NCBI GenBank assembly: GCA_951812955.1
Contig: OX638340.1
Location: 960,001-1,024,000, forward strand
Source of the DNA: an uncultured Gemmatimonadota bacterium
Lineage (GTDB): Bacteria; JAAXHH01
Direction of reading: 5' to 3'
Length of the DNA stretch: 64,000 nucleotides
The notes below the pieces were generated by a model. The model saw only the letters and a list, made by a program, of their open reading frames with translations. It made no database searches and had not been told where the DNA came from. Positions 1 through 64,000 of this stretch are shown in pieces. Both the position numbers and the translations under genes were made by a program. Within the stretch, counting starts at the first letter, position 1. Each line of letters begins with the position of its first letter.

Positions 1-394
1 AACCGCTCGCGCGCCATGCTTGCGGTGGCTTACCGACCGGCCTGGGCCGGTCCGATCGTGGACGTTGCGCCGCGGGACCCGGCTGACCTGGAACGGATGC
101 CCGATTCCGTCCGTCCCTTCCTGGGCGACCCGAGCATGCGATCTTACGAGTTCGGTGTTGGCAACAAACCCGAGGGGATGTCGGCCGGCGCGCCGGGGAT
201 GAACCCAAGCAGGTGGGAAAGCCCGCGTGAGGGACGCGCGCGGAAAGCGTAAGCCCCGCATGAGGGACGCGTTGAGGGACGCGCGCGGGACGAGTGAGGG
301 ATACGAACGCTAAAACGCGGTATCTTCGCGGACCAATCGGTTTTCAATCGGCCACATTATCTAAAGATCGACATGCAACCATAGGAGAAAGCAC

Positions 395-1039
395 ATGCCG
401 AAGGCCCTGTTCGTCTGGGGTGGCTGGGAAGGACACGAACCCAGGCAGTCCCAGGACATCTTCGTCCCGCTGCTCGAGGCGGAAGGATACGAAATCGCGC
501 AGCACGACTCGCTTGACGCCTACCTGGACGCCGAAGCCATGCCCACGTACGATCTCATCGTACAGACCGTGACCATGAGCACGATCACCGGCGCGCAGGA
601 GAAAGCGCTCCTGGATACGGTCGCCGCCGGCGCCGGGTTCGGGGGATGGCACGGCGGCCAGGCGGACGCCTTCCGCAACAACACGAACTACCAGTACATG
701 GTGGGAGGGCAGTGGGTGTCCCACCCCGGCGGTATCATCGACTACGAAGTCAACATCATCGATCACGAGGATCCCATCACGGCCGGGTTGAACGACTTCG
801 CCATGCGCTCGGAGCAGTATTACATGCACGTCGATCCGGGCAACCAGGTGCTTGCGACCACGACCTTCAGCGGGGAACACGACGCGTGGATCGAGGGAAC
901 CGTCATGCCCGCCGCATGGAAGAGACCGTGGGGAAAAGGCAAGGTATTCCACTGCACGCTGGGTCACGTCGCCGCCGATTTCCACGTGCCGGAAGCGCGG
1001 GAAATCGTCCGGCGCGGGCTGATCTGGTGCACCCGTTGA
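395..1039 (+). CDS. ThuA-like trehalose-utilization family protein (type-1 glutamine amidotransferase-like fold)
   Basis: 214 aa ORF with an N-terminal [14 protein letters not shown] motif, YQYMVGGQW and a C-terminal HCTLGH motif typical of ThuA-domain proteins. AGGAGA sits upstream of the ATG. Confidence 0.6.
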
Positions 1040-1047
1040 TATTATTC

Positions 1048-1076
1048 TTTACTTTGTTGATTCAGATATATATATT
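1048..1076 (+). promoter_or_regulatory. Candidate sigma70-like promoter (TTTACT, 17 bp spacer, TATATT) in the AT-rich spacer upstream of the peroxiredoxin gene
   Basis: AT-rich island in an otherwise 63% GC sequence. The hexamers are read directly at 1048-1053 and 1071-1076. Confidence 0.3.
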
Positions 1077-1157
1077 ATCGGGAACAGCACGGAGGATCAG
1101 GCTACTGATCGCAAACCGCAACTATCCCTACAGCAAGCCATTTGCAGGAGGAATGTC

Positions 1158-1790
1158 ATGGCGTTACGTTTAATGGACGAAGCCCCGGATTTCACAGCCG
1201 AAACCACCGAGGGAACGATTCGTTTTCACGAATGGCTCGGTGACAACTGGGGCATTCTCTTTTCCCATCCCGCGGATTATACGCCGGTCTGTACCACGGA
1301 ACTGGGTTACATGGCCAACATCGCGCACGAGTTCGCCAAACGCAATGTCAAGGTCCTGGCCATCAGCGTGGATCCCCTCGATTCCCATCGTGGCTGGATC
1401 GGCGACATCAACGAGACGCAGAACGCGAACGTAAGCTATCCGCTGATCGCGGACCCCGACCAGGAAGTCGCCCAGCTGTATGATATGATCCACCCGAACG
1501 CGAACGACAAGATGACCGTGCGGTCGGTATTCGTCATCGGGCCGGACAAGAAGATCAAGCTGATGCTGACCTACCCCGCGTCCACCGGCCGGAACTTCGA
1601 CGAGATCCTGCGGGTTGTGGATTCCCTGCAGTTGACGGCCAATCACAAGCTGGCCACGCCGGTGAACTGGACCAGTGGGGAAGACTGCATCATCGTGCCG
1701 GCAGTGACCGACGAAGAAGCGGACCAGACCTACTCCGACATCCGTCGCGTGAAGCCCTACCTGCGTTACGTGAAGCAGCCCCAGGACTGA
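1158..1790 (+). CDS. 1-Cys peroxiredoxin (Prx6 subfamily)
   Basis: DYTPVCTTELG peroxidatic-Cys motif with no resolving Cys. Length is 210 aa and GGAGGAATGTC precedes the start. Confidence 0.85.
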   Translation: MALRLMDEAPDFTAETTEGTIRFHEWLGDNWGILFSHPADYTPVCTTELGYMANIAHEFAKRNVKVLAISVDPLDSHRGWIGDINETQNANVSYPLIADPDQEVAQLYDMIHPNANDKMTVRSVFVIGPDKKIKLMLTYPASTGRNFDEILRVVDSLQLTANHKLATPVNWTSGEDCIIVPAVTDEEADQTYSDIRRVKPYLRYVKQPQD

Positions 1791-1831
1791 TTGCGGTCGA
1801 GAAGGGCCGTTGCAATACGATAAAAGGCGCC

Positions 1832-1864
1832 TCAACCGGGGCGCCTTTTTTATTTGGTAATATA
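1832..1864 (+). terminator. Rho-independent terminator downstream of the peroxiredoxin gene
   Basis: AAAAGGCGCC-tcaaccgg-GGCGCCTTTTTTATTT: a GC stem with an A-tract on the 5' side and a T-tract on the 3' side. Confidence 0.7.
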
Positions 1865-1952
1865 TGCTTGACTGGCGCTCCGTTATCCCGTATGATATCA
1901 TAATGATATTATTTTGTTACCCATCTTACCAGTGTTTCAAGGAGGGGAAGTA

Positions 1953-2855
1953 ATGATAACGGAACGAATACCGTTGAAATTCAACGGCTGGAGAGCGTTG
2001 GCCTGGCTGATCGTCCTGTTTCCTTTGACGATGGTTGCTATGGATTTGGTCATTACGTTCAACCCACCAGTTCTGGAGCAGGAAATGAGCGTCAGAGACA
2101 TTCTTCTGCTGGTGTTTTTCTTCATACCGGCGCTCGTCGCATTGGGATTTTGCTTCAAGGGATTCTTCACGCTGGAACCGAACGAAGCCAGTGTGCTAAC
2201 GCTGTTCGGCAAGTACACCGGAACGGTAAGGGAACAGGGATTCTGGTGGGTGAATCCCCTCAACGGCAAAAAGAAGATCTCCCTTCGAGCCAGAAATTTC
2301 GACAGTGAGCGATTGAAGGTGAACGACAAAAACGGCAACCCGATCGAAATCTCGGCCGTCGTGGTCTGGCGCGTGGAAGATACCGCCCAGGCGAGTTTCG
2401 AGGTGGACGATTTTATCGAATACATCCAGGTTCAGTCCGAATCGGCAATCCGCCATCTGGCCACCAGCTACCCGTACGATCTGACCGAGGGGGAGACCGC
2501 CAGCCTGAGGTCATCCATCGAAGAAGTTTCCGAAGCGCTCGGCAACGAAATACAGGAACGGGTCGGCGCGGCCGGAGTTTCGGTCACTGAGGCACGGATC
2601 AACCACCTGGCTTATGCCCCGGAAATCGCGCAGGTGATGCTGCAGCGGCAGCAGGCCGATGCCATCATCGCCGCCCGTCAGAAGATTGTGGACGGCGCGG
2701 TGGGCATGGTGGAAATGGCCCTTGAAAGACTCAAGGAACAGCAAGTGGTCGATCTGGATGAAGAACGCAAGGCGGCCATGGTGAGCAATCTTCTCACGGT
2801 GCTCTGCAGCGAATCGTCCACGCAGCCTATCGTCAATACCGGTTCGCTGTACTGA
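1953..2855 (+). CDS. SPFH/band-7 domain membrane protein
   Basis: N-terminal TM helices are followed by an SPFH core ([14 protein letters not shown]...[11 protein letters not shown]...). A GGAGG RBS lies 7 nt upstream of the ATG at 1953. The track ORF begins upstream at 1914. Confidence 0.75.
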
Positions 2856-2993
2856 CGGGATCGACTGTTCTTTCAACGGTGGAAGCCCGAGGGCCTCAAA
2901 CGCGCGCCGGATCCCCCATCTCATGCCCGGATGCTCGGAGGCGGCGCGCAGCGTTTGAGGAAATTGACGCGAGAATCCAGGTAACCTGTTATC

Positions 2994-3161
2994 GTGCCGG
3001 ATAAGAAGAAATCCCTGCTGTTGCGAATCAACACCGAGCTCTGGAATGACCTCAATGCCTGGGCGAAGGATGAATTGCGTAGCGTGAACGCGCAGATCGA
3101 GTATATTCTTCGGGAGGAAGTGCACAGACGGAAGAAACGACGGCGACGCGAGGAAGATTGA
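2994..3161 (+). CDS. Small ribbon-helix-helix (Arc/CopG-like) DNA-binding protein, 55 aa, GTG start; not in the ORF track (<60 aa)
   Basis: Translation is VPDKKKSLLLRINTELWNDLNAWAKDELRSVNAQIEYILREEVHRRKKRRRREED. The beta-strand (SLLLRI) followed by two helices and a basic tail is the RHH signature. Confidence 0.5.
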   Translation: MPDKKKSLLLRINTELWNDLNAWAKDELRSVNAQIEYILREEVHRRKKRRRREED

Positions 3162-3241
3162 AGAGATCGAAACGTGTGCAGGTATACTTGTACGGGTGTT
3201 AATGTACACGCGTGGCCAAGCACGGGGTAGCTGTCATGGGT

Positions 3242-3289
3242 GGCGGACCGGCGGACCGGCGGACCGGCGGACCGGCGGACCGGCGAACC
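3242..3289. repeat. Octanucleotide microsatellite (GGCGGACC)x5 plus one GGCGAACC variant
   Basis: Perfect tandem 8-mers read directly. They sit 40-90 bp upstream of the PhyH gene and 80 bp downstream of the RHH gene. Confidence 0.9.
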
Positions 3290-3329
3290 GGCAAATCAGC
3301 GGTCGCGTATTTGATCCGGAGACATTGAA

Positions 3330-4190
3330 GTGGCGGTGGAAACGAACACGGACCTGGACCGATACGAGACTACGGGATTTGTGATTCTGAAGGGATTCTA
3401 TCCCGACACGGTCGTAGCGGCGGCCCGGGACGCCGCGGCCGAGCTCGTCGAACGGTTCGCGAAACGGCTTATGTCGTCGGGCACGGTCTCCCGGGATCAT
3501 GCCGAGGCATCGTTTGAAACGCGCCTGGCCCGGCTCTGTGAGGATGCCCCGGACGAAGCGCCCCACATATTTCGTAAGGAACTCCACCTGGCGGGTATGT
3601 ACGACGTGTTTTTCTACCCGCCCCTGCTCGATATCGTGGAATCCCTGATGGGCGAGGAACTTCGTCTTTATCCCAACTATTCCATCCGTCCCAAGCTGCC
3701 CGACCACGCCCCCACGCTCGTCCTCTGGCACCAGGACGGCGGGTATACCTACAAGGTCCACCGAGACGGGGACCACAGCGCGGAGACGGTCGATGCCCTG
3801 CGCATGATCAACGTATGGTCGCCGCTGGTCCCCGCCCGCGAGGACAACGGCTGCATGCAATTCATCCCCGGCACTCACCGAATCGGCATGGCCCGGCACG
3901 AAGACCGCGAATTCTACCTCGAGATATCGCAGGAGGACCTGGCGCCCTACGTGGACCAGGCCGTGTCCATCGAACTCGATCCGGGCGACATCGTCCTCTT
4001 CCACAACATGCTCTACCACCAGGGTCTGCCCAATCGCACCGACCAGGTAAGGTGGAGCATGGACTGGCGCTATCAGGACGCAAGGCAGTCCACGCTGCGC
4101 AGTACGCGGGGCCATCTTGCCCGCAGCCGCCAGTGTCCCGATGAGGTAGTACGTGACGCCAATGACTGGACCAGCCGTGTTTTTCAGTAG
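3330..4190 (+). CDS. Phytanoyl-CoA dioxygenase (PhyH) family Fe(II)/2-oxoglutarate-dependent oxygenase
   Basis: HQDGGY...H facial-triad context and the FHNMLYHQG region. Fold and length (286 aa) are typical PhyH. Confidence 0.75.
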   Translation: MAVETNTDLDRYETTGFVILKGFYPDTVVAAARDAAAELVERFAKRLMSSGTVSRDHAEASFETRLARLCEDAPDEAPHIFRKELHLAGMYDVFFYPPLLDIVESLMGEELRLYPNYSIRPKLPDHAPTLVLWHQDGGYTYKVHRDGDHSAETVDALRMINVWSPLVPAREDNGCMQFIPGTHRIGMARHEDREFYLEISQEDLAPYVDQAVSIELDPGDIVLFHNMLYHQGLPNRTDQVRWSMDWRYQDARQSTLRSTRGHLARSRQCPDEVVRDANDWTSRVFQ

Positions 4191-4313
4191 CAATCCGGCC
4201 GCGCAGACTTCGGCCGCGCAGACTCAGGCCGCCGAGGCCCTTTCTGGCGGCATGGCCACCCAATCCGTCCTCATCACCCAACCCGGCCCCATCGTCTTAT
4301 ACCGGTATTTCCT

Positions 4314-5564
4314 TTGATCCGTTTTCCAGATATACGGCTTGTCTTCCTTCGTGAACTCCGCGGCGCCCTGCGGGAACGTTCCATCGTCATCAACGTCGTG
4401 CTGGTTCCTTTGTTCATGTATCCTATCCTCCTGTGGATGGTCTACACGGGACTGTCCTTCGTCATCGGTCAGACGGAGAACTTCACGGCCCGGGTAATGA
4501 TCGCCGGCGACACCGAAGCGGGCGGGGCGCTCGTTCAAAAAATCAAAGCGGCGGATCGCGTTACAATCACCACCGTGGATACACCGCGTGACGCGATTCG
4601 CGACGGACGGCTGGATCTCCTGGTTGAACTCGCCCCCCGGGACGGTGGCTACGCGGATGACTTCGAGGTTCGGTTTACCGGTGATTCCTCCAAGGACCGG
4701 AGCCGGATCGCCACGAGTCGGGTCGAGGATCTGGTCACCCGGCACCGAACGGCCTATTTGGAAGCAGCTGGGAGGAACCGGGGACTGTCCGGCCCGGAAT
4801 ACCAGATGATCTGGATCGAACGGGAGAACATATCCTCCGAACGGGACATGGGAAGATTCATCCTCGGCATGGCGGTTCCCGTGCTGGTCATCATCATGGT
4901 GATCGTCGGCGGTATGTATCCCGCGCTGGACGCGACGGCAGGAGAAAGGGAACGGTCCACCTGGGAGACCACGCTGACGGCGGCGACGGATCGCGTGAAC
5001 GTCCTCGCGGGCAAGTACCTGTACGTGGCCGCCCTCTCCACAACGGCCGGCTTGCTGAATTTCGCGGCCATGAGCCTTTCCATGCGGACCCTCATGGCGC
5101 CGCTCCTGGGAGACCGTCTCGAAAGCGTGGCCTTTACGATCCCGTGGGCGTCCGTACCCCTGATCGTCGTCGTAACGGTACTGCTTGCCCTGTTCGTATC
5201 GGCGCTGCTCATGATTGTGGCCAGTTTCGCCCGAACTTTCAAAGACGCCCAGTCCCTGGCAGGTCCCTTCGTCACCGTCATGATCCTGGTACCCGCGGTC
5301 TTCATGCAGTTTCCCGGCCTGGAACTCACGACGTGGCTGGCCTGCGTGCCCATCATCAATGTCTGCCTGGTGTTCCGGGAAGCCATAGGCGGAGTCTATC
5401 AATGGCCCCAGATCGGCCTGACCCTGCTTATGGAAGGCCTGTACATCTGGATCGTTTTGCGGCTCGCTTCGGCGATCACCCGCTACGAAGACATCATGAC
5501 CGGCAGTTATGAAGGCGGCCTCACCGGTTTCCTGAAACACCGCCTCCTGCGCCGTACCTCCTGA
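4314..5564 (+). CDS. ABC-2 family transporter permease (NatB-like), TTG start
   Basis: 416 aa, about 6 TM, large periplasmic loop after TM1, GERERSTWETTLTA motif shared with NatB-type permeases. Confidence 0.7.
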   Translation: MIRFPDIRLVFLRELRGALRERSIVINVVLVPLFMYPILLWMVYTGLSFVIGQTENFTARVMIAGDTEAGGALVQKIKAADRVTITTVDTPRDAIRDGRLDLLVELAPRDGGYADDFEVRFTGDSSKDRSRIATSRVEDLVTRHRTAYLEAAGRNRGLSGPEYQMIWIERENISSERDMGRFILGMAVPVLVIIMVIVGGMYPALDATAGERERSTWETTLTAATDRVNVLAGKYLYVAALSTTAGLLNFAAMSLSMRTLMAPLLGDRLESVAFTIPWASVPLIVVVTVLLALFVSALLMIVASFARTFKDAQSLAGPFVTVMILVPAVFMQFPGLELTTWLACVPIINVCLVFREAIGGVYQWPQIGLTLLMEGLYIWIVLRLASAITRYEDIMTGSYEGGLTGFLKHRLLRRTS

Positions 5565-5578
5565 GAGGAACAACAACC

Positions 5579-6325
5579 GTGGCCGAACCCGTGTTCGTGA
5601 AGGACCTGACCAAGACCTACTACGATGAATCCCGCGGTCCCGTACACGCAGTAAGGCAGATCGGCTTTGACTGCCGCCCCGGCGAGATATTCGGGCTCCT
5701 CGGGGCTAACGGCGCCGGCAAGACCACTACCCTGCGCATGCTGACCACGATCCTCAAGCCCACCGCCGGCACCGCGAAGATCATGGGATACGACGTGGCG
5801 GAGGAACCCGTGGAGGTACGCCGACGCCTGGGGTTCTATTCGGCCACGACCGCATTGTATCCAAGGCTTTCCGCCAGGGAAACCATCGAGTTTTTTGCAC
5901 GGATCAACGGGTACCCCGCCTCCGGGACCCCTGCCCGGGTCGATGAGCTGATCGAACGATTCGGAATCGGAGAATATGCCCGCACCCGCATAGACAAACT
6001 CTCCAGCGGCATGAAGCAGAAAGTGGCGATCGCACGGACCGTGGCCCACGATCCGCCGATCCTGGTCTTCGACGAACCCACCGTCGGCCTGGACGTGCTC
6101 AATGCCCTGGAAATGCAGGGCATATTGGCCGAGTTGAAAGCGCAGGGGAAGACCATCCTGTTCTCTACCCATATCATGAGCGAAGCCGAGAAACTGTGCG
6201 ACCGGATTGCCATCATCCACGAGGGCCGGATCCTGGCCTGCGGCACCCTGGAATCGCTTCGTGAACGGACCGGGGCCCATTACCTGGAAGACGTTTTCGT
6301 CTCCTGCATCACAGAGGTCTCATGA
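5579..6325 (+). CDS. ABC transporter ATP-binding protein (NatA-like), GTG start
   Basis: Walker A GANGAGKTT, signature LSSGMKQKV, Walker B ILVFDEPTVGLD. GAGAGGAA RBS. Confidence 0.9.
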   Translation: MAEPVFVKDLTKTYYDESRGPVHAVRQIGFDCRPGEIFGLLGANGAGKTTTLRMLTTILKPTAGTAKIMGYDVAEEPVEVRRRLGFYSATTALYPRLSARETIEFFARINGYPASGTPARVDELIERFGIGEYARTRIDKLSSGMKQKVAIARTVAHDPPILVFDEPTVGLDVLNALEMQGILAELKAQGKTILFSTHIMSEAEKLCDRIAIIHEGRILACGTLESLRERTGAHYLEDVFVSCITEVS

Positions 6326-8454
6326 ACCGCGCGACGATCGGACTGCTGGTAAAACACGAAATGCGCATGCTCTTGCGGGACCGGCGGACCGTGGTGCTGA
6401 GTATTCTCCTGCCGCTCGTCGTTTTGCCGCTGATACTCTTCGGCTTCAAATTCATGAGCGAATGGCGCAGTGAGCAACTGGACGCAACGACGTATCGCTA
6501 TGCCGTGACCGGCGCCTATGCCGACTCGGTACGGGCACTCATAGGAAGGGGAGCGCGTCTCGCGGAAAAGGACGCGGAGGAAGGCCGGCAACCGGCCTCA
6601 TTCGTCGAGGTGGAGGTGGCCGAACCCGATTCGAGCCTATCCGCCGGCGACCTGGATTTCTACCTGGTAACCCAGACCGGCGCGGAGGCCGATTTGCTCG
6701 ATCTGGCTGTTGCGGGAACAGACTCGGCGATGCGCGCGGACGCGGAAATCGACCGGGCGGGTGAAGATATCGCCGACGTGACCGTGGCGGACGAGCGGTA
6801 TCCGGGCGTGCCCGTGGTCACGGTCTACTTTCGCGCCAACCGGGACGAATCCAGGACGGGCAGCGGCCTGCTGGTGGATCGCCTGGTGGACGCCAGGAAA
6901 CAGGACCGTACCGATGAGCTGCGCAGGCGGGGTTTCGCGGCGGATCCGGAGGAGGCCATAGAGCTTTCGAGGGTGGACGTGGCGACGCCGGAACAGGCAG
7001 CAGGATTCTATTTCGGACGTATCCTGCCGCTTTTTCTCGTATTCCTGACCCTAACCGGCGCTTCGGTGGCGGCCATGGACAGTGTCGCGGGGGAAAAGGA
7101 ACGCGGCTCCCTGGAAACCCTCCTGACCACTTCAGTCAGCCGGTTCGAAATCATTACCGCGAAGCAGTTGACGATCCTGTCGGTCGCGCTCTTCATCACC
7201 CTGGCCCAGGCCGGAAACCTTTTCGTCTATCTTGCCCTCGGATTCATCGAATTCTCCGCGGACCTGGAAATCGACGTGTCACCCGGCGCCGTGCTGGTAT
7301 TGCTTGCCCTTTACGTCCCCGTGGCCGTCGTGGTTTCGTCCCTGCTCCTCCTGGTGTCGGCCTATGCGAAGACTTACCGGGAGACGCAGCTGTACCTCCT
7401 GCCTGTTTTCTTCGGACTCATGATCCTGACGGCGGCGGGCCTGTTGCCGGGTGTTTCCCTCCGCTCGCTGATCGCCGTCGTTCCCGTAGCGAACGTCAGC
7501 GTGGCCGTACGTGAGATCATGGTCGGCCATTACGATATCCCCATGCTCCTGGTAACCTGTGCGGCCATGCTCGCAGCAGCCTTCATGATGCTCAGGTTGT
7601 CGTCGCGCATGCTGGGCATGGAAAGGCTCATCACCGCGCAGGACACGGACGCGGCGGATCTGGAGGGAGGCGCCGCGCTGTTTCCCAGGAGGGTGCTCCT
7701 GTGGTTTGTCGGCATGTGGGCGCTGATTATCATCGCGCCGGCGAACGTCGAGGCGTTGACGCGTCTGGAGGGACAGTGGGCCTTCAATATGTTCGTCATC
7801 TTTTTCGGCGGTTCTTTGCTCATGATCCGTTTACACCGGCTCGACTGGCGGCAGGCCCTGGCGCTCCGTCCGGTGCGTCCGCAGGTCTGGCTGGCGGTAC
7901 TCCTCCTGGTGCCTTCGACCTTGTTGACCGGTATCTTCATTGTAGGACTGTCCAGCGTATTCCTGCCCTTCCCGGAAGAAATGCTGGAGAAATTCGCCAG
8001 CCAACTCATTCCCGAAGACTTCCCGATGTGGCAGATCCTGCTCATGCTGGCCCTCACGCCCGGGATCGTGGAGGAAATGGCCTTCCGGGGACTGTTGCTT
8101 CACGGGCTTCACCGCCGGCTCAGGCCGCTGGCGCTCATCCTGGTGGTCGGCCTGATTTTCGGACTGTTTCACCAGGCCCTTTTCCGGATCATCCCCACGG
8201 CCTACCTGGGTATGGTGCTGACCGCCGTGGCCGTGCTCACGGGTTCGATCCTTCCGTGCATACTACTCCACGCCGGCAACAACGCCTTCGCCTTCCTGCT
8301 CTACCGTTCTGGTACCGAAGTCGAAAATTGGCCCCCGGAACTGCTCCTGTTGAACATCCCCGTTTTTGTGTTCGCGATCTATCTGCTGTATCGATATCGA
8401 ACGCCCTATCCTGGCCTGTTGCCCTTCCGGAAAAAGGTTCCTGAAGACGCGTAG
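6322..8454 (+). CDS. ABC-2 permease fused to a C-terminal CPBP (CAAX protease/bacteriocin-processing) intramembrane metalloprotease domain
   Basis: The N-terminal ~440 aa are paralogous to the upstream permease (GEKERGSLETLLTTSV). The C-terminal ~270 aa carry CPBP motifs EEMAFRG, FGLFHQ and HAGNN. Its start overlaps the ATPase stop by 4 nt. Confidence 0.7.
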   Translation: MNRATIGLLVKHEMRMLLRDRRTVVLSILLPLVVLPLILFGFKFMSEWRSEQLDATTYRYAVTGAYADSVRALIGRGARLAEKDAEEGRQPASFVEVEVAEPDSSLSAGDLDFYLVTQTGAEADLLDLAVAGTDSAMRADAEIDRAGEDIADVTVADERYPGVPVVTVYFRANRDESRTGSGLLVDRLVDARKQDRTDELRRRGFAADPEEAIELSRVDVATPEQAAGFYFGRILPLFLVFLTLTGASVAAMDSVAGEKERGSLETLLTTSVSRFEIITAKQLTILSVALFITLAQAGNLFVYLALGFIEFSADLEIDVSPGAVLVLLALYVPVAVVVSSLLLLVSAYAKTYRETQLYLLPVFFGLMILTAAGLLPGVSLRSLIAVVPVANVSVAVREIMVGHYDIPMLLVTCAAMLAAAFMMLRLSSRMLGMERLITAQDTDAADLEGGAALFPRRVLLWFVGMWALIIIAPANVEALTRLEGQWAFNMFVIFFGGSLLMIRLHRLDWRQALALRPVRPQVWLAVLLLVPSTLLTGIFIVGLSSVFLPFPEEMLEKFASQLIPEDFPMWQILLMLALTPGIVEEMAFRGLLLHGLHRRLRPLALILVVGLIFGLFHQALFRIIPTAYLGMVLTAVAVLTGSILPCILLHAGNNAFAFLLYRSGTEVENWPPELLLLNIPVFVFAIYLLYRYRTPYPGLLPFRKKVPEDA

Positions 8455-8583
8455 GACGATCGCAAATCGCGATAGCCGATTGATATTGCCTCGCGTAGCC
8501 TGCAACCTTATATTGCGAACTGTTTTCCGGGAATCCCCGCGTAATCGCGCCTACTCTGGACTGCCGTTATATCCATTCCATAC

Positions 8584-9177
8584 ATGTCCCGTCTTTCCAA
8601 ACATCCGCTAGCACTATTCATCCGAGTCATGCTAAAAAGCCCGACGAGCGTGTGTGCCGTGGCGCCGAGTTCGCGGACGCTCGCCCGGGCGATGGCGAAA
8701 GGGCTGACGATCGGTGACGACGAGTCCGTCGTGGAGCTGGGGCCCGGTACGGGCGCTATCACGGACCAGATCCGCCACATTTTGCCCCATGACGGCGGAT
8801 ACCTGGGCATCGAAATCGAGCCGCGGTTCGTCGACCTGCTGCGGAAACGATATCCCGGTCTTCGATTTGAACAGAACACTGTAGCGAAGGCCTTCCAGCT
8901 GCACGCGAACACGGGAACCCCTCCGGTCAGGGCCGTGATCTCCGGGCTGCCGATCTCGACCATGCCGGTCCAGGTCATTGACGAAATCATCGCGAATCTC
9001 GACCGGCTTATGAAACCCGGTACTGTTTTCCGCATGTTCCAGTATATACACGCCTACTACCTTCCAGCGTCGATTCAGTTCAGACGGCGGATGGCGCCGT
9101 TCTTCTCCTGTTACCGGGTTGAATCAGTTGTCCTCAAGAACCTGCCTCCGGCCCTCGTGATTACCTGGACGCGCTAG
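8584..9177 (+). CDS. Class I SAM-dependent methyltransferase (phospholipid N-methyltransferase-like)
   Basis: VELGPGTGAIT glycine-rich SAM motif. The N-terminal AVAPSSRTLARAM resembles the PmtA/RrnaAD-like family. Confidence 0.55.
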   Translation: MSRLSKHPLALFIRVMLKSPTSVCAVAPSSRTLARAMAKGLTIGDDESVVELGPGTGAITDQIRHILPHDGGYLGIEIEPRFVDLLRKRYPGLRFEQNTVAKAFQLHANTGTPPVRAVISGLPISTMPVQVIDEIIANLDRLMKPGTVFRMFQYIHAYYLPASIQFRRRMAPFFSCYRVESVVLKNLPPALVITWTR

Positions 9178-9382
9178 CGCTCCGCGACGCGTGTCTGCCG
9201 GAATTTTAAAGTATTTCAGGTGTTCGGTTGTAATATATGAAGATTCCCGACGATCAACGGCGGGGAAACGGGGGCCCGTCGCGCCGGCCAGGCGTCTACC
9301 TGACGCCGGTCCTGACTGAATGGCAGTACGTCGAACTCCCTTCGTTCCAATTTGCCCAAGCCAGGAAAGAACATAGGTTTTC

Positions 9383-12082
9383 ATGCGTCTGAAACCCCTC
9401 GCCTTTTCCGTTCTCACCGTGATTTCCATATCCACGTTGACATTTGATACCGTGACGGCCCAGTCCGAAAGTGACGAACCCGCCCTGCCCGCAATGGAGG
9501 CGGCGGAGCGCACCGGGCACATCGAGATCGACGGAAGGCTGGATGAAGCGGCCTGGACGGCGGCCATTCCGGCTACACAGTTCGTCCAGCGGGAGCCGGT
9601 CGAAGGGGCCAATCCCGACAAGGCCACCGAAGTACGGGTGCTCTACGACGCCGACGCCATCTACATCGGCGCGCGGATGTTCGACGATCATCCGGAGCAT
9701 ATCGGCCGGCAACTCGTCCGGCGAGACGAGCGCGGCGCTTTCGACCTGTTCTCCGTTTCCATCGATCCGAACAACGACAGGCTTACCGGGTATCAGTTCC
9801 GCGTCAGTGCTGCAGGGGCGCAGCGGGACGCGTACCTGTATGACGACGTGCGGCAGGACGATGCGTGGGACGCCGTATGGGAATCGGGCGTGGTGATCGA
9901 CGAACTGGGCTGGGCCGCCGAGATGCGGATTCCCCTTTCCCAGATGCGATACGAGACGACGGACGGCGCCCAGTCCTGGGGCGTGAACTTCATGCGGCGG
10001 TGCCTTGCCACGAACGAGGTCATCGACTTCGCTCTCCAGTCCCGGCTGCGGTATGGGAGGGTGAGCGTCCTGGGCAGGCTGAACGGACTGGTCTTGCCGT
10101 CGGACGCCCGCCGCCTGGAGGTCAGGCCCTATACCCTCGGCAGCGCCCGGACCGCGCAGGCCGAACAGGGGAATCCCTTCTTCGACGGATCCGATTACAA
10201 TGCACGGGCGGGCCTTGACGTACGGTACGGCCTCGGTTCGTCCTACCACCTCGACATGACGATCAATCCCGACTTCGGGCAGGTGGAAGTAGATCCGGCC
10301 GTCGTAAATCTCTCGGCCTTTGAAACGTTTTTCCGGGAACAACGCCCCTTTTTCGTCGAGGATGCCCAGGTTTTCGAATTCGGCCTGTCGGGCCGGGACG
10401 AACTGTATTACAGCCGACGGATCGGGCGGCAACCCCGGGGCGGCACGCCGGACGACGCGGATTTCTCCGATATTCCCACGGAGACTAGCATTCTCGGCGC
10501 CGCCAAGATCACCGGCCGATCGCAGGGTGGCGTTTCCATCGGTGCCCTGGCCGCGGTTACGGGAAGGGAAACGGGGAAGGCCTATTCCCTGGTTGACAGG
10601 CGAACAGAGGAGTTCACGGTGGAACCCCGGGCGGGATTCAGTGTCTTCCGGATCCGCCGGGATTTCAGGAACGGCGCCAGCCAGTTCGGGGCAGTGGGCT
10701 CGCTAATGCACCGGGCCCTGCCCGATGACGGCGCCTTCGATTATCTCACATCGGGGGCCTTTACCGGAGGAGTGGACTTCGAACACAACTGGGGGGGAGC
10801 GAGAGAGAGAGACTGGGCAGTCTACGGGTACCTGGCGGGTAGCCGCGTCCAGGGAAGCACGGAAGCGCTGACCCGGCTGCAGCGGGCCAGCAACCACTAC
10901 TTCCAGCGTCCGGACGCCACGCGTTTCGCCGTGGATTCAACCGCCACGTCCATGAACGGGTACAATTGGCGGTTGCAGTTCGCCAGGCGAGACTCGCAGA
11001 ACTGGTCCGGAGCGGTCTGGTTCGCCCAGATTTCGCCCGGGTTCGAAGTCAACGACCTGGGATTCTCCCGATCGAACGAACGCCTCGACGGCGGCGCGCG
11101 GATCGAATACCAGAACATCACGCCGGGACGGTTCTTCCGCAACTATGAGTTCCGTTTCTTCACGTTCTACAACTTCCGGCACGAGGCCCTCGACGACCCG
11201 TGGTCCTGGTCGTCCTGGCGGAACAACTATAAGAACGGACGTTTCTTCGCGGGGGGCAATTTCGAACTCAACAACTACTGGGAGGTCTTTCTCGGCTCCA
11301 GTTACAGCCCCACCCAGTTCAGCGATACGCGGACCCGGGGCGGTCCGGTGATGGAGGATCCCGGATCCTATTCCTTCGATCTCGGCATCAGGTCGGACCG
11401 GAGGAAACGGATCTCCCTGGAGACGGAATTCGACTACGAGCGATTCCAGCGGGGTGGCCACGAGTTTGAAACGGAAATCGAAGCCACGATTCGTCCGTCT
11501 CCCAACTGGGAACTGGAACTTGCGCCAAATTTCAGCTGGGAGCGCAACGCCGCCCAGTACGTTACGCAGACCGACGCCCTGGCCTTCGAGCCCACCTACG
11601 GCAGCCGGTACGTGTTTTCGGACCTGCAGAGGCGGTCCTTTTCCCTCGAAACCCGTTTGAACGTGGCCTTTTCGCCCGATTTGACCCTGCAGCTGTACGC
11701 CCAGCCCCTGCTGTCCTCGGGCGATTACCTCAACTACAAGCAATTGCTCCGTGGCAACAGTTTCGATTTCGACGTGCTGGACGAGGGTACGCGGTCCTTC
11801 ATCGATCCGGTCGACGGTTACCGTTACCTGGACTTCAACGGGGACGGTATGCCCGATATCAATTTCTCGGACCGGGACTTCAACATCCAGTCTCTGCGCA
11901 TGAACATCGTGCTGCGCTGGGAATACCGGCCCGGTTCCCGGGTATTCCTCGTCTGGCAGCAGACCCGCAGCGAAAGGGACGAAAACGGGACGCTTGACAT
12001 CGGCAGAGACTTCGGCAACCTGTTCGGCGGGGAATCGGAGAACATCTTCATCGTCAAGTTCAACTACTGGTTCGGCGTGTGA
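9383..12082 (+). CDS. DUF5916 family outer-membrane protein with N-terminal CBM9-like domain
   Basis: Signal peptide, then IDGRLDEAAW...ATEVRVLYDADAIYIGARMFDD (CBM9-like), followed by a long beta-rich region. 899 aa. Confidence 0.65.
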   Translation: MRLKPLAFSVLTVISISTLTFDTVTAQSESDEPALPAMEAAERTGHIEIDGRLDEAAWTAAIPATQFVQREPVEGANPDKATEVRVLYDADAIYIGARMFDDHPEHIGRQLVRRDERGAFDLFSVSIDPNNDRLTGYQFRVSAAGAQRDAYLYDDVRQDDAWDAVWESGVVIDELGWAAEMRIPLSQMRYETTDGAQSWGVNFMRRCLATNEVIDFALQSRLRYGRVSVLGRLNGLVLPSDARRLEVRPYTLGSARTAQAEQGNPFFDGSDYNARAGLDVRYGLGSSYHLDMTINPDFGQVEVDPAVVNLSAFETFFREQRPFFVEDAQVFEFGLSGRDELYYSRRIGRQPRGGTPDDADFSDIPTETSILGAAKITGRSQGGVSIGALAAVTGRETGKAYSLVDRRTEEFTVEPRAGFSVFRIRRDFRNGASQFGAVGSLMHRALPDDGAFDYLTSGAFTGGVDFEHNWGGARERDWAVYGYLAGSRVQGSTEALTRLQRASNHYFQRPDATRFAVDSTATSMNGYNWRLQFARRDSQNWSGAVWFAQISPGFEVNDLGFSRSNERLDGGARIEYQNITPGRFFRNYEFRFFTFYNFRHEALDDPWSWSSWRNNYKNGRFFAGGNFELNNYWEVFLGSSYSPTQFSDTRTRGGPVMEDPGSYSFDLGIRSDRRKRISLETEFDYERFQRGGHEFETEIEATIRPSPNWELELAPNFSWERNAAQYVTQTDALAFEPTYGSRYVFSDLQRRSFSLETRLNVAFSPDLTLQLYAQPLLSSGDYLNYKQLLRGNSFDFDVLDEGTRSFIDPVDGYRYLDFNGDGMPDINFSDRDFNIQSLRMNIVLRWEYRPGSRVFLVWQQTRSERDENGTLDIGRDFGNLFGGESENIFIVKFNYWFGV

Positions 12083-12111
12083 CCGCGGGCGGGTTCGGCG
12101 TGTGACCGCGG
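12069..12111. repeat. 23-bp direct duplication (TTCGGCGTGTGACCGCGG...) spanning the stop codon of the DUF5916 gene
   Basis: Two copies 23 bp apart, read directly. The first copy contains the TGA stop. Confidence 0.8.
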
Positions 12112-12294
12112 CTGGACAGCCCCGCGCGGCCTCGATTGCGCCTTGACAGAAAAGGGCCGGGACGCCCATATTGAAATTGTAAAAGTATGCCGGCGCTTAG
12201 GGGTATCCGGTTCGATCCGGCCGGCCGGAATTTCTGTAAGGAAGTAACGGTCAAGTGGCAACGGGACACACCGCCGAAGGACATAGACCCTATC

Positions 12295-14535
12295 ATGAAA
12301 ATCATGAAACCGATTCTAAAATCCATTCTGTTGCTCATAACTATGTGCGCATTCGGCCTTGCGACCCGGTCCGTCCAGGGACAGGCGGTTCGCACCGATT
12401 ACATGGAAACGGAACTGGTCGTGGAGACGACGTCCATCAAGCCCGGGCAGCCTTTCTGGGCCGGCCTGCGGATGAAGATGGACGAGCACTGGCATACGTA
12501 TTGGCGCAACCCGGCCGATTCGGGTCTTCCTACCGAGATTGACTGGGCGCTTCCCGATGGTTTCCAGGCTGGAGAGATCAACTGGCCCTATCCCCAGAAG
12601 ATTGTGCTCGACATCCTGGCCAGCTACGGGTACGAGGGCGAGACGCTGCTGCTCGTGGAGATCACACCCCCGGCGGATCTGGAGACCGGCGGCACGGCCG
12701 ACATTGGGGCCTTCGCCTCCTGGCTGGTCTGCGCGGATATCTGCCTACCGGGAGAATCGGGATACCAGGTAACGCTCCCCGTAACCGATGAGGCGCCTCA
12801 GGCCGACGAAAGATGGACGGATCTGTTTACCCGCACCCGGGAGCAGCTTGCGGTCCCGGTACCGGGGTGGCAGGTCGAGGCCGTCATATCCGATTCCACC
12901 GTGGCGTTGCACGCGTCCACGCCCGAGTGGTACCGCGGATCGCTTACCCGCGTCGAATTCTATCCGTACAACGAAGACCTGATCGACTACGTATCGCCCC
13001 AGAGACTGGAGAAGACCGAAACCGGGTACCTGTTGACTATGCGCCGGTCGGGCTTCTACACTGGCAGGCCCGATGAAATCACGGGCGTGCTGGTATCCGC
13101 GGAAGGATGGCGCGGCGCCGGATCGGAGCGTGCCCTGGCCGTTGCCGCAGTCTACGCGGATGAGCTTCCGGCGGCGGTCGCCGCCATCGGACCGGCGGTT
13201 GCGGGTGAAACGGCGGGCGCCCTTGCGCCGGTCTCCGGCGATCTGGTTGCCGGCCTGTGGCAGGCCCTGCTTTTCGCCCTCATCGGCGGCCTGATTCTCA
13301 ACCTGATGCCCTGCGTGCTCCCCGTGCTGTCCATCAAGGTCCTCGGATTCATACACCAGGCGGGCGACGATCCTGCCAAGGCCCGGCGGCACGGATTGGT
13401 ATTTACCGCGGGCGTCCTGATTTCCTTTCTCGCGCTGGCGGCGGTGCTGATTGCCCTGCGTGCCGGGGGAGAACAATTGGGCTGGGGATTCCAGCTTCAG
13501 TCGCCGGCCTTTCTCGTCATCCTGTCGGTCATCATATTCGTGTTCGGCCTCAGTCTATTCGGCGTCTTCGAAATCGGTACGTCCCTTGTCGGCCTTGGCG
13601 GCAGGGCTGATTCGGGCAGCGGACTCGGTGGCTCCTTCATGAGCGGCGTCCTGGCCACGGTCGTGGCCACGCCGTGCACCGCGCCTTTCATGGGCGTGGC
13701 CCTGGGATACGCATTGACGCAATCGGCGGCGCAATCGCTGGCGATCTTCGGATTCCTGGGCCTGGGCATGGCCCTGCCCTACCTGACCCTGTCTTCCGTG
13801 CCCGCCCTGCTGAAATATGTACCAAAACCTGGCGCCTGGATGGAGTCGTTCAAGCAGTTCATGGGATTCCTGATGATGGCCACCGTGGTCTGGCTGCTCT
13901 GGGTGCTGAACCTTCAGACGGACCCAAACCTCGTCGCCCTCGTGATGGTCCTGCTGGTGATGGTGAGCCTGGGAAGCTGGATACTCGGCCGCTGGGGAGG
14001 GATCTCCGCCGGAAGCAGGACCCGGATCGCGGCCAGGTCCGTCGCAACGGTAATCGTTTTCGCGAGCCTCGCGGCGGTATTGAGCCAGGTACCCGCCCCG
14101 GCCAAGGCCGAGCGGGCCGCGATGACGCCGGTGAACAGCGCGGGGCTGGAGTGGCAACCCTTCTCCCGGCAACTTGTACAGGATCTGCGTGCAACGGGCA
14201 AACCGGTGTTCGTGGACTTCACCGCTGCCTGGTGCCTTAGTTGCCAGGTGAACAAGCGCGTAGCACTGAATGACAGCCGCGTGGTGGAACGGTTCGAGAC
14301 GCTGGGTGTGGCGACTGTCCAGGCCGACTGGACGTCACGGGACCCCGAGATCACGCGGGCACTCGCCGAATTCGGACGCAACAGCGTCCCGCTGTACGTG
14401 CTGTACTCGGGCGGACCCGATTCCGAACCGGCAATTCTACCGGAACTGCTCACGCCCGGTCTGGTGCTGGACGCCCTGAAGCAGGCCGAAACAGGTAGTG
14501 CCGCGAGCGGACGGACTGTCGGCATGATCGATTGA
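12295..14535 (+). CDS. dsbD: Thiol:disulfide interchange protein DsbD (protein-disulfide reductase)
   Basis: Signal peptide and periplasmic N-domain. Central CcdA-like core with LMPCVLPVL, then C-terminal thioredoxin domain with WCLSCQ. The track ORF starts upstream at 12187. ATG at 12295 gives MKIMKPIL... signal peptide. Confidence 0.8.
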   Translation: MKIMKPILKSILLLITMCAFGLATRSVQGQAVRTDYMETELVVETTSIKPGQPFWAGLRMKMDEHWHTYWRNPADSGLPTEIDWALPDGFQAGEINWPYPQKIVLDILASYGYEGETLLLVEITPPADLETGGTADIGAFASWLVCADICLPGESGYQVTLPVTDEAPQADERWTDLFTRTREQLAVPVPGWQVEAVISDSTVALHASTPEWYRGSLTRVEFYPYNEDLIDYVSPQRLEKTETGYLLTMRRSGFYTGRPDEITGVLVSAEGWRGAGSERALAVAAVYADELPAAVAAIGPAVAGETAGALAPVSGDLVAGLWQALLFALIGGLILNLMPCVLPVLSIKVLGFIHQAGDDPAKARRHGLVFTAGVLISFLALAAVLIALRAGGEQLGWGFQLQSPAFLVILSVIIFVFGLSLFGVFEIGTSLVGLGGRADSGSGLGGSFMSGVLATVVATPCTAPFMGVALGYALTQSAAQSLAIFGFLGLGMALPYLTLSSVPALLKYVPKPGAWMESFKQFMGFLMMATVVWLLWVLNLQTDPNLVALVMVLLVMVSLGSWILGRWGGISAGSRTRIAARSVATVIVFASLAAVLSQVPAPAKAERAAMTPVNSAGLEWQPFSRQLVQDLRATGKPVFVDFTAAWCLSCQVNKRVALNDSRVVERFETLGVATVQADWTSRDPEITRALAEFGRNSVPLYVLYSGGPDSEPAILPELLTPGLVLDALKQAETGSAASGRTVGMID

Positions 14536-14602
14536 CAGCGAAATTCAATCGACTTTTTTAACGCAGTTGTAGATTCTCTATCCAAAGCCAAGGAGGAAAT
14601 CC

Positions 14603-15229
14603 ATGAAGAAGATCCTGATACCGATAGCCGTGGTGGCCGTTGCCGCCGCCTATTTACTCGGCAACTACGGTACGCCGATGGCCGCAGGGGAAGCCCAGGT
14701 GGGCAACCCGGCGCCGGATTTCACGCTGATGGACACCAACGGCAACAACGTGGCGCTTTCGGATTACAGCGGCAAGTACATAGTCCTGGAGTGGATCAAC
14801 TACGACTGTCCCTTCGTGGCCAAGCACTACAACGCCAAGAATATGCAGAGTCTGCAGGACAAGTACCGCGAGCAGGGCGTGGTCTGGCTGGCCATCAACT
14901 CGTCCGCCGAGGGCAAGCAGGGCCAGTTCTCGAACGATGAAATCCACACGCGCCTGAAGAAGCACGCGTCGACCGTGGATGCCTACCTGCTCGATGGCAA
15001 TGGCGAGGTCGGCAGAAAGTACGGCGCCACCCATACGCCACACATGTACATCATCAACCCCGAAGGCACGCTGGTCTACATGGGCGCCATCGACAGCATC
15101 AACTCGGCGAACGTCGCGGATATCCCCAAGGCCGACAATTACGTCGTGATGGCCTTCGACGCGATTTTTGCCGGCAATGATGTGCCGGTCGGGATGACCC
15201 GGGCGTACGGCTGCACGGTGAAGTACTAG
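14603..15229 (+). CDS. Periplasmic thioredoxin-fold redoxin (single-Cys, peroxiredoxin-like)
   Basis: Signal peptide. PAPDFTL...GKYIVLEWINYDCPFV aligns to the Prx/Bcp peroxidatic-Cys region. AAGGAGGAAATCC RBS. Confidence 0.6.
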   Translation: MKKILIPIAVVAVAAAYLLGNYGTPMAAGEAQVGNPAPDFTLMDTNGNNVALSDYSGKYIVLEWINYDCPFVAKHYNAKNMQSLQDKYREQGVVWLAINSSAEGKQGQFSNDEIHTRLKKHASTVDAYLLDGNGEVGRKYGATHTPHMYIINPEGTLVYMGAIDSINSANVADIPKADNYVVMAFDAIFAGNDVPVGMTRAYGCTVKY

Positions 15230-15354
15230 AGGGATTGAGTCCGGGGGAGGCCACAACGCGCGCGCGAAGTGCTCCCCCGGACCGTTGCAGGATATGATCC
15301 GTATGGCCAAAGATTATGTAAGTATGCTGTACGACCTCGCACGCCCATAATCAC

Positions 15355-15374
15355 GTAAAACAATGATTGTTTAC
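15355..15374. promoter_or_regulatory. Near-perfect inverted repeat GTAAAACAAT-g-ATTGTTTAC (candidate operator) ~100 bp upstream of the small coiled-coil gene
   Basis: Read directly in an AT-rich intergenic stretch. Half-sites differ by a single base. Confidence 0.45.
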
Positions 15375-15469
15375 GAGATTATCCCGGTTTCTCCGACTAT
15401 ACATTTCAACATGCACTTCACTTCCGGTTTCGCCGCGGCGCAGGTATGTATGGTTGAGGGTCCTCGATT

Positions 15470-15790
15470 ATGGAACTCGCCCACCTGTTGTTAACGCCGG
15501 CCACGCTATTGACGGCCTTCATCTTCTTCTGGAATCAGGCAAAGACCGGAAGGGACGAACTCCGGCGGGAACTCAATACGGATATCGGGGAATTTAAAGA
15601 GGAATTGAAGGAGGAAATCATGGCCTTTCGCCGGGAAGTCGCCGCGGTCCGCGACGAAATGAAGGCCGAGATGAGGGAGGAAATCTCCCCCCTGCGGACG
15701 GAAGTGGCCGCCATCCGTACGGAAATGCACGACATGAATGGTCGCCTCGGACGTGTCGAAGGTCTGCTCAGAACGTCGGACGCCGGCTGA
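15470..15790 (+). CDS. Small membrane-anchored coiled-coil protein with internal duplication (unknown function)
   Basis: 106 aa. N-terminal hydrophobic helix (LLLTPATLLTAFIFFW), then a charged heptad-like region with a 16-aa internal repeat (EEIMAFRREVAAVRDEM / EEISPLRTEVAAIRTEM). Confidence 0.45.
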   Translation: MELAHLLLTPATLLTAFIFFWNQAKTGRDELRRELNTDIGEFKEELKEEIMAFRREVAAVRDEMKAEMREEISPLRTEVAAIRTEMHDMNGRLGRVEGLLRTSDAG

Positions 15791-15975
15791 TTTCATCGGA
15801 CGTCGGCTGATTTAAGCGGGCGGTCCGGGTAGTACGCGCGGTCCGGGCTGTCCAGGCGGTCCGTGTAAACCTCTCCTGCGGTTCGTTCGTCGTGCGCCAG
15901 TTTACCTTCCATCCTGCTCCTGTCAGACAGAACGTCCGCAATCATACGATTCTTCATCTGTCGTATACGTAGTCT

Positions 15976-16003
15976 TTGACTAAGTCCCTCCGTTTTCTAT
16001 ATT
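15976..16003 (+). promoter_or_regulatory. Sigma70-like promoter (TTGACT, 16 bp spacer, TATATT) upstream of the first tandem PhyH gene
   Basis: Hexamers read at 15976-15981 and 15998-16003. Confidence 0.4.
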
Positions 16004-16039
16004 CCTAAACAAGATATCTACTCATCCAGCAACGCCGGA

Positions 16040-16990
16040 ATGGGCTGTTTCCGTTTTGAGGCGACTGGATACCCGGTTTATTACGCAATGCGCCTGGAGA
16101 CCGCCATGGCCATGTTCGGCGACCCTGAAGCGTTCGTCATGATGAGCGAACGCGAGAAGTATCTCTACGATCTCCAGGGGTTCCTCGTGGTGCGCGACCT
16201 GCTTTCCACCGATGAGGTCCGGGCACTGAACGATGCCCTGGACGCCAATCCGGACCGGACCGCCGAACACGGACCGGGCGGCGCGCTGGACGGCACGCCA
16301 CTGGCCGGACCATATTCGCAATACATCCACTACGAGGGCATGCTGACCTGGGACCGGCCCTGGTGCCAGCCCTTCCGCGAACTCCTCGCCCACCCGAAGC
16401 TGATCCCCTATCTCAACACCATGATGGGACGAGGCTGGAAACTGGATCACAATATCGACGTGCTCACTTCGAAACCGGGCGCCCAGGGTACGCCCTTCCA
16501 TGGCAACAGCACGGGTACGTTCGCCGGTTCGACCTATTACACGTACGACGACGGCCGGATGCGCAGCGGCCTGATCGTCTGCCAGTTCTACCTGACCGAC
16601 GTGAATCCGGGAGATGGCGGGCTCACCGTGATTCCCGGCAGTCACAAGGCCAATTTTCCCATGCCGGGATACGTCCGCAATTACGAGGACCACCAGGAGA
16701 TCTTCCATCATATCGCCGTCAAGGCCGGCGACCTGGTCATCTTCAACGAGGCGACGACGCACGGTGCCTTGCCGTGGAAGGGAGTGGGCGAGCGCCGCTG
16801 CGTGCTCCACCGGTACATCCCGAAATACATGCACTACGATGGCGGAGTCTACGAAACGCGCATGCCCGAATGGACGCATGAGCTCACCGATGCCCAGCGG
16901 GCCGTGCTGGAACCACCGTACATCTACAACCGCCCCCTGATCGAGGACGACGGCGAATCGATCGCGCGTCCCCGCAGGGAAGGCATCTGA
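16040..16990 (+). CDS. PhyH-family Fe(II)/2OG dioxygenase (tandem paralog 1)
   Basis: 316 aa. Shares blocks with the next gene (KYLYDLQGF, MLTWDRPWC, GWKLDH, DVNPGDGGL, IPGSHKANF, LVIFNEATTHG). Confidence 0.75.
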   Translation: MGCFRFEATGYPVYYAMRLETAMAMFGDPEAFVMMSEREKYLYDLQGFLVVRDLLSTDEVRALNDALDANPDRTAEHGPGGALDGTPLAGPYSQYIHYEGMLTWDRPWCQPFRELLAHPKLIPYLNTMMGRGWKLDHNIDVLTSKPGAQGTPFHGNSTGTFAGSTYYTYDDGRMRSGLIVCQFYLTDVNPGDGGLTVIPGSHKANFPMPGYVRNYEDHQEIFHHIAVKAGDLVIFNEATTHGALPWKGVGERRCVLHRYIPKYMHYDGGVYETRMPEWTHELTDAQRAVLEPPYIYNRPLIEDDGESIARPRREGI

Positions 16991-17042
16991 ATCCAACCGG
17001 CACGGGAAGGCCCCGTTCTCCGGCTGCACGGGATCTAAACGC

Positions 17043-17975
17043 GTGTCCGGGCCTACTTCCGACTACCCCGCCGACTACTTGCTACATGCGAAAGTGCAGA
17101 CCGGTATGAACCCGACATCCGAATCCTTCGCCACCATGGCGCCCCATGAGCAGTACCTCTTCGATCTGCAGGGGTTTATCGTGGTGCGCAATGCCCTTGC
17201 GCCCGAACAGGTCGATGCCCTGAACGCGGCGCTGGACGCCAATCACGACAAACGTAAGGAAGACGTGGTCACCCAGACGAGCGAGGCGCTGAAGGGCAAG
17301 CAGTACCGCGGTCTCTACGACGGCATGCTGACGTGGGATCGGCCCTGGTGCCTGCCCTTTCGCGAAGTGCTTGCCAATCCGAAGATCATACCGTACCTGA
17401 ACACGCTGCTGGGCCGGGGGTGGAAGCTGGACCACGATCCGTTCATCTACACATCGAGCGTGGGGACCGAGGGCCTGAACCTCCACGGTTACGGACTGGC
17501 CGAGTTCAACGGTTCCCGGTTCTACCACTACCAGAACGGCGCCATGCGTTGCGGATTGATCAACTGCCAGTACCAGCTGAACGACGTGAACCCTGGCGAC
17601 GGCGGGCTGTGCGTCATCCCGGGCAGCCACAAGGCGAATTTCACCCTGCCCGGCGACATTTCCCGTTACGAAGCCCACCAGGAGATCGTCCGCCACGTGT
17701 CCATGAAAGCGGGCGACCTGGTCATCTTCAACGAGGCGACGACCCACGGGACGCTGCCCTGGAGGGGCGAAGGCGAACGTCGCTCTCTGTTCTACCGGTA
17801 TACCCCCAAGTACATGCATTACACCGGCGGCGTATACGAAACCGGCCTGCCGGAGTGGACGAGAGAGCTTACGGACGCCCAGCGCGCCGTGCTCGAACCG
17901 CCCTATGTCTATCAACGGCCGATGATCGACGACGACGGACAGACGCTGTCGACCCCGCGGCGCGAAGGAGAGTGA
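17043..17975 (+). CDS. PhyH-family Fe(II)/2OG dioxygenase (tandem paralog 2), GTG start (alternative ATG at 17106)
   Basis: 310 aa, ~60% identical blocks to 16040..16990. Confidence 0.7.
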   Translation: MSGPTSDYPADYLLHAKVQTGMNPTSESFATMAPHEQYLFDLQGFIVVRNALAPEQVDALNAALDANHDKRKEDVVTQTSEALKGKQYRGLYDGMLTWDRPWCLPFREVLANPKIIPYLNTLLGRGWKLDHDPFIYTSSVGTEGLNLHGYGLAEFNGSRFYHYQNGAMRCGLINCQYQLNDVNPGDGGLCVIPGSHKANFTLPGDISRYEAHQEIVRHVSMKAGDLVIFNEATTHGTLPWRGEGERRSLFYRYTPKYMHYTGGVYETGLPEWTRELTDAQRAVLEPPYVYQRPMIDDDGQTLSTPRREGE

Positions 17976-17985
17976 AGGAAGCCAA

Positions 17986-19620
17986 ATGACTGGAAACGAA
18001 GCTATTGCGAAGATCCTGAAAGCCGAGGGGCTGGACTGGTTCAGCTGTTTTCCGCATCACCCGCTCATCGATGCCTGTGCGATCGAGGGCATGCGTCCCA
18101 TTCTTTGCCGCCAGGAACGGGCGGGTGTGAATATCGCCGATGGATTCAGCCGGATCCGGAACGGGAATACCATAGGAGTATTCATGATGCAGATGGGCCC
18201 GGGCGCGGAGAACGCCTTTGGCGGCGTCGCCCAGGCCTACGCGGATTCGGTGCCCATCCTCCTGTTGCCCGGCGGTCCACCGCGATCCCGCACGGGCGCC
18301 GGTCTGGCCTTCGAATCTATGGAGAACTACCGCGGCATCACCAAGTGGGTATCGAACATCAACTCGGCCGCACGTATACCGGAGATGATGGGACGGGCAT
18401 ACAGCCTGCTGAAACAGGGCAAGCCGGGACCGGTCATGTTGGAAATCCCCGGGGACGTGGGAGAGGAGGAGATACCGGACGAGGCCTTTGACTATACCCC
18501 TGTGAAACCTTTCAAGAGCGGCGCCGCTCCCGAGGACGTGCGAGATCTCGTGTCTGCGCTGCTCAAGTCGGACTGTCCGGTAATCAGCGCCGGCCAGGGC
18601 GTGCTGTACGCCGAGGCTACGGAAACGTTGATTGAATTCGCGGAATGGACCAAGACCCCGGTCATGACCACGCTGGCCGGCAAGAGCGCGTTCCCGGAAA
18701 CCCACCCCCTGTCCCTGGGCACCGGCGCCGCCTCCCACTCCCTGATGGTGGCGGAATACCTCAAGAAAACAGATTTCTTCTTCGGCATCGGTACGAGCAT
18801 GACCTCCGGGTTCAAGTCGGAGGTGCCGGCGGACGCGGCGCTCGCACAGTGTGTCATCGGCCATGGGGATATCAACAGGGAGCACCGCATCGACTACGGG
18901 GCTGTGGGGGATGCGGGTGTCGTGCTGCGGCAGATGGTCGAGGAAGCAAAACGCCAACTCGGAGGCCGTCCCCGAACCGACGAGCGCGGCGACATCGTGG
19001 AAATCGCCCGGCTTAAGAAGATCTGGCTGGCCGAATGGGAACCGCAATTCCAATCGGACGAGGTCCCATTGAGTCCTTACCGCGTATTTCGTGAGATCGC
19101 CGGGGTGGTGGATGGCAGACACACAATCATTACCCACGACTCCGGTTATCCCAGGGAGCAGCTCGCGCCTTTCTGGGAAACGGTGACGCCGAGAAGCTAC
19201 ATCGGCTGGGGCGCTTCCACGCAGTTGGGATACGGACTCGGACTGGCGATCGGCGCAAAGATCGCCGACCCGGAGAAGCAGGTCGTCAACATCATGGGCG
19301 ACGCGGCATTCGGCATGTCGGGACTGGACGTGGAGACCGCCGTGCGGTCGGAGATCCCCATAATTACTGTGGTACTAAACAACGGGGTCATGACCCATTA
19401 CGATCACCACATGGCCTACGCTTCGGAGCGGTGGGGCAGCAACCGGTTGGGCGGTGACTACGCCGCAGTGGGCGCCGGCCTGGGCGCCTATGCCGAGAAA
19501 GTGACAGAACCGGAACAAATCGCTCCGGCCATCCGGCGGGCCGTCGAGGCCAATCTCGAAGGCAGGCCGGCGGTCATCGAGACGATCACCAAGGTGGAAG
19601 AACACACGTCGAGATATTGA
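17986..19620 (+). CDS. Thiamine-pyrophosphate-dependent enzyme (acetolactate synthase/sulfoacetaldehyde acetyltransferase-like)
   Basis: 544 aa. N-terminal TPP-Pyr domain (GVNIADGFSRI...FMMQMGPGAENAFGG) and C-terminal TPP-binding domain (IMGDAAFGMSG...NNG). AAGGAAG RBS. Confidence 0.75.
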   Translation: MTGNEAIAKILKAEGLDWFSCFPHHPLIDACAIEGMRPILCRQERAGVNIADGFSRIRNGNTIGVFMMQMGPGAENAFGGVAQAYADSVPILLLPGGPPRSRTGAGLAFESMENYRGITKWVSNINSAARIPEMMGRAYSLLKQGKPGPVMLEIPGDVGEEEIPDEAFDYTPVKPFKSGAAPEDVRDLVSALLKSDCPVISAGQGVLYAEATETLIEFAEWTKTPVMTTLAGKSAFPETHPLSLGTGAASHSLMVAEYLKKTDFFFGIGTSMTSGFKSEVPADAALAQCVIGHGDINREHRIDYGAVGDAGVVLRQMVEEAKRQLGGRPRTDERGDIVEIARLKKIWLAEWEPQFQSDEVPLSPYRVFREIAGVVDGRHTIITHDSGYPREQLAPFWETVTPRSYIGWGASTQLGYGLGLAIGAKIADPEKQVVNIMGDAAFGMSGLDVETAVRSEIPIITVVLNNGVMTHYDHHMAYASERWGSNRLGGDYAAVGAGLGAYAEKVTEPEQIAPAIRRAVEANLEGRPAVIETITKVEEHTSRY

Positions 19621-19721
19621 GCACAATACGAAGACGCGATGATGGTGAAGTGAATGCGATGCGGACGTACGCGTAAATTACAGTTCGCCGAAGTTTTCAG
19701 GTGGAATTCCACCGGAGCGCC

Positions 19722-21161
19722 ATGCCCAGGATCCTGATCGGCACCTTTTTCCAGGAAACCAACGATTTCCATCCCAACGATACGGTCTACGAAGATTTCG
19801 GTATCTCGCGGGGCGAAGAGATGCTGGAGGAACCGAGCGGCGTGGTCGGGGGTGCCGTAGATACACTCGCCGCCCGGCCAGGCATGGAAATCGTGCCTAC
19901 CTACAGCGCCGCGATGGGGGCGGGGGGCACGATAACGCAGGCGTGTTTCGAGCGTACCACGTCGGAATTGCTTGACGCAATAGCCCGGGAGAGATCCGGG
20001 ACCGACGGGGTGTACCTGAATCTCCACGGCGCAATGGCCGCGGAAGTCGAAAAAGACCCGGAGGGGTTCGTTCTGCAGGAAGTACGGCGTATTGTAGGGC
20101 CTCACGTGCCCGTGGTCGCCTCCTTCGACATGCACGGCACGATCACCCGGCGCATGCTGTCCCACATGGATGGGTGCAGCATCCTGCATACCTATCCACA
20201 CATCGACTGGTACGAGACGGGCGCCAGGGCCGCCGGGGTACTGCTGCGTATACTCGACGGAGCGCGGCCGGTTATAGGAACCGTGTACACGCCCACCATG
20301 GTTCGTGGCGACGAACTCAAGACCGCCTCCGGGGTCCACGGCACGTTCATCCGGTACCTGGAGCGCCTGGAAGAGCGTAATGACGTCCTCGCCGGAGGCA
20401 TCATGCTCGGACATCCGCCGACGGACTGTCCGGAGCAGGGTTCTCGCGTCGTCGTGATTACGGACGGGAACCGGGACCTGGCGGAACGTGAAGCGTTGCA
20501 TATCGGCCGGAGCTTCTGGAACATGCGGTCTCACATGCAGTGCGTGCTGCACAGCGTGGAAGAAGGCATCCGGATCGCGGCGAATGCCGCGGGAACGGTT
20601 GTGTTCGCCGACGCCGCCGACGCCACCAGTTCCGGCGCGCCGGGCACCAGCAATACCATGCTGAAGGGGTTCCTCGAAAGCGACTACAGGGGGAGCGTAC
20701 TGTTCCCCATCCGTGACGACCCCGCCGTAGAGCGGGCCATGGAAGCGGGTGTCGGCCAGACGATTACTGTTCCCCTCGGCGGTACGCTTGACCCACGCTT
20801 CACCCCCGTGGCGGTTACCGCGACGGTGGAGGTACTGGGCCGGCGGGACGATACACCGGTCGCTGTGCTGAAATGCCGAAATATCACGATCTTTCTCGCG
20901 GCTTCCGGCCCCCTGCTGTGCGACCGTTGGATGTATCCCGCCTTCGGGCAGGACCCGAAAAACTTCGACGTCGTCGTCAAGAAACTGCCCCACACGCCGG
21001 ATGAGTGGTACGACGACTGGGCGGAGCGTACCATAACCATCGATTCCCCCGGCGCCGCGAGTCCGAACATTCCCACGCTCGGCCACCGGTTCGTCCCCCG
21101 GCCGATCTATCCCCTCGACCCCGCTATGACCTTCACGCCGGAAGTGGAGGTGTACGAATAA
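19722..21161 (+). CDS. M81 family metallopeptidase (microcystinase MlrC-like)
   Basis: MPRILIGTFFQETNDF N-terminus (DUF1485) and the MlrC C-terminal region. It is paralogous to 48212..49675. Confidence 0.7.
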   Translation: MPRILIGTFFQETNDFHPNDTVYEDFGISRGEEMLEEPSGVVGGAVDTLAARPGMEIVPTYSAAMGAGGTITQACFERTTSELLDAIARERSGTDGVYLNLHGAMAAEVEKDPEGFVLQEVRRIVGPHVPVVASFDMHGTITRRMLSHMDGCSILHTYPHIDWYETGARAAGVLLRILDGARPVIGTVYTPTMVRGDELKTASGVHGTFIRYLERLEERNDVLAGGIMLGHPPTDCPEQGSRVVVITDGNRDLAEREALHIGRSFWNMRSHMQCVLHSVEEGIRIAANAAGTVVFADAADATSSGAPGTSNTMLKGFLESDYRGSVLFPIRDDPAVERAMEAGVGQTITVPLGGTLDPRFTPVAVTATVEVLGRRDDTPVAVLKCRNITIFLAASGPLLCDRWMYPAFGQDPKNFDVVVKKLPHTPDEWYDDWAERTITIDSPGAASPNIPTLGHRFVPRPIYPLDPAMTFTPEVEVYE

Positions 21162-21279
21162 ACCCGCGCGGCTGTCCTCCCGTACCGGTACTTCCCGAAG
21201 GGTCATTGACGGCCGGACCTGACCGGAGCGTTGGCCAGCGTATCGGCAGTTTCCTTCCCTTTATCCTCCCGGGTGTTGC

Positions 21280-22212
21280 ATGAACCGGCACGTTACCAGC
21301 GGCCGCTGGGGCCTGGGGCTTGTCCTGAGCCTGTTCACGATTTTCGTGTGGGGCGGGCTGCCCATCGTCCTGAAAATCATGCTGATCAGCCTGGACGCGT
21401 TCACGATGACCTGGTACCGTTTCGTCGTCGCGGCCGTGCTGATGGCGCTGATCGTGCAACGGCAAGGTCATTTTCCCCTGATCCGTCAGCTGCGGGGCGG
21501 TTATTTGCTGGTCTTCCTCGCGGCGGTTATGGGCTTCAGTTGCGCGTACGTATTCTATCCCCAGAGCCTGCAGTACATCTCGCCCAGCGCCGCCCAGGTA
21601 GTCAACCAGATCTCGCTGCTGTTCCTCCTGCTGGGCGCCATGCTGCTGTTCAAAGAGCGGATGACGCGTATACAGGTATTCGGACTCATGCTGCTCACGG
21701 GCGGCATCGTCCTGTTCTTCAACGAGCAGTTGTCGGAACTTCTGTCCGGGGACAGCGCCATGATCCCGGGCATTCTCTGGGTAACCGTCGCGGCGCTCGC
21801 GCTCTCCACGTACACGCTGACCCAGAAGCAACTGCTACAGGTCCTGCCCACTTCCGTCATCCTGTTCCTGATCTACTCGGCCGGATCAATCCTGATCCTA
21901 CCCTTCGTTCGGTTCGACTCGCTGCTGGCGCAGGACTCCTCTCAGATGATCCTGCTGAACGTATCGGCGGTGATTTCCCTCGTGGCATTCGTAACCCTGG
22001 TGGAGTCCCTGAAACACCTCGAGGTCTTCAGAGTCAGCATGGTCCTGTCGGCCGCGCCCCTGGTTACCGTCGTCGACATGATGATAGCCGCTCCGCTCGT
22101 ACCCGGCCTGCTCCAGCCGGAAAACCTCAACTTCCTCAGCGTATCCGGCGCCGTGCTGGTCGTCGTCGGTTCCATACTCGGTAACCTGAGGCGGACAGCG
22201 AAAACCAAGTGA
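21280..22212 (+). CDS. DMT superfamily (EamA-like) transporter
   Basis: 310 aa, 10 predicted TM, two EamA-like halves. Confidence 0.7.
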   Translation: MNRHVTSGRWGLGLVLSLFTIFVWGGLPIVLKIMLISLDAFTMTWYRFVVAAVLMALIVQRQGHFPLIRQLRGGYLLVFLAAVMGFSCAYVFYPQSLQYISPSAAQVVNQISLLFLLLGAMLLFKERMTRIQVFGLMLLTGGIVLFFNEQLSELLSGDSAMIPGILWVTVAALALSTYTLTQKQLLQVLPTSVILFLIYSAGSILILPFVRFDSLLAQDSSQMILLNVSAVISLVAFVTLVESLKHLEVFRVSMVLSAAPLVTVVDMMIAAPLVPGLLQPENLNFLSVSGAVLVVVGSILGNLRRTAKTK

Positions 22213-22294
22213 GCGCTGGCGCATTCGTCCTGAAGCGGGTTTACTGAAGATCCACGCAACAGGAATTGGCGGAACGGGATCTGGCGGAAGGATT

Positions 22295-22810
22295 ATGACA
22301 ATGAGACCACTCGTGGTCATGGGTTTACGGACCCTGGCTAATCTGGACGCGAAAGAAACCATGTACGAGCAGATCGACCGGAACGAAATCCGGGCGACGG
22401 GGCGGTTCGCAGGGGATCACCTGGAGACCATTGCATCGGGGGGGTTCGCCCTCGGCATCCTGTCCAGCCACAGCGTTGCGCGCATCGAGCGGGTGATCGA
22501 TCACCTGGGATGGTCCCACCTGTTTCGGTCGGATCATCTGATCTCTTCGGATCCACTGGTCCGGAAAGACGCCTCGAACTGGGAGGGATGGCGCAGGGAA
22601 TACCAGGCGCGCGGGCTTTCGCTCCACACGGTGGTCGATATCGGGGAAACGCTGATCAGGAATCTCGCCGGGTCGAGTGCATTCGACGAAATAGACAAGT
22701 ACTACATCACCGATGACGCGAGCGTGCGTATCGAAGGAGCGACACGCATAACGGCCCTGGACCGAACGCTGGCTTATCGACAGGCGTCCCGGTCATCACA
22801 GGACCGGTGA
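22295..22810 (+). CDS. Hypothetical protein (171 aa)
   Basis: ORF with balanced composition and no family I can name. Confidence 0.35.
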   Translation: MTMRPLVVMGLRTLANLDAKETMYEQIDRNEIRATGRFAGDHLETIASGGFALGILSSHSVARIERVIDHLGWSHLFRSDHLISSDPLVRKDASNWEGWRREYQARGLSLHTVVDIGETLIRNLAGSSAFDEIDKYYITDDASVRIEGATRITALDRTLAYRQASRSSQDR

Positions 22811-22890
22811 ACAACCCCGGGCGCCGGTGAACAACGACACGGGCCAGGCAAAAAAGGTTGACATTACCTGGCAGGCTTCGCGGAACCTGG

Positions 22891-22989
22891 CGAGTCGTTT
22901 AGCCGCACGTAGTCGTTGGGGCGCGGGTCGTTTAGCCGTACGTAGTGTTTGTGACACGAGTCGTTTAGCCGCACGTAGTCGTTTTGGCG
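22891..22989. repeat. 3 x 33-bp tandem repeat (CGAGTCGTTTAGCCGCACGTAGTCGTTGGGGCG) in a convergent intergenic region
   Basis: Three copies read directly, the middle one with 5 substitutions. Confidence 0.85.
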
Positions 22990-22994
22990 CGCGG

Positions 22995-24320
22995 CTACTG
23001 GTTGGGCTGTAGTGCTCTTGCGTTCAAAAACTCCAGCACCAGGTGGGTCATCGCGCGCATGCCCACCGTGACCGATTCGCTGTCCGCCGTCATGGTCGGG
23101 GTATGCAGGCCGCCGGAGGGCTGGCCGGGCCTGGTGACGCCGAGCCGATAGAAGAAACCTGGAATAACGTTGGAGAAATAGGCGAAATCCTCGCCGCCCA
23201 TCGTCGGGGGCAGCTCCAGCACCTGGTCTACGCCGGGCGCTCCGGCCAGGTAACCGGCCATTTCGCGGGACAGTTCGGGGTTGTTGATCACGGAAGGCGT
23301 GCCGCGGTCGTAGTTCAGTTCGAAGGCACCGCCATAGGCCCCGGTAATGCCTTCCAGGATGGTATTCATCCGGCTTTCCACCCGGTCCCGGACATCGGGA
23401 TTGTAGGTGCGCACCGTTCCCTCCAGGTGGACTTCCCGCGGTATGATGTTGAAGCGTTCTCCGCCGCGGAAGATACCCACGGTGACCACGCTGGGTTCCA
23501 GCGGCGACAGGGTGCGGGACCGGATCGTCTGCAGGGCGAGTACGATTTCGGACGCCATAACGATGGGATCGATGCCCTCTTCGGGACGGGCGCCATGAGC
23601 CTGTTTGCCCCGTACCTTGATATAGAAATGGTCCACGGCGGCCATGGCCGGACCAATGGTATAACCGACCGTGCCCACCTCGAGGGAAGGCAGTGCGTGG
23701 AGGCCGAAGATAGCCTCGGGCGCGGGGTCTTCGAGGACTTTCTCCCGCACCATCAGGTCCGCTCCACCCTCTTCGCCCGGGGGAGGCCCTTCCTCTGCCG
23801 GCTGGAATATGAATTTGACCGTGCCCGGCAGGTCGGCCTTCATATCGGCCAGCACGGAAGCCACGCCCAGTTGAACGGCGGTATGCACGTCGTGGCCGCA
23901 GGCGTGCATGACGCCCACTTCCTTCCCGAGATAGGACGTCCGCACGGTCGATTTGAAGGGTAGCACCGTCTCCTCCGTCACCGGCAGGGCGTCCATGTCC
24001 GCCCGGATGGCTACCACCGGACCGGGCCGTCCGCCTTTCAACACACCGACCACGCCCGTATGGGCGACACCGGTCTGAATCTCGATGCCCAGTGCGGTGA
24101 GATGCTCCGCGACCAGTTCCGCAGTCTTGAATTCCCGATTGCCCAGTTCCGGGTTCTGGTGGATATGCTCGCGCTTGCGGATGGCTTCCGCCCGGTGCTT
24201 TTCCACGAGCGCGGTCACGCTATCCTGTTGGGCAACCGCGTTTCCCGTCAACACGTGGAGACCCAGACCGAGTGCCGTGACCGACATGGCCTTCAGCGCC
24301 CAAATCACGCTTCTTTGCAT
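22995..24320 (-). CDS. M20D family amidohydrolase/peptidase (secreted)
   Basis: Signal peptide, HACGHDVH and FIFQPAEEG metal-binding motifs of the M20 carboxypeptidase/hippurate hydrolase family. Confidence 0.8.
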   Translation of the reverse strand: MQRSVIWALKAMSVTALGLGLHVLTGNAVAQQDSVTALVEKHRAEAIRKREHIHQNPELGNREFKTAELVAEHLTALGIEIQTGVAHTGVVGVLKGGRPGPVVAIRADMDALPVTEETVLPFKSTVRTSYLGKEVGVMHACGHDVHTAVQLGVASVLADMKADLPGTVKFIFQPAEEGPPPGEEGGADLMVREKVLEDPAPEAIFGLHALPSLEVGTVGYTIGPAMAAVDHFYIKVRGKQAHGARPEEGIDPIVMASEIVLALQTIRSRTLSPLEPSVVTVGIFRGGERFNIIPREVHLEGTVRTYNPDVRDRVESRMNTILEGITGAYGGAFELNYDRGTPSVINNPELSREMAGYLAGAPGVDQVLELPPTMGGEDFAYFSNVIPGFFYRLGVTRPGQPSGGLHTPTMTADSESVTVGMRAMTHLVLEFLNARALQPNQ

Positions 24321-24329
24321 ACGGTGCGC

Positions 24330-26093
24330 CTACCTTTCCCAGGGAAAAGCGAAGGACGGCCGGTTGGCGTAGCGATCCATGGCCACGCGCAGCCTGCTGC
24401 CGCACCCGGGTTCGAGGGTCACCGAAAAGCTGGCGCCGTCGACCACGGTAGACCCGTTTTCATCACTGACTTCCAGGATCTGGTGTTCACCGTAAGCGCC
24501 GCCCTGGACGGTCACGGTCCGGGGGGACACCTGGTTGGTATTCACCAGCGTAACCACGGCGCTGTCGTCATGGAGTTCCTCCACGAGTGCGGCCACGTCC
24601 TCGGGCATGCCGGGGCGCACCCTGACGGGATCGAAATACCGGAAACGGCAGTGCAGGGGATGGCCGAAGTGCTCCGTGGGTATGCCACCGAGCATGAGCC
24701 GGATCAGGGCGTCCACCTCGGCGGGATTCGTGCCGTTCATGTCGTCCGAAAGGCGGGTATCCGGCGAGGTAAGGTCGTTTCGCAACCGCTCCATTTTCGA
24801 TCGAACCGACGAGATGTCCTCCTGCAGGGCTTCTTCCGGATAGTCCGGGTTCTGCCCTTCCAGGTAAGCGATCCAGCCTTCCATGGGCAGCCGTTCCAGG
24901 TCGCGGCGGTCCATGGACCAGTAGTAGACATGCTCCGCGCCACCAGAGAAGGGTTCGGGCTGGTAGTCGTACCAGCCGTCGTCGCCGTGCATGCGGGGAT
25001 AGAGCGTCTGGCCGTTCTCGACCTTGCTGTGGGCGTTGACCCCGTCGATGACGCCGCGCCAGGTGTCCACGTATTTCTGATCGCCCGTCAGCAGCAGCCC
25101 GTTGCCGAAACTCCAGTGGACGCGGATCAGGAAGTAGGGACGGTGCGCTATTTCCCCGGTCTGGGGCACTATGGTCGAGAATCCCCACCCGTACGCCCCG
25201 CCGTACCATCTTCCGCCGCACTCCCCGCCGATGCTCCCGTCCAGCCCGATATTCGTGGGTATGATGCCGTTGTTCTTCTCGGTCCGTTCCACCCAGGCGT
25301 CCAGGTAGTTCTTCGTCCACTCGCCGTAGGTCTCGTCTCCGTCGATCATGTAGGCGTTCAGCGTCATCGTGGTCACGCCCATGTTCAACGGATGGTCGCC
25401 GGCCACGTCGTTGTAGTCCTTGAAATGAGCGACCATCTCTTCGTAGTTCCGTTCTCCGTGCCCCAGCCTGAAACGGCCCTCGACCTCAATGGAATCGCCG
25501 GCCCAGTCGAGCCCCGTTGCCTTGCGCAACATCGGACCCCGGCTGCCGTTGAACATGCTCTTGATCACGCGGTGCTCGGGGATGTAGTTGTCCGCGATGG
25601 GATCGTTGCCCATGTAGAACCCGCAGAAGCGACGCGTACGGTCGATGAACTTCTTGTCCTGCGGATCGCACAGTCCCTGGAGAAAAAAGGCGGTGAAGCC
25701 CTCACCGTTGTGCATCCAGTCGAACATCGTGGGGAATTCCCTGAAATACATGCCGTCCCGGGCGAATTCGACCTCGGTGGTCTTCGCCTCCGTATACTGC
25801 AGCAGGTGACCGTCCCAGGCCTTCTTATACAATTCGTATACGCGTTCCGAAGCGCCAATCGCATAGAGCTCCGGCCAGTTCGCGAAGTTTTCCGCCGCGT
25901 CGTCCGGTCCGTCGTCACCGCCCCAGCGAGGGACGCACTGCAGGTACCCGCGTTCGTCGAAGTATTGGTCGTAGAACGCTTCCACGGCCTCTTCCTGCTG
26001 TTTGATCAGGTTCAATTCGAGCAAGGCCCAGGATGGAGGCGACATGGGTGACGCGACGCGCAAGCTACGCGCCCCCGTCGAGACGGACGGCAT
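24330..26093 (-). CDS. Hypothetical protein, ~570 aa (start possibly ATG at 26045); no signal peptide
   Basis: Long ORF with protein-like composition. The opposite-strand ORF is an R/G/H-rich shadow. No confident family; possibly a toroid glycosidase/lyase-like enzyme. Confidence 0.45.
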   Translation of the reverse strand: MPSVSTGARSLRVASPMSPPSWALLELNLIKQQEEAVEAFYDQYFDERGYLQCVPRWGGDDGPDDAAENFANWPELYAIGASERVYELYKKAWDGHLLQYTEAKTTEVEFARDGMYFREFPTMFDWMHNGEGFTAFFLQGLCDPQDKKFIDRTRRFCGFYMGNDPIADNYIPEHRVIKSMFNGSRGPMLRKATGLDWAGDSIEVEGRFRLGHGERNYEEMVAHFKDYNDVAGDHPLNMGVTTMTLNAYMIDGDETYGEWTKNYLDAWVERTEKNNGIIPTNIGLDGSIGGECGGRWYGGAYGWGFSTIVPQTGEIAHRPYFLIRVHWSFGNGLLLTGDQKYVDTWRGVIDGVNAHSKVENGQTLYPRMHGDDGWYDYQPEPFSGGAEHVYYWSMDRRDLERLPMEGWIAYLEGQNPDYPEEALQEDISSVRSKMERLRNDLTSPDTRLSDDMNGTNPAEVDALIRLMLGGIPTEHFGHPLHCRFRYFDPVRVRPGMPEDVAALVEELHDDSAVVTLVNTNQVSPRTVTVQGGAYGEHQILEVSDENGSTVVDGASFSVTLEPGCGSRLRVAMDRYANRPSFAFPWER

Positions 26094-26177
26094 AGGACAG
26101 TTCCTTTCTTTTTTACATTGGGGATGGTGTAAGAAAAGGGATCAGCAGTAAGGTTCCCGGCGAGTTGCCATGTTTAG

Positions 26178-26990
26178 TCAGGAAGTCAGGCCACGACCGT
26201 GCCGCTTGCTACGCTCGGCGCTTTCCCGAATGAATGCGAGCAGGTACTCGACTTCTACGGTCCGTTCCACTTCATCCACAACCGCTTGAACCGCCTGAGA
26301 AACATTGAGCGAAGACCGGTGGAGCAGACGATAGACCTCTTTGAGCGTGCGGATGGCCTCATCGGAGAACCCGCTGCGTTTCAGACCGATGGTGTTGAGT
26401 GATACAGGTTTCAGCGGGTCGTGGGCGTACTTGATGTACGGACAGATGTCCTTGGTAACCATGCCGCCCCCGCTGATGAAAGCGTTGCGGCCAATTCGGA
26501 CGAACTGGTGTACCGCGACGAGTCCGCCGGTTATGGCGAAATCTTCGATTTCCACGTGGCCTCCCAATTGCGTCCCGTTGGCGAGAATCACGCGGTTGCC
26601 GATCACGCAGTCGTGGGCGACGTGCACGTAGGCCATGACCAGGGTATCGCTTCCGATCACCGTCTTCCCCAGGGCGCTGGTCCCGCGGTTCAGCGTGGTG
26701 AATTCGCGGATCGAAGTCCGGTCGCCGATTTCCAGTATGGACTGTTCACCAATGAATTTCTGATCCTGGGGTATGGACCCCACCACGGCTCCGTGATAGA
26801 TCCTGCACTCCGCGCCGATGCGCGTATGGGCGCCGATCAGCGCGCCGGATGCGATCTGCGTACCCGCTCCGATGATCACATTGGGTTCCACGATCGTATA
26901 CGGACCGATGCTGCACCCGGAACCCAACTCCGCGTCAGGATGGACGATGGCTGTCGGATGGACCTTGGTTTCGGTGGTTATGTCCGTCAC
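26178..26990 (-). CDS. lpxA: UDP-N-acetylglucosamine O-acyltransferase LpxA
   Basis: Hexapeptide-repeat left-handed beta-helix, HPTAIVHPDAELG start, 270 aa. The ATGA start overlaps the lpxC-fabZ stop. Confidence 0.9.
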   Translation of the reverse strand: MTDITTETKVHPTAIVHPDAELGSGCSIGPYTIVEPNVIIGAGTQIASGALIGAHTRIGAECRIYHGAVVGSIPQDQKFIGEQSILEIGDRTSIREFTTLNRGTSALGKTVIGSDTLVMAYVHVAHDCVIGNRVILANGTQLGGHVEIEDFAITGGLVAVHQFVRIGRNAFISGGGMVTKDICPYIKYAHDPLKPVSLNTIGLKRSGFSDEAIRTLKEVYRLLHRSSLNVSQAVQAVVDEVERTVEVEYLLAFIRESAERSKRHGRGLTS

Positions 26991-28486
26991 TGCGGCGTCT
27001 CCTGGACTGCCTGGTCTGCCTGGACTGCCTGGTCTGCCTGGTCTGCCTGGTCTGTCCGGTCTCCCTGTTCTGCCCGGTCTGCCCGGTCCGTAACCATTGC
27101 CATCAGGGTCGCTTCGGCGACGAGTTCATCGTTCACGTATGCCTTCCCTTCCATCTTGCAGGCGTGCATGCGCATTCGTTTCAGTTCCAATTCGAAGCGG
27201 ATCTGGTCGCCGGGTTTTACCAGTCTTCGAAACCTGGCATGATCGATGCCCATGAAATACGCCATTTTGCTCTTCGGTTCTTCAATCGTATTGAGCAGTA
27301 GCAGACCTCCGGCCTGTGCCATGGCCTCAACGATCAGGACGCCCGGCATGACGGGATGGCCAGGGAAGTGGCCCGCGAAAAAGGGCTCGTTGATAGTCAC
27401 GTTCTTGAGCGCTACCACGCGTTTCCCCGGTTCCATCTGGATTACCCGGTCGATGAGCAGAAAGGGATATCGATGGGGGAGAATGCGCAGGATGTCCTCG
27501 ATTTCGAGGACCGCTTCGGGTGCCGGCGCCGGTGAATCCATATTCCCTTTTTCCGGTTTCCTCTTAACGCCCGCATCGCGAATCCTTCGCACGAGCTCGA
27601 CGTTGGCGGAGTGGGAGGACCGCGCTCCGAACACCTGAGCCCTGAGCGGCGCTCCGAGCAGGGCCAGGTCGCCGATCAAGTCGAGCGCCTTGTGCCGGCA
27701 CGGTTCGTTGTCGAAGCGCAGCGGCCGGGTGCCCACAATTCCGTTCTCGCCGATGACCACCCTGTCCTCCACGCCGAACAGATCCTTCAACTCATCCAGT
27801 TCCTCCTCGGACAGGTCCATGTCCGCGATGACCACCGCGCTTTCCAGGCTGCCGCCCTTGATCAGCCCCTTTTCACGCAGGGCCTTGATGTCACTGAGGA
27901 AGGTCCAGGTCCGTGCCGGCGCGAATTCGGTTACGAACTCGTCTTCCAGGGAATAGAGCACGGTGTGCTGGCTGGCGAGATTTGATTTCTGGTAGTCGAC
28001 CATGTAAGTGAGATGGAAATCATCGGAAGGCATGACGACGAGTTCCTTCAACAGGCCGTTTTCCCGCTCCGAATAGAGCACGGGATTTTCCAGTTCCAGG
28101 TATTCCCTGGGCGCGTCTTGTTCGACGATTCCGGCTTCGATCAACGCGTTCACGAAAGGAATGGCGCTGCCGTCGCAAATCGGTGGCTCATCGCCGTCCA
28201 GCTCGATCCGGATGTTGTCCAGTCCCAGGCCCGCGACGGCGGCCAGGACGTGTTCCACGGTGTGTATCCGTACCCCGTCCCGTGCCAGGTTCGTCCCCCT
28301 GGTGGTATCGACCACGTAGTCGATATCCGCAGGGATTTCCAACCGGTCGGGATGGTCGACGCGTATAAACCGGATCCCGTCGTTAACGGTACCCGGCCTG
28401 AAAGTCAGCGTCGCCTGCCCGCCGGTATGCAAGCCTATTCCCTCAACGGATCTGGTGGATCCAATGGTACGTTGATTTTTAAGCAT
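26987..28486 (-). CDS. lpxC-fabZ: Bifunctional UDP-3-O-acyl-GlcNAc deacetylase / 3-hydroxyacyl-ACP dehydratase (LpxC-FabZ fusion)
   Basis: The N-terminal domain has LpxC motifs (HTVEHVLAA, ICDGSA). The C-terminal domain has the FabZ hotdog motif (FFAGHFPGHPVMPGVL). A C-terminal low-complexity (DQA)n tail follows. Confidence 0.9.
   Translation of the reverse strand: MLKNQRTIGSTRSVEGIGLHTGGQATLTFRPGTVNDGIRFIRVDHPDRLEIPADIDYVVDTTRGTNLARDGVRIHTVEHVLAAVAGLGLDNIRIELDGDEPPICDGSAIPFVNALIEAGIVEQDAPREYLELENPVLYSERENGLLKELVVMPSDDFHLTYMVDYQKSNLASQHTVLYSLEDEFVTEFAPARTWTFLSDIKALREKGLIKGGSLESAVVIADMDLSEEELDELKDLFGVEDRVVIGENGIVGTRPLRFDNEPCRHKALDLIGDLALLGAPLRAQVFGARSSHSANVELVRRIRDAGVKRKPEKGNMDSPAPAPEAVLEIEDILRILPHRYPFLLIDRVIQMEPGKRVVALKNVTINEPFFAGHFPGHPVMPGVLIVEAMAQAGGLLLLNTIEEPKSKMAYFMGIDHARFRRLVKPGDQIRFELELKRMRMHACKMEGKAYVNDELVAEATLMAMVTDRADRAEQGDRTDQADQADQAVQADQAVQETPQ
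26999..27088. repeat. In-frame 9-bp tandem repeat (GGTCTGCCT-like, ~10 copies) encoding the (DQA)n C-terminal tail of LpxC-FabZ
   Basis: cctggactgcctggtctgcctggactgcctggtctgcctggtctgcctggtctgtccggtctccctgttctgcccggtctgcccggtcc, read directly. Confidence 0.85.
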
Positions 28487-28492
28487 GTGCCG

Positions 28493-29554
28493 CTACTTTC
28501 CAGTTTCCTGTGGGTTCCGTTCTCCCCGCCCCGGGCTTTCGAGCGCCTTGACCCGCGTCTCCAGGGTCTGGATCTGTTGCAGCAGGTCCGGCAGACGCTT
28601 GATGGCCGCCTCTATTCTCCTGGCCTGGTTGTGCGGACGGGCGGGATAGCCCGACACGGTCGATCCGGAGGGGATGGACTTGGTCACACCGGCCTGGCCG
28701 CCGATCCTGGAGCCGGCGCCGACATGGATGTGATCCGAGAGTCCGGCCTGCCCACCGATGAGGGTCCCCGATTCAACCACCGTGCTTCCCGCGATACCCA
28801 CCTGGGCGCATATCGTGACGTGATCGCCGATCACGACGTTATGGCCGATCTGAACCAGGTTGTCGATCTTGGTGCCGCGGCCGATGCGGGTCATGCCCAT
28901 TGTCGCTCGGTCGATCGTCGAATTCGCTCCGATCTCCACGTCGTCACCGATTTCAACGCCGCCGACCTGCGGAATCTTGATCGCTCCTTTATCGCCCTGG
29001 AAATAGCCGAAGCCATCACTCCCGATTACGACGCCGCCGTGGACGATAACACCATTGCCCAGTGAAACCAGGTCGTAAAGTGTCGCGTTGGCGAATATCC
29101 ACGTGCCTTCGCCGATCCTGCATCGGGCGCCGATCGCCACATTCGTGCCGATACAGGCCCGTTTGCCCACCGTGGTGTGCGGACCTATCGACGCATGGGG
29201 GCCGATGTCCGCCTCGTCATCGACGTCCGCCGAAGGATGGATGCTGGCCGTCGGGTGAATCCCGCCTTCCGCGGGACGATGTCCGACGAAATAGGTCGTC
29301 AGCAAGGTAGCCAGGGCGACCTCGGGAGACGCCACGCGTATGATCGGGACCGGAGCGCGATCGATTTCACGGGAGACGATGACCGCCGTAGCCTCCGTCG
29401 ACTCAAGACGCCGGCTTTGCCGTGCGTTGATCAGTACGGAGATTGAACCCTTGCCGGCCTCGTCAAGCGGCGCCACGCTTTCGATGATGCACGATCCGTC
29501 ACCGATGAGCTCGCCCTGGACCTGCGTCGCGATATCTGCCAGCTTCTGTCGCAT
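28493..29554 (-). CDS. lpxD: UDP-3-O-(3-hydroxyacyl)glucosamine N-acyltransferase LpxD
   Basis: LpxD N-terminal domain plus a long hexapeptide-repeat beta-helix. 353 aa. Confidence 0.9.
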   Translation of the reverse strand: MRQKLADIATQVQGELIGDGSCIIESVAPLDEAGKGSISVLINARQSRRLESTEATAVIVSREIDRAPVPIIRVASPEVALATLLTTYFVGHRPAEGGIHPTASIHPSADVDDEADIGPHASIGPHTTVGKRACIGTNVAIGARCRIGEGTWIFANATLYDLVSLGNGVIVHGGVVIGSDGFGYFQGDKGAIKIPQVGGVEIGDDVEIGANSTIDRATMGMTRIGRGTKIDNLVQIGHNVVIGDHVTICAQVGIAGSTVVESGTLIGGQAGLSDHIHVGAGSRIGGQAGVTKSIPSGSTVSGYPARPHNQARRIEAAIKRLPDLLQQIQTLETRVKALESPGRGERNPQETGK

Positions 29555-29560
29555 CAGTGG

Positions 29561-30091
29561 TTAATTGGCTTCCTTTTGCAGTTCTTCCAGGACCTGTCCG
29601 GTAAGGTCCTGCGCTCTCAGCGGATCCACGTAAATAAGCGACCCGGCATCGAAGATATACGTATAGTTTTCCGCCTTGGCCAGGGTCTGCACCACATTGA
29701 AAATGGACTCCTGCAAAGGCCGGGTCAATTCCATTTCCTGTTGTGCGAGTTGCATTTGCGAAGTCTGAGCGAACTGCATGAGTTCCTGTTCCTTCTGCTG
29801 GATATTCTGCTCGTCCTGCTGCCGCCTGGCCGCGGTCAGCATGGTCTTGCGGGCTTCGTACTGCTGCTTGAGCATTTCAACTTCCTGCTGCCTGCTCTGC
29901 ACCTGTTCCTGCATGTCCATCGCTACCTTCTGGTAGGCTTCTTCGGCATCCCTGAACCCCTGGTACGACTGGCGCAGACGCTCCATATCGAGATAGCCGA
30001 TTTTCAGTTCCTGGCCCTGGGCCATAGCCGGCAGCAGCATAGCGACGGCGAGAATGGCCGCAGCGCGAATCATTCCTTTCATTGAAACCAT
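29561..30091 (-). CDS. skp: Periplasmic chaperone Skp (OmpH family)
   Basis: Signal peptide MVSMKGMIRAAAILAVAML and a Q/E-rich coiled-coil body. GGAGGA RBS 7 nt upstream of the ATG at 30091. The track ORF extends to 30157, overlapping bamA. Confidence 0.8.
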   Translation of the reverse strand: MVSMKGMIRAAAILAVAMLLPAMAQGQELKIGYLDMERLRQSYQGFRDAEEAYQKVAMDMQEQVQSRQQEVEMLKQQYEARKTMLTAARRQQDEQNIQQKEQELMQFAQTSQMQLAQQEMELTRPLQESIFNVVQTLAKAENYTYIFDAGSLIYVDPLRAQDLTGQVLEELQKEAN

Positions 30092-30140
30092 GAATTTCCT
30101 CCTCGAAGGCCGGATCGCTCCGGTAAACTGGGCGAACGGA

Positions 30141-32582
30141 TCAGAACATCTGTCCAAGCTGAAAATGCGTATTCCAGCCGCTTCGCTTTTTCTGAAGGGC
30201 CTGGATCGGGTCCGACGGTTTGTCGAATCCGTAACCGACGTCGAAGCCCAGCAGTCCCACCAAAGGCATGATTACGCGGATACCGAGCCCCACCGATTTC
30301 TTCATATTGCCCAGCGTTGGCGTGGCGTCCGAAAGCTTCGCCCATGAATTACCGGCCTCGATGAACGCCACGGCATATACCGGCTGTTGTGACCTGAGCT
30401 GATCGATGATCGGAACCTGGTACTCCAGGGTGAAGATGCTCATCGCCCGTCCTCCGTCCCGGTTGCTGGTTCCATCGCCCAGTTCGGTATAGGGACCGAC
30501 GGAGTTATTGCCGTACCCGCGGATCATGCCATCGAAACTGACCCCTCCCGGAAAGAACCTCTCGAAAAACGGGACCTCCCGGTCGTTGAATGGGTTCACG
30601 GCCAGGGCATACCTCCCCCTGAGAGATATGGACGTGCCCTTGAACAGGGGTAAGTAGAAATCCGATTCCAAGGTCTGCTTGAGGAATTTCACGTCGCCTC
30701 CAACACCGGCTACATCGCTGCGGTACGTTTGACGCATGCCGCTCGTGGCAAACTGGGGGAAATCGCGGCTGTCGCGCGTAACGGTGAAGGTAACCTGGCT
30801 GGTCAGGCCGCTGTTGGATTCGTAGGATTCCCGCTGGCGGATATTAGAGTTGATGGCCGAGATTTGTGTTTCCGCCAGGGAGGAGTCCTCCAGGGCCGAC
30901 GCGTAGTAGCGCTCGCTGAAACCGGTGTACGCCAGGTCGAAAAACCGATAGGCTCCGTTAATGCGCCAGTACGTGCCACGGAAGCGGCGCCCGACGGACA
31001 GCCCGAATCCCTTCTGAATGATATTGAATTCCCGGAACCACTGCCTGTTCGTTCGGAAGACGTCGATGCCGGCGCTGGTCGGCGTATCGAACAGCCAGGG
31101 CTCGACGAAACTCGTCGAAATGGAATTGCGCCTGGCGCCGAATTCCCAGTTGAAATTCAGGTTCTGGCCGTTGCCCAGGAAGTTCGGAACGATCATGGAT
31201 ATCGTACCCACGAGCCCGTCGAACCCGCTGTAGCCGGCGCCGGCGTTTGCCGTCCCCGTCGGCTTCTCCAGGACGGTGAAGGTGACGTCCACGTTTCCGT
31301 CCGGAAGGGGTTGCAAAGCGGGCTGGACGTCCTGGAAGTAATTCAACTGGAACACGTCCCGCTGGCTTCTGAGCAGCACCGAACGGCGAAAGAACTGGCC
31401 GGGCTTGATCAACAGTTCCCGCCGTATGACTTTGTCCTTCGTCTTGGTGTTTCCCACGATGTCGATACGATGAACCTTGGCCGGTTCCCCTTCGTTGACC
31501 GCGAAGTTCAGGTCAATCGTGGAGTCATTGGCCGCCGATTCCCGGGCGATGGGGGTGGCGTACAGATAGCCGAGTTCGCCGTACGCCTCGTATATGGTCG
31601 ACACGCTTTCCTGGTATTCTTCTTCATTGAACGGTTTACCCGCGTCGATCTTGATGAGACTGGTCAGTTGTTCATTGGTAAACTTCGTGTTCCCCTCGAA
31701 TGCGACGTCCCCAAGGTAATACCGTTTTCCTTCGTTGATCCCCACCTTGAGGTACATTCGCTTTTTGTCCGCACTGAACCAGAGCGTATCCTCCACGACT
31801 TCCGCGTCTCTGAATCCGTGCTTGCGGTATTCCTGGACGATTTTCTCGAATTGGTCCAGCAGGCGTTCCCGGCGCAGGTCGCCCTCTTTCCAGAAATGCT
31901 CTTCCTCCATGTCCGATTTCTTGCGAAACGCCTCCTGCAACTGCTTTTCCGGGACGGACACATTGTTTTCGATAAAGATCTCGCCCAGCTTCACCTTTTC
32001 GCCTTCATCGACTTCAACACGCAAGATCGCGTTGTTTCTTTCCACGAGGACGCGCGGATTCAGCGTGGCGAGCAGGTATCCTTTTTCGTAGTAGGCCTGG
32101 GTAATGTTGTCCAGGACGCTTTTTCTTCGGAAGGGAGACAGGGCCTGGCCCTGGAAGATGCCGGATATGCGTTCGAGTTCGTCGTCCTTAATCTTATCGT
32201 TGCCCTCGAACTCCAGGCGGTCCAGCAGCGGGTACTCCTTGACGTTTACCGTCAGGATCAAACCCGTTGCGCCCCTGCTGGCATAGATGCGAATGTCCTC
32301 GAAAAGGCCCAGCCGGTACAGTTGTTTGATCGTGGTCGCACCATCGCGGGGATTGTACAGGTTCCCCGCTTTCAGCGCGGTCATCGACCGGATGAGGGGT
32401 TCATCGACGTTGGCGTGTCCCTCGATCAGCACCTCGGCGATCAAAGGTTGCTGCTGTTGTCCGTATACTTTCGGGGGGTGCACGGATGCGGAGGCAAGAA
32501 TCCCGCCCGTCAGGACCAGGACCAGGAAGGATTTAACGTACATGAATGGCTTTGGAGACACTGATAAAAATTTCCCGTTCAT
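30141..32582 (-). CDS. bamA: Outer membrane protein assembly factor BamA
   Basis: Five POTRA-like repeats followed by an Omp85 beta-barrel ending in ...HFQLGQMF. 813 aa (start may be the internal Met at 32543). Confidence 0.9.
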   Translation of the reverse strand: MNGKFLSVSPKPFMYVKSFLVLVLTGGILASASVHPPKVYGQQQQPLIAEVLIEGHANVDEPLIRSMTALKAGNLYNPRDGATTIKQLYRLGLFEDIRIYASRGATGLILTVNVKEYPLLDRLEFEGNDKIKDDELERISGIFQGQALSPFRRKSVLDNITQAYYEKGYLLATLNPRVLVERNNAILRVEVDEGEKVKLGEIFIENNVSVPEKQLQEAFRKKSDMEEEHFWKEGDLRRERLLDQFEKIVQEYRKHGFRDAEVVEDTLWFSADKKRMYLKVGINEGKRYYLGDVAFEGNTKFTNEQLTSLIKIDAGKPFNEEEYQESVSTIYEAYGELGYLYATPIARESAANDSTIDLNFAVNEGEPAKVHRIDIVGNTKTKDKVIRRELLIKPGQFFRRSVLLRSQRDVFQLNYFQDVQPALQPLPDGNVDVTFTVLEKPTGTANAGAGYSGFDGLVGTISMIVPNFLGNGQNLNFNWEFGARRNSISTSFVEPWLFDTPTSAGIDVFRTNRQWFREFNIIQKGFGLSVGRRFRGTYWRINGAYRFFDLAYTGFSERYYASALEDSSLAETQISAINSNIRQRESYESNSGLTSQVTFTVTRDSRDFPQFATSGMRQTYRSDVAGVGGDVKFLKQTLESDFYLPLFKGTSISLRGRYALAVNPFNDREVPFFERFFPGGVSFDGMIRGYGNNSVGPYTELGDGTSNRDGGRAMSIFTLEYQVPIIDQLRSQQPVYAVAFIEAGNSWAKLSDATPTLGNMKKSVGLGIRVIMPLVGLLGFDVGYGFDKPSDPIQALQKKRSGWNTHFQLGQMF

Positions 32583-32722
32583 GCGGGTAGTCGAGCGGCG
32601 GAAACAGCCTGTCGGCGTGAACGCCGCGCAAAGAAACCGGCTGTCGATTCAACGCGCTTCCCGCCGCCGGGTTCCCGCCACCGGCGCTAAAACCGGAGGT
32701 GTCCGGCCAGTTGGCCCGCGTT

Positions 32723-35194
32723 TCAGGCTTCCGATTCGGAGAGTACGGGCGCTTTGGCGGAATCAGAAGTCTCGGCTTTGTAGAACGTCAGGTTTTCTCC
32801 CTTTTTGCCTACCCTGATTTCATCGCCGTCGCCGAACGTGCCCTTCAACAGTTCCTCCGCAAGCGGGTCCTCGAGCATACGCTGTATGGTCTGGTTCATG
32901 AACCGTGCGTTGTAGACCGGGTCATACCCCTTCTCGGCCAGCAGTTCCCGCGCATTCTGCGTCAATGAGATGCGGATTCCCCTTTCGGTCATCCTTTCGT
33001 TGATCTCCTTGAGCTGCAGATCGATAATGCGGGAGATATCGGATGGATTCAACTGGCGAAAAACCAGTGATTCATCGAGCCGGTTCAGGAATTCCGGATT
33101 GAACAGCTTCTTCACCTCTTCCTTCACCGTGGCTTCCATCTTTCCGTAGTCGACCTTCGATCCATCCTGCTGGAAACCCAGGCCCCCGGCCTTGTTGATG
33201 TCGCGGGTCCCAAGATTGGAGGTCATGATGATGATGGTGTTGCGGAAGTCCACCCGGCGGCCGTTGCTGTCGGTCAGCGTGCCCTCGTCCAGGATCTGAA
33301 GGAGGATATTGAACACGTCCGGGTGCGCCTTTTCGACCTCGTCCAGCAGAATGACGGAATAGGGCTTGCGCCGCACCTTCTCCGACAGGTGCCCGCCTTC
33401 GTTGAATCCGACGTAACCCGGAGGGGCGCCGATCAGGCGAGAGACATTGAACTTCTCCATGTACTCGGACATGTCGATGAAGACGAGGGCGTCGCCGTCC
33501 TGAAAGAGGAAGGACGCCAGCACCTTGGCCAGTTCCGTCTTGCCCACGCCGGTGGGTCCGAGAAATAGAAACGATCCGATGGGCCGATTGGGGTTCTTCA
33601 GTCCGGAGCGCGACCGCCGGATGGCCTTGCTCAGCACACGGATGGCCATGTCCTGGCCGATGACCCGTTTCTTAAGCTCGTCCTCCATGCGCAGCAGGCT
33701 CCTGGATTCCTGCTCTTCGAGCCGGAAAACCGGAATGCCCGTCATGCTGGCGATGATCTGCGCCATGTCGTTCTCGTTGACGATCACGACTTCATCGGAA
33801 ACCCGTTCGCGCCAGGCCATAAACGCCTCGTCATACTCGCGCTGCAACTCCTCCTGACGGTCACGCAAGGCGGCCGCGCGTTCGAACTCCTGCTGCTGGG
33901 CGGCTTCCACTTTCTTGCCCTGTATGGCCTGAAGCTGCTCCTCGATCTCGCGGATTTCTTCCGGAACCGTCATCTTGGACAGCTGCGCCTTGGAACCGGC
34001 TTCGTCGATGATGTCGATGGCCTTGTCCGGGAGGAAACGGTCCTTGATGTACCGGTCGGACTGCTTTACCGCGAACTCGAGGGCATCGTCCGTGTACTTG
34101 ACGTGGTGGTATTCTTCGAATCGGCTGCGCAGCCCTTTGAGCATGTCGATGGTTTCCTCGATGCTCGGCTGGTCCACGATTACCTTCTGGAACCGGCGTT
34201 CGAGCGCTCCGTCCTTTTCGATGTGCTTGCGGTACTCGTCGAGCGTCGTGGCGCCGATGCACTGCAGTTCGCCCCGTGCGAGCGCCGGCTTGAAGATATT
34301 GGCGGCGTCGAGGCTGCCCTCGGCGCCGCCCGCGCCGACGATGGAATGCAGTTCGTCGATGAAAATAATCACCTCGTCCGACTTGGTGATTTCGGCCATG
34401 AGAGATTTCAGCCGGTCCTCGAACTGGCCCCGGTACTTGGTCCCGGCCACAATCGAGGCCATGTCCAGCGTCACGACGCGCTTGTTCTCCAGGATCTGGG
34501 GAACGCTGCGCTGCACGATGCGCTGCGCGAGCCCTTCGGCGATTGCGGTCTTGCCCACGCCGGGCTCGCCGATCAGCGCCGGGTTGTTCTTCTTCCGCCG
34601 GCTGAGGATCTGGGTGACCCGTTCGATTTCCTTGTCGCGCCCGATGACCGGATCGAGCTTGCTTTCACGCGCCATTTCGGTCAGGTCGCGCCCGAAATGA
34701 TCGAGGAAGGGCGTCCGGCTGCGTTGCGCGTCCTTCTTGGTAACCGAACGGTCGTTCTGGATATTCTGGATCTCTTCCTTGATTTTCTCGAACGTCACGT
34801 CGTAGGTCGAAAGGATCTGGGACGCAATGCCCTGCTTGTCCCGTACCAGCGCGAGCAACAGGTGCTCGGTCCCCACGTATTTCGATTTCATGTTGTTGGC
34901 TTCGTGCGCGGCGATCTCCAGGGCCTGTTTCGCTCTCGGCGTAAAGGGGACCTGGCCGATCGTGAGCGCGCTCGACTGGGATACAGTGGCTTCCTCGATG
35001 GACTGACGGAGGTCTTCGAGATCGATGCCCATATTGCGCAGCATGGCGGCCGCGGTCCCTTCGCCATCCCTGATAAAGGCCAGCAGCAGGTGTTCCGTGG
35101 CGATGTAGTCATGCTGGAGCCTGGCGGCTTCTTCCCGGGCTATGTGCATCACCCGTTTGAACCGTTCCGTGAACTTGTTATTTCCCTGTGGCAC
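32723..35194 (-). CDS. clpC: ATP-dependent Clp protease ATP-binding subunit ClpC
   Basis: Two AAA+ modules ([16 protein letters not shown]), N-terminal Clp_N repeats and a UVR motif in the middle domain. 823 aa. Confidence 0.9.
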
Positions 35195-35257
35195 CTCGGC
35201 ATCCCTCCCTTCGAGTGCCGGACAACGAAATCCCGGCGGCTGTTTGCGTATTCACTC

Positions 35258-36313
35258 TCAGAACCTCAAGTGTTCCCTTACCAGTTCCGCGCGTCGTTCT
35301 TCCAGTTCCTCATCCGTCAATTCACGTCCCGAGGTCATCCGGATATGCGCGGGCTGCACCGCGATCATCAGTTGATTGAAAGCACTGGATTCCATGCCCT
35401 TGAAGATCCGCAGGTACGCACCCATCCGAAGCATGGACAGCGCATCCATCGCTTCCATCTCTCCAAGCAACCGGGCATGCTTCAACAGGCCGTATGCCCG
35501 GGCCACCCTATCCTCCGTCTGGCGTTTCGCCCGGCTTGCCAGTGCGTCGCAGGCCCTCTCCTCGTACACGGCCAGCCGGCGCGTGACGCGATCGAGTCTT
35601 TCGACGATCTCCTGCTCGGTGTGCCCCAGTGTGCACTGGTTGGATACCTGGTACATGTTGCCGGATCTTCCGGTGCCCTCGCCATATAAACCGCGCACCG
35701 TGAATCCGATTTCCTCCATGGCGCGTCCCAGGGGATCCATCTGATCCGCCAGGGTCAAACCCGGCAGATGGATCAATACCGAAAGGCGCATTCCGGTACC
35801 GGTGTTACTCGGACAGGACGTTAAGTAACCAAACTCATCTGAGAAGGCAAAATCAAGTGTTTTGCTCAGTTCGGTATCGATTTTATCCGCTTCCTGCCAG
35901 GCGGCGCATACCTGCAGCCCGCCTTTTATTGTCTGGAGACGGAGGTGGTCCTCCTCATTCACCATGAGACTGAAGGTTTCGCCGGGGCCGATGAACACGC
36001 CGGCAGGCCGCGTTCCGTCCGCCAGGGCCGGACTGATCAGCCGTCTCTCGACCAGTACCCTGCGGTCCAGTTCAGACGTATCCAGTAGCGAGAGGTACAC
36101 CGGCCGCGCCACATTGTCGCTGCATTGGACGGCTTTCTCCACCTGTTCGATCACGCGGAAGCGCTCGTTCTTGATAGTACGATGAACGAAAGGCAGGGTG
36201 GTCAGGTTTCGCGCCAGCCGGGCGCGGCTGCTGATCACCAGTTCCGCCGTTTCGCCATCGTGCACGCACCATTGCGGCAGGTCGACCAACAGATCGGTAT
36301 ACAGGTTCTCCAT
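35258..36313 (-). CDS. mcsB: Protein-arginine kinase McsB (ATP:guanido phosphotransferase family)
   Basis: Phosphagen-kinase-like core with CPSNTGTGMRLSV. Likely start MENLYTDLL at 36313. The track ORF extends to 36364. Confidence 0.8.
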   Translation of the reverse strand: MENLYTDLLVDLPQWCVHDGETAELVISSRARLARNLTTLPFVHRTIKNERFRVIEQVEKAVQCSDNVARPVYLSLLDTSELDRRVLVERRLISPALADGTRPAGVFIGPGETFSLMVNEEDHLRLQTIKGGLQVCAAWQEADKIDTELSKTLDFAFSDEFGYLTSCPSNTGTGMRLSVLIHLPGLTLADQMDPLGRAMEEIGFTVRGLYGEGTGRSGNMYQVSNQCTLGHTEQEIVERLDRVTRRLAVYEERACDALASRAKRQTEDRVARAYGLLKHARLLGEMEAMDALSMLRMGAYLRIFKGMESSAFNQLMIAVQPAHIRMTSGRELTDEELEERRAELVREHLRF

Positions 36314-36317
36314 TTCG

Positions 36318-36641
36318 TTATCCATGCACCACGTGGCGCCGTTCCGAACCGCGCTCGAGTTCATTTATGCGGTCCCGTAACTTCGCCGCCTGTTCGTAAG
36401 CTTCCTGGCCGACGGCCTTCTTCAATGCACGCCTGAGGTCGATCAGTTCCCTCCGCGCTTGCTGCCGGGACGGATCGGAAACGGGGATCTTGCCCCGATG
36501 GAACTCATTGCCGTGAATCTGCTTGAAAAGCGGAACCAGCGTCTCCTTGAAAACACGGTAGCATGCGGCGCATCCCAACTGTCCCGATTCGCCGAATTCC
36601 GCCGCGGACATGCCGCATTGTGGGCAGGATGTGGTTCTCAT
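36318..36641 (-). CDS. mcsA: McsA-like activator of protein-arginine kinase (zinc-finger plus UVR domain)
   Basis: CPQCGM...CAACY zinc-binding pairs and a C-terminal UVR motif (EQAAKLRDRINELER). The ATG at 36641 sits 8 nt after the lolD stop. The track ORF extends upstream to 36773 through an R/G-rich stretch. Confidence 0.65.
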   Translation of the reverse strand: MRTTSCPQCGMSAAEFGESGQLGCAACYRVFKETLVPLFKQIHGNEFHRGKIPVSDPSRQQARRELIDLRRALKKAVGQEAYEQAAKLRDRINELERGSERRHVVHG

Positions 36642-36649
36642 CGCCGATC

Positions 36650-37369
36650 CTAGGCCGCCACTGCGTTCAACAGGCCGTCTTCCAGCACGTAGGCACGGTC
36701 CGCGCGCCGGCCCACGGATTCGTCGTGCGTGACGACGACGAATGCCTGGCCGTGCCTGTGGGACATTTCCCACATCAGGTTGAGCAGCGCCTCCCCGTTC
36801 CCGCGGTCCAGGTTGCCGGACGGTTCGTCCGCCAGCACGACGTGAGGCCGGGCCACCAGCGCCCGGGCCACGGCGACCCGCTGCTGTTCTCCGCCGGACA
36901 GCGCTAAAGGCTTGTGGCCGAGACGCTTTCCCAGACCCACCTCCACGAGCAGCCCTTTGGCTCTTTCACGGGCCGTGTCCCAGTCATATCTCCCCACAAG
37001 CAGGGGCATCATCACGTTTTCCAGCGCAGAGAATTCGGGGAGCAGGTGGTGGGCCTGGAAAACGAAACCCACGGTCCGGTTACGGAAACCGGCCAGTCTG
37101 TCCTCCGGGAGGTCAAAGGCATTGGTTTCGCCGATGAATACCTGTCCGGAAGTAGGCCGGTCCAGCGTCCCCAGGATATGCAGCAAGGTGCTTTTTCCCG
37201 CGCCCGATGCGCCGTGTATCGCCACGATTTGCCCGTGGTGGATTTCGAAGTCGATGCCTTTCAGGATTTCGAGCCGGCCGTCGCCTGAAAGGAATTCCCT
37301 GGTCAGGTTCCGCGCACTCAGCACTTCGTCGGTCCGGCTGTCATCCGGAATGGGCGAATCGCAGGCCAT
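36650..37369 (-). CDS. lolD: Lipoprotein-releasing system ATP-binding protein LolD
   Basis: Walker A GASGAGKST, signature LSGGEQQRVAVARAL, Walker B VLADEPSGNLD. 239 aa. Confidence 0.85.
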   Translation of the reverse strand: MACDSPIPDDSRTDEVLSARNLTREFLSGDGRLEILKGIDFEIHHGQIVAIHGASGAGKSTLLHILGTLDRPTSGQVFIGETNAFDLPEDRLAGFRNRTVGFVFQAHHLLPEFSALENVMMPLLVGRYDWDTARERAKGLLVEVGLGKRLGHKPLALSGGEQQRVAVARALVARPHVVLADEPSGNLDRGNGEALLNLMWEMSHRHGQAFVVVTHDESVGRRADRAYVLEDGLLNAVAA

Positions 37370-37411
37370 ACTGCAGCTACCAGCCTTTCCCTGTGCCTCA
37401 GGGCAGTTTCG

Positions 37412-38740
37412 TTACTCGTGCCTGATCGCTTCGACCGGAACCAGGCCGGCGGCTTTCCTGGCCGGGTAAACGGCGGCAAGCACGCAGATCAGCATGGATC
37501 CCAGGGCAACGCTGACGAAATCAAGCGGGTCGACCCGCACGGGCAACGCATCGATCAGGTAGATGTCGGGAGGCAGTGCGATGAACTCGAACGTTTGCTG
37601 TGCCCAGCACAACACATAGCCGATCGCACAACCGAGCAAGGTGCCGAAGACGCCGACCACAGAACCCTGAATAATGAACACCCTGGTAATGCTGGCGGCA
37701 GTCGCCCCCATGGACTTCAGAATCCCGATGTCCCGGGTCTTCTCCAGCACGACCATGATCAGGGTGCTGGCGATATTGAAAGCGGCCACCAGGATGATCA
37801 GGTTGAGCACGGCGAAAGAGCCCCATTTCTCGAGGGTCATCCACCGGAACAGGCCTTTGTGCCGCTGCATCCAGTCTACCGTAAAATACGCTACTGACGG
37901 GGCTGACGCAACAGGTGATTCAACGGACTCTTCCGCATAGCGGTTCAGGGCGACTTCGATCTCTTCGGCGATTCGCCGGGCCTGATTACGGTCGGCAATC
38001 CTGACGGCGATGCCGTTGATGTCGTTACCGAGTTTGAACAGCTTCTGGGTCTCGTCCAGGGACACATATGCCGAGGATGCGTCGTACTCGTAGAACCCGG
38101 TCTCCGAGATGCCCGTGACCCTGTACGGCCGGATGTACGGCGTGAGCGCGGAGGTAAGGGAAAAGCCCTGGATATTGCCCAGGGCAACCTTTTCACCGAC
38201 AATGATCCCCAGTTGATCCGCCAGACCCTTTCCCAGTACGATCCCGGGAAGTGGTTTTTCCGAAGGGCCGCCGGGACCGGGCGCGGTCGTCAGATCCACG
38301 GCCCCGAAGACGATGTTTTCCTCGAGGTTCGTGGCCAGGCGGCCCGACGCTATGTCCAGCCCGTGCACTATGACGCCGGCCGCCGCGTTGCGCGTCGCGG
38401 GAACCGGTGCGCAAACGGCTTTCTCCAGCACGTAAGGCGCGGCGGAGACCACTTCGTCCACCGACAGGATGACGTCTATCAACGCCTCGTGTCCGGAAAT
38501 GGAACCATCGCCGAGCAGTGAATAAACGTTGATATGCGCACGCTCACCGATGATGCGTTCCCGCACTTCGCTTTCGAAGCCGTTAAACAGGGAAAGAACG
38601 ATGACGAGGGCGGCTACCCCTACCAGGACGCCGCTCACGGAAATGTAGGTTATGAGAGAGACAAATCGGTTCTGCCGCTTGGAGCGCAGATATCTAAGGG
38701 CGATGAACCATTCGTACGACCATCGTTTACGCAGCACCAT
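37412..38740 (-). CDS. lolC: Lipoprotein-releasing system permease LolC/LolE (FtsX-like)
   Basis: 4-TM FtsX-type permease with a large periplasmic domain. The N-terminal FIALRYLRSKRQNRFVSLITYISVSGV is LolC/E-typical. Confidence 0.85.
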   Translation of the reverse strand: MVLRKRWSYEWFIALRYLRSKRQNRFVSLITYISVSGVLVGVAALVIVLSLFNGFESEVRERIIGERAHINVYSLLGDGSISGHEALIDVILSVDEVVSAAPYVLEKAVCAPVPATRNAAAGVIVHGLDIASGRLATNLEENIVFGAVDLTTAPGPGGPSEKPLPGIVLGKGLADQLGIIVGEKVALGNIQGFSLTSALTPYIRPYRVTGISETGFYEYDASSAYVSLDETQKLFKLGNDINGIAVRIADRNQARRIAEEIEVALNRYAEESVESPVASAPSVAYFTVDWMQRHKGLFRWMTLEKWGSFAVLNLIILVAAFNIASTLIMVVLEKTRDIGILKSMGATAASITRVFIIQGSVVGVFGTLLGCAIGYVLCWAQQTFEFIALPPDIYLIDALPVRVDPLDFVSVALGSMLICVLAAVYPARKAAGLVPVEAIRHE

Positions 38741-38748
38741 TCGGCATC

Positions 38749-40470
38749 CTATATTCCGGACGCCCGGTCCGACAGGCCGTCCGCTTCACCGGAACCATTT
38801 TCCAGTTCGGCCCCGGTTCCGTCCGGGCTGTCCGGGCTGTCCGCTTCACCGGAACCATTTTCCATTTCGGCCCCGGTTCCGCCCGGGCTGTCCGGGCCGT
38901 CCAGGCCGCCGGGATCGCCGTCGAACGATTCCTTGCGCATATGGGGAAAGAGCAGGACGTCCTTGATGTTCGCGGAGTCCGTAATAAGCATGGCCAACCG
39001 GTCTATTCCGATTCCGCATCCCCCGGTGGGCGGCATGCCGTACTCCATTGCCCGGAGGAAGTCCTCGTCCATGGCGTGGGCTTCCCCATCGCCCTTGCGT
39101 TGCATTTCAACCTGCTCCTCGAACCGCCGGCGCTGGTCCATCGGGTCGTTCAACTCGGAGAATGCGTTGGCGAACTCACTCCCGCAGATAAACAGTTCGA
39201 ATCGCTCGGTGAGTTCCGGATTGTCCGGATGCCGTTTGGCCAGGGGGGAAATCTCCACGGGATAATCCGTAATGAAGGTCGGATTCAGCAAACGGTCCTG
39301 CACGAAGTATTCGAAGAGTCCGTCAATCATCTTACCTCTGCCCAGTTCGGGGTCCACATCGAGGCCCCGTTCACCGCAAACCGCCGCGAGCTCTGCGGTC
39401 GGCATCCTGGTGACGTCGACATCGCCATACTCGCGAATGGCGTCGAGCATGGAGATCCGAGGCCAGGGGGGGGTCATGTCGATGGACCGGCCCTGGTACG
39501 TGTGGTTCAGCGTTCCGTTAACATCCTGGAAGACACTTGTGAAGAGGCGCTCCACAAGATCCATGATGAACCGGTAATCGACATAGGCGATATAGAACTC
39601 CAGCATGGTGAACTCGGGATTGTGCGTGCGGTCGATCCCTTCATTGCGGAAATCATGCCCGATTTCGTACACGCGCTCCATGCCGCCGACGATCAACCGC
39701 TTCAGGTAAAGCTCGTCGGCAATGCGCATGAACAGCGGCATGTCGAGGGCCTGGTGGTGGGTCTTGAAGGGCCTTGCCAACGCGCCTCCGTACAGGGGCT
39801 GGAGTATCGGTGTTTCGACTTCGACGAAACCTTCTCCGTCCATGAACCGCTGAACGGACCGAATGAGCCGCGAGCGCTTGAGAAAGACCTCCTTGACGTC
39901 CGGATTGATGACCAGATCGACATAGCGTTGCCGGTACCTGGTTTCGATATCCCGCAGGCCGTGCCACTTTTCAGGCAGGGCGCGCAGGGACTTGGACAGC
40001 AGTTCCATCTCGTCCACCATGACGGTGGTCTCACCGGTTCGTGTGGTGAAGACTGCGCCTTTTACACCCAGATAGTCCCCTACCTCGATCAACTCGTCGA
40101 AGATCTCGTATACATCTGATCCGATGCGGTCGAGGCGGACGTAGATCTGGATCCGGCCGGTGCGGTCGAGCAGGTGGGCGAATCCGGATTTGCCATGACC
40201 CCGCTTGGACGTGATACGGCCCGCAACGGAGACGCGCTCGGCGGATTCGACCAGGTCTTCCGCCTGATCAAGAATGGACTGGGCTGGATGGGATACGTCG
40301 TAGCGGACGGGGTACGGATCGATGCCGCGAGCGCGGATCTCTTCGAGCTTGCTGTACCTTTGCCGGTTGAATTCGATCGGGCTGTTCACCCGTTTGCTCC
40401 GAAGGACTTTAAGATGGGTGGTAATTCCCTGAATGGGCGGTGAGCGGTCAGATCGAAGCGCCGTCGGCAT
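38749..40470 (-). CDS. lysS: Lysine--tRNA ligase (class II) with an acidic repeat C-terminal extension
   Basis: OB anticodon-binding domain and class-II motifs (ELYLKRLIVGG, FRNEGID, GGCGIGIDRL). About 75 extra C-terminal residues are built from a 60-bp duplication. Confidence 0.9.
   Translation of the reverse strand: MPTALRSDRSPPIQGITTHLKVLRSKRVNSPIEFNRQRYSKLEEIRARGIDPYPVRYDVSHPAQSILDQAEDLVESAERVSVAGRITSKRGHGKSGFAHLLDRTGRIQIYVRLDRIGSDVYEIFDELIEVGDYLGVKGAVFTTRTGETTVMVDEMELLSKSLRALPEKWHGLRDIETRYRQRYVDLVINPDVKEVFLKRSRLIRSVQRFMDGEGFVEVETPILQPLYGGALARPFKTHHQALDMPLFMRIADELYLKRLIVGGMERVYEIGHDFRNEGIDRTHNPEFTMLEFYIAYVDYRFIMDLVERLFTSVFQDVNGTLNHTYQGRSIDMTPPWPRISMLDAIREYGDVDVTRMPTAELAAVCGERGLDVDPELGRGKMIDGLFEYFVQDRLLNPTFITDYPVEISPLAKRHPDNPELTERFELFICGSEFANAFSELNDPMDQRRRFEEQVEMQRKGDGEAHAMDEDFLRAMEYGMPPTGGCGIGIDRLAMLITDSANIKDVLLFPHMRKESFDGDPGGLDGPDSPGGTGAEMENGSGEADSPDSPDGTGAELENGSGEADGLSDRASGI
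38775..38897. repeat. 2 x 60-bp tandem duplication inside the 3' end of lysS (encodes PDSPGGTGAEMENGSGEAD-like repeats)
   Basis: ccgcttcaccggaaccattttcca(g/t)ttcggccccggttccg(t/c)ccgggctgtccggg, read twice with period 60. Confidence 0.85.
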
Positions 40471-40570
40471 AGCGGTCGGACGGGTACCGGAATATAGGCG
40501 GGCCGGCGCATCCTGTCAACCAAAAAGGACTTCCCGGACAGGGTGCGGGATGGTGGTCTCGGGGAGTGGT

Positions 40571-41687
40571 TTACGTGCTTTTCACGGGATCTCCATGACG
40601 CAGGTAAGCCTCGATGAACGTATCGATGCCGCCATTCATCACGGACTGGATGTTTCCGATTTCAGTACCGGTTCGATGATCTTTCACCATGGTATAAGGG
40701 TGGAACACGTAGGAACGAATCTGGCTGCCCCACGCGATCTCCTTCTTGTCGCCTTCGAGGCGCTCCCTTTTTTCCCGGATCGCCTCCTGCCGCTGCTGGT
40801 ACAGGCGGGACATCAGCACCTTCATGGCGCTTTCCCGGTTGCGGTGCTGGGATCGCTCCGACTGGCATTGAACGACAATGCCTGACGGCCTGTGCGTAAC
40901 GCGTACGGCCGAGGAAGTCTTGTTCACGTGCTGGCCCCCGGCGCCGCTTGCCCGGTAGACGTCGATCTCCAGGTCCGCCTCGTTGAGATCGATATCGCCC
41001 GGATCGTCGATTTCCGGCAAAACGGAAACCGAGGCGAAGGAGGTATGCCGCCTGTGGTTCGAGTCGAAGGGGGAGATGCGCACGAGGCGGTGGACCCCGG
41101 CTTCCGCCTTGAGGTACCCGTAGGCGTATTCTCCCGAGACTTCGATGGAAACGCTCTTTATGCCTGCTTCCTCCCCCGGTTGCAGGTCCAGTGTATCAAA
41201 GGAATAATCCCGGGATTCCATCCAGCGGAGGTACATTCGCATGAGCATCTCGGCCCAGTCCTGGGACTCCGTTCCCCCCGCCCCGGGGTGTATGGAAACG
41301 ATGGCGTTCTTCGTATCGTCCGGGGCCGACAGCATACTTTGCAGCATCGCCGTTTCCAGGAGTCGCCGCAGCGACCGGACCCCGTCTTCGATCTCGTCGA
41401 AAGCGTCCCGGTCGTCTTCCTCGGCGGCCATTTCGAACAGGGTTTCCAGGTCTTCGGCCTGGCTGTCCATTTCGGTCCACCCATCGACGATCTTCTTGTG
41501 GTCGCTGATCTGCCTGCTGATCGTCTGGGCCCTGGCCTGGTTGTTCCAGAAGTCCGGCTCGCCCGTGACGCCTTCGAGCCTGGCCGTCTCCGCCTGTCGA
41601 TTTTCTATGTCAAAGGCCCCTCCAGAGATAGGCCAGTTGATTTCGGCATGCTTCCAGTTCGTTCTTTATTTCGGAAGGTTCCATCAT
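40571..41687 (-). CDS. prfB: Peptide chain release factor 2 (PrfB) with programmed +1 ribosomal frameshift
   Basis: Frame-0 segment MMEPSEIKNELEACRNQLAYLWRGL then CTT TGA C (minus-strand complement of 41609-41615), preceded by an SD-like AGGGGC. The +1 frame continues DIENRQAETA... into the GGQ-containing body (RASGAGGQHVNK). AAGGAG RBS. Confidence 0.9.
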
Positions 41688-41769
41688 CTGCGAATGTACT
41701 CCTTGTTTTTTCTCCGGTTTTTCATGTACCGGGGACCGCGGCTCCTAAATCAGGTATCGCGCACGGCCG

Positions 41770-41925
41770 GTCCGGGCCTCCGCTTCGGTCGTCCGCGCCG
41801 GGCACCGCGGCAAAGTCGGACCGAGCCTCCGCGCCGGGCACCGCGGCAAAGTCGGACCGAGCCTCCGCGCCGGGCACCGCGGCAAAGTCGGTCCGGGCCT
41901 CCGCTCCGGGCGATCCCCGAGAACT
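41770..41925. repeat. ~3.5 x 36-bp tandem repeat (GAGCCTCCGCGCCGGGCACCGCGGCAAAGTCGGACC) upstream of prfB
   Basis: Read directly. The only ORFs through it are repeat-derived R/P-rich artifacts. Confidence 0.85.
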
Positions 41926-41968
41926 TCCGGTATCCCCGAAATGCGACGGGACCAACGCCGGAATGCGC

Positions 41969-43012
41969 TTAGAACCTTCTGAAAGCTTCTTCCAGCAGTT
42001 CCTGGTCGCGGATCGAATCCGCTCCGGAGGAACGGACCGGAGCACCGGACCGTATACACGACACAAAGTGGGCGTTTGCCCTTCGAAACGCCCAGTCCCG
42101 CGGCGCTTGCGGCTGGGCATGCTGCTGAATGTCGCCCGCCCTGTAGACAGAGACCCGGGCCGGCACGTTCTTGAGCAGCGGGGGCGGCGTGCTGATCTCC
42201 ACCCACCCGTCCTCGAAATACACCTTGACGCTCTCGTCCCAGAAATTCGCCGACAACCGTCCAAGTTCCAACACCGCGTCAAATCCATCCATGGCGAAAA
42301 CCATCAGTTTCGTCGGACCGTCTAGCGTCGCGAATCTCAGTTCCCGGACCTCGCCCAGCAGGAAGCGCATCAGGTTGATGTTGTGGCAATACAGGTTGTT
42401 TGTGCTGTAGATATCCCCGATTCGTTCCTGTTCCAGCCACTCCGGTGGCCGGGATTCGATTTCAGGATAGGTCTCGTCCGTTGTTATCGCCGTCCCGGCG
42501 TTGCAGACCCAGTCACCCGCAAAGCAATGGCCCCTCGCATGGGTAATCGCCCCAAGTTCTCCGGTTGAACGCAGCTCGTCGATGATCGAACGGGCCATCT
42601 CCACGCCGGTATCGAAGCGTTTCATGTACCCGATCTGCAATTGCCGGCCGTTGCGTTCGGCGGCCTCGACCATGCGGCGCGCATCGGACAGGTTGGTCGC
42701 CATGGGTTTCTCGACGTAAACGTGCTTGCCCGCGTTCAATGCGTCGATGGAAACGGGTGCGTGGGCATCGTCCGATGTGATCTGAACTACGGCGTCGATC
42801 GTAGGATCGGCGCAGATCTCCTCGTGGGACACGCAGGTCGTCGGAATGCCGAAACGGTCTGCCACCCGCCGCGCCAGCCCGGACCTCCGGTCGGCCAGGG
42901 CGACGACCTCGCAACCGGCCATTTCCGTGAAGTTGGGCAGGTGGACCAACTGTCCCATGAATCCCGCGCCGACGAAGCCTATCCTGATGCTTTCTTTTCT
43001 AGCAGATTCCAC
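41969..43012 (-). CDS. Gfo/Idh/MocA family NAD(P)-dependent oxidoreductase
   Basis: N-terminal Rossmann motif IRIGFVGAGFMG, EKP motif (VYVEKPMA), and a C-terminal alpha/beta domain. Confidence 0.8.
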   Translation of the reverse strand: MESARKESIRIGFVGAGFMGQLVHLPNFTEMAGCEVVALADRRSGLARRVADRFGIPTTCVSHEEICADPTIDAVVQITSDDAHAPVSIDALNAGKHVYVEKPMATNLSDARRMVEAAERNGRQLQIGYMKRFDTGVEMARSIIDELRSTGELGAITHARGHCFAGDWVCNAGTAITTDETYPEIESRPPEWLEQERIGDIYSTNNLYCHNINLMRFLLGEVRELRFATLDGPTKLMVFAMDGFDAVLELGRLSANFWDESVKVYFEDGWVEISTPPPLLKNVPARVSVYRAGDIQQHAQPQAPRDWAFRRANAHFVSCIRSGAPVRSSGADSIRDQELLEEAFRRF

Positions 43013-43125
43013 GGTCTACTCCACTTGCCGCCGCTCCGCTGTTCCACCGTTATTGAACCCTGCAGCGCGCACATACTGCTCGTAGCGACGCGTTGCCGGC
43101 CCGATGCTGTCCCGCCCTTCCGCCG

Positions 43126-43824
43126 CTATATTAAACCCTTGCCGGCGAGGCTGGTAAAGGATTTTCGGCCTATGATGATGTGATCCAGCACCTTGATGTC
43201 GATCATCTGGCCCGCGTCCACGAGTTGGGCCGTGATCTTGAGGTCGTCCTGGCTCGGGGTGGGATCGCCGCTGGGATGGTTGTGTACGAATATCACGGAC
43301 GCGGCCGAATCGAGGATGGCGGGCTTGAACACCTCGCGGGGATGGACGATGCTTGCCGTAAGACTGCCCACCGATACGGTCACGCCACGGATCAGGCAGT
43401 TGCGCGCGTCGAGCATCAGGACCATGAAGATCTCTTTTCGCAGATCCCTGAGTCTCGGCATGAAGTAGCGCGCCACGTCGGTACTTGAGACGAAGGTCTT
43501 CTTGTCCATGTCCTGCGCTTCGAGCCGGCGGCCGATTTCGATGGCGGAGGCGATCTGGGCGGCTTTGACGGGCCCTACCCCCGACACCTGGCACAACTCG
43601 CTCAATTCCCGGGTGGCGAGGTGGCGCAGTCCCCCGAAATGCTGCAGCAGGTCCCGGGATATGTCAATGACGTCCTTCCCCCCGGTACCGTTCCCGGTGC
43701 GCAGCAACAGCGCGATCAGTTCGGTGTCCGAAAGGGTATGGATTCCGTACTTAAGCAACCGCTCTCTGGGTTTCTCGTCTTCGGGCCATTCCTTGATCGG
43801 GGTAATTCCCTGCAAATCGGTCAT
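43126..43824 (-). CDS. radC: RadC-family JAB-domain protein
   Basis: HhH N-terminal region (LSDTELIALLLRTG) and the JAMM motif HNHPSGDPTPSQDD. Start taken at MTDLQG (43824). The track ORF begins at 43857. Confidence 0.8.
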   Translation of the reverse strand: MTDLQGITPIKEWPEDEKPRERLLKYGIHTLSDTELIALLLRTGNGTGGKDVIDISRDLLQHFGGLRHLATRELSELCQVSGVGPVKAAQIASAIEIGRRLEAQDMDKKTFVSSTDVARYFMPRLRDLRKEIFMVLMLDARNCLIRGVTVSVGSLTASIVHPREVFKPAILDSAASVIFVHNHPSGDPTPSQDDLKITAQLVDAGQMIDIKVLDHIIIGRKSFTSLAGKGLI

Positions 43825-43904
43825 CGTATGTTCCCTCTGTCCTGGTCGGCGAACCATTGTACGTTGACCGATTTAGTCGAAATCCCGCCGGGGAATCTCG
43901 TATG

Positions 43905-44747
43905 CTATCCTGCCTCCTGACCGCGGCCCTCCGGTGTATCGCTATCTGTCTCCGGCGTGCCGCCGGCAACCGCTGGTTTCAATGCGTCCACGAAGGGCTT
44001 GAACAGATCGATGGGGACGGGGAACAGCGTGGTGGAGTTATTCTCCGCCGCCACGACCGACAGGGTCTGCAAGTAACGCAACTGAATGGCTACGGGATGG
44101 GTGCCCATGACATGGGCGGCTTCCGCCAGTTTCTCCGCGGCCTGCTGCTCGCCCAGGGCGTTGATGACCTTGGCCCGGCGTTCCCGTTCCGCTTCCGCCT
44201 GCTTGGCCATGGCCCGCTGCATCTCGAGGGGCAGGTCGACGTTCTTTATGACGACCATGGAGACCTTGATGCCCCACGGTTCGGTCTGCTGGTCCAGCAG
44301 TACCTGCAGGTCCTCGTTGATCTTGTCCCGGTTGGAAAGGAGGTCGTCTAGTTCCACTTGCCCGAGTACGCTTCGCAGCGAAGTCTGGGCCAGTTGATGG
44401 GTCGCCTGCAGGAAATCCTCCACCTCGGTGATTGCCCTCTCCGGGTCAATGACACGGAAGTAGATCACCGCGTTGACCTTGATGGACACGTTGTCCCGGG
44501 TGATCACGTCCTGGGCAGGCACGTCCTTGGTCACGGTACGCAGACTCACCTTCTCCATCTTGTCGACCCCGGGGATCAGGATCACGATGCCCGGTCCGTT
44601 TTTACCGATCAGGGCCTTGGAAAGGCGGCCCAGCCGGAAGATCACGCCCCGCTCGTACTCGCGCAGAATCTTGACCGCGTTCGTGAACAGGATGATGAGG
44701 AACAGGACGATTACGATCGTCGAGAGCGAAAATCCGTCAAACCCCAT
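43905..44747 (-). CDS. Stomatin-like SPFH-domain protein (slipin)
   Basis: N-terminal TM, SPFH core (IFRLGR...[25 protein letters not shown]). Confidence 0.8.
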
Positions 44748-46074
44748 GGGAGTCCTCCCCTTGTTTCGTTGCGTCCGCGCTTGAATCCAGGCTTTCTACC
44801 TGCAATCGCAGACCGTTGACCTTCAAGACCCGAATCGGCGTATCGGGTTCGATAGGCGCATCGCTCGTCGCAAACCAGTACTCGCCGTGGACGAACACCT
44901 TGCCGCTCCGGGCGTCCACGGCCGTGCGCGCGCGTCCCGTTTCGCCGATCAGCCCCTGGCTGCCGGTGGTCGTGGGCCGCTTCTGGGCCTTCAGCGCGTA
45001 GCCCACGGCAAACAACACGAAGGCCCCGGTCGCGATCACAGCCGGGATGATGGCGTACAGGGATATGCGCAGGTAGGGATAGGGCGAATCGATGAGCATC
45101 ATCGAACCGATCGTGAAGGCGACGGCGCCGCCCAGGGTCAGCAGACCGCCGCTGACGAGAAACAGTTCCGTCACGAAAAGCCCGAGTCCCAGCAGGAGCA
45201 GCAGCAGCCCGGCGTAGTTGATGGGCAGCGTCTGCAGGGCGAAGAGCCCTATGATGACGCACATGCCGCCCACGACGCCGGGGAATATGGCGCCGGGATT
45301 GATGAACTCGTAGATGAGCCCGTAGAATCCGAGCATCATCAGGAGGTAGGCGATGTTGGGATTGGAGAGCACGTTCAGCACCCGGTGGTTCCAGTTCATT
45401 TCCCTGATCTGTACCTCGGCGTCCTTCGTACGCAATACCCGGCTGCCTTCCCTCACTTCCACGACGGTTCCGTCGATCTGAACGAGCAGGGAATCCAGCG
45501 TGGCGACGTTGAGTTCCACGACGTTCTGCTCTACCGCTTCCCGGTCGGTCAGGGCCACGCTCTTCCTTACGGCCTGTTCCGCCCAGTCCGCGTTCCGTCC
45601 GTGCTTGTCGGCGATGGAACGGATGTAACTCACGGAAAAGTTCTCTATCTTTTCCTGCATGGTCGAGTCCGCCACCGCGCCGCCAATGCCAACCGGACTG
45701 GCCGCCCCAATGCTCGTTCCCGGCGCCATGGCCGCGACGTGGGCGCTCATGGTGATGAACACGCCCGCCGATCCGGCGCCCGCACCGCTGGGCGCCACGT
45801 AGACCACGACCGGCACATTCGACGCGAGCATGTCCTTGATGATCAACTGCGTGGACTCGAGGAGGCCGCCGGGCGTATCGAGCATGATCACCAGGCACTC
45901 CGAACGGTCGTCTTCGGCTCTTTCTATTGCGGCGGACACGTGCTGGACGCTGACCGGACCGATCGGGCCTGTCAGCTTGATGACGTCGACCCGGGTCGCG
46001 GCCCCCGTCGCATCGGTCCACGCCAGCGTGACGGCCAGCAGCATGCAGCTGAGGATTCTTGACGGTTTCATCAT
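44737..46074 (-). CDS. NfeD-family membrane-bound serine protease (ClpP-fold) partner of stomatin
   Basis: Signal peptide and ClpP-like domain ([10 protein letters not shown]), then multi-TM region and C-terminal OB-like domain. Overlaps the stomatin gene start by 11 nt. Confidence 0.8.
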
Positions 46075-46113
46075 GATCCGGCCTGTTGGGTTTGTGTTCG
46101 GAATCAGCAGCGG

Positions 46114-48150
46114 CTACGGCCGATGATTCGGATTCAGCAGGTGAACGATTTGCACGGCCTGAAACAGCGCCGCCGGTTCAATCTGGGGCCTGAGGGACCG
46201 GCGCCTCGGGAACAGCGTGGTTTCTCCCATCATGGGCGGCGCCACGACGACCTCGACGAGTCCGGGGTTTATCTTGATGTTTCGCCTCGGACACTTGGGC
46301 CAGATGGAATGTATCCCCCGGAAAGCCATGGGAATGAGCACGACGTCGGGCGGGATCTTGCTGAACAGGCCGTGTTGCAGGGGGATGGACTGGATGTCGA
46401 AAGCCGCCGTCGTACCCGCGGCATAGATGATGCCCGGTCGTTTTTCCAGCAGTCCGGCGAAACGCTGGGTCGCGTTGTTGGTATCCCCCGCGCGGGGCAG
46501 GACCACGTAGCCGTCGATTTCTTCGAGCAGTCGGTCGAATTCAGCGGCGTTCACGCCGAACAGCGTCGTGCTCCATGACCCCAGGCGCAGCGTTACGTAC
46601 TCGGTCAGGCCCGACCTAGACAGGATGGTGCAGGGACGCGAGTCCTCCCAGCCGAGGGCGTCCAGCAGGACGCGGGATTGTAGCACTTTGTACATGACCG
46701 GATGATCGAAGACGCTCTGGTGGGTGGGAAAGAAAAGGACTTTGTAACGACCCTCGTGCAACTTGAGCACACGGGCCAGTTCGCCGACCATCGGATCGAC
46801 GTGCACCTTGACCGTGATCCCGAAGATCTTCAGCGTCTTCTCGGACCAGGCCAGGCTGTTCTGCCACGCCGCCTCGAGTTTTTCCTCCTCATCCAGCCCC
46901 TCCTCTTCGATCTCGAGTTTGGTGCGGACATACCGCCAGGATGCCCCGATCCACCGGACCAGCCTCGTGGCGCGCTGAATCGGAGAATACCTGGCGTTCC
47001 TTCCCACATGGGGATACTCCAGGAAATGGCCCGTGGCGCTTCGGTCCAGCAGCTGCGGCACCTCCATGGGCTCCAGCATGGAGGAGAGTTCGTCGGGGAT
47101 TTTCGCCTCATCCTCTCCGTTCTTCATGTGCTGGTTGATCCTGTGGATGACCAGGTTACATTTCTCCATGAGGCCGTTGGACAGGTCTATCATGTCCCGC
47201 GTCAGGCTCGTATAGTGGTGACCGTACCAGTACCCCGTCGGCTTGAGTTGCGCGGGATTCTCCTGGTGCGCCTGGAAGAACTCCACCATCATGGCCTGAC
47301 CGAGCAGGATATCCTCCTGTATGCCGTCGATCTTGCGCTGGAGGTACTTGCTCGGTACGTGCCGGCGGCAGAACTCGGCCAGCAGTTCGGCGTCGCTGAT
47401 GATCTTCCACACCGCGCAACCGAACCAGGCGAAGTTGGTATACGTATTGAAGCGAACGGCGAGCAGTTCTCCGGCGGCCAGATATTCGAGCGTATTCTGG
47501 GCCGTGTTGTGAAATATCTCCCTCAGCGTTGAGCGGGTTTCCTTGCCCTTGAGCGTGCATTCGTACGTCGCCTGCCAGAGGGGGTCGTCCTCCGGAACGA
47601 TGTCCTTGAGTTTCTCGGCGACGGGCTGGGCGTGGGCCAGGGGCACGCGGGACAGCCTGGCCCCGGCCAGGGCGGCCTCGCCTTCGTCCGGAGTAAAAAC
47701 GTTACTCGCCCTGAGTTCCTCGACATAGATGGTCTGGTAAAGTTCGAGAAACTGGGCTGTCGCTCCCTGTCCCGTCCGCAGGAACTGTTCCCTTATGCGG
47801 GCGTAGAGCTGCACGGCCTGGTAGTAATCGGGGGCGACCCGCCTGAACTGGTCGTAGGCTTCGCCCATCCGCTGGTCCCGAAGCCGGGGAACCCCCTCGT
47901 AAATCGCCCCGATCAGCTTCGCGCGGTAACCCAGGCCTTCCAGTCCAATGGGCCCTTCCGGCGACCGGGAGGGCGGCCACTTCAGGAGATTGGGATCGAC
48001 CCCTTCGAAGTACCCTTCCGAATTCGCCAGGTCCAGTACGCCTTGCGCCGACTGGTCGTACACAGTGAGCAGGACATCCACGTTTCGGATCAGCGTCTGG
48101 TGGTCGAACCAGATCGAGGACGTATCGATTTTGTCTGACGGTATGCTCAT
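46114..48150 (-). CDS. Acyltransferase of the GPAT/PlsB-like (LPLAT) superfamily with a large N-terminal domain
   Basis: HxxxxD motif in FFPTHQSVFDHPVMY (PlsB-like block I) and a block-IV-like VVLIPMAFRG. The motif-III position reads AAGTT rather than EGTR. 678 aa. Confidence 0.45.
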   Translation of the reverse strand: MSIPSDKIDTSSIWFDHQTLIRNVDVLLTVYDQSAQGVLDLANSEGYFEGVDPNLLKWPPSRSPEGPIGLEGLGYRAKLIGAIYEGVPRLRDQRMGEAYDQFRRVAPDYYQAVQLYARIREQFLRTGQGATAQFLELYQTIYVEELRASNVFTPDEGEAALAGARLSRVPLAHAQPVAEKLKDIVPEDDPLWQATYECTLKGKETRSTLREIFHNTAQNTLEYLAAGELLAVRFNTYTNFAWFGCAVWKIISDAELLAEFCRRHVPSKYLQRKIDGIQEDILLGQAMMVEFFQAHQENPAQLKPTGYWYGHHYTSLTRDMIDLSNGLMEKCNLVIHRINQHMKNGEDEAKIPDELSSMLEPMEVPQLLDRSATGHFLEYPHVGRNARYSPIQRATRLVRWIGASWRYVRTKLEIEEEGLDEEEKLEAAWQNSLAWSEKTLKIFGITVKVHVDPMVGELARVLKLHEGRYKVLFFPTHQSVFDHPVMYKVLQSRVLLDALGWEDSRPCTILSRSGLTEYVTLRLGSWSTTLFGVNAAEFDRLLEEIDGYVVLPRAGDTNNATQRFAGLLEKRPGIIYAAGTTAAFDIQSIPLQHGLFSKIPPDVVLIPMAFRGIHSIWPKCPRRNIKINPGLVEVVVAPPMMGETTLFPRRRSLRPQIEPAALFQAVQIVHLLNPNHRP

Positions 48151-48211
48151 TTTCAGGCTCTTCAGGGTCCCGGCCGCGAAGCATCGACACCGGTCCGGCA
48201 GGATCGGTGGA

Positions 48212-49675
48212 TCAGTCCCGCCCGGAATCCAGCGGATACAGTTTCCTGCCCAGCCGATGGTAGGTCAAAGTACCCATGTCATGTACGCCCGGCTCAGTGA
48301 CCACGTGAATTGCGCCCGCCCACGGTTCGAATCCGGCTCTGAAGTGGGCGGAGGACTTGACGCCGATGTAGCGCATTTCCCGGGGATCCAGGCCCAGGGA
48401 TTCGGAAAAAGCCGTGTCGAAAGGCTGCTCGCGATCGTTCACGAGGATGACGTGGACGCCTTCCTGCCGAATGTGGGCGGATGGGCCCATCGTACCTTCC
48501 AGGCCCGCGAGCATGGGGCCGTGGTATCGGAACCTGCCGTCGGACAGAGCCAGAACTTCTGCCGTCATGGTTACTGGTTCGCCCTGCAACGGCGATGACT
48601 TTCCCCCGACGTCCAGCGTGATCGTGGCGCCTACCCCGGCGTCCATGCATTGTTCCACGGCCTCCGGATCAACGATGTACAGGACGCACGCATCCTCGAG
48701 ACCGGCCTGGATGAACGTCCGCAGCATGGCGGTGCCGTCGCCCGGAGAACCGCCTCCGGTGTTGTCATTCCGATCCGCCAGGACGACGGGAAACAGGCCT
48801 TCTGCATGGACGCGGTCCAGGGTTTCCTTTGTAGACGGCATATGGTAATGCCAGTCGGCGCGCCGGTCGTAGAGGTATCCACCCAGTTCGTCTGCATAAC
48901 GCTGTGCCAAATCCTGGTCGTTGTCCGTCACGATGTACACCGACGCGCCCATGTGGGGTATGTCGGCGAGCGGGAAACAGGTGGCGATCGATCCGCAGAC
49001 TACACCGGGCCGCGATTCGATTTCATGGAGGTAGTCGATCGCCTCCTTCATCGGGGCATGGGCCGTAACCTGGTTCATACCCCAGGTCATGGGTATCCGG
49101 TGCAGGGCCATGGTGGGCCGGAGTCCCTCGCGCAGGATCCGGACGAGCACGTCCGCGCATTCCCGTCCCCGTGGCGCCATGTCCACCTCCGGGTAGGACT
49201 CCCGGCCGATCAACACGTCGGCCTTTTCGATCATCAGCGGGGTCATGTTGGAGTGAATGTCCAGCTGGCCGACGATGGGCAGATCCCCCACGAGGTCCCG
49301 CACGGCGGAGAGGATGTATCCTTCGCCATCGTCGATTCCCTCGGCCACCATGGCGCCGTGCAGTTCGAGCAATACACCGTCGAAAGACTGCGCGTCCCTG
49401 AAACCGTCCAGCATCTCGTCGATGATTTCATCGAAGAGCGCACGGGGCGTGGGGCCGCTCGGATGGGGTTCTGCCACGATCGTGGGGATCAACTCGAATC
49501 CGTGTACTTCGGCGCCTTCGATGAATCCGCCCGTGGGTTTGTTCGTGCCTCGGAACGCCGTGAGGATTTCGCTTCCGCGCAGGCCGCCGTACCGTTCCCG
49601 GTAATTCATCCGGGTGGTTTCCACGGTCGTGAACGTGCTGGTCTCGTGTGCTATGATTCCGGTTACTACGCGCAT
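48212..49675 (-). CDS. M81 family metallopeptidase (MlrC-like), second paralog
   Basis: MRVVTGIIAHETSTF N-terminus, HGAMVAEG, and C-terminal MlrC region. Paralog of 19722..21161. Confidence 0.7.
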   Translation of the reverse strand: MRVVTGIIAHETSTFTTVETTRMNYRERYGGLRGSEILTAFRGTNKPTGGFIEGAEVHGFELIPTIVAEPHPSGPTPRALFDEIIDEMLDGFRDAQSFDGVLLELHGAMVAEGIDDGEGYILSAVRDLVGDLPIVGQLDIHSNMTPLMIEKADVLIGRESYPEVDMAPRGRECADVLVRILREGLRPTMALHRIPMTWGMNQVTAHAPMKEAIDYLHEIESRPGVVCGSIATCFPLADIPHMGASVYIVTDNDQDLAQRYADELGGYLYDRRADWHYHMPSTKETLDRVHAEGLFPVVLADRNDNTGGGSPGDGTAMLRTFIQAGLEDACVLYIVDPEAVEQCMDAGVGATITLDVGGKSSPLQGEPVTMTAEVLALSDGRFRYHGPMLAGLEGTMGPSAHIRQEGVHVILVNDREQPFDTAFSESLGLDPREMRYIGVKSSAHFRAGFEPWAGAIHVVTEPGVHDMGTLTYHRLGRKLYPLDSGRD

Positions 49676-49691
49676 ATTCGTGTGTTCCGTT

Positions 49692-50060
49692 TCAGGCCCG
49701 GTAAATGCCGTAGACGAGTAGAATCCAACCGATGACGAACGCCACGCCGCCCAGTGGGGTCACCGCACCGAGCCACCGGACGCCCGCGAGGCTCAGCACG
49801 TAAAGGCTGCCTGAAAACAGCACCGTGCCCGCGATGAACGCCCAACCCGCCGACGAGGGTATCGCATCAGGCCAGCGCGAAACCGCCCAGGCCGTGAAGA
49901 GCAGGCCGAAGGCGTGATACATCTGGTACCGCACGGCGGTCTCGAAGATCTCCAGCATTTCGGGAGACACCCGGTCTCGCAGCCCGTGGGCGCCAAAGGC
50001 TCCCGCGATCACGCCCAGGAGCGCCGAGACGCCTCCGGTTATCGCGAATAGTTTATCCAT
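49692..50060 (-). CDS. DUF423 family small membrane protein
   Basis: 4-TM, GAFGAHG motif. Start taken at MDKLFAITGG (50060). Confidence 0.6.
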   Translation of the reverse strand: MDKLFAITGGVSALLGVIAGAFGAHGLRDRVSPEMLEIFETAVRYQMYHAFGLLFTAWAVSRWPDAIPSSAGWAFIAGTVLFSGSLYVLSLAGVRWLGAVTPLGGVAFVIGWILLVYGIYRA

Positions 50061-50114
50061 GGATGTTCTGCCTTGCGGCAACTTCCAATCCGGTGCGGCG
50101 ATTGACAAGATTCC

Positions 50115-50969
50115 CTACCAGATCGGCGCCAGCCAGCCGCCGTCCACGGGCAGGGCCGTGCCGGTGATCCATTCGGCATCGTCCGACGCGAAAAACACGC
50201 AGGCCCGGCCGATATCCTTCGGCAGCCCCAGCCTGGGAAGGGGCGTCTTTTCGAGCGCTTCGTCGACTTGCGCCTGGGTCAGGTAATCCTGGATGGGCGT
50301 TTCGATATAGCCAGGACAAATTGTATTGGCCGTTACGCCGTGGGACGCCAGCTCCACCGCGGTATCCCGGGTGAGATTCACGACCCCGGCCTTGGCCGGC
50401 GCGTACGCCGGTCCGCCTCCGCCGTGAAAGGCGTGCACGGAAGCGATGTTGATTATCCTCCCCGCGCGGGATTCCTTCAGGTGGGGCACGGCGGCGCGCG
50501 TGGTCAGGAACAGGGCCCGCAGGTTGATGCCCATGATGCGGTCCCAGGTGTCTACAGGGGTCGTCTGGCTGTCCCCTGGTTCGAAAATACCCGCGTTGTT
50601 GACCAAAATGTCCAGGCCGCCGAAGGTCTCCAGCGTCCGCCCTACCAGGCGGCCGACCGCCGCTTCGTCCGACACGTCGGTCTGTACGAAGTGCGCCTCT
50701 GAGCCCATCGCGCGCAATGCTTCCACGGTAGGCGTCGTCACGTCCTGATCGTGGTACTTGCCCGGCCTGGGCCTTTCGACGAGGTCGCAGACTACGACGC
50801 GGGCCCCCTCCCTGGCCAGTTCGATGGATATACCCCGACCTATACCGGAACTGCCGCCCGTGACGATAGCGACCCGATTTTCGAGTATCAAGTTTTCCTC
50901 TGGGGTTGCCTGGGATGCGATTGGAAATGGTCCTGGATTGATTATATACAGATCGCAAAAAAGGGGCAA
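50115..50969 (-). CDS. SDR family oxidoreductase
   Basis: TGGSSGIGRG cofactor motif, NNAG, and the S-YxxxK catalytic region. The N-terminal 25 aa are uncertain; a TTG start nearer the Rossmann motif is possible. Confidence 0.8.
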   Translation of the reverse strand: MPLFCDLYIINPGPFPIASQATPEENLILENRVAIVTGGSSGIGRGISIELAREGARVVVCDLVERPRPGKYHDQDVTTPTVEALRAMGSEAHFVQTDVSDEAAVGRLVGRTLETFGGLDILVNNAGIFEPGDSQTTPVDTWDRIMGINLRALFLTTRAAVPHLKESRAGRIINIASVHAFHGGGGPAYAPAKAGVVNLTRDTAVELASHGVTANTICPGYIETPIQDYLTQAQVDEALEKTPLPRLGLPKDIGRACVFFASDDAEWITGTALPVDGGWLAPIW

Positions 50970-51077
50970 GGCAAGTGTTTAAGTCGCGTGGCCAGAAATG
51001 GATTGCCTTTTTGAGAACCGGCCTTAGATATATACATTTCACGCCTGTCCAGTCCCATACCAACGAAGGAGGTTCCC

Positions 51078-52337
51078 ATGAAGATCACGCACGCCGAACG
51101 AACCGCACTCAACGTGCCCTTTTACGCGCCACACGTCGATCACGCCATGGCCCGGGCCAACACCCATAACGAGCGCGTGTGGGTATACCGGCTGGAGACC
51201 GACAACGGCCTGGTCAGCATCACCGACGGGCACGGCGCTTCGGATACCGCCGGACTGATCGGCAAGGATCCGTGGACCATCATGTGGGACGACGATATCG
51301 GGTTCGGACCGCAGATCGCCGCCTTCGACCTGTGCGGAAAAGACGCGGGCGTCCCCGTTCACGCCCTGCTGGGCAACAAGCTGAGGGACCGCTGTCCCCT
51401 TTCGTGGTGGGACATCGACATGGCGCCCGAAGACTGGGTCAAGGAGGCGGAAGAGTCCCTCAGACGCGGCTACACATCCTTCAAGATGAAGGCCCGGCCC
51501 TGGCGCGACATCATCGCCCAGATCGACGCGGTGAGCAAGGTCGTCCCAGCCGATTACCGGTTCGACGTGGATTTCAACGGGTTTCTCCTCACCCAGGCGA
51601 AAGCGGAACAGATCCTGTCGCAACTCGACCAGCGAGTCAACGTGGGGATGTACGAAAGCCCCTTCTACCTGAGGAAAGATCTCAAGGGTGCGCAGATGCT
51701 CCGCGAACGAATCCAGAAGCCCATCGTCGAACACTTCGGCGACGACGTGTGGCAGGCGGAGGTCAGCGACGGATTCGTGATCGGCGGCGGCGCCTCGGGG
51801 ACCATACGGCAGGGGACCATGGCGGCCGCGTTGAACAAGCCCTTCTGGCTTCAGATGGTAGGCGCCGGGATGACCACGACTTTTGCCGCCCATATCGGAT
51901 CGGTGCTGTCGCACGCCCAACTGCCCTACATCACCTGCAATGAACTATGGAAAACCGACCTGTTGACCGAACGGATCGAGGTGGTGGACGGGTACATGGC
52001 GGTACCCGACAAGCCCGGCCTGGGGGTGGAGGTCGACGAGAAGGCCATCGAGACCTACGCCGTCGATGACGACGAGCCCACGGCGGTCCAGCTGTACCGG
52101 AGCAGGAAGCGCATCCTCCGCGTGGTCTGGCCCGGCTTGGCCGGAAAACAGCGTGTCTGGGAGTTTACCGACGAGAGCATCTACCAGCCGGAATTCTACA
52201 AAGGGAACCTGCCGGGATTTGAATCGGGGGTGCATCTCGAGGTGATCGAAGACGACCAAAGCGCCGCCTTCGAGAAGAGACATTCGGAACTGGCCAGGCG
52301 GGAGGCCTCGGTAGCGCGGGCGCCCAAGGGAATCTAG
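51078..52337 (+). CDS. Enolase-superfamily enzyme (mandelate racemase/muconate lactonizing enzyme family)
   Basis: Capping domain followed by the TIM barrel with metal ligands (FKMKA...DVDFNG...). GAAGGAGG RBS. Confidence 0.75.
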   Translation: MKITHAERTALNVPFYAPHVDHAMARANTHNERVWVYRLETDNGLVSITDGHGASDTAGLIGKDPWTIMWDDDIGFGPQIAAFDLCGKDAGVPVHALLGNKLRDRCPLSWWDIDMAPEDWVKEAEESLRRGYTSFKMKARPWRDIIAQIDAVSKVVPADYRFDVDFNGFLLTQAKAEQILSQLDQRVNVGMYESPFYLRKDLKGAQMLRERIQKPIVEHFGDDVWQAEVSDGFVIGGGASGTIRQGTMAAALNKPFWLQMVGAGMTTTFAAHIGSVLSHAQLPYITCNELWKTDLLTERIEVVDGYMAVPDKPGLGVEVDEKAIETYAVDDDEPTAVQLYRSRKRILRVVWPGLAGKQRVWEFTDESIYQPEFYKGNLPGFESGVHLEVIEDDQSAAFEKRHSELARREASVARAPKGI

Positions 52338-52344
52338 GTGCTAT

Positions 52345-52505
52345 CTGCTACCGGGAAGTGCGGGAACTCAACCGGCGGCCGCGGCTCGACCGGGAGATGC
52401 GGGATACCGGACGGCCGCGGCGTTTCCGGGAAGCGCGGGGTTCCGGCCGGCCGCGGCGTATCCGGGGGTTAGCGCGGGATACCGGACGGTTGCGGCGTAT
52501 CCGTT
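52345..52505. repeat. ~4 x 36-bp imperfect tandem repeat (TCCGGGAAGCGCGGG..CCGG.CGGCCGCGGCGT.) between convergent genes
   Basis: Read directly. The only ORF through it is a repeat-derived R-rich artifact. Confidence 0.8.
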
Positions 52506-52512
52506 CCCGGAT

Positions 52513-53790
52513 TCACCTGGACCGGGGCCGTCTGAAGGTTTCGGGGATAACCCGCTGCACCCCCTCGATCACTTGCTCTTCCACTTCATCCGTGAAGCGG
52601 TTGGGCAATCCGAAGTATACCGTGGCGTCACCGCCTTCGTACCCACCCTCCTTCCATATCCTTCGGGACGGTATGTAGCCGGGGAAGTCATTCGCGTAAG
52701 CGCCGATCCAGATCTTCGCCGGATTGTACATACGTCGCAGCCTGGCGGCATAGTCCGCGACCACCTCCCCGGCCAGGAAGACGATGGAGAGTTCATCACC
52801 GAATGACCAGCCCTGGACCGGGTAACTGAGTGCCGCGGGGACTTCCACGCCTCGGTCCATCCGCGCGATCCACTGCCGGGCATGATAGCCCGCCGCACCC
52901 TCTTCCTCCGCCGTGGCCAGCCAGTCCTCGCGTGAAGGCAAGGAGTCATATGGCAGCGAGGCGTGGACCAGGCGGCATCTGATCCCGTCGGGAAGGGGCC
53001 GGGCGGGTATCCCCAGCAGCCGATCCACTTCTAACGCGATATCCTCTCCGTGACGGCGGGAATGTGATAAGCCCGTGCGCGGAAAGGGATTCGCATTACC
53101 GGCGCACCCGATGGTGACCAGGGCGACGGCGCCCGGGTGCCTTCGACTGATACGCTCAGCCGCGAATCCCGCCCAGTCGCCGCACATGAAGTTGTCCGCG
53201 GGACCGAATGTCGTACAGTGACAGGCATAGCTGACCCAGACCGCGCGCAGGCCGCCGTCCGGATCATCGACCCGTAACATGGGCATCACGTGATCCACGG
53301 GTCCAATCTGCGCGCGTCGATTCACCGCGAACCCGACGTGTCCCTCGCCGTAGGTCAACCTGGCCGGCCTACGTTCCGACAACGCACGCAGCCCGGCTTC
53401 CACCAGGCGTTCCTTCACATCAGCTGTATAGCGGTCGATTTGCCGCTGGTGCTCGGCCGGGATATCCGTACCGAACAGCATGGGGGCAGCGCCGGACAGC
53501 ATGGGTGCGTTGTGGGTGTGTGTGTAGCACAGAACGATGCGTTCCCGGTCAACCCCCGCCTGCCTGCCCAGTTCCCTCGCGACGGACTCCGTCATGGATT
53601 CGGTCACGCCGCAATTCTCCAGGACCAGCAGCAGAACCGGCCGCTCCGCGCCGATGGCCAGTGCACGGGCATACAGCGTCGACTTGATCTTCGCCGTTTC
53701 ATTCCGCCGCGCGCCGTAACCGCTCAACCGCACCGGGTAATCAGGGGTTACATCGACTTCAGATACGCCGGCTGAAACCAACTCGCTCAT
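52513..53790 (-). CDS. Neutral/alkaline ceramidase N-terminal-domain family protein
   Basis: N-terminal VDVTPDYPVRLSGYGARR...STLYARALAI pattern as in bacterial ceramidase-domain proteins. 425 aa. Confidence 0.5.
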   Translation of the reverse strand: MSELVSAGVSEVDVTPDYPVRLSGYGARRNETAKIKSTLYARALAIGAERPVLLLVLENCGVTESMTESVARELGRQAGVDRERIVLCYTHTHNAPMLSGAAPMLFGTDIPAEHQRQIDRYTADVKERLVEAGLRALSERRPARLTYGEGHVGFAVNRRAQIGPVDHVMPMLRVDDPDGGLRAVWVSYACHCTTFGPADNFMCGDWAGFAAERISRRHPGAVALVTIGCAGNANPFPRTGLSHSRRHGEDIALEVDRLLGIPARPLPDGIRCRLVHASLPYDSLPSREDWLATAEEEGAAGYHARQWIARMDRGVEVPAALSYPVQGWSFGDELSIVFLAGEVVADYAARLRRMYNPAKIWIGAYANDFPGYIPSRRIWKEGGYEGGDATVYFGLPNRFTDEVEEQVIEGVQRVIPETFRRPRSR

Positions 53791-53835
53791 CCACCCTCCC
53801 GTATTTACTTAGTAGACGCGAACACGACGCATACA

Positions 53836-55692
53836 TCAATACCACTCCGTCCTGTGGGGCGTTCCGGGGAAAAACACCGCGTCGACCACCAGCGAAAGGG
53901 CGACGCCCATGAGAAACCCGACGATCACTCCCGTGAAGAACGGCTGCGCGGCACGATACATCCGCACGCCGCCGATACGAATCAAGACAATCTGCAGCAG
54001 CCACGCGAGGAAAATCGGCAGAAACGCGTTCCTCACCACGCCGCCCACGTCGCCGATGGCCATGCCGACCGGATGTAAGGGCCACCAGGTGAAAAAGACC
54101 CGGCCCGCGATGACCAGGCCGTTGATCAGCATGCCTGACAGCAGGAACAGGGTTTCAAGGGCCCCGATCTGAGATGCATTCGTCGCCCAGACGATGGTGC
54201 GTCCGAAGAAGAACGTGCCCAGGCCGCCGGGCTGGGTATACAGGTTGTTGGCGCCTGCCATATGGGCTGAATGGACCAGGGATACGACCGACAGGACGGC
54301 GCTTACGCCTATCGCCAGGCATATACAGCCGATCAGGCCACGACCCCGGTCTTCCATGCTGGTCTTCAACCAAGCGATGTGGGAGAATCCGACCATCGTG
54401 AATGTCCGCCAGTTCCGCGCGAACCCGTTAGCCATGCCCAGCACGTTGATGTCCCGCATGGAAAGGGACGCCGTTCCGATCATCCCGACCGTGAAGTAAT
54501 TGGGTTTTACGGTGAGTTCCGCCATGACAAGTCCTGATTCGGCGACCACCCTGGCCAGCACCAGGTAGAAAGTGAACATGACGACGAGAAACAGCACACC
54601 CACGGGTATGGAGAGTCCGGCGCTGTAAAGCCACAGAACGGCGAAAACCGATCCACCGGCCAGTCCGGCCAGCGCCCACCGGTAGGAGAACAGTTCCCGC
54701 GCTTCGTCCTCGTCCCGGACGGGCCGCCATGCCGCGCGCCACACCGTAGCCAGGTGCCGCCTCGCGGTCCAGACCAGCCAGGCCGCAAAGACGACCACGC
54801 CGCCCATGAATTGCATGCCGGTCAATCCGCCCTGGACCACGCTGCCGCTCGTCGAGAACATGCCCAGCCGGCTCAGCAGTCCCTGCTCCAGCACGCCGAA
54901 CAGCTGGAAAAACCAGAGGCTGAAGAGGATCTCCGCGGGCGCGAAGAAGGCGAAGGAAAGCGCGTAGAGATTCAAGTACAGCGGGATTCCGGGGAAGTAG
55001 GGTGCGATTTCAAGGGTGACCAGCGCCCCCGGATGAACGGGCAGCATGGGCAGGGCGCCCCAGTAGGCCGCACAGTTCCAGGCCATGGCGGAAAAAGCCA
55101 GCAGGAGCCCCGCCAGGAAGAGGCGGTTTCGCGGGAATCCTGGTCGATCCCGGTTCTGATCCCCGCCGGATTCCCCGATGAGCCGCAGGGCCGCTTCCGC
55201 CATGGGGAATCTCAGGCGTTCGTACTCCATCCACTGCCTGCGGAAGATCACCACGATACAGGCGCCGATCAGCAGAAGTGCGGCGAAGAGGCACAGCCAC
55301 CAGAAGACGGGGGTCAGCCAGACCGACCAGGGGATCTGCTGTCCCGGCTGAATCCCTTCGTAGAACCTCCGCGCCGATTCATAGTCGCTCAGGTAGACCC
55401 AGTGAGGCAGATGGGGCAGGATGAGTTCATCCCACCGGTTCTCCGGCGAGGCGAAGTAGGCAGGCGCCGCAATGGCGGAGACCATGTACCGGGAGACGCC
55501 AAGGTCGGGCATCATGGACGCCGCCCAGCCCATGGCGAAAACCGTGAGGAGTTCGGTGCGGGTCAACGCCCGTCCCGGGCAGCAGGCCCGGCAGATGAGG
55601 TTGGGAAGCAGTACGAGTGCGAGAAACGGAAGCAGAAAGCCGGAGGGCAGGTGGGCGAACAGCATGAAGTCGTATCCGCCGCGATCGGCCAT
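53836..55692 (-). CDS. Large polytopic membrane protein of unknown function (>=12 TM)
   Basis: 618 aa, highly hydrophobic, W/F-rich. No family assignable from sequence alone. Confidence 0.55.
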   Translation of the reverse strand: MADRGGYDFMLFAHLPSGFLLPFLALVLLPNLICRACCPGRALTRTELLTVFAMGWAASMMPDLGVSRYMVSAIAAPAYFASPENRWDELILPHLPHWVYLSDYESARRFYEGIQPGQQIPWSVWLTPVFWWLCLFAALLLIGACIVVIFRRQWMEYERLRFPMAEAALRLIGESGGDQNRDRPGFPRNRLFLAGLLLAFSAMAWNCAAYWGALPMLPVHPGALVTLEIAPYFPGIPLYLNLYALSFAFFAPAEILFSLWFFQLFGVLEQGLLSRLGMFSTSGSVVQGGLTGMQFMGGVVVFAAWLVWTARRHLATVWRAAWRPVRDEDEARELFSYRWALAGLAGGSVFAVLWLYSAGLSIPVGVLFLVVMFTFYLVLARVVAESGLVMAELTVKPNYFTVGMIGTASLSMRDINVLGMANGFARNWRTFTMVGFSHIAWLKTSMEDRGRGLIGCICLAIGVSAVLSVVSLVHSAHMAGANNLYTQPGGLGTFFFGRTIVWATNASQIGALETLFLLSGMLINGLVIAGRVFFTWWPLHPVGMAIGDVGGVVRNAFLPIFLAWLLQIVLIRIGGVRMYRAAQPFFTGVIVGFLMGVALSLVVDAVFFPGTPHRTEWY

Positions 55693-55795
55693 GTACTGCG
55701 TGCCGAACCCGATTACACCCGACAGGAAGAGGCCGATGCTGGCCGCCCTGAGCGTAACGGTCTGGCGGTCCCGGCCGGCCGGGAAATCACTGACC

Positions 55796-57247
55796 TTATG
55801 GTTCAGGCGCCGTATCCAGCATCTCCTTGTAGATGTCTGCGTAGATCTTGTCGCGGGGAACGCATCCTACGGCGAACTGGCCGAGTTCGTTGTGCTTACC
55901 GCGCATCAGGGCCGTGCAGTAACTTACGGTGATACAACTCTTCTTACGGATCATCTCGCCGTGCTCAGCCACGTCCTTCGCGAAATCGGGATAGGCCAGC
56001 GCGCCTCTACCGGATCCCATGATGGTCGCCCGATTATCCCGGATATTCGCCGCACCCGCGTTGACCATGTATTTCTGAAGCCAGCTGTACCCGGTCCCCA
56101 CGATATTGAGTCCCGGATGCGCCCGGCAGAGCGCGGCAACCGCGCGGAAGTGCCGAGCGACGCCGAAGAGCGGATGTTCCGGGGCATCGTAGCCGTCCAC
56201 CGGCGATCTCTCGGCGGGCCGGCCCACATGGGGATTGTAATAGGGGCTTCCCATGGTGGCGTTTATCATCTGTATACCGGCTTCCCTGAGCAGTCCGATC
56301 GCGGCGATAGGTTCCGACAGGTCCCCCCGCAGCGGATCGTCCACGTCCACGCCGAATCCGGATAGAAAGGGGACGGGATATGGCGAACGGGGCGTGCCCG
56401 TGCCGGTTTCGGCGTCGGTAGTATAGGGAATGCCGTCGTAGATATTCATCCGGCTGGCCAGCAGCAATTCGTCTTTCGTTTCCTCCCGGATGCGTGCGAT
56501 CACGTTCCTGACCAGCCGCGTCCTGTTCTCGAGATTTCCGCCGTAGTCGCCTTCCCGCAGCCGTGCGGCCAGCAATTCGGAGAGCAGGTAGCGATGGCAC
56601 TGCTTGATATCAACAAAGTCGTAACCCAGTTTCCAGGCCAGGACCGCGGTATCAACGAGGGCATCCTCCACCCGGCCGAGTTCGGAATCGGTCAGCACCG
56701 GGTAGTCCGGAGTGACCGGGATCTTGCGCTTTTTATCGACGAGGGTGACCGGATCGGCGGAGGGATCGTGGAAGGCGATCAGCGGTTTTCGGTAACTGTA
56801 ACGGCCCGAGTGGGTCAGCTGCAGGCCGACGACCAGGTCGTCATCACGGCCGTGGACTGCCCTGTGCGCCTTGCGGGTCTGTGCGAGCAGCGACTCGAAA
56901 GACGCGGCGTTGCCATCGTGCAGCCAGAGCTGCCGGGTATTCGCCCGGGCTTCTTCCGCCACGGCCGTGGCCTCGCCCCATATAAGCTTGGCTCCGCCCT
57001 CACCGAACAGGCGCCATCGCCGGAAGACCAGTTCATCCGGCGAGCCATCCAGGTGCCCATCACAACCTTCCATGGGGTGCACGGCCATGGAGTTTCCGAT
57101 GGTCCTCTTGCCGAACCGAACGGGCCGCCAGAGGGGATCCAGGTCCTCGGTCAGAGGGATATCGTCGTTCAAGCCAAGGCGGTCGATATCCTGTTGCAGG
57201 TCGTCGAGTGAACGGTAACGAAAGTGTTTCGGCATGTATCCATCCAA
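55796..57247 (-). CDS. Old-yellow-enzyme family NADH:flavin oxidoreductase
   Basis: OYE TIM-barrel blocks (HPMEGCDG, LQLTHSGRY, GYDFVDIKQCHRYLLSELL). 483 aa. Confidence 0.75.
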   Translation of the reverse strand: MDGYMPKHFRYRSLDDLQQDIDRLGLNDDIPLTEDLDPLWRPVRFGKRTIGNSMAVHPMEGCDGHLDGSPDELVFRRWRLFGEGGAKLIWGEATAVAEEARANTRQLWLHDGNAASFESLLAQTRKAHRAVHGRDDDLVVGLQLTHSGRYSYRKPLIAFHDPSADPVTLVDKKRKIPVTPDYPVLTDSELGRVEDALVDTAVLAWKLGYDFVDIKQCHRYLLSELLAARLREGDYGGNLENRTRLVRNVIARIREETKDELLLASRMNIYDGIPYTTDAETGTGTPRSPYPVPFLSGFGVDVDDPLRGDLSEPIAAIGLLREAGIQMINATMGSPYYNPHVGRPAERSPVDGYDAPEHPLFGVARHFRAVAALCRAHPGLNIVGTGYSWLQKYMVNAGAANIRDNRATIMGSGRGALAYPDFAKDVAEHGEMIRKKSCITVSYCTALMRGKHNELGQFAVGCVPRDKIYADIYKEMLDTAPEP

Positions 57248-57310
57248 TTCTGTAAGAAAATTGCGGTATCATGAGGATAGCCCGCGCCGCATTCCTCTTT
57301 GCGGGACATT

Positions 57311-58465
57311 CTAAGGATCTGCGAACCATCGCTTCAATACCCGTTCCGCTTCCTTGTTCTGGGGGCTGAATTCTATCCTGTCCGAGGTAATCCGGCTCGC
57401 ATTGGGGTACCATTTCCAAATGAACAGCCCACGGAACCAGGGCAACCGCCCGACGGACCTGAACAGGGCCTCGTATGCGTTGACCTGTTCGTCCGGGTCA
57501 ACGCGGTGGGTTTCCGGTTGCTGATCGCCGCTCCGGCGACGCCTCGGCGGCCATTCCCAGGGCCGAATGGTGGACCCGGGTGCATTCTTGTAGCCTACTT
57601 CGGTGAATAGAACCGGTTTGCCGTGCTCTTCGGACAGTCGGCCGATGCTTTCTATGTGGGGCTTCCATCCCGAGATGATTTCGGTGACGCTCGGTCCATT
57701 GCTGTCGGTCAGGGGGAAATAGGCGTTGACCCCGATGTAATCGAGGTGGGGCCACAACTCGATCACCTCGTAATCCCGGTACCAGTTCGCCGCGTAGGTG
57801 AGTCTCCCGGTGTAGACCGCCCTGATGTCCCGGATCAGCGATTTCCAGAACTGTGGACGGGACCGCACCGGATTGGACAGTTCGGTGGCGATGCACAGGA
57901 TTGCCACGTCTTCCTCCTGTGCCAGTTCGGCATAGTGCAGGATGAAAGTCCGGTAATCCGCTTCCCACTGCCGCCATTCCGCCTCCGTATCGAAGTCGAT
58001 CGTCCCTATCCAGCCGTCATCCACGGGCCTGGTCAGCCAGAGGTGGGGCTTGAGCATCAATCGGAATCCCAGTTCCCGGGCCTTCCTGGCCGTAGCCCGA
58101 AGCCCCTGGTCGGTCTCACCCCAGAACCGTCCGCGCCGGTTCATCCGAACGGACGGCGTGGTGTGGTTCTCCATCCATCCGAAAGGCGTAAGCGACAGCC
58201 ATTCGATGCCCATTTCGCGCGCCCCGGGCAGGGCGTGTTCCGGCATCTCCCAGCGCCCGCCCACCCAGGACACACCCTTGTAGAAGTTCTCCAGCGCAAA
58301 GGGTTGTTCCTGTGCCGCAGGACGGTCTGAGGCCTGTTCTCCTGTGCGATATGCGGCCTGTTCCCCAGAACGATTCGCGGACGTCGCGTCGCTCCAGAAG
58401 GCCGGTTCGCACCACAGGAGGGCACAAACGATCAGCCCTGATTTCAGGTAGCGAATGGATATCAT
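57311..58465 (-). CDS. TIM-barrel glycoside hydrolase (clan GH-A-like, GH5/GH113-type)
   Basis: Signal-peptide-like N-terminus, catalytic-acid context ...IATELSNP and nucleophile context VLFTEVGY. Start taken at MISIRYLKSG (58465) to avoid overlap with pyrH. Confidence 0.5.
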   Translation of the reverse strand: MISIRYLKSGLIVCALLWCEPAFWSDATSANRSGEQAAYRTGEQASDRPAAQEQPFALENFYKGVSWVGGRWEMPEHALPGAREMGIEWLSLTPFGWMENHTTPSVRMNRRGRFWGETDQGLRATARKARELGFRLMLKPHLWLTRPVDDGWIGTIDFDTEAEWRQWEADYRTFILHYAELAQEEDVAILCIATELSNPVRSRPQFWKSLIRDIRAVYTGRLTYAANWYRDYEVIELWPHLDYIGVNAYFPLTDSNGPSVTEIISGWKPHIESIGRLSEEHGKPVLFTEVGYKNAPGSTIRPWEWPPRRRRSGDQQPETHRVDPDEQVNAYEALFRSVGRLPWFRGLFIWKWYPNASRITSDRIEFSPQNKEAERVLKRWFADP

Positions 58466-58484
58466 GGTGAAGGCATGGTTGAGG

Positions 58485-59216
58485 TCAGGCGAACTGGTCA
58501 GCCCCCCTTGTGATGAGGGTGCCGAGGTCTTCTCCCCGGCATATCCGTTCCATTGCGCCAGGAGAATTGAAATCAAAGACGTGAATCGGCAGTTTGTTGT
58601 CCCGGGCCAGCAGCACGGCCGTCTGATCCATCACCCTGAGATCATGCTGTATGACCGAATCGTAGCTGATGACCTGGAATCTTCGGGCGTCCGCGTTTTC
58701 TTTGGGATCGCTCGTGTAGATCCCGTCGGTGCCGTTTTTGGCCGAAAGCAGCACTTCCGCCCTGAGCTCCAGGGCGCGCAGCACAGACGGATAGTCCGTG
58801 GTCACGTATGGATTCCCGGTGCCTGCGGCGAGGAGGACGATACGGCCATGCTCCAGGTGACGGACGGCCCGGAGCCGGATGTAGGGTTCGGCCACTGTAT
58901 TGATCGGAATGGCCGTCATGACCCGGACGTCGCCCGCCCCCCGGGAGGTCAGCGCGCCGCGCAGCATCATGCTGTTGATCACGGTTGCGATCATACCGAT
59001 ATTGTCTGCTTCCGCGCGTTCGATACCCCAGTCCTGGCCAAGTTCGCCCTTGAAGATGTTGCCTCCTCCGGCCACGATCCCTACTTCGACCCCCGCGGCG
59101 TGCAGCTTCATGACCTCGCTGGCGATGTTCTCGATGGCTGAAGGATCGAATCCCCATGGACTTTCCCCCGAAAGCGCGCCTCCACTGAGTTTGACCAATA
59201 CTCGCTTGTAACGCAC
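58485..59216 (-). CDS. pyrH: UMP kinase PyrH
   Basis: RYKRVLVKLSGGAL N-terminus and GGGNIFKG. GTG start at 59216 follows AAAGGAGGA. The track ORF extends to 59315 into pncB. Confidence 0.85.
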   Translation of the reverse strand: MRYKRVLVKLSGGALSGESPWGFDPSAIENIASEVMKLHAAGVEVGIVAGGGNIFKGELGQDWGIERAEADNIGMIATVINSMMLRGALTSRGAGDVRVMTAIPINTVAEPYIRLRAVRHLEHGRIVLLAAGTGNPYVTTDYPSVLRALELRAEVLLSAKNGTDGIYTSDPKENADARRFQVISYDSVIQHDLRVMDQTAVLLARDNKLPIHVFDFNSPGAMERICRGEDLGTLITRGADQFA

Positions 59217-59226
59217 GGATCCTCCT

Positions 59227-60570
59227 TTATCGACTTGGCGACAGATAAGAACTGAATCGGACGGGATAGGCCGCCGCGCCTTCCAGCCGTTTGTACCGGT
59301 CGGGGAGGTTGTCAAGCTGGGATGACGCCGTTTTGCCGGCCGAGGTCAGGTCCGGAAGCGGACCGGTAAGCCCTCCGCTACGCATTACACATTCGAGCAG
59401 GGGTTCCCATTCCGGGGACCCGGCCGGCTCGTCGTCCCGTGTTACGCGATCCTCCACGAACTTCCCATGCCTGTCACGCCGCCGCCATACCTGCTTGGCG
59501 TACGGCCGGGTCTGCTTTCCCTCGCTCAGTTTGAACACCGGCCTCGTGCCGGAAGGCGATTCCAGGGCGGTAAGCTTGTAGACTCCGGTCAGGGACGGCG
59601 CGTCCGGCGAATTGACGAGTTCATTGCCGACGCCGAAGAGGTCCACGGGCACCCCGCGTTCGACCAGCGACGCAATCCTGTATTCATTCAGGTCGCCGCT
59701 GAGCATGATCCTCGTTTCCTTCAATCCGGCCTCGTCCAGTATGCTTCGCACCCGCCCGGCCTGATAGGCCAGGTCTCCGCTGTCGAGACGCACGCCCTTC
59801 AGCGCAGGACCGATCCGGACGGCCAGCCTGGCGGCTTCGAGCGGGTCGTAGGTGTCCAGCAACAGGGTCGTGGTGTCTGGGAACACGCGATGATAGGCAC
59901 GGAAAGCCTCCATTTCGCTCTCAAAAGTCATGATCCACGAGTGAGCCGCGGTCCCGTACGCTGCGATCCCGTACTGACGTCCCGCTTCCACATTGGACGT
60001 CCCTATGCACCCCCCGATGACCGCGGCGCGCGCCGAAAGGAGTCCCGCTTCGGGGCCGTGGGCCCGCCGGCTTCCGAATTCCACCACCCCCCTGCCCGCA
60101 GCGGCCTCGACGATTCGCGCCGCTTTCGTCGCCACCAGGGTCTGGTGGTTTATCGTAGCCAGCAGAAAAGTCTCTACGATCTGGGCCTCGATAATCGGCG
60201 CCGTAACACGGACCAGGGGTTCCCCGGCAAAAACCACCGTCCCTTCGGGAACGGCCCAGAGATCTCCCTTAAAACGAAACGCAGCCAGGAAATCGAAGAA
60301 CGTGCCGGGAATGTTCCTGAACGGCTGCAACGTCTTCAAATGGTCGATATCGTCGGACGAAAACCGGAGCGCTTGCAGATAGTCGACCGCCTGCCGCAGG
60401 CCGGCCGCGACGAGATAGGAACGCCGCGCCGGCAGGTCCCTGACGAATAACTCGAATGTGGCCCTTTCCCGGCGATCGTTCGCGAAATAACCGGCCGCCA
60501 TCGTGAGTTCGTACAGGTCGGTTGCCAGGGAAGGCGACCAGTGGATCGGGCAGGAACCCGTCTGGCGCAT
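59227..60570 (-). CDS. pncB: Nicotinate phosphoribosyltransferase PncB
   Basis: LATDLYELTMAAGYF N-terminus and the GTAAHSW region. 447 aa. Confidence 0.85.
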   Translation of the reverse strand: MRQTGSCPIHWSPSLATDLYELTMAAGYFANDRRERATFELFVRDLPARRSYLVAAGLRQAVDYLQALRFSSDDIDHLKTLQPFRNIPGTFFDFLAAFRFKGDLWAVPEGTVVFAGEPLVRVTAPIIEAQIVETFLLATINHQTLVATKAARIVEAAAGRGVVEFGSRRAHGPEAGLLSARAAVIGGCIGTSNVEAGRQYGIAAYGTAAHSWIMTFESEMEAFRAYHRVFPDTTTLLLDTYDPLEAARLAVRIGPALKGVRLDSGDLAYQAGRVRSILDEAGLKETRIMLSGDLNEYRIASLVERGVPVDLFGVGNELVNSPDAPSLTGVYKLTALESPSGTRPVFKLSEGKQTRPYAKQVWRRRDRHGKFVEDRVTRDDEPAGSPEWEPLLECVMRSGGLTGPLPDLTSAGKTASSQLDNLPDRYKRLEGAAAYPVRFSSYLSPSR

Positions 60571-60629
60571 GTAGATCCGCCCTCTGAAGCCCGGCGCCTT
60601 GACGTCATTGCGCCGACCGCTGCCGACCG

Positions 60630-61823
60630 CTAGATCTCAGCTTCCAGTTCGACCGGTTCGTCGTAATCCACGCCGTCTACTTCGAAGCCGAACAACTGCC
60701 GAAAACCCCGCTTGTACGCATCGTAATCGGTCAGGGCGCGGAAGTTCTCCGTCGTGATCGTCGGCCAGACCGTATCTATCTCCCGCTGTACGGACGCTTC
60801 GAGCTCCAGGTCATCGAGTCGGATCCGGTCCTCCCCGTCGACAGACGGCGTCCCGCCGGGTCCGACGTGATCGCTGAACAGCCGCACCATCTGCTGGATC
60901 GGATCCTCGTGCACGCCACGTTCCCGCATGATTCGGTAAAGCAGGCTGATGTACAAGGGAACGACCGGGATCGCGGCCGAGGCCTGGGTAATCACGGCCT
61001 TGTTCACCGACACCATGGCCCTACCGCCGACAGTGGACCGCAGCCGGCCTTCGATCGCCTTCGTAGTCCGCTCCAGATGCTCCTTCGCGCGGCCAATGGT
61101 TCCGCTCCGGTAAATGGGCCAGGTGAGGGCAGGGCCGATGTACGAGAATGGAACAATACGGGCGCCTTCAGCCAGCAACCCGGCTTCCAGCAGCGCTTCG
61201 CTCCACAGGCACAGATCGTCGCCGCCCATGACGCCCACCGTCCCTCGAATGCCTTCGTCCGTCGCCGGTTCCACGGTGACCTCGTTGATGACCTCGCGGT
61301 TCAGGTCGATGGTCTTTCCCACGTAGGTCTCCCCGATGGGGTTGAGAACGGATTGGTAAATCTCGCCGGTATCCGGGTCCGTGCGCTTCGGCGAGGCCAG
61401 GCTGTAAATGACCATGTCTACCTCGCCGAGTCGAGACGCGACGAGCTCAAGGGTCTTCCGTTTTATTTCGTGCGAATAGGCATCGCCATTGACATTGGCC
61501 GAGATCAGTCCGTTTTCCATCGCGTATCTGTGGTAAGCCGCGGTATTATAGAACCCCGGCGTACCGCTCTTCGCGCCGTTGCTTTCCCGTTCGAAGAAAA
61601 CGCCTACAGAGCCCGCGCCGTACATGGCGCCCGCCGCGATCCGCGCCGCCAGTCCGTATCCGGTCGACGCGCCGATCACCAGTACGCGGAGCGATCCGGC
61701 GCCGTCCTTTCGGGCGGCCTCGGCGACCTGGATCTGGGCATTGACGTTCGAAGCGCATCCCGCGGGATGCGCCGTGGTACAGATGAACCCGCGGATGCGC
61801 GGTTTGACGACGGCCTCGGCCAT
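60630..61823 (-). CDS. fabV: Trans-2-enoyl-CoA/ACP reductase FabV
   Basis: VKPRIRGFICTTAHPAGC and the GASTGYGLA Rossmann motif. Start at MAEAVV (61823) preceded by AGGAAGGA. The track ORF extends to 62084. Confidence 0.85.
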   Translation of the reverse strand: MAEAVVKPRIRGFICTTAHPAGCASNVNAQIQVAEAARKDGAGSLRVLVIGASTGYGLAARIAAGAMYGAGSVGVFFERESNGAKSGTPGFYNTAAYHRYAMENGLISANVNGDAYSHEIKRKTLELVASRLGEVDMVIYSLASPKRTDPDTGEIYQSVLNPIGETYVGKTIDLNREVINEVTVEPATDEGIRGTVGVMGGDDLCLWSEALLEAGLLAEGARIVPFSYIGPALTWPIYRSGTIGRAKEHLERTTKAIEGRLRSTVGGRAMVSVNKAVITQASAAIPVVPLYISLLYRIMRERGVHEDPIQQMVRLFSDHVGPGGTPSVDGEDRIRLDDLELEASVQREIDTVWPTITTENFRALTDYDAYKRGFRQLFGFEVDGVDYDEPVELEAEI

Positions 61824-61851
61824 GTGAACGGTTCCTTCCTGGTGTGAGCGT

Positions 61852-62697
61852 CTATTCGATGGGCACCGGCGTGGCGCGCCTGTGGTCGAATGACATGGCT
61901 TCCCGGTAACCACAGGACCCGGCCAGGTCCCGGACCTGGTCGAAATCCCTGCCGATGTCTTCCACGACGTGGGCATCGGAAGCCGTCGTGATGGAGATTC
62001 CGCGACGGGCACAGGCCTCCAGCAGGGGCCTTTCCGGATAGAGACGGCCAACGGGTTTCCGCAGGCCCGCCGAGCTGATCTCAACGCAGAGGCCCGCCTG
62101 GCCGCTCACCTGCTCGGCGAAACCTTCGTACAGGTCCGTGACATCGCCCTCGGCCATATGCCCCATCACCTTGATCAGATCCGGGTGGGACATGGAATCG
62201 AAGCATCCAGTCTGCACGGCCTGCCCCAGCAAACGGAAGTAATCCCGATAGACCTCGTCCACCGACCGCCGGTCCCACTCGTCCGCCATGGACGCCAGGT
62301 CGAATCCCCAGTCCCCGATCCAGTGGACGGAGCCCAGTACGAAATCCCAGGGGTAATCCTGGACGATTCGTTCGATTACCGGTTCCCGACCCTCGATGTA
62401 GTCCATCTCGATGCCGGTCTTGATGGGCAGCCCCTCACGCCGCGCCGACTGCAGCAGGTCCAAGTATTCGTCCATATCATAGAAACACTTTTCGTCGGAC
62501 CACGGCCTGTCGACGATTTCCTTCGCCTGCGTAAAGTGGTAAACATGCTCCGTTATGACGATTTCCTCTACTCCTCGAGCCGCTGCAGAGGCCGCGAACA
62601 GGCGCATGGTCTCCATCGGATCGGTACCCTCCGGCCGGGTATCTGGCGTTCGGCCGAATGGGTAGTAGTTCTCCACGTGCATGTGGTAATCGAGCAC
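61852..62697 (-). CDS. PHP-family histidinol-phosphatase-like phosphoesterase
   Basis: MLDYHMHV N-terminal His-rich motif and later H/D metal ligands (TEHVYH, GSVHW, SDAHV). Confidence 0.75.
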   Translation of the reverse strand: MLDYHMHVENYYPFGRTPDTRPEGTDPMETMRLFAASAAARGVEEIVITEHVYHFTQAKEIVDRPWSDEKCFYDMDEYLDLLQSARREGLPIKTGIEMDYIEGREPVIERIVQDYPWDFVLGSVHWIGDWGFDLASMADEWDRRSVDEVYRDYFRLLGQAVQTGCFDSMSHPDLIKVMGHMAEGDVTDLYEGFAEQVSGQAGLCVEISSAGLRKPVGRLYPERPLLEACARRGISITTASDAHVVEDIGRDFDQVRDLAGSCGYREAMSFDHRRATPVPIE

Positions 62698-62810
62698 GAT
62701 AGTCCTCGGGGTGCAACTGGAATCGCCTGTGTGGATGCCATCAGCGGTTGCTGGTTATGATATGCAGTAACCGCCGCTAAATCAAACCAATTCTGGGTAC
62801 GGCGTAACGC

Positions 62811-62839
62811 TTGACAGGGCACGGTCGGTCTTCTAATTT
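62811..62839 (+). promoter_or_regulatory. Sigma70-like promoter (TTGACA, 17 bp spacer, TAATTT) upstream of trmB
   Basis: Hexamers read at 62811-62816 and 62834-62839, about 20 bp upstream of the trmB start. Confidence 0.45.
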
Positions 62840-62857
62840 GCCCAGTGAATTGTCCAG

Positions 62858-63532
62858 GTGCCCACGCCCGACTTCCATCGACCAGCCAGGGACCAGATGA
62901 CGCTTCCCTCCGAACCGCGCCCAGCCCCGGCCATCGCCGGCGACGTGGAATTCCGCATTCGCGAGAACGAGGAGCAGGCCCGGTGGGACCGGTTGTTCCG
63001 CAATGGCAAGCCGGTGGAAATCGAGATCGGTTGCGGCAAGGGCCGCTTCCTCATCAATTCCGCCATCGTCAATCCGGACATCAACTACATCGGCATCGAG
63101 CGAGCCCTGCGGTATTTTCGCATGATGAAGGAACGGGTGGTCCGGCGGGAACTGGCCAACGTCCGCCTGCTGCGGGATGACGCCGTGTATTTCGTGGAGA
63201 GATTCATACCCGATGAAGCGGTATCGGCCTACCACGTCTACTTTCCGGATCCGTGGCCGAAGAAACGGCACCGGAAACGCCGACTGTTCAACCCCGGGTT
63301 TCTGGATGAGGTCGTACGCACGCTGCCCATGGGCGGCACCCTCGATTTCGCCACGGACTACGTAGAATACTACGAGGAGATTCGGGTACTGCTCGACATG
63401 TCGGACCGTTTGGTGCGCCTGGCGGAGATTCCCGAGCGCGTCAGGGAACTGGGCAGCGATCTGACCAATTTCGAGACGAAGTACGCCGCGGAGGGCCGGG
63501 CTATACACCGCGGCGCATACGTAAAGTCCTGA
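62858..63532 (+). CDS. trmB: tRNA (guanine46-N7)-methyltransferase TrmB
   Basis: EIGCGKGRF SAM motif, YHVYFPDPWPKKRHRKRR block. 224 aa. Confidence 0.9.
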   Translation: MPTPDFHRPARDQMTLPSEPRPAPAIAGDVEFRIRENEEQARWDRLFRNGKPVEIEIGCGKGRFLINSAIVNPDINYIGIERALRYFRMMKERVVRRELANVRLLRDDAVYFVERFIPDEAVSAYHVYFPDPWPKKRHRKRRLFNPGFLDEVVRTLPMGGTLDFATDYVEYYEEIRVLLDMSDRLVRLAEIPERVRELGSDLTNFETKYAAEGRAIHRGAYVKS

Positions 63533-63601
63533 CCGGAACGCTCGACCCACTCCCAAATTGCCGGTCTTCATCAGACCCGGACCAACAGAGAGGAACATTA
63601 C

Positions 63602-64000
63602 ATGCTTCAGGCAGGCGATCCAGCACCCGATTTCACGATGGAGGCGGACAAGGGCGGAAGCGTTTCGCTCGCGGATTTAAGGGGAAAAACGGTAGTCCTG
63701 TACTTCTATCCGAAGGACGACACGCCCGGATGCACCCGGGAGTCCTGTGCCTTCAGAGACCACTACTCCACGTTTCAGAATCAGGATGTCCTGATCTACG
63801 GCGTCAGTTGCGACAGCATCCCTTCCCACGAGAAATTCAGCGCGAAATTCGACCTGCCTTTCCCGCTGCTGAGCGACCCGGACACCTCCGTCTCCACGGC
63901 TTACGGCGTGTACAAGGAAAAGACGAACTACGGCCGGAAGTACATGGGGATCGAGCGGTCGACCTTCGTCATCGACGGGGAAGGCCGTATTTGCAGGATC
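63602..64000 (+). CDS. bcp: Peroxiredoxin Bcp (thiol peroxidase), 3'-truncated by the window edge
   Basis: APDFTMEADKGGSVSLADLRGKTVVLYFYPKDDTPGCTRE is the canonical Bcp/PrxQ peroxidatic-Cys motif. The ORF runs off the window. Confidence 0.85.
   Translation, partial: MLQAGDPAPDFTMEADKGGSVSLADLRGKTVVLYFYPKDDTPGCTRESCAFRDHYSTFQNQDVLIYGVSCDSIPSHEKFSAKFDLPFPLLSDPDTSVSTAYGVYKEKTNYGRKYMGIERSTFVIDGEGRICRI

Follow-up and report, generated by a model that had tools for sequence, protein, structure and literature searches.

In PCATs, a cytoplasmic cysteine peptidase is placed at the N-terminus of an exporter that has a type IV fold and a fused NBD. Type V exporters extract lipids, lipid-linked polymers and amphipathic peptides from the bilayer. 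Bacterial CPBP/Abi proteases are a group whose roles remain poorly defined. Enzymes of this group cut lipidated or membrane-anchored termini, as observed for Rce1 and the myxosortase MrtX (PMC11980579), and the CPBP-fold protein SpdC serves as the partner of the SagB glucosaminidase and is in practice not a protease (PDB 6u0o). A link between an ABC transporter and intramembrane proteolysis has been described for Ecs, whose inactivation inhibits such proteolysis (PMC2996298). The fusion of an ABC-2 permease to a CPBP domain is itself curated as NCBIfam NF041647 (ABC_perm_CPBP), for which we found in the literature neither an experimental function nor an account of the conserved partner permease and the three-gene order. 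Here, we describe a locus in a 64-kb window (the whole stretch of DNA analyzed, 64,000 nucleotides) of an uncultured Gemmatimonadota bacterium; the locus is one instance of a self-contained three-gene cassette with a wide distribution.

Results

Gene layout of the cassette

The cassette comprises genes for an ABC-2 permease, an ABC ATPase and a permease::CPBP fusion protein. The three open reading frames lie exactly where the sequence-only reading had placed them, and Pfam and motif analysis upheld its domain calls: the two ABC-2 permeases are paralogous, there is a single ATPase, and the catalytic motifs of the CPBP domain are intact. The stop codon of the ATPase gene and the start codon of the fusion gene overlap by 4 nt (ATGA), and a Shine-Dalgarno-like GAGGA is located 9 nt upstream of the ATPase GTG. 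The features are as follows.

4314-5564, + strand, ABC-2 permease, 416 aa, TTG start
5579-6325, + strand, ABC ATPase, 248 aa, GTG start
5702-5728, + strand, ATPase Walker A, GANGAGKTT
5999-6022, + strand, ATPase signature, LSSGMKQK
6059-6079, + strand, ATPase Walker B, ILVFDEP
6161-6172, + strand, ATPase H-loop, FSTH
6322-8454, + strand, permease::CPBP fusion protein, 710 aa, ATG start
6322-7617, + strand, permease domain of the fusion, aa 1-432, with an N-terminal amphipathic helix, TM1 and TM2-TM6
6487-6987, + strand, extracytoplasmic domain of the fusion, aa 56-222, between TM1 and TM2
7087-7131, + strand, coupling-helix motif of the fusion, AGEKERGSLETLLTT
7618-7680, + strand, conserved cytoplasmic post-TM6 element and linker, aa 433-453
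7681-8394, + strand, CPBP/Rce1-type glutamic intramembrane endopeptidase domain, aa 454-691, eight TM helices plus peripheral helices
8071-8091, + strand, CPBP motif 1, EEMAFRG, aa 584-590, on TM4'
8158-8175, + strand, CPBP motif 2, FGLFHQ, aa 613-618, end of TM5'
8269-8289, + strand, CPBP motif 3, HAGNNAF, aa 650-656, on TM7'
8395-8451, + strand, cytoplasmic C-terminal tail of the fusion

The two permeases and the ATPase

The N-terminal part of the fusion matched the Pfam families ABC2_membrane_2 (aa 9-369, 3.4e-22) and ABC2_membrane_3 (aa 22-424), and the unfused permease matched the same two (ABC2_membrane_3, 3.6e-18; ABC2_membrane_2, 7.9e-15). In NCBIfam, the unfused permease had a single match, which covered positions 2-411 of the 636-position NF041647 model, its permease half, with 303.6 bits; the protein was 28% identical to aa 171-460 of the fusion. 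Judged by these similarities and by the type V fold, the unfused permease is a type V ABC-2 permease and a paralogue of the fusion's permease half.

The two proteins also share the post-TM6 element, ERLITAQDTDAADLEGGAALFPRR, which in the fusion extends to aa 457. Its homologous counterpart is the C-terminal end of the unfused permease (5508-5549; alignment with aa 390-412 of that protein), where only four more residues follow, and it is conserved among the unfused-permease orthologues as well. Orthologues of the unfused permease in 73 loci were 350-478 aa long, and none of them carried a CPBP domain. Within this element and linker of the fusion, E434, G449, G450 and L453 were invariant among 56 homologues. 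The cytoplasmic tail was similarly constrained: Y690 and R693 were invariant and R691, T694, P695, Y696 and P697 at least 90% conserved in the same 56 homologues, and all seven were invariant in a smaller alignment of 14 sequences. R693 to P697 are encoded by nt 8398-8412.

The ATPase matched ABC_tran (PF00005, 1.8e-31); its most similar NCBIfam model was the DrrA subfamily, with a score under that model's cutoff. Walker A, signature, Walker B and H-loop were all intact as read from the sequence, so that an ABC-2 exporter's cognate ATPase is present. Its identity across phyla was 65-77%.

The CPBP domain retains its catalytic residues

Pfam placed an Rce1-like domain (PF02517) at aa 570-656 of the fusion (4.7e-18, 65.7 bits against a gathering cutoff of 22.4), and all three motifs reported beforehand were found, confirming the proposed family assignment. 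They conform to EExxxR, FxxxH and HxxxN/D, include the catalytic Glu, His, His and Asn, and lie in an Rce1-type multi-helix fold. E584, E585, R589, F613, H617, H650 and N654 did not vary across 56 homologues, the most distant at 45% identity, and the catalytic residues were likewise invariant in the alignment of 14 homologues. This glutamic-protease residue set is the pattern expected of a working catalytic site, without requiring that the reaction be peptide hydrolysis. Curated models of sorting proteases were not reached (MrtS, 30.1 against 130; MrtJ, 20.3 against 75; MroQ, 15.4 against 270).

The catalytic cavity is predicted to face the periplasm

The fusion protein has 14 predicted TM helices with both termini predicted to be cytoplasmic, and its AlphaFold2 monomer model had a pLDDT of 78.7. 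Over 56 sequences, the CPBP loops on the side of the termini contained on average 4.0, 3.4 and 3.9 Lys plus Arg residues, versus 0.3, 1.7, 1.0 and 0.4 in the loops on the opposite side. In MmRce1, the cavity opens on one face and both termini lie on the other (PMC5874806), and the CPBP motifs of the fusion are on the same helices (TM4, TM5 and TM7) as in MmRce1 and MrtX. From the monomer model, the charge bias and the homology to one crystal structure, we infer that the conical catalytic cavity opens to the periplasm, where the two large extracytoplasmic domains also lie.

The cassette is a widespread and conserved unit

The fusion matched NF041647 over model positions 3-634 of 636 with 428.9 bits (E 3.9e-128), compared with a curated cutoff of 435. 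Relatives of its clade at 46-83% identity scored 383-447 bits, on either side of that cutoff, and more distant members of 650 aa scored 464-536 bits; the 6-bit shortfall is probably caused by a longer extracytoplasmic insert. With an N-terminal ABC-2 permease and a C-terminal CPBP domain in one polypeptide, the fusion belongs to, or borders on, this family as far as its sequence tells. Relatives in NCBI records already carry the family name. The permease::CPBP fusion is thus already known as a curated, widespread bacterial family and is no novelty of this genome.

The order permease, ATPase, permease::CPBP was kept in all 70 related loci with enough upstream flank. Four more distant members of the subfamily, three of which exceed the NF041647 cutoff, had the same three-gene order with overlapping stop and start codons. 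Carriers were found in Gemmatimonadota, Latescibacterota, Acidobacteriota, Zixibacteria, Verrucomicrobiota and others. Among the best 150 cluster representatives related to the CPBP domain, about 101 were at least 600 aa long with the CPBP domain at roughly 400-700; by sequence, almost all of the nearest CPBP relatives appear to be C-terminal fusions (600-760 aa) to the same permease. Fusions of this type are common in environmental metagenomes.

Neighborhood of the cassette

The cassette is surrounded by genes for ThuA, peroxiredoxin, SPFH, PhyH, methyltransferase, DUF5916 and DsbD proteins. Because about 20 relatives show synteny over the ThuA-to-DsbD block and the GC content of the cassette is the same as that of its flanks, the cassette is most likely chromosomal and vertically inherited, in this lineage within a stably syntenic block of ordinary GC. 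Two neighbors had been named as possible sources or partners of a substrate.

3330-4190, PhyH-family gene
4252-4317, 21-codon micro-ORF upstream of the cassette

The micro-ORF exists in the sequence but was absent in most relatives at 88-95% identity, and on this basis it is not supported as a substrate. The linkage of PhyH to the cassette was confined to the sponge-symbiont clade of close relatives plus a single further locus, and its proposed partnership is not supported. Across 58 distant loci, no neighbor family recurred in more than seven, and no precursor, modification or regulator gene was conserved beside the cassette; the small-ORF search beyond close relatives covered ORFs of at least 90 aa, such that a short unlinked or fast-diverging precursor could escape it. 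In the 64-kb window, no family with a CAAX-type or Cys-containing C-terminal tag was found. A bacteriocin or RiPP cluster with Abi immunity, as the sequence-only reading had considered, is consequently not supported, since conserved adjacent precursor, modification or regulatory genes were not found in this search. Since conserved neighbors are lacking and the cassette lies in a syntenic part of the chromosome with ordinary GC content, its substrate is probably encoded at another place in the genome, and its role is probably envelope maintenance or protein sorting rather than service to a local peptide gene cluster.

Discussion

The most likely reading, which we propose with about even confidence, is that the cassette works as a cut-and-extract machine, built on a permease heterodimer and a periplasm-facing CPBP domain, and acts on a peptide or protein that is embedded in the membrane or anchored to it by a lipid. 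Conserved gene order, translational coupling and paralogy suggest that the permeases pair as a heterodimer and are joined by two ATPase subunits. The CPBP domain would cleave a stretch of peptide or protein that either lies within the outer leaflet of the cytoplasmic membrane or is attached to it by a lipid anchor. The transporter half would spend ATP, either drawing the substrate within reach or expelling the hydrophobic product from the bilayer. A more specific form, which we consider speculative and rather improbable, is an ATP-powered sorting or release machine in Acidobacteriota, Gemmatimonadota, Latescibacterota and related phyla; it would pull an envelope protein with a lipid or helix anchor out of the outer leaflet of the inner membrane and cleave that anchor on the periplasmic face, with the substrates encoded elsewhere. 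If true, this would merge myxosortase-like cleavage with Lol-like extraction.

A predicted periplasmic cavity alongside the extracytoplasmic domains would also suit immunity or resistance against external membrane-active peptides, which the heterodimer would expel from the outer leaflet in a LanFEG-like manner and the CPBP (Abi) domain would degrade. CAAX/Abi proteins do occur in bacteriocin loci and are tied to self-immunity in Firmicutes, as reported, for example, in PMC9298176. The permease fold moreover resembles that of PmtD, an exporter of amphipathic peptides. However, the flanks of the cassette contain no conserved bacteriocin, regulator or sensor-kinase gene, the cassette is located in a conserved chromosomal core and not in a variable island, and an ATPase 65-77% identical across phyla is unusual for fast-evolving immunity genes. 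The carriers are also environmental phyla generally regarded as diderm, in which the outer membrane keeps many membrane-active peptides off the inner membrane. We consider immunity possible but unlikely. A PCAT-like scheme, in which the CPBP domain cuts a cytoplasmic or inner-leaflet precursor, possibly lipidated, before the attached transporter exports it, would explain why protease and exporter are fused and universally co-inherited, and eukaryotic Rce1 does work on the cytosolic face (PMC5874806). Nevertheless, cytoplasmic termini and Rce1 geometry put the cavity on the periplasmic face, and cytoplasmic processing before export, the first of the two options of the sequence-only reading, is therefore disfavored. 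With no conserved precursor gene nearby, and the 21-codon ORF missing in most close relatives, this scheme appears highly improbable.

Alternatively, the CPBP domain may be a non-proteolytic module attached to an exporter of lipids or lipid-linked polymers, acting as a scaffold, a receptor for a polyprenyl- or lipid-linked substrate, or an acyl-transfer partner. The permease fold matches those of the lipid and lipid-linked-polymer exporters ABCA, ABCG, ABCH, Wzm, TarG and KpsM, and the CPBP protein LnsB participates in lipoprotein N-acylation (PMC7387801). The invariance of E584, E585, R589, H617, H650 and N654 in 56 sequences argues against such a role, which we regard as doubtful. Finally, homologues are automatically named "sodium transport system permease protein" in JGI/KEGG style, and both permeases fall in the same broad Pfam families as NatB. 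This name is an automatic superfamily-level transfer, no NatB-specific NCBIfam model was matched (NF041647 was the sole above-noise match for either permease), and ion efflux has no use for an intramembrane protease that is conserved and catalytically intact. Hence a NatAB-type sodium efflux pump is scarcely credible; the earlier NatA and NatB labels hold for broad family similarity, but nothing points to sodium transport. The sequence-only reading had named as a refutation that the fusion be a widespread housekeeping NatB variant with mutated catalytic residues. Half of this applies: the fusion is widespread and seems to belong to the chromosomal core, yet no catalytic residue is mutated.

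As a discovery in this window, the fusion adds little, since it is already curated and nothing local indicates a substrate. Its interest lies in a CPBP subfamily that occurs almost only as an ABC-transporter fusion, which points to energy-coupled intramembrane proteolysis or product extraction. Functional coupling of protease and transporter, suggested beforehand, remains plausible, with the CPBP relatives mostly fused and the gene order kept in every informative locus. The universal three-gene unit, its independence from neighbors and the predicted periplasmic cavity make this idea testable.

Among known systems, NF041647 has the same architecture as the fusion, with an end-to-end HMM match. 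Rce1/MmRce1 (the type II CAAX prenyl endopeptidase, PDB 4CAD) and MrtX share EExxxR on TM4, FxxxH on TM5 and HxxxN on TM7, and all their catalytic residues are present here; however, these are stand-alone enzymes, whereas the CPBP domain of the window is fused to a transporter and is 19% identical to MmRce1. The type V exporters, namely the lipid exporters ABCA and ABCH, mycobacterial Rv1217c-Rv1218c, NosFY and PmtCD, have the same six-helix permease, in which an extracytoplasmic domain separates TM1 from TM2 and re-entrant helices separate TM5 from TM6, and their separate or fused NBDs of the DrrA/NatA type resemble the ATPase. The matched structures are 8-19% identical to the window permease and none has been described with a protease domain; in contrast to them, the cassette has two different permease genes and one ATPase gene. 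With PCATs, which combine a C39 peptidase with an exporter, the fusion shares the concept of a protease covalently joined to an ABC exporter, with cleavage and transport on one molecule. Membership in that group was rejected, as there was no C39 match and the fusion instead has a C-terminal intramembrane glutamic protease of the CPBP type, a permease of type V fold and a predicted periplasmic cavity. The EcsAB/RasP pair of Bacillus and Staphylococcus is, by description, a similar case, in which the function of an ABC-2-type transporter is linked to intramembrane proteolysis as proposed here; those are separate proteins of Firmicutes with a site-2 metalloprotease, whereas the cassette carries a fused glutamic protease.

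Organization and domain composition of the cassette

The three ORFs of the cassette were found exactly at the positions named in the sequence-only reading, and they are listed below together with the adjoining genes.

Genes of the cassette and its flanks (window coordinates)
Upstream flank: ThuA, peroxiredoxin (1-Cys), SPFH and PhyH
4314-5564, + strand: unfused ABC-2 permease (perm1), 416 aa, TTG start
5579-6325, + strand: ABC ATPase, 248 aa, GTG start
6322-8454, + strand: permease::CPBP fusion, 710 aa, ATG start
8584-9177: class I SAM methyltransferase, directly downstream of the cassette
Downstream flank: the methyltransferase, DUF5916 (DUF5916/CBM9) and DsbD (DsbD-like)

The stop codon of the ATPase gene overlaps the start of the fusion gene as ATGA, and a GAGGA motif lies upstream of the ATPase start. 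A promoter and terminator scan of 3200-9400 gave nothing above shuffled expectation. The spacer between the PhyH stop codon and the perm1 gene carries an imperfect 15-nt tandem duplication, CGGCCGCGCAGACT(T/C), at 4196-4225.

Domain searches were then compared with the assignments made from the sequence and bore them out. Perm1 matched Pfam ABC2_membrane_3 and ABC2_membrane_2, the ATPase matched ABC_tran, and aa 9-424 of the fusion matched ABC2_membrane_2 and ABC2_membrane_3. The C-terminal part of the fusion had been attributed to the CPBP family on the basis of three motifs, which we located at aa 584-590, 613-618 and 650-656; the search placed it in that family, with aa 570-656 matching the Rce1-like PF02517 above the cutoff (E = 4.7e-18; 65.7 bits versus 22.4). 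As read from the sequence, the Walker A, signature, Walker B and H-loop elements of the ATPase are all intact. The locus encodes a type V ABC transporter built from one ATPase and two paralogous permeases; one of the permeases is covalently joined to the CPBP domain, whose catalytic set is intact.

The fusion belongs to a curated family

The fusion aligned end to end with NF041647 (ABC_perm_CPBP, the NCBIfam model for this architecture; model positions 3-634 of 636) at 428.9 bits, 6 bits below the curated cutoff of 435 bits. Homologues at 46-83% identity scored 383-447 bits against this model, and more distant members of ~650 aa scored 464-536 bits. NF041647 was also the sole NCBIfam match of perm1, which aligned with the permease half of the model at 303.6 bits. 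Among 5.8 billion proteins, a word-indexed search recovered at least 634 homologues, the best 120 of which all showed the same Pfam architecture (120/120). The fusion architecture is a widespread, already curated family. A survey of fusion frequency and flanks had been proposed, with a widespread housekeeping variant carrying mutated catalytic residues as one refuting outcome; the fusion is indeed widespread and has no constant neighbour outside the cassette, but its catalytic set is invariant rather than mutated. Literature searches found no paper with a functional study of the fusion, and NF041647 came up in them only once, in an annotation table entry on a Listeria CPBP gene. A PDB sequence search with the family profile returned noise only.

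When the CPBP domain alone (fusion aa 445-710) was used as a phmmer query against 1.84 billion cluster representatives, 1060 matches were obtained at E ≤1e-10 and 87 at ≤1e-30. About 101 of the 150 best matches were proteins of 600-760 aa matched at roughly positions 400-700, that is, the same fusion; most shorter matches were fragment-like. The fusion appears to be obligate for the CPBP lineage of the window protein. Perm1 is a paralogue of the permease half of the fusion (28% identical, the alignment reaching fusion residue 460), and its orthologues in 73 loci, 350-478 aa in length, all lack a CPBP domain. Both paralogues share a conserved amphipathic element after TM6, at fusion aa 434-460 (7621-7701) and perm1 aa 390-412 (5481-5549); it forms the linker to CPBP in the fusion and the C-terminus in perm1, which ends four residues past it. 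Beyond the last CPBP helix, on the predicted cytoplasmic side, lies a further C-terminal motif, Y-R-x-R-T-P-Y-P (fusion aa 690-697; 8389-8412); its Y690 and R693 are invariant, and its other residues reach at least 90% conservation across 56 sequences.

Conservation of the cassette and its neighbourhood

One genome per GTDB species was scanned; 211 of these genomes contained a relative, and 79 loci were retrieved; the phyla include Gemmatimonadota, Latescibacterota, Zixibacteria, Acidobacteriota, Verrucomicrobiota, Fermentibacteria and Eisenbacteria. The order unfused permease, ATPase, fusion was present at every locus that had 2.3 kb or more of sequence upstream (70/70). Four members of more distant subfamilies likewise showed this order and overlapping stop and start codons, within wholly different neighbours. 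The three-gene unit is universal, and its genes are co-inherited obligately. The ATPase of the distant loci shares about 71% identity with that of the window, and each permease about 42%. Across phyla (loci L021-L079), ATPase identity is 65-77% against about 40% for both permeases, so that the nucleotide-binding subunit is under unusually strong constraint.

The whole ThuA-to-DsbD block (window 1-14535) is syntenic at 75-98% protein identity in the related loci L001-L020 and L030, a synteny limited to about 20 MAGs, which are labelled Gemmatimonadetes or Latescibacterota and several of which come from sponge or coral samples. The window probably derives from this symbiont lineage. The GC content of the cassette equals that of its surroundings. 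When the ORFs of 90 aa or longer that flank the cassette at 58 distant loci were clustered without bias, no family was shared by more than seven loci. The cassette is independent of its neighbours.

Two local substrate candidates suggested by the sequence-only reading failed on conservation. The 21-codon micro-ORF (4252-4317) is missing in most relatives at 88-95% identity, many of which have an intergenic region of only ~47 nt, and the PhyH dioxygenase accompanies the cassette only in the close sponge-symbiont clade and at L024, being missing at the other distant loci. Neither can credibly be taken as a conserved partner. The PhyH family (phytanoyl-CoA dioxygenase-like) is represented by three genes in a span of 15 kb, at 3330-4190, 16040-16990 and 17043-17975, the latter two being adjacent paralogues. 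The methyltransferase, considered as an Icmt-like partner by analogy with prenyl-CAAX processing, was rejected since it is present only in the close clade, L022 (Zixibacteria) and L023. Anti-phage defence was also rejected: PADLOC gave only generic ATPase and methyltransferase matches to MADS components (the methyltransferase to mad2), and neither permease was matched. Scanning the ORFs of the window for tripartite C-terminal sorting signals yielded two unremarkable matches and no family.

Predicted structure and orientation

An AlphaFold2 model of the fusion was built from 56 input sequences (mean pLDDT 78.7). In the model, an N-terminal amphipathic helix, TM1 and an extracytoplasmic domain (aa 56-222) are followed by TM2-TM6, where TM5 and TM6 are separated by short re-entrant helices, and then by a conserved linker (aa 433-453) and eight more predicted TM helices with peripheral helices. 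Counted within these eight, helix 4 carries the EE motif, helix 5 ends with FxxxH and helix 7 carries HxxxN. Lys plus Arg per CPBP loop, averaged over the 56 sequences, was 4.0, 3.4 and 3.9 on the side of the termini and 0.3, 1.7, 1.0 and 0.4 on the opposite side. From this charge bias the CPBP termini are predicted to be cytoplasmic, consistent with a six-helix permease having its N-terminus inside. The loops at aa 505-519 and 597-601 are likewise predicted to be cytoplasmic, and those at aa 548-568 and 664-677 periplasmic. In the crystal structure of MmRce1, the conical catalytic cavity opens on one face and both termini sit on the opposite one (PMC5874806). Given cytoplasmic termini and this geometry, we infer by homology that the fusion cavity opens to the periplasm, the side of both extracytoplasmic domains.

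Discussion

The present analysis adds four points, namely the universal three-gene unit, the CPBP-less perm1 paralogue, the independence from neighbours and the predicted periplasmic orientation of the protease. The cargo of type V exporters comprises lipids, lipid-linked polymers and amphipathic peptides. We propose that the two permeases would pair as a heterodimer with an ATPase dimer, that the CPBP domain may cut a stretch of peptide or protein that is embedded in the outer leaflet of the inner membrane or tethered to it by a lipid, and that the ABC half would drive ATP-dependent extraction or expulsion of the substrate or product. That the cassette lacks conserved neighbours and sits in a stable chromosomal context suggests a role in envelope maintenance or sorting, with substrates encoded elsewhere. 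If the cassette is truly an ATP-coupled sorting or release machine, it becomes considerably more interesting.

Other explanations were weighed against this proposal. The cassette may confer immunity against external membrane-active peptides, which suits a periplasm-facing cavity and has the Abi precedent in Firmicutes; however, it finds no support in a bacteriocin context, and the cassette behaves like part of the core genome, which speaks against it. PCAT-like processing in the cytoplasm followed by export, the first of the two options suggested from the sequence, is unlikely in view of the predicted topology and the lack of a conserved precursor. The CPBP domain may instead act without proteolysis, in the manner of SpdC or LnsB, although the invariance of its catalytic set speaks for catalysis. 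As for sodium efflux, some homologues carry the NF041647 name and others the automatic name "sodium transport system permease", and such automatic names are its sole basis.

Envelope maintenance or sorting is the role we consider most likely. Coupling of proteolysis to transport, as originally put forward, is a reasonable idea, but the architecture is not novel, being that of a curated and widespread family. Characterised CPBP enzymes, such as Rce1 (PMC5874806) and the myxosortase MrtX (PMC11980579), cleave beside lipidated or membrane-anchored termini, and the predicted helix-to-motif mapping of the fusion CPBP domain is the same as that of MmRce1 and MrtX.
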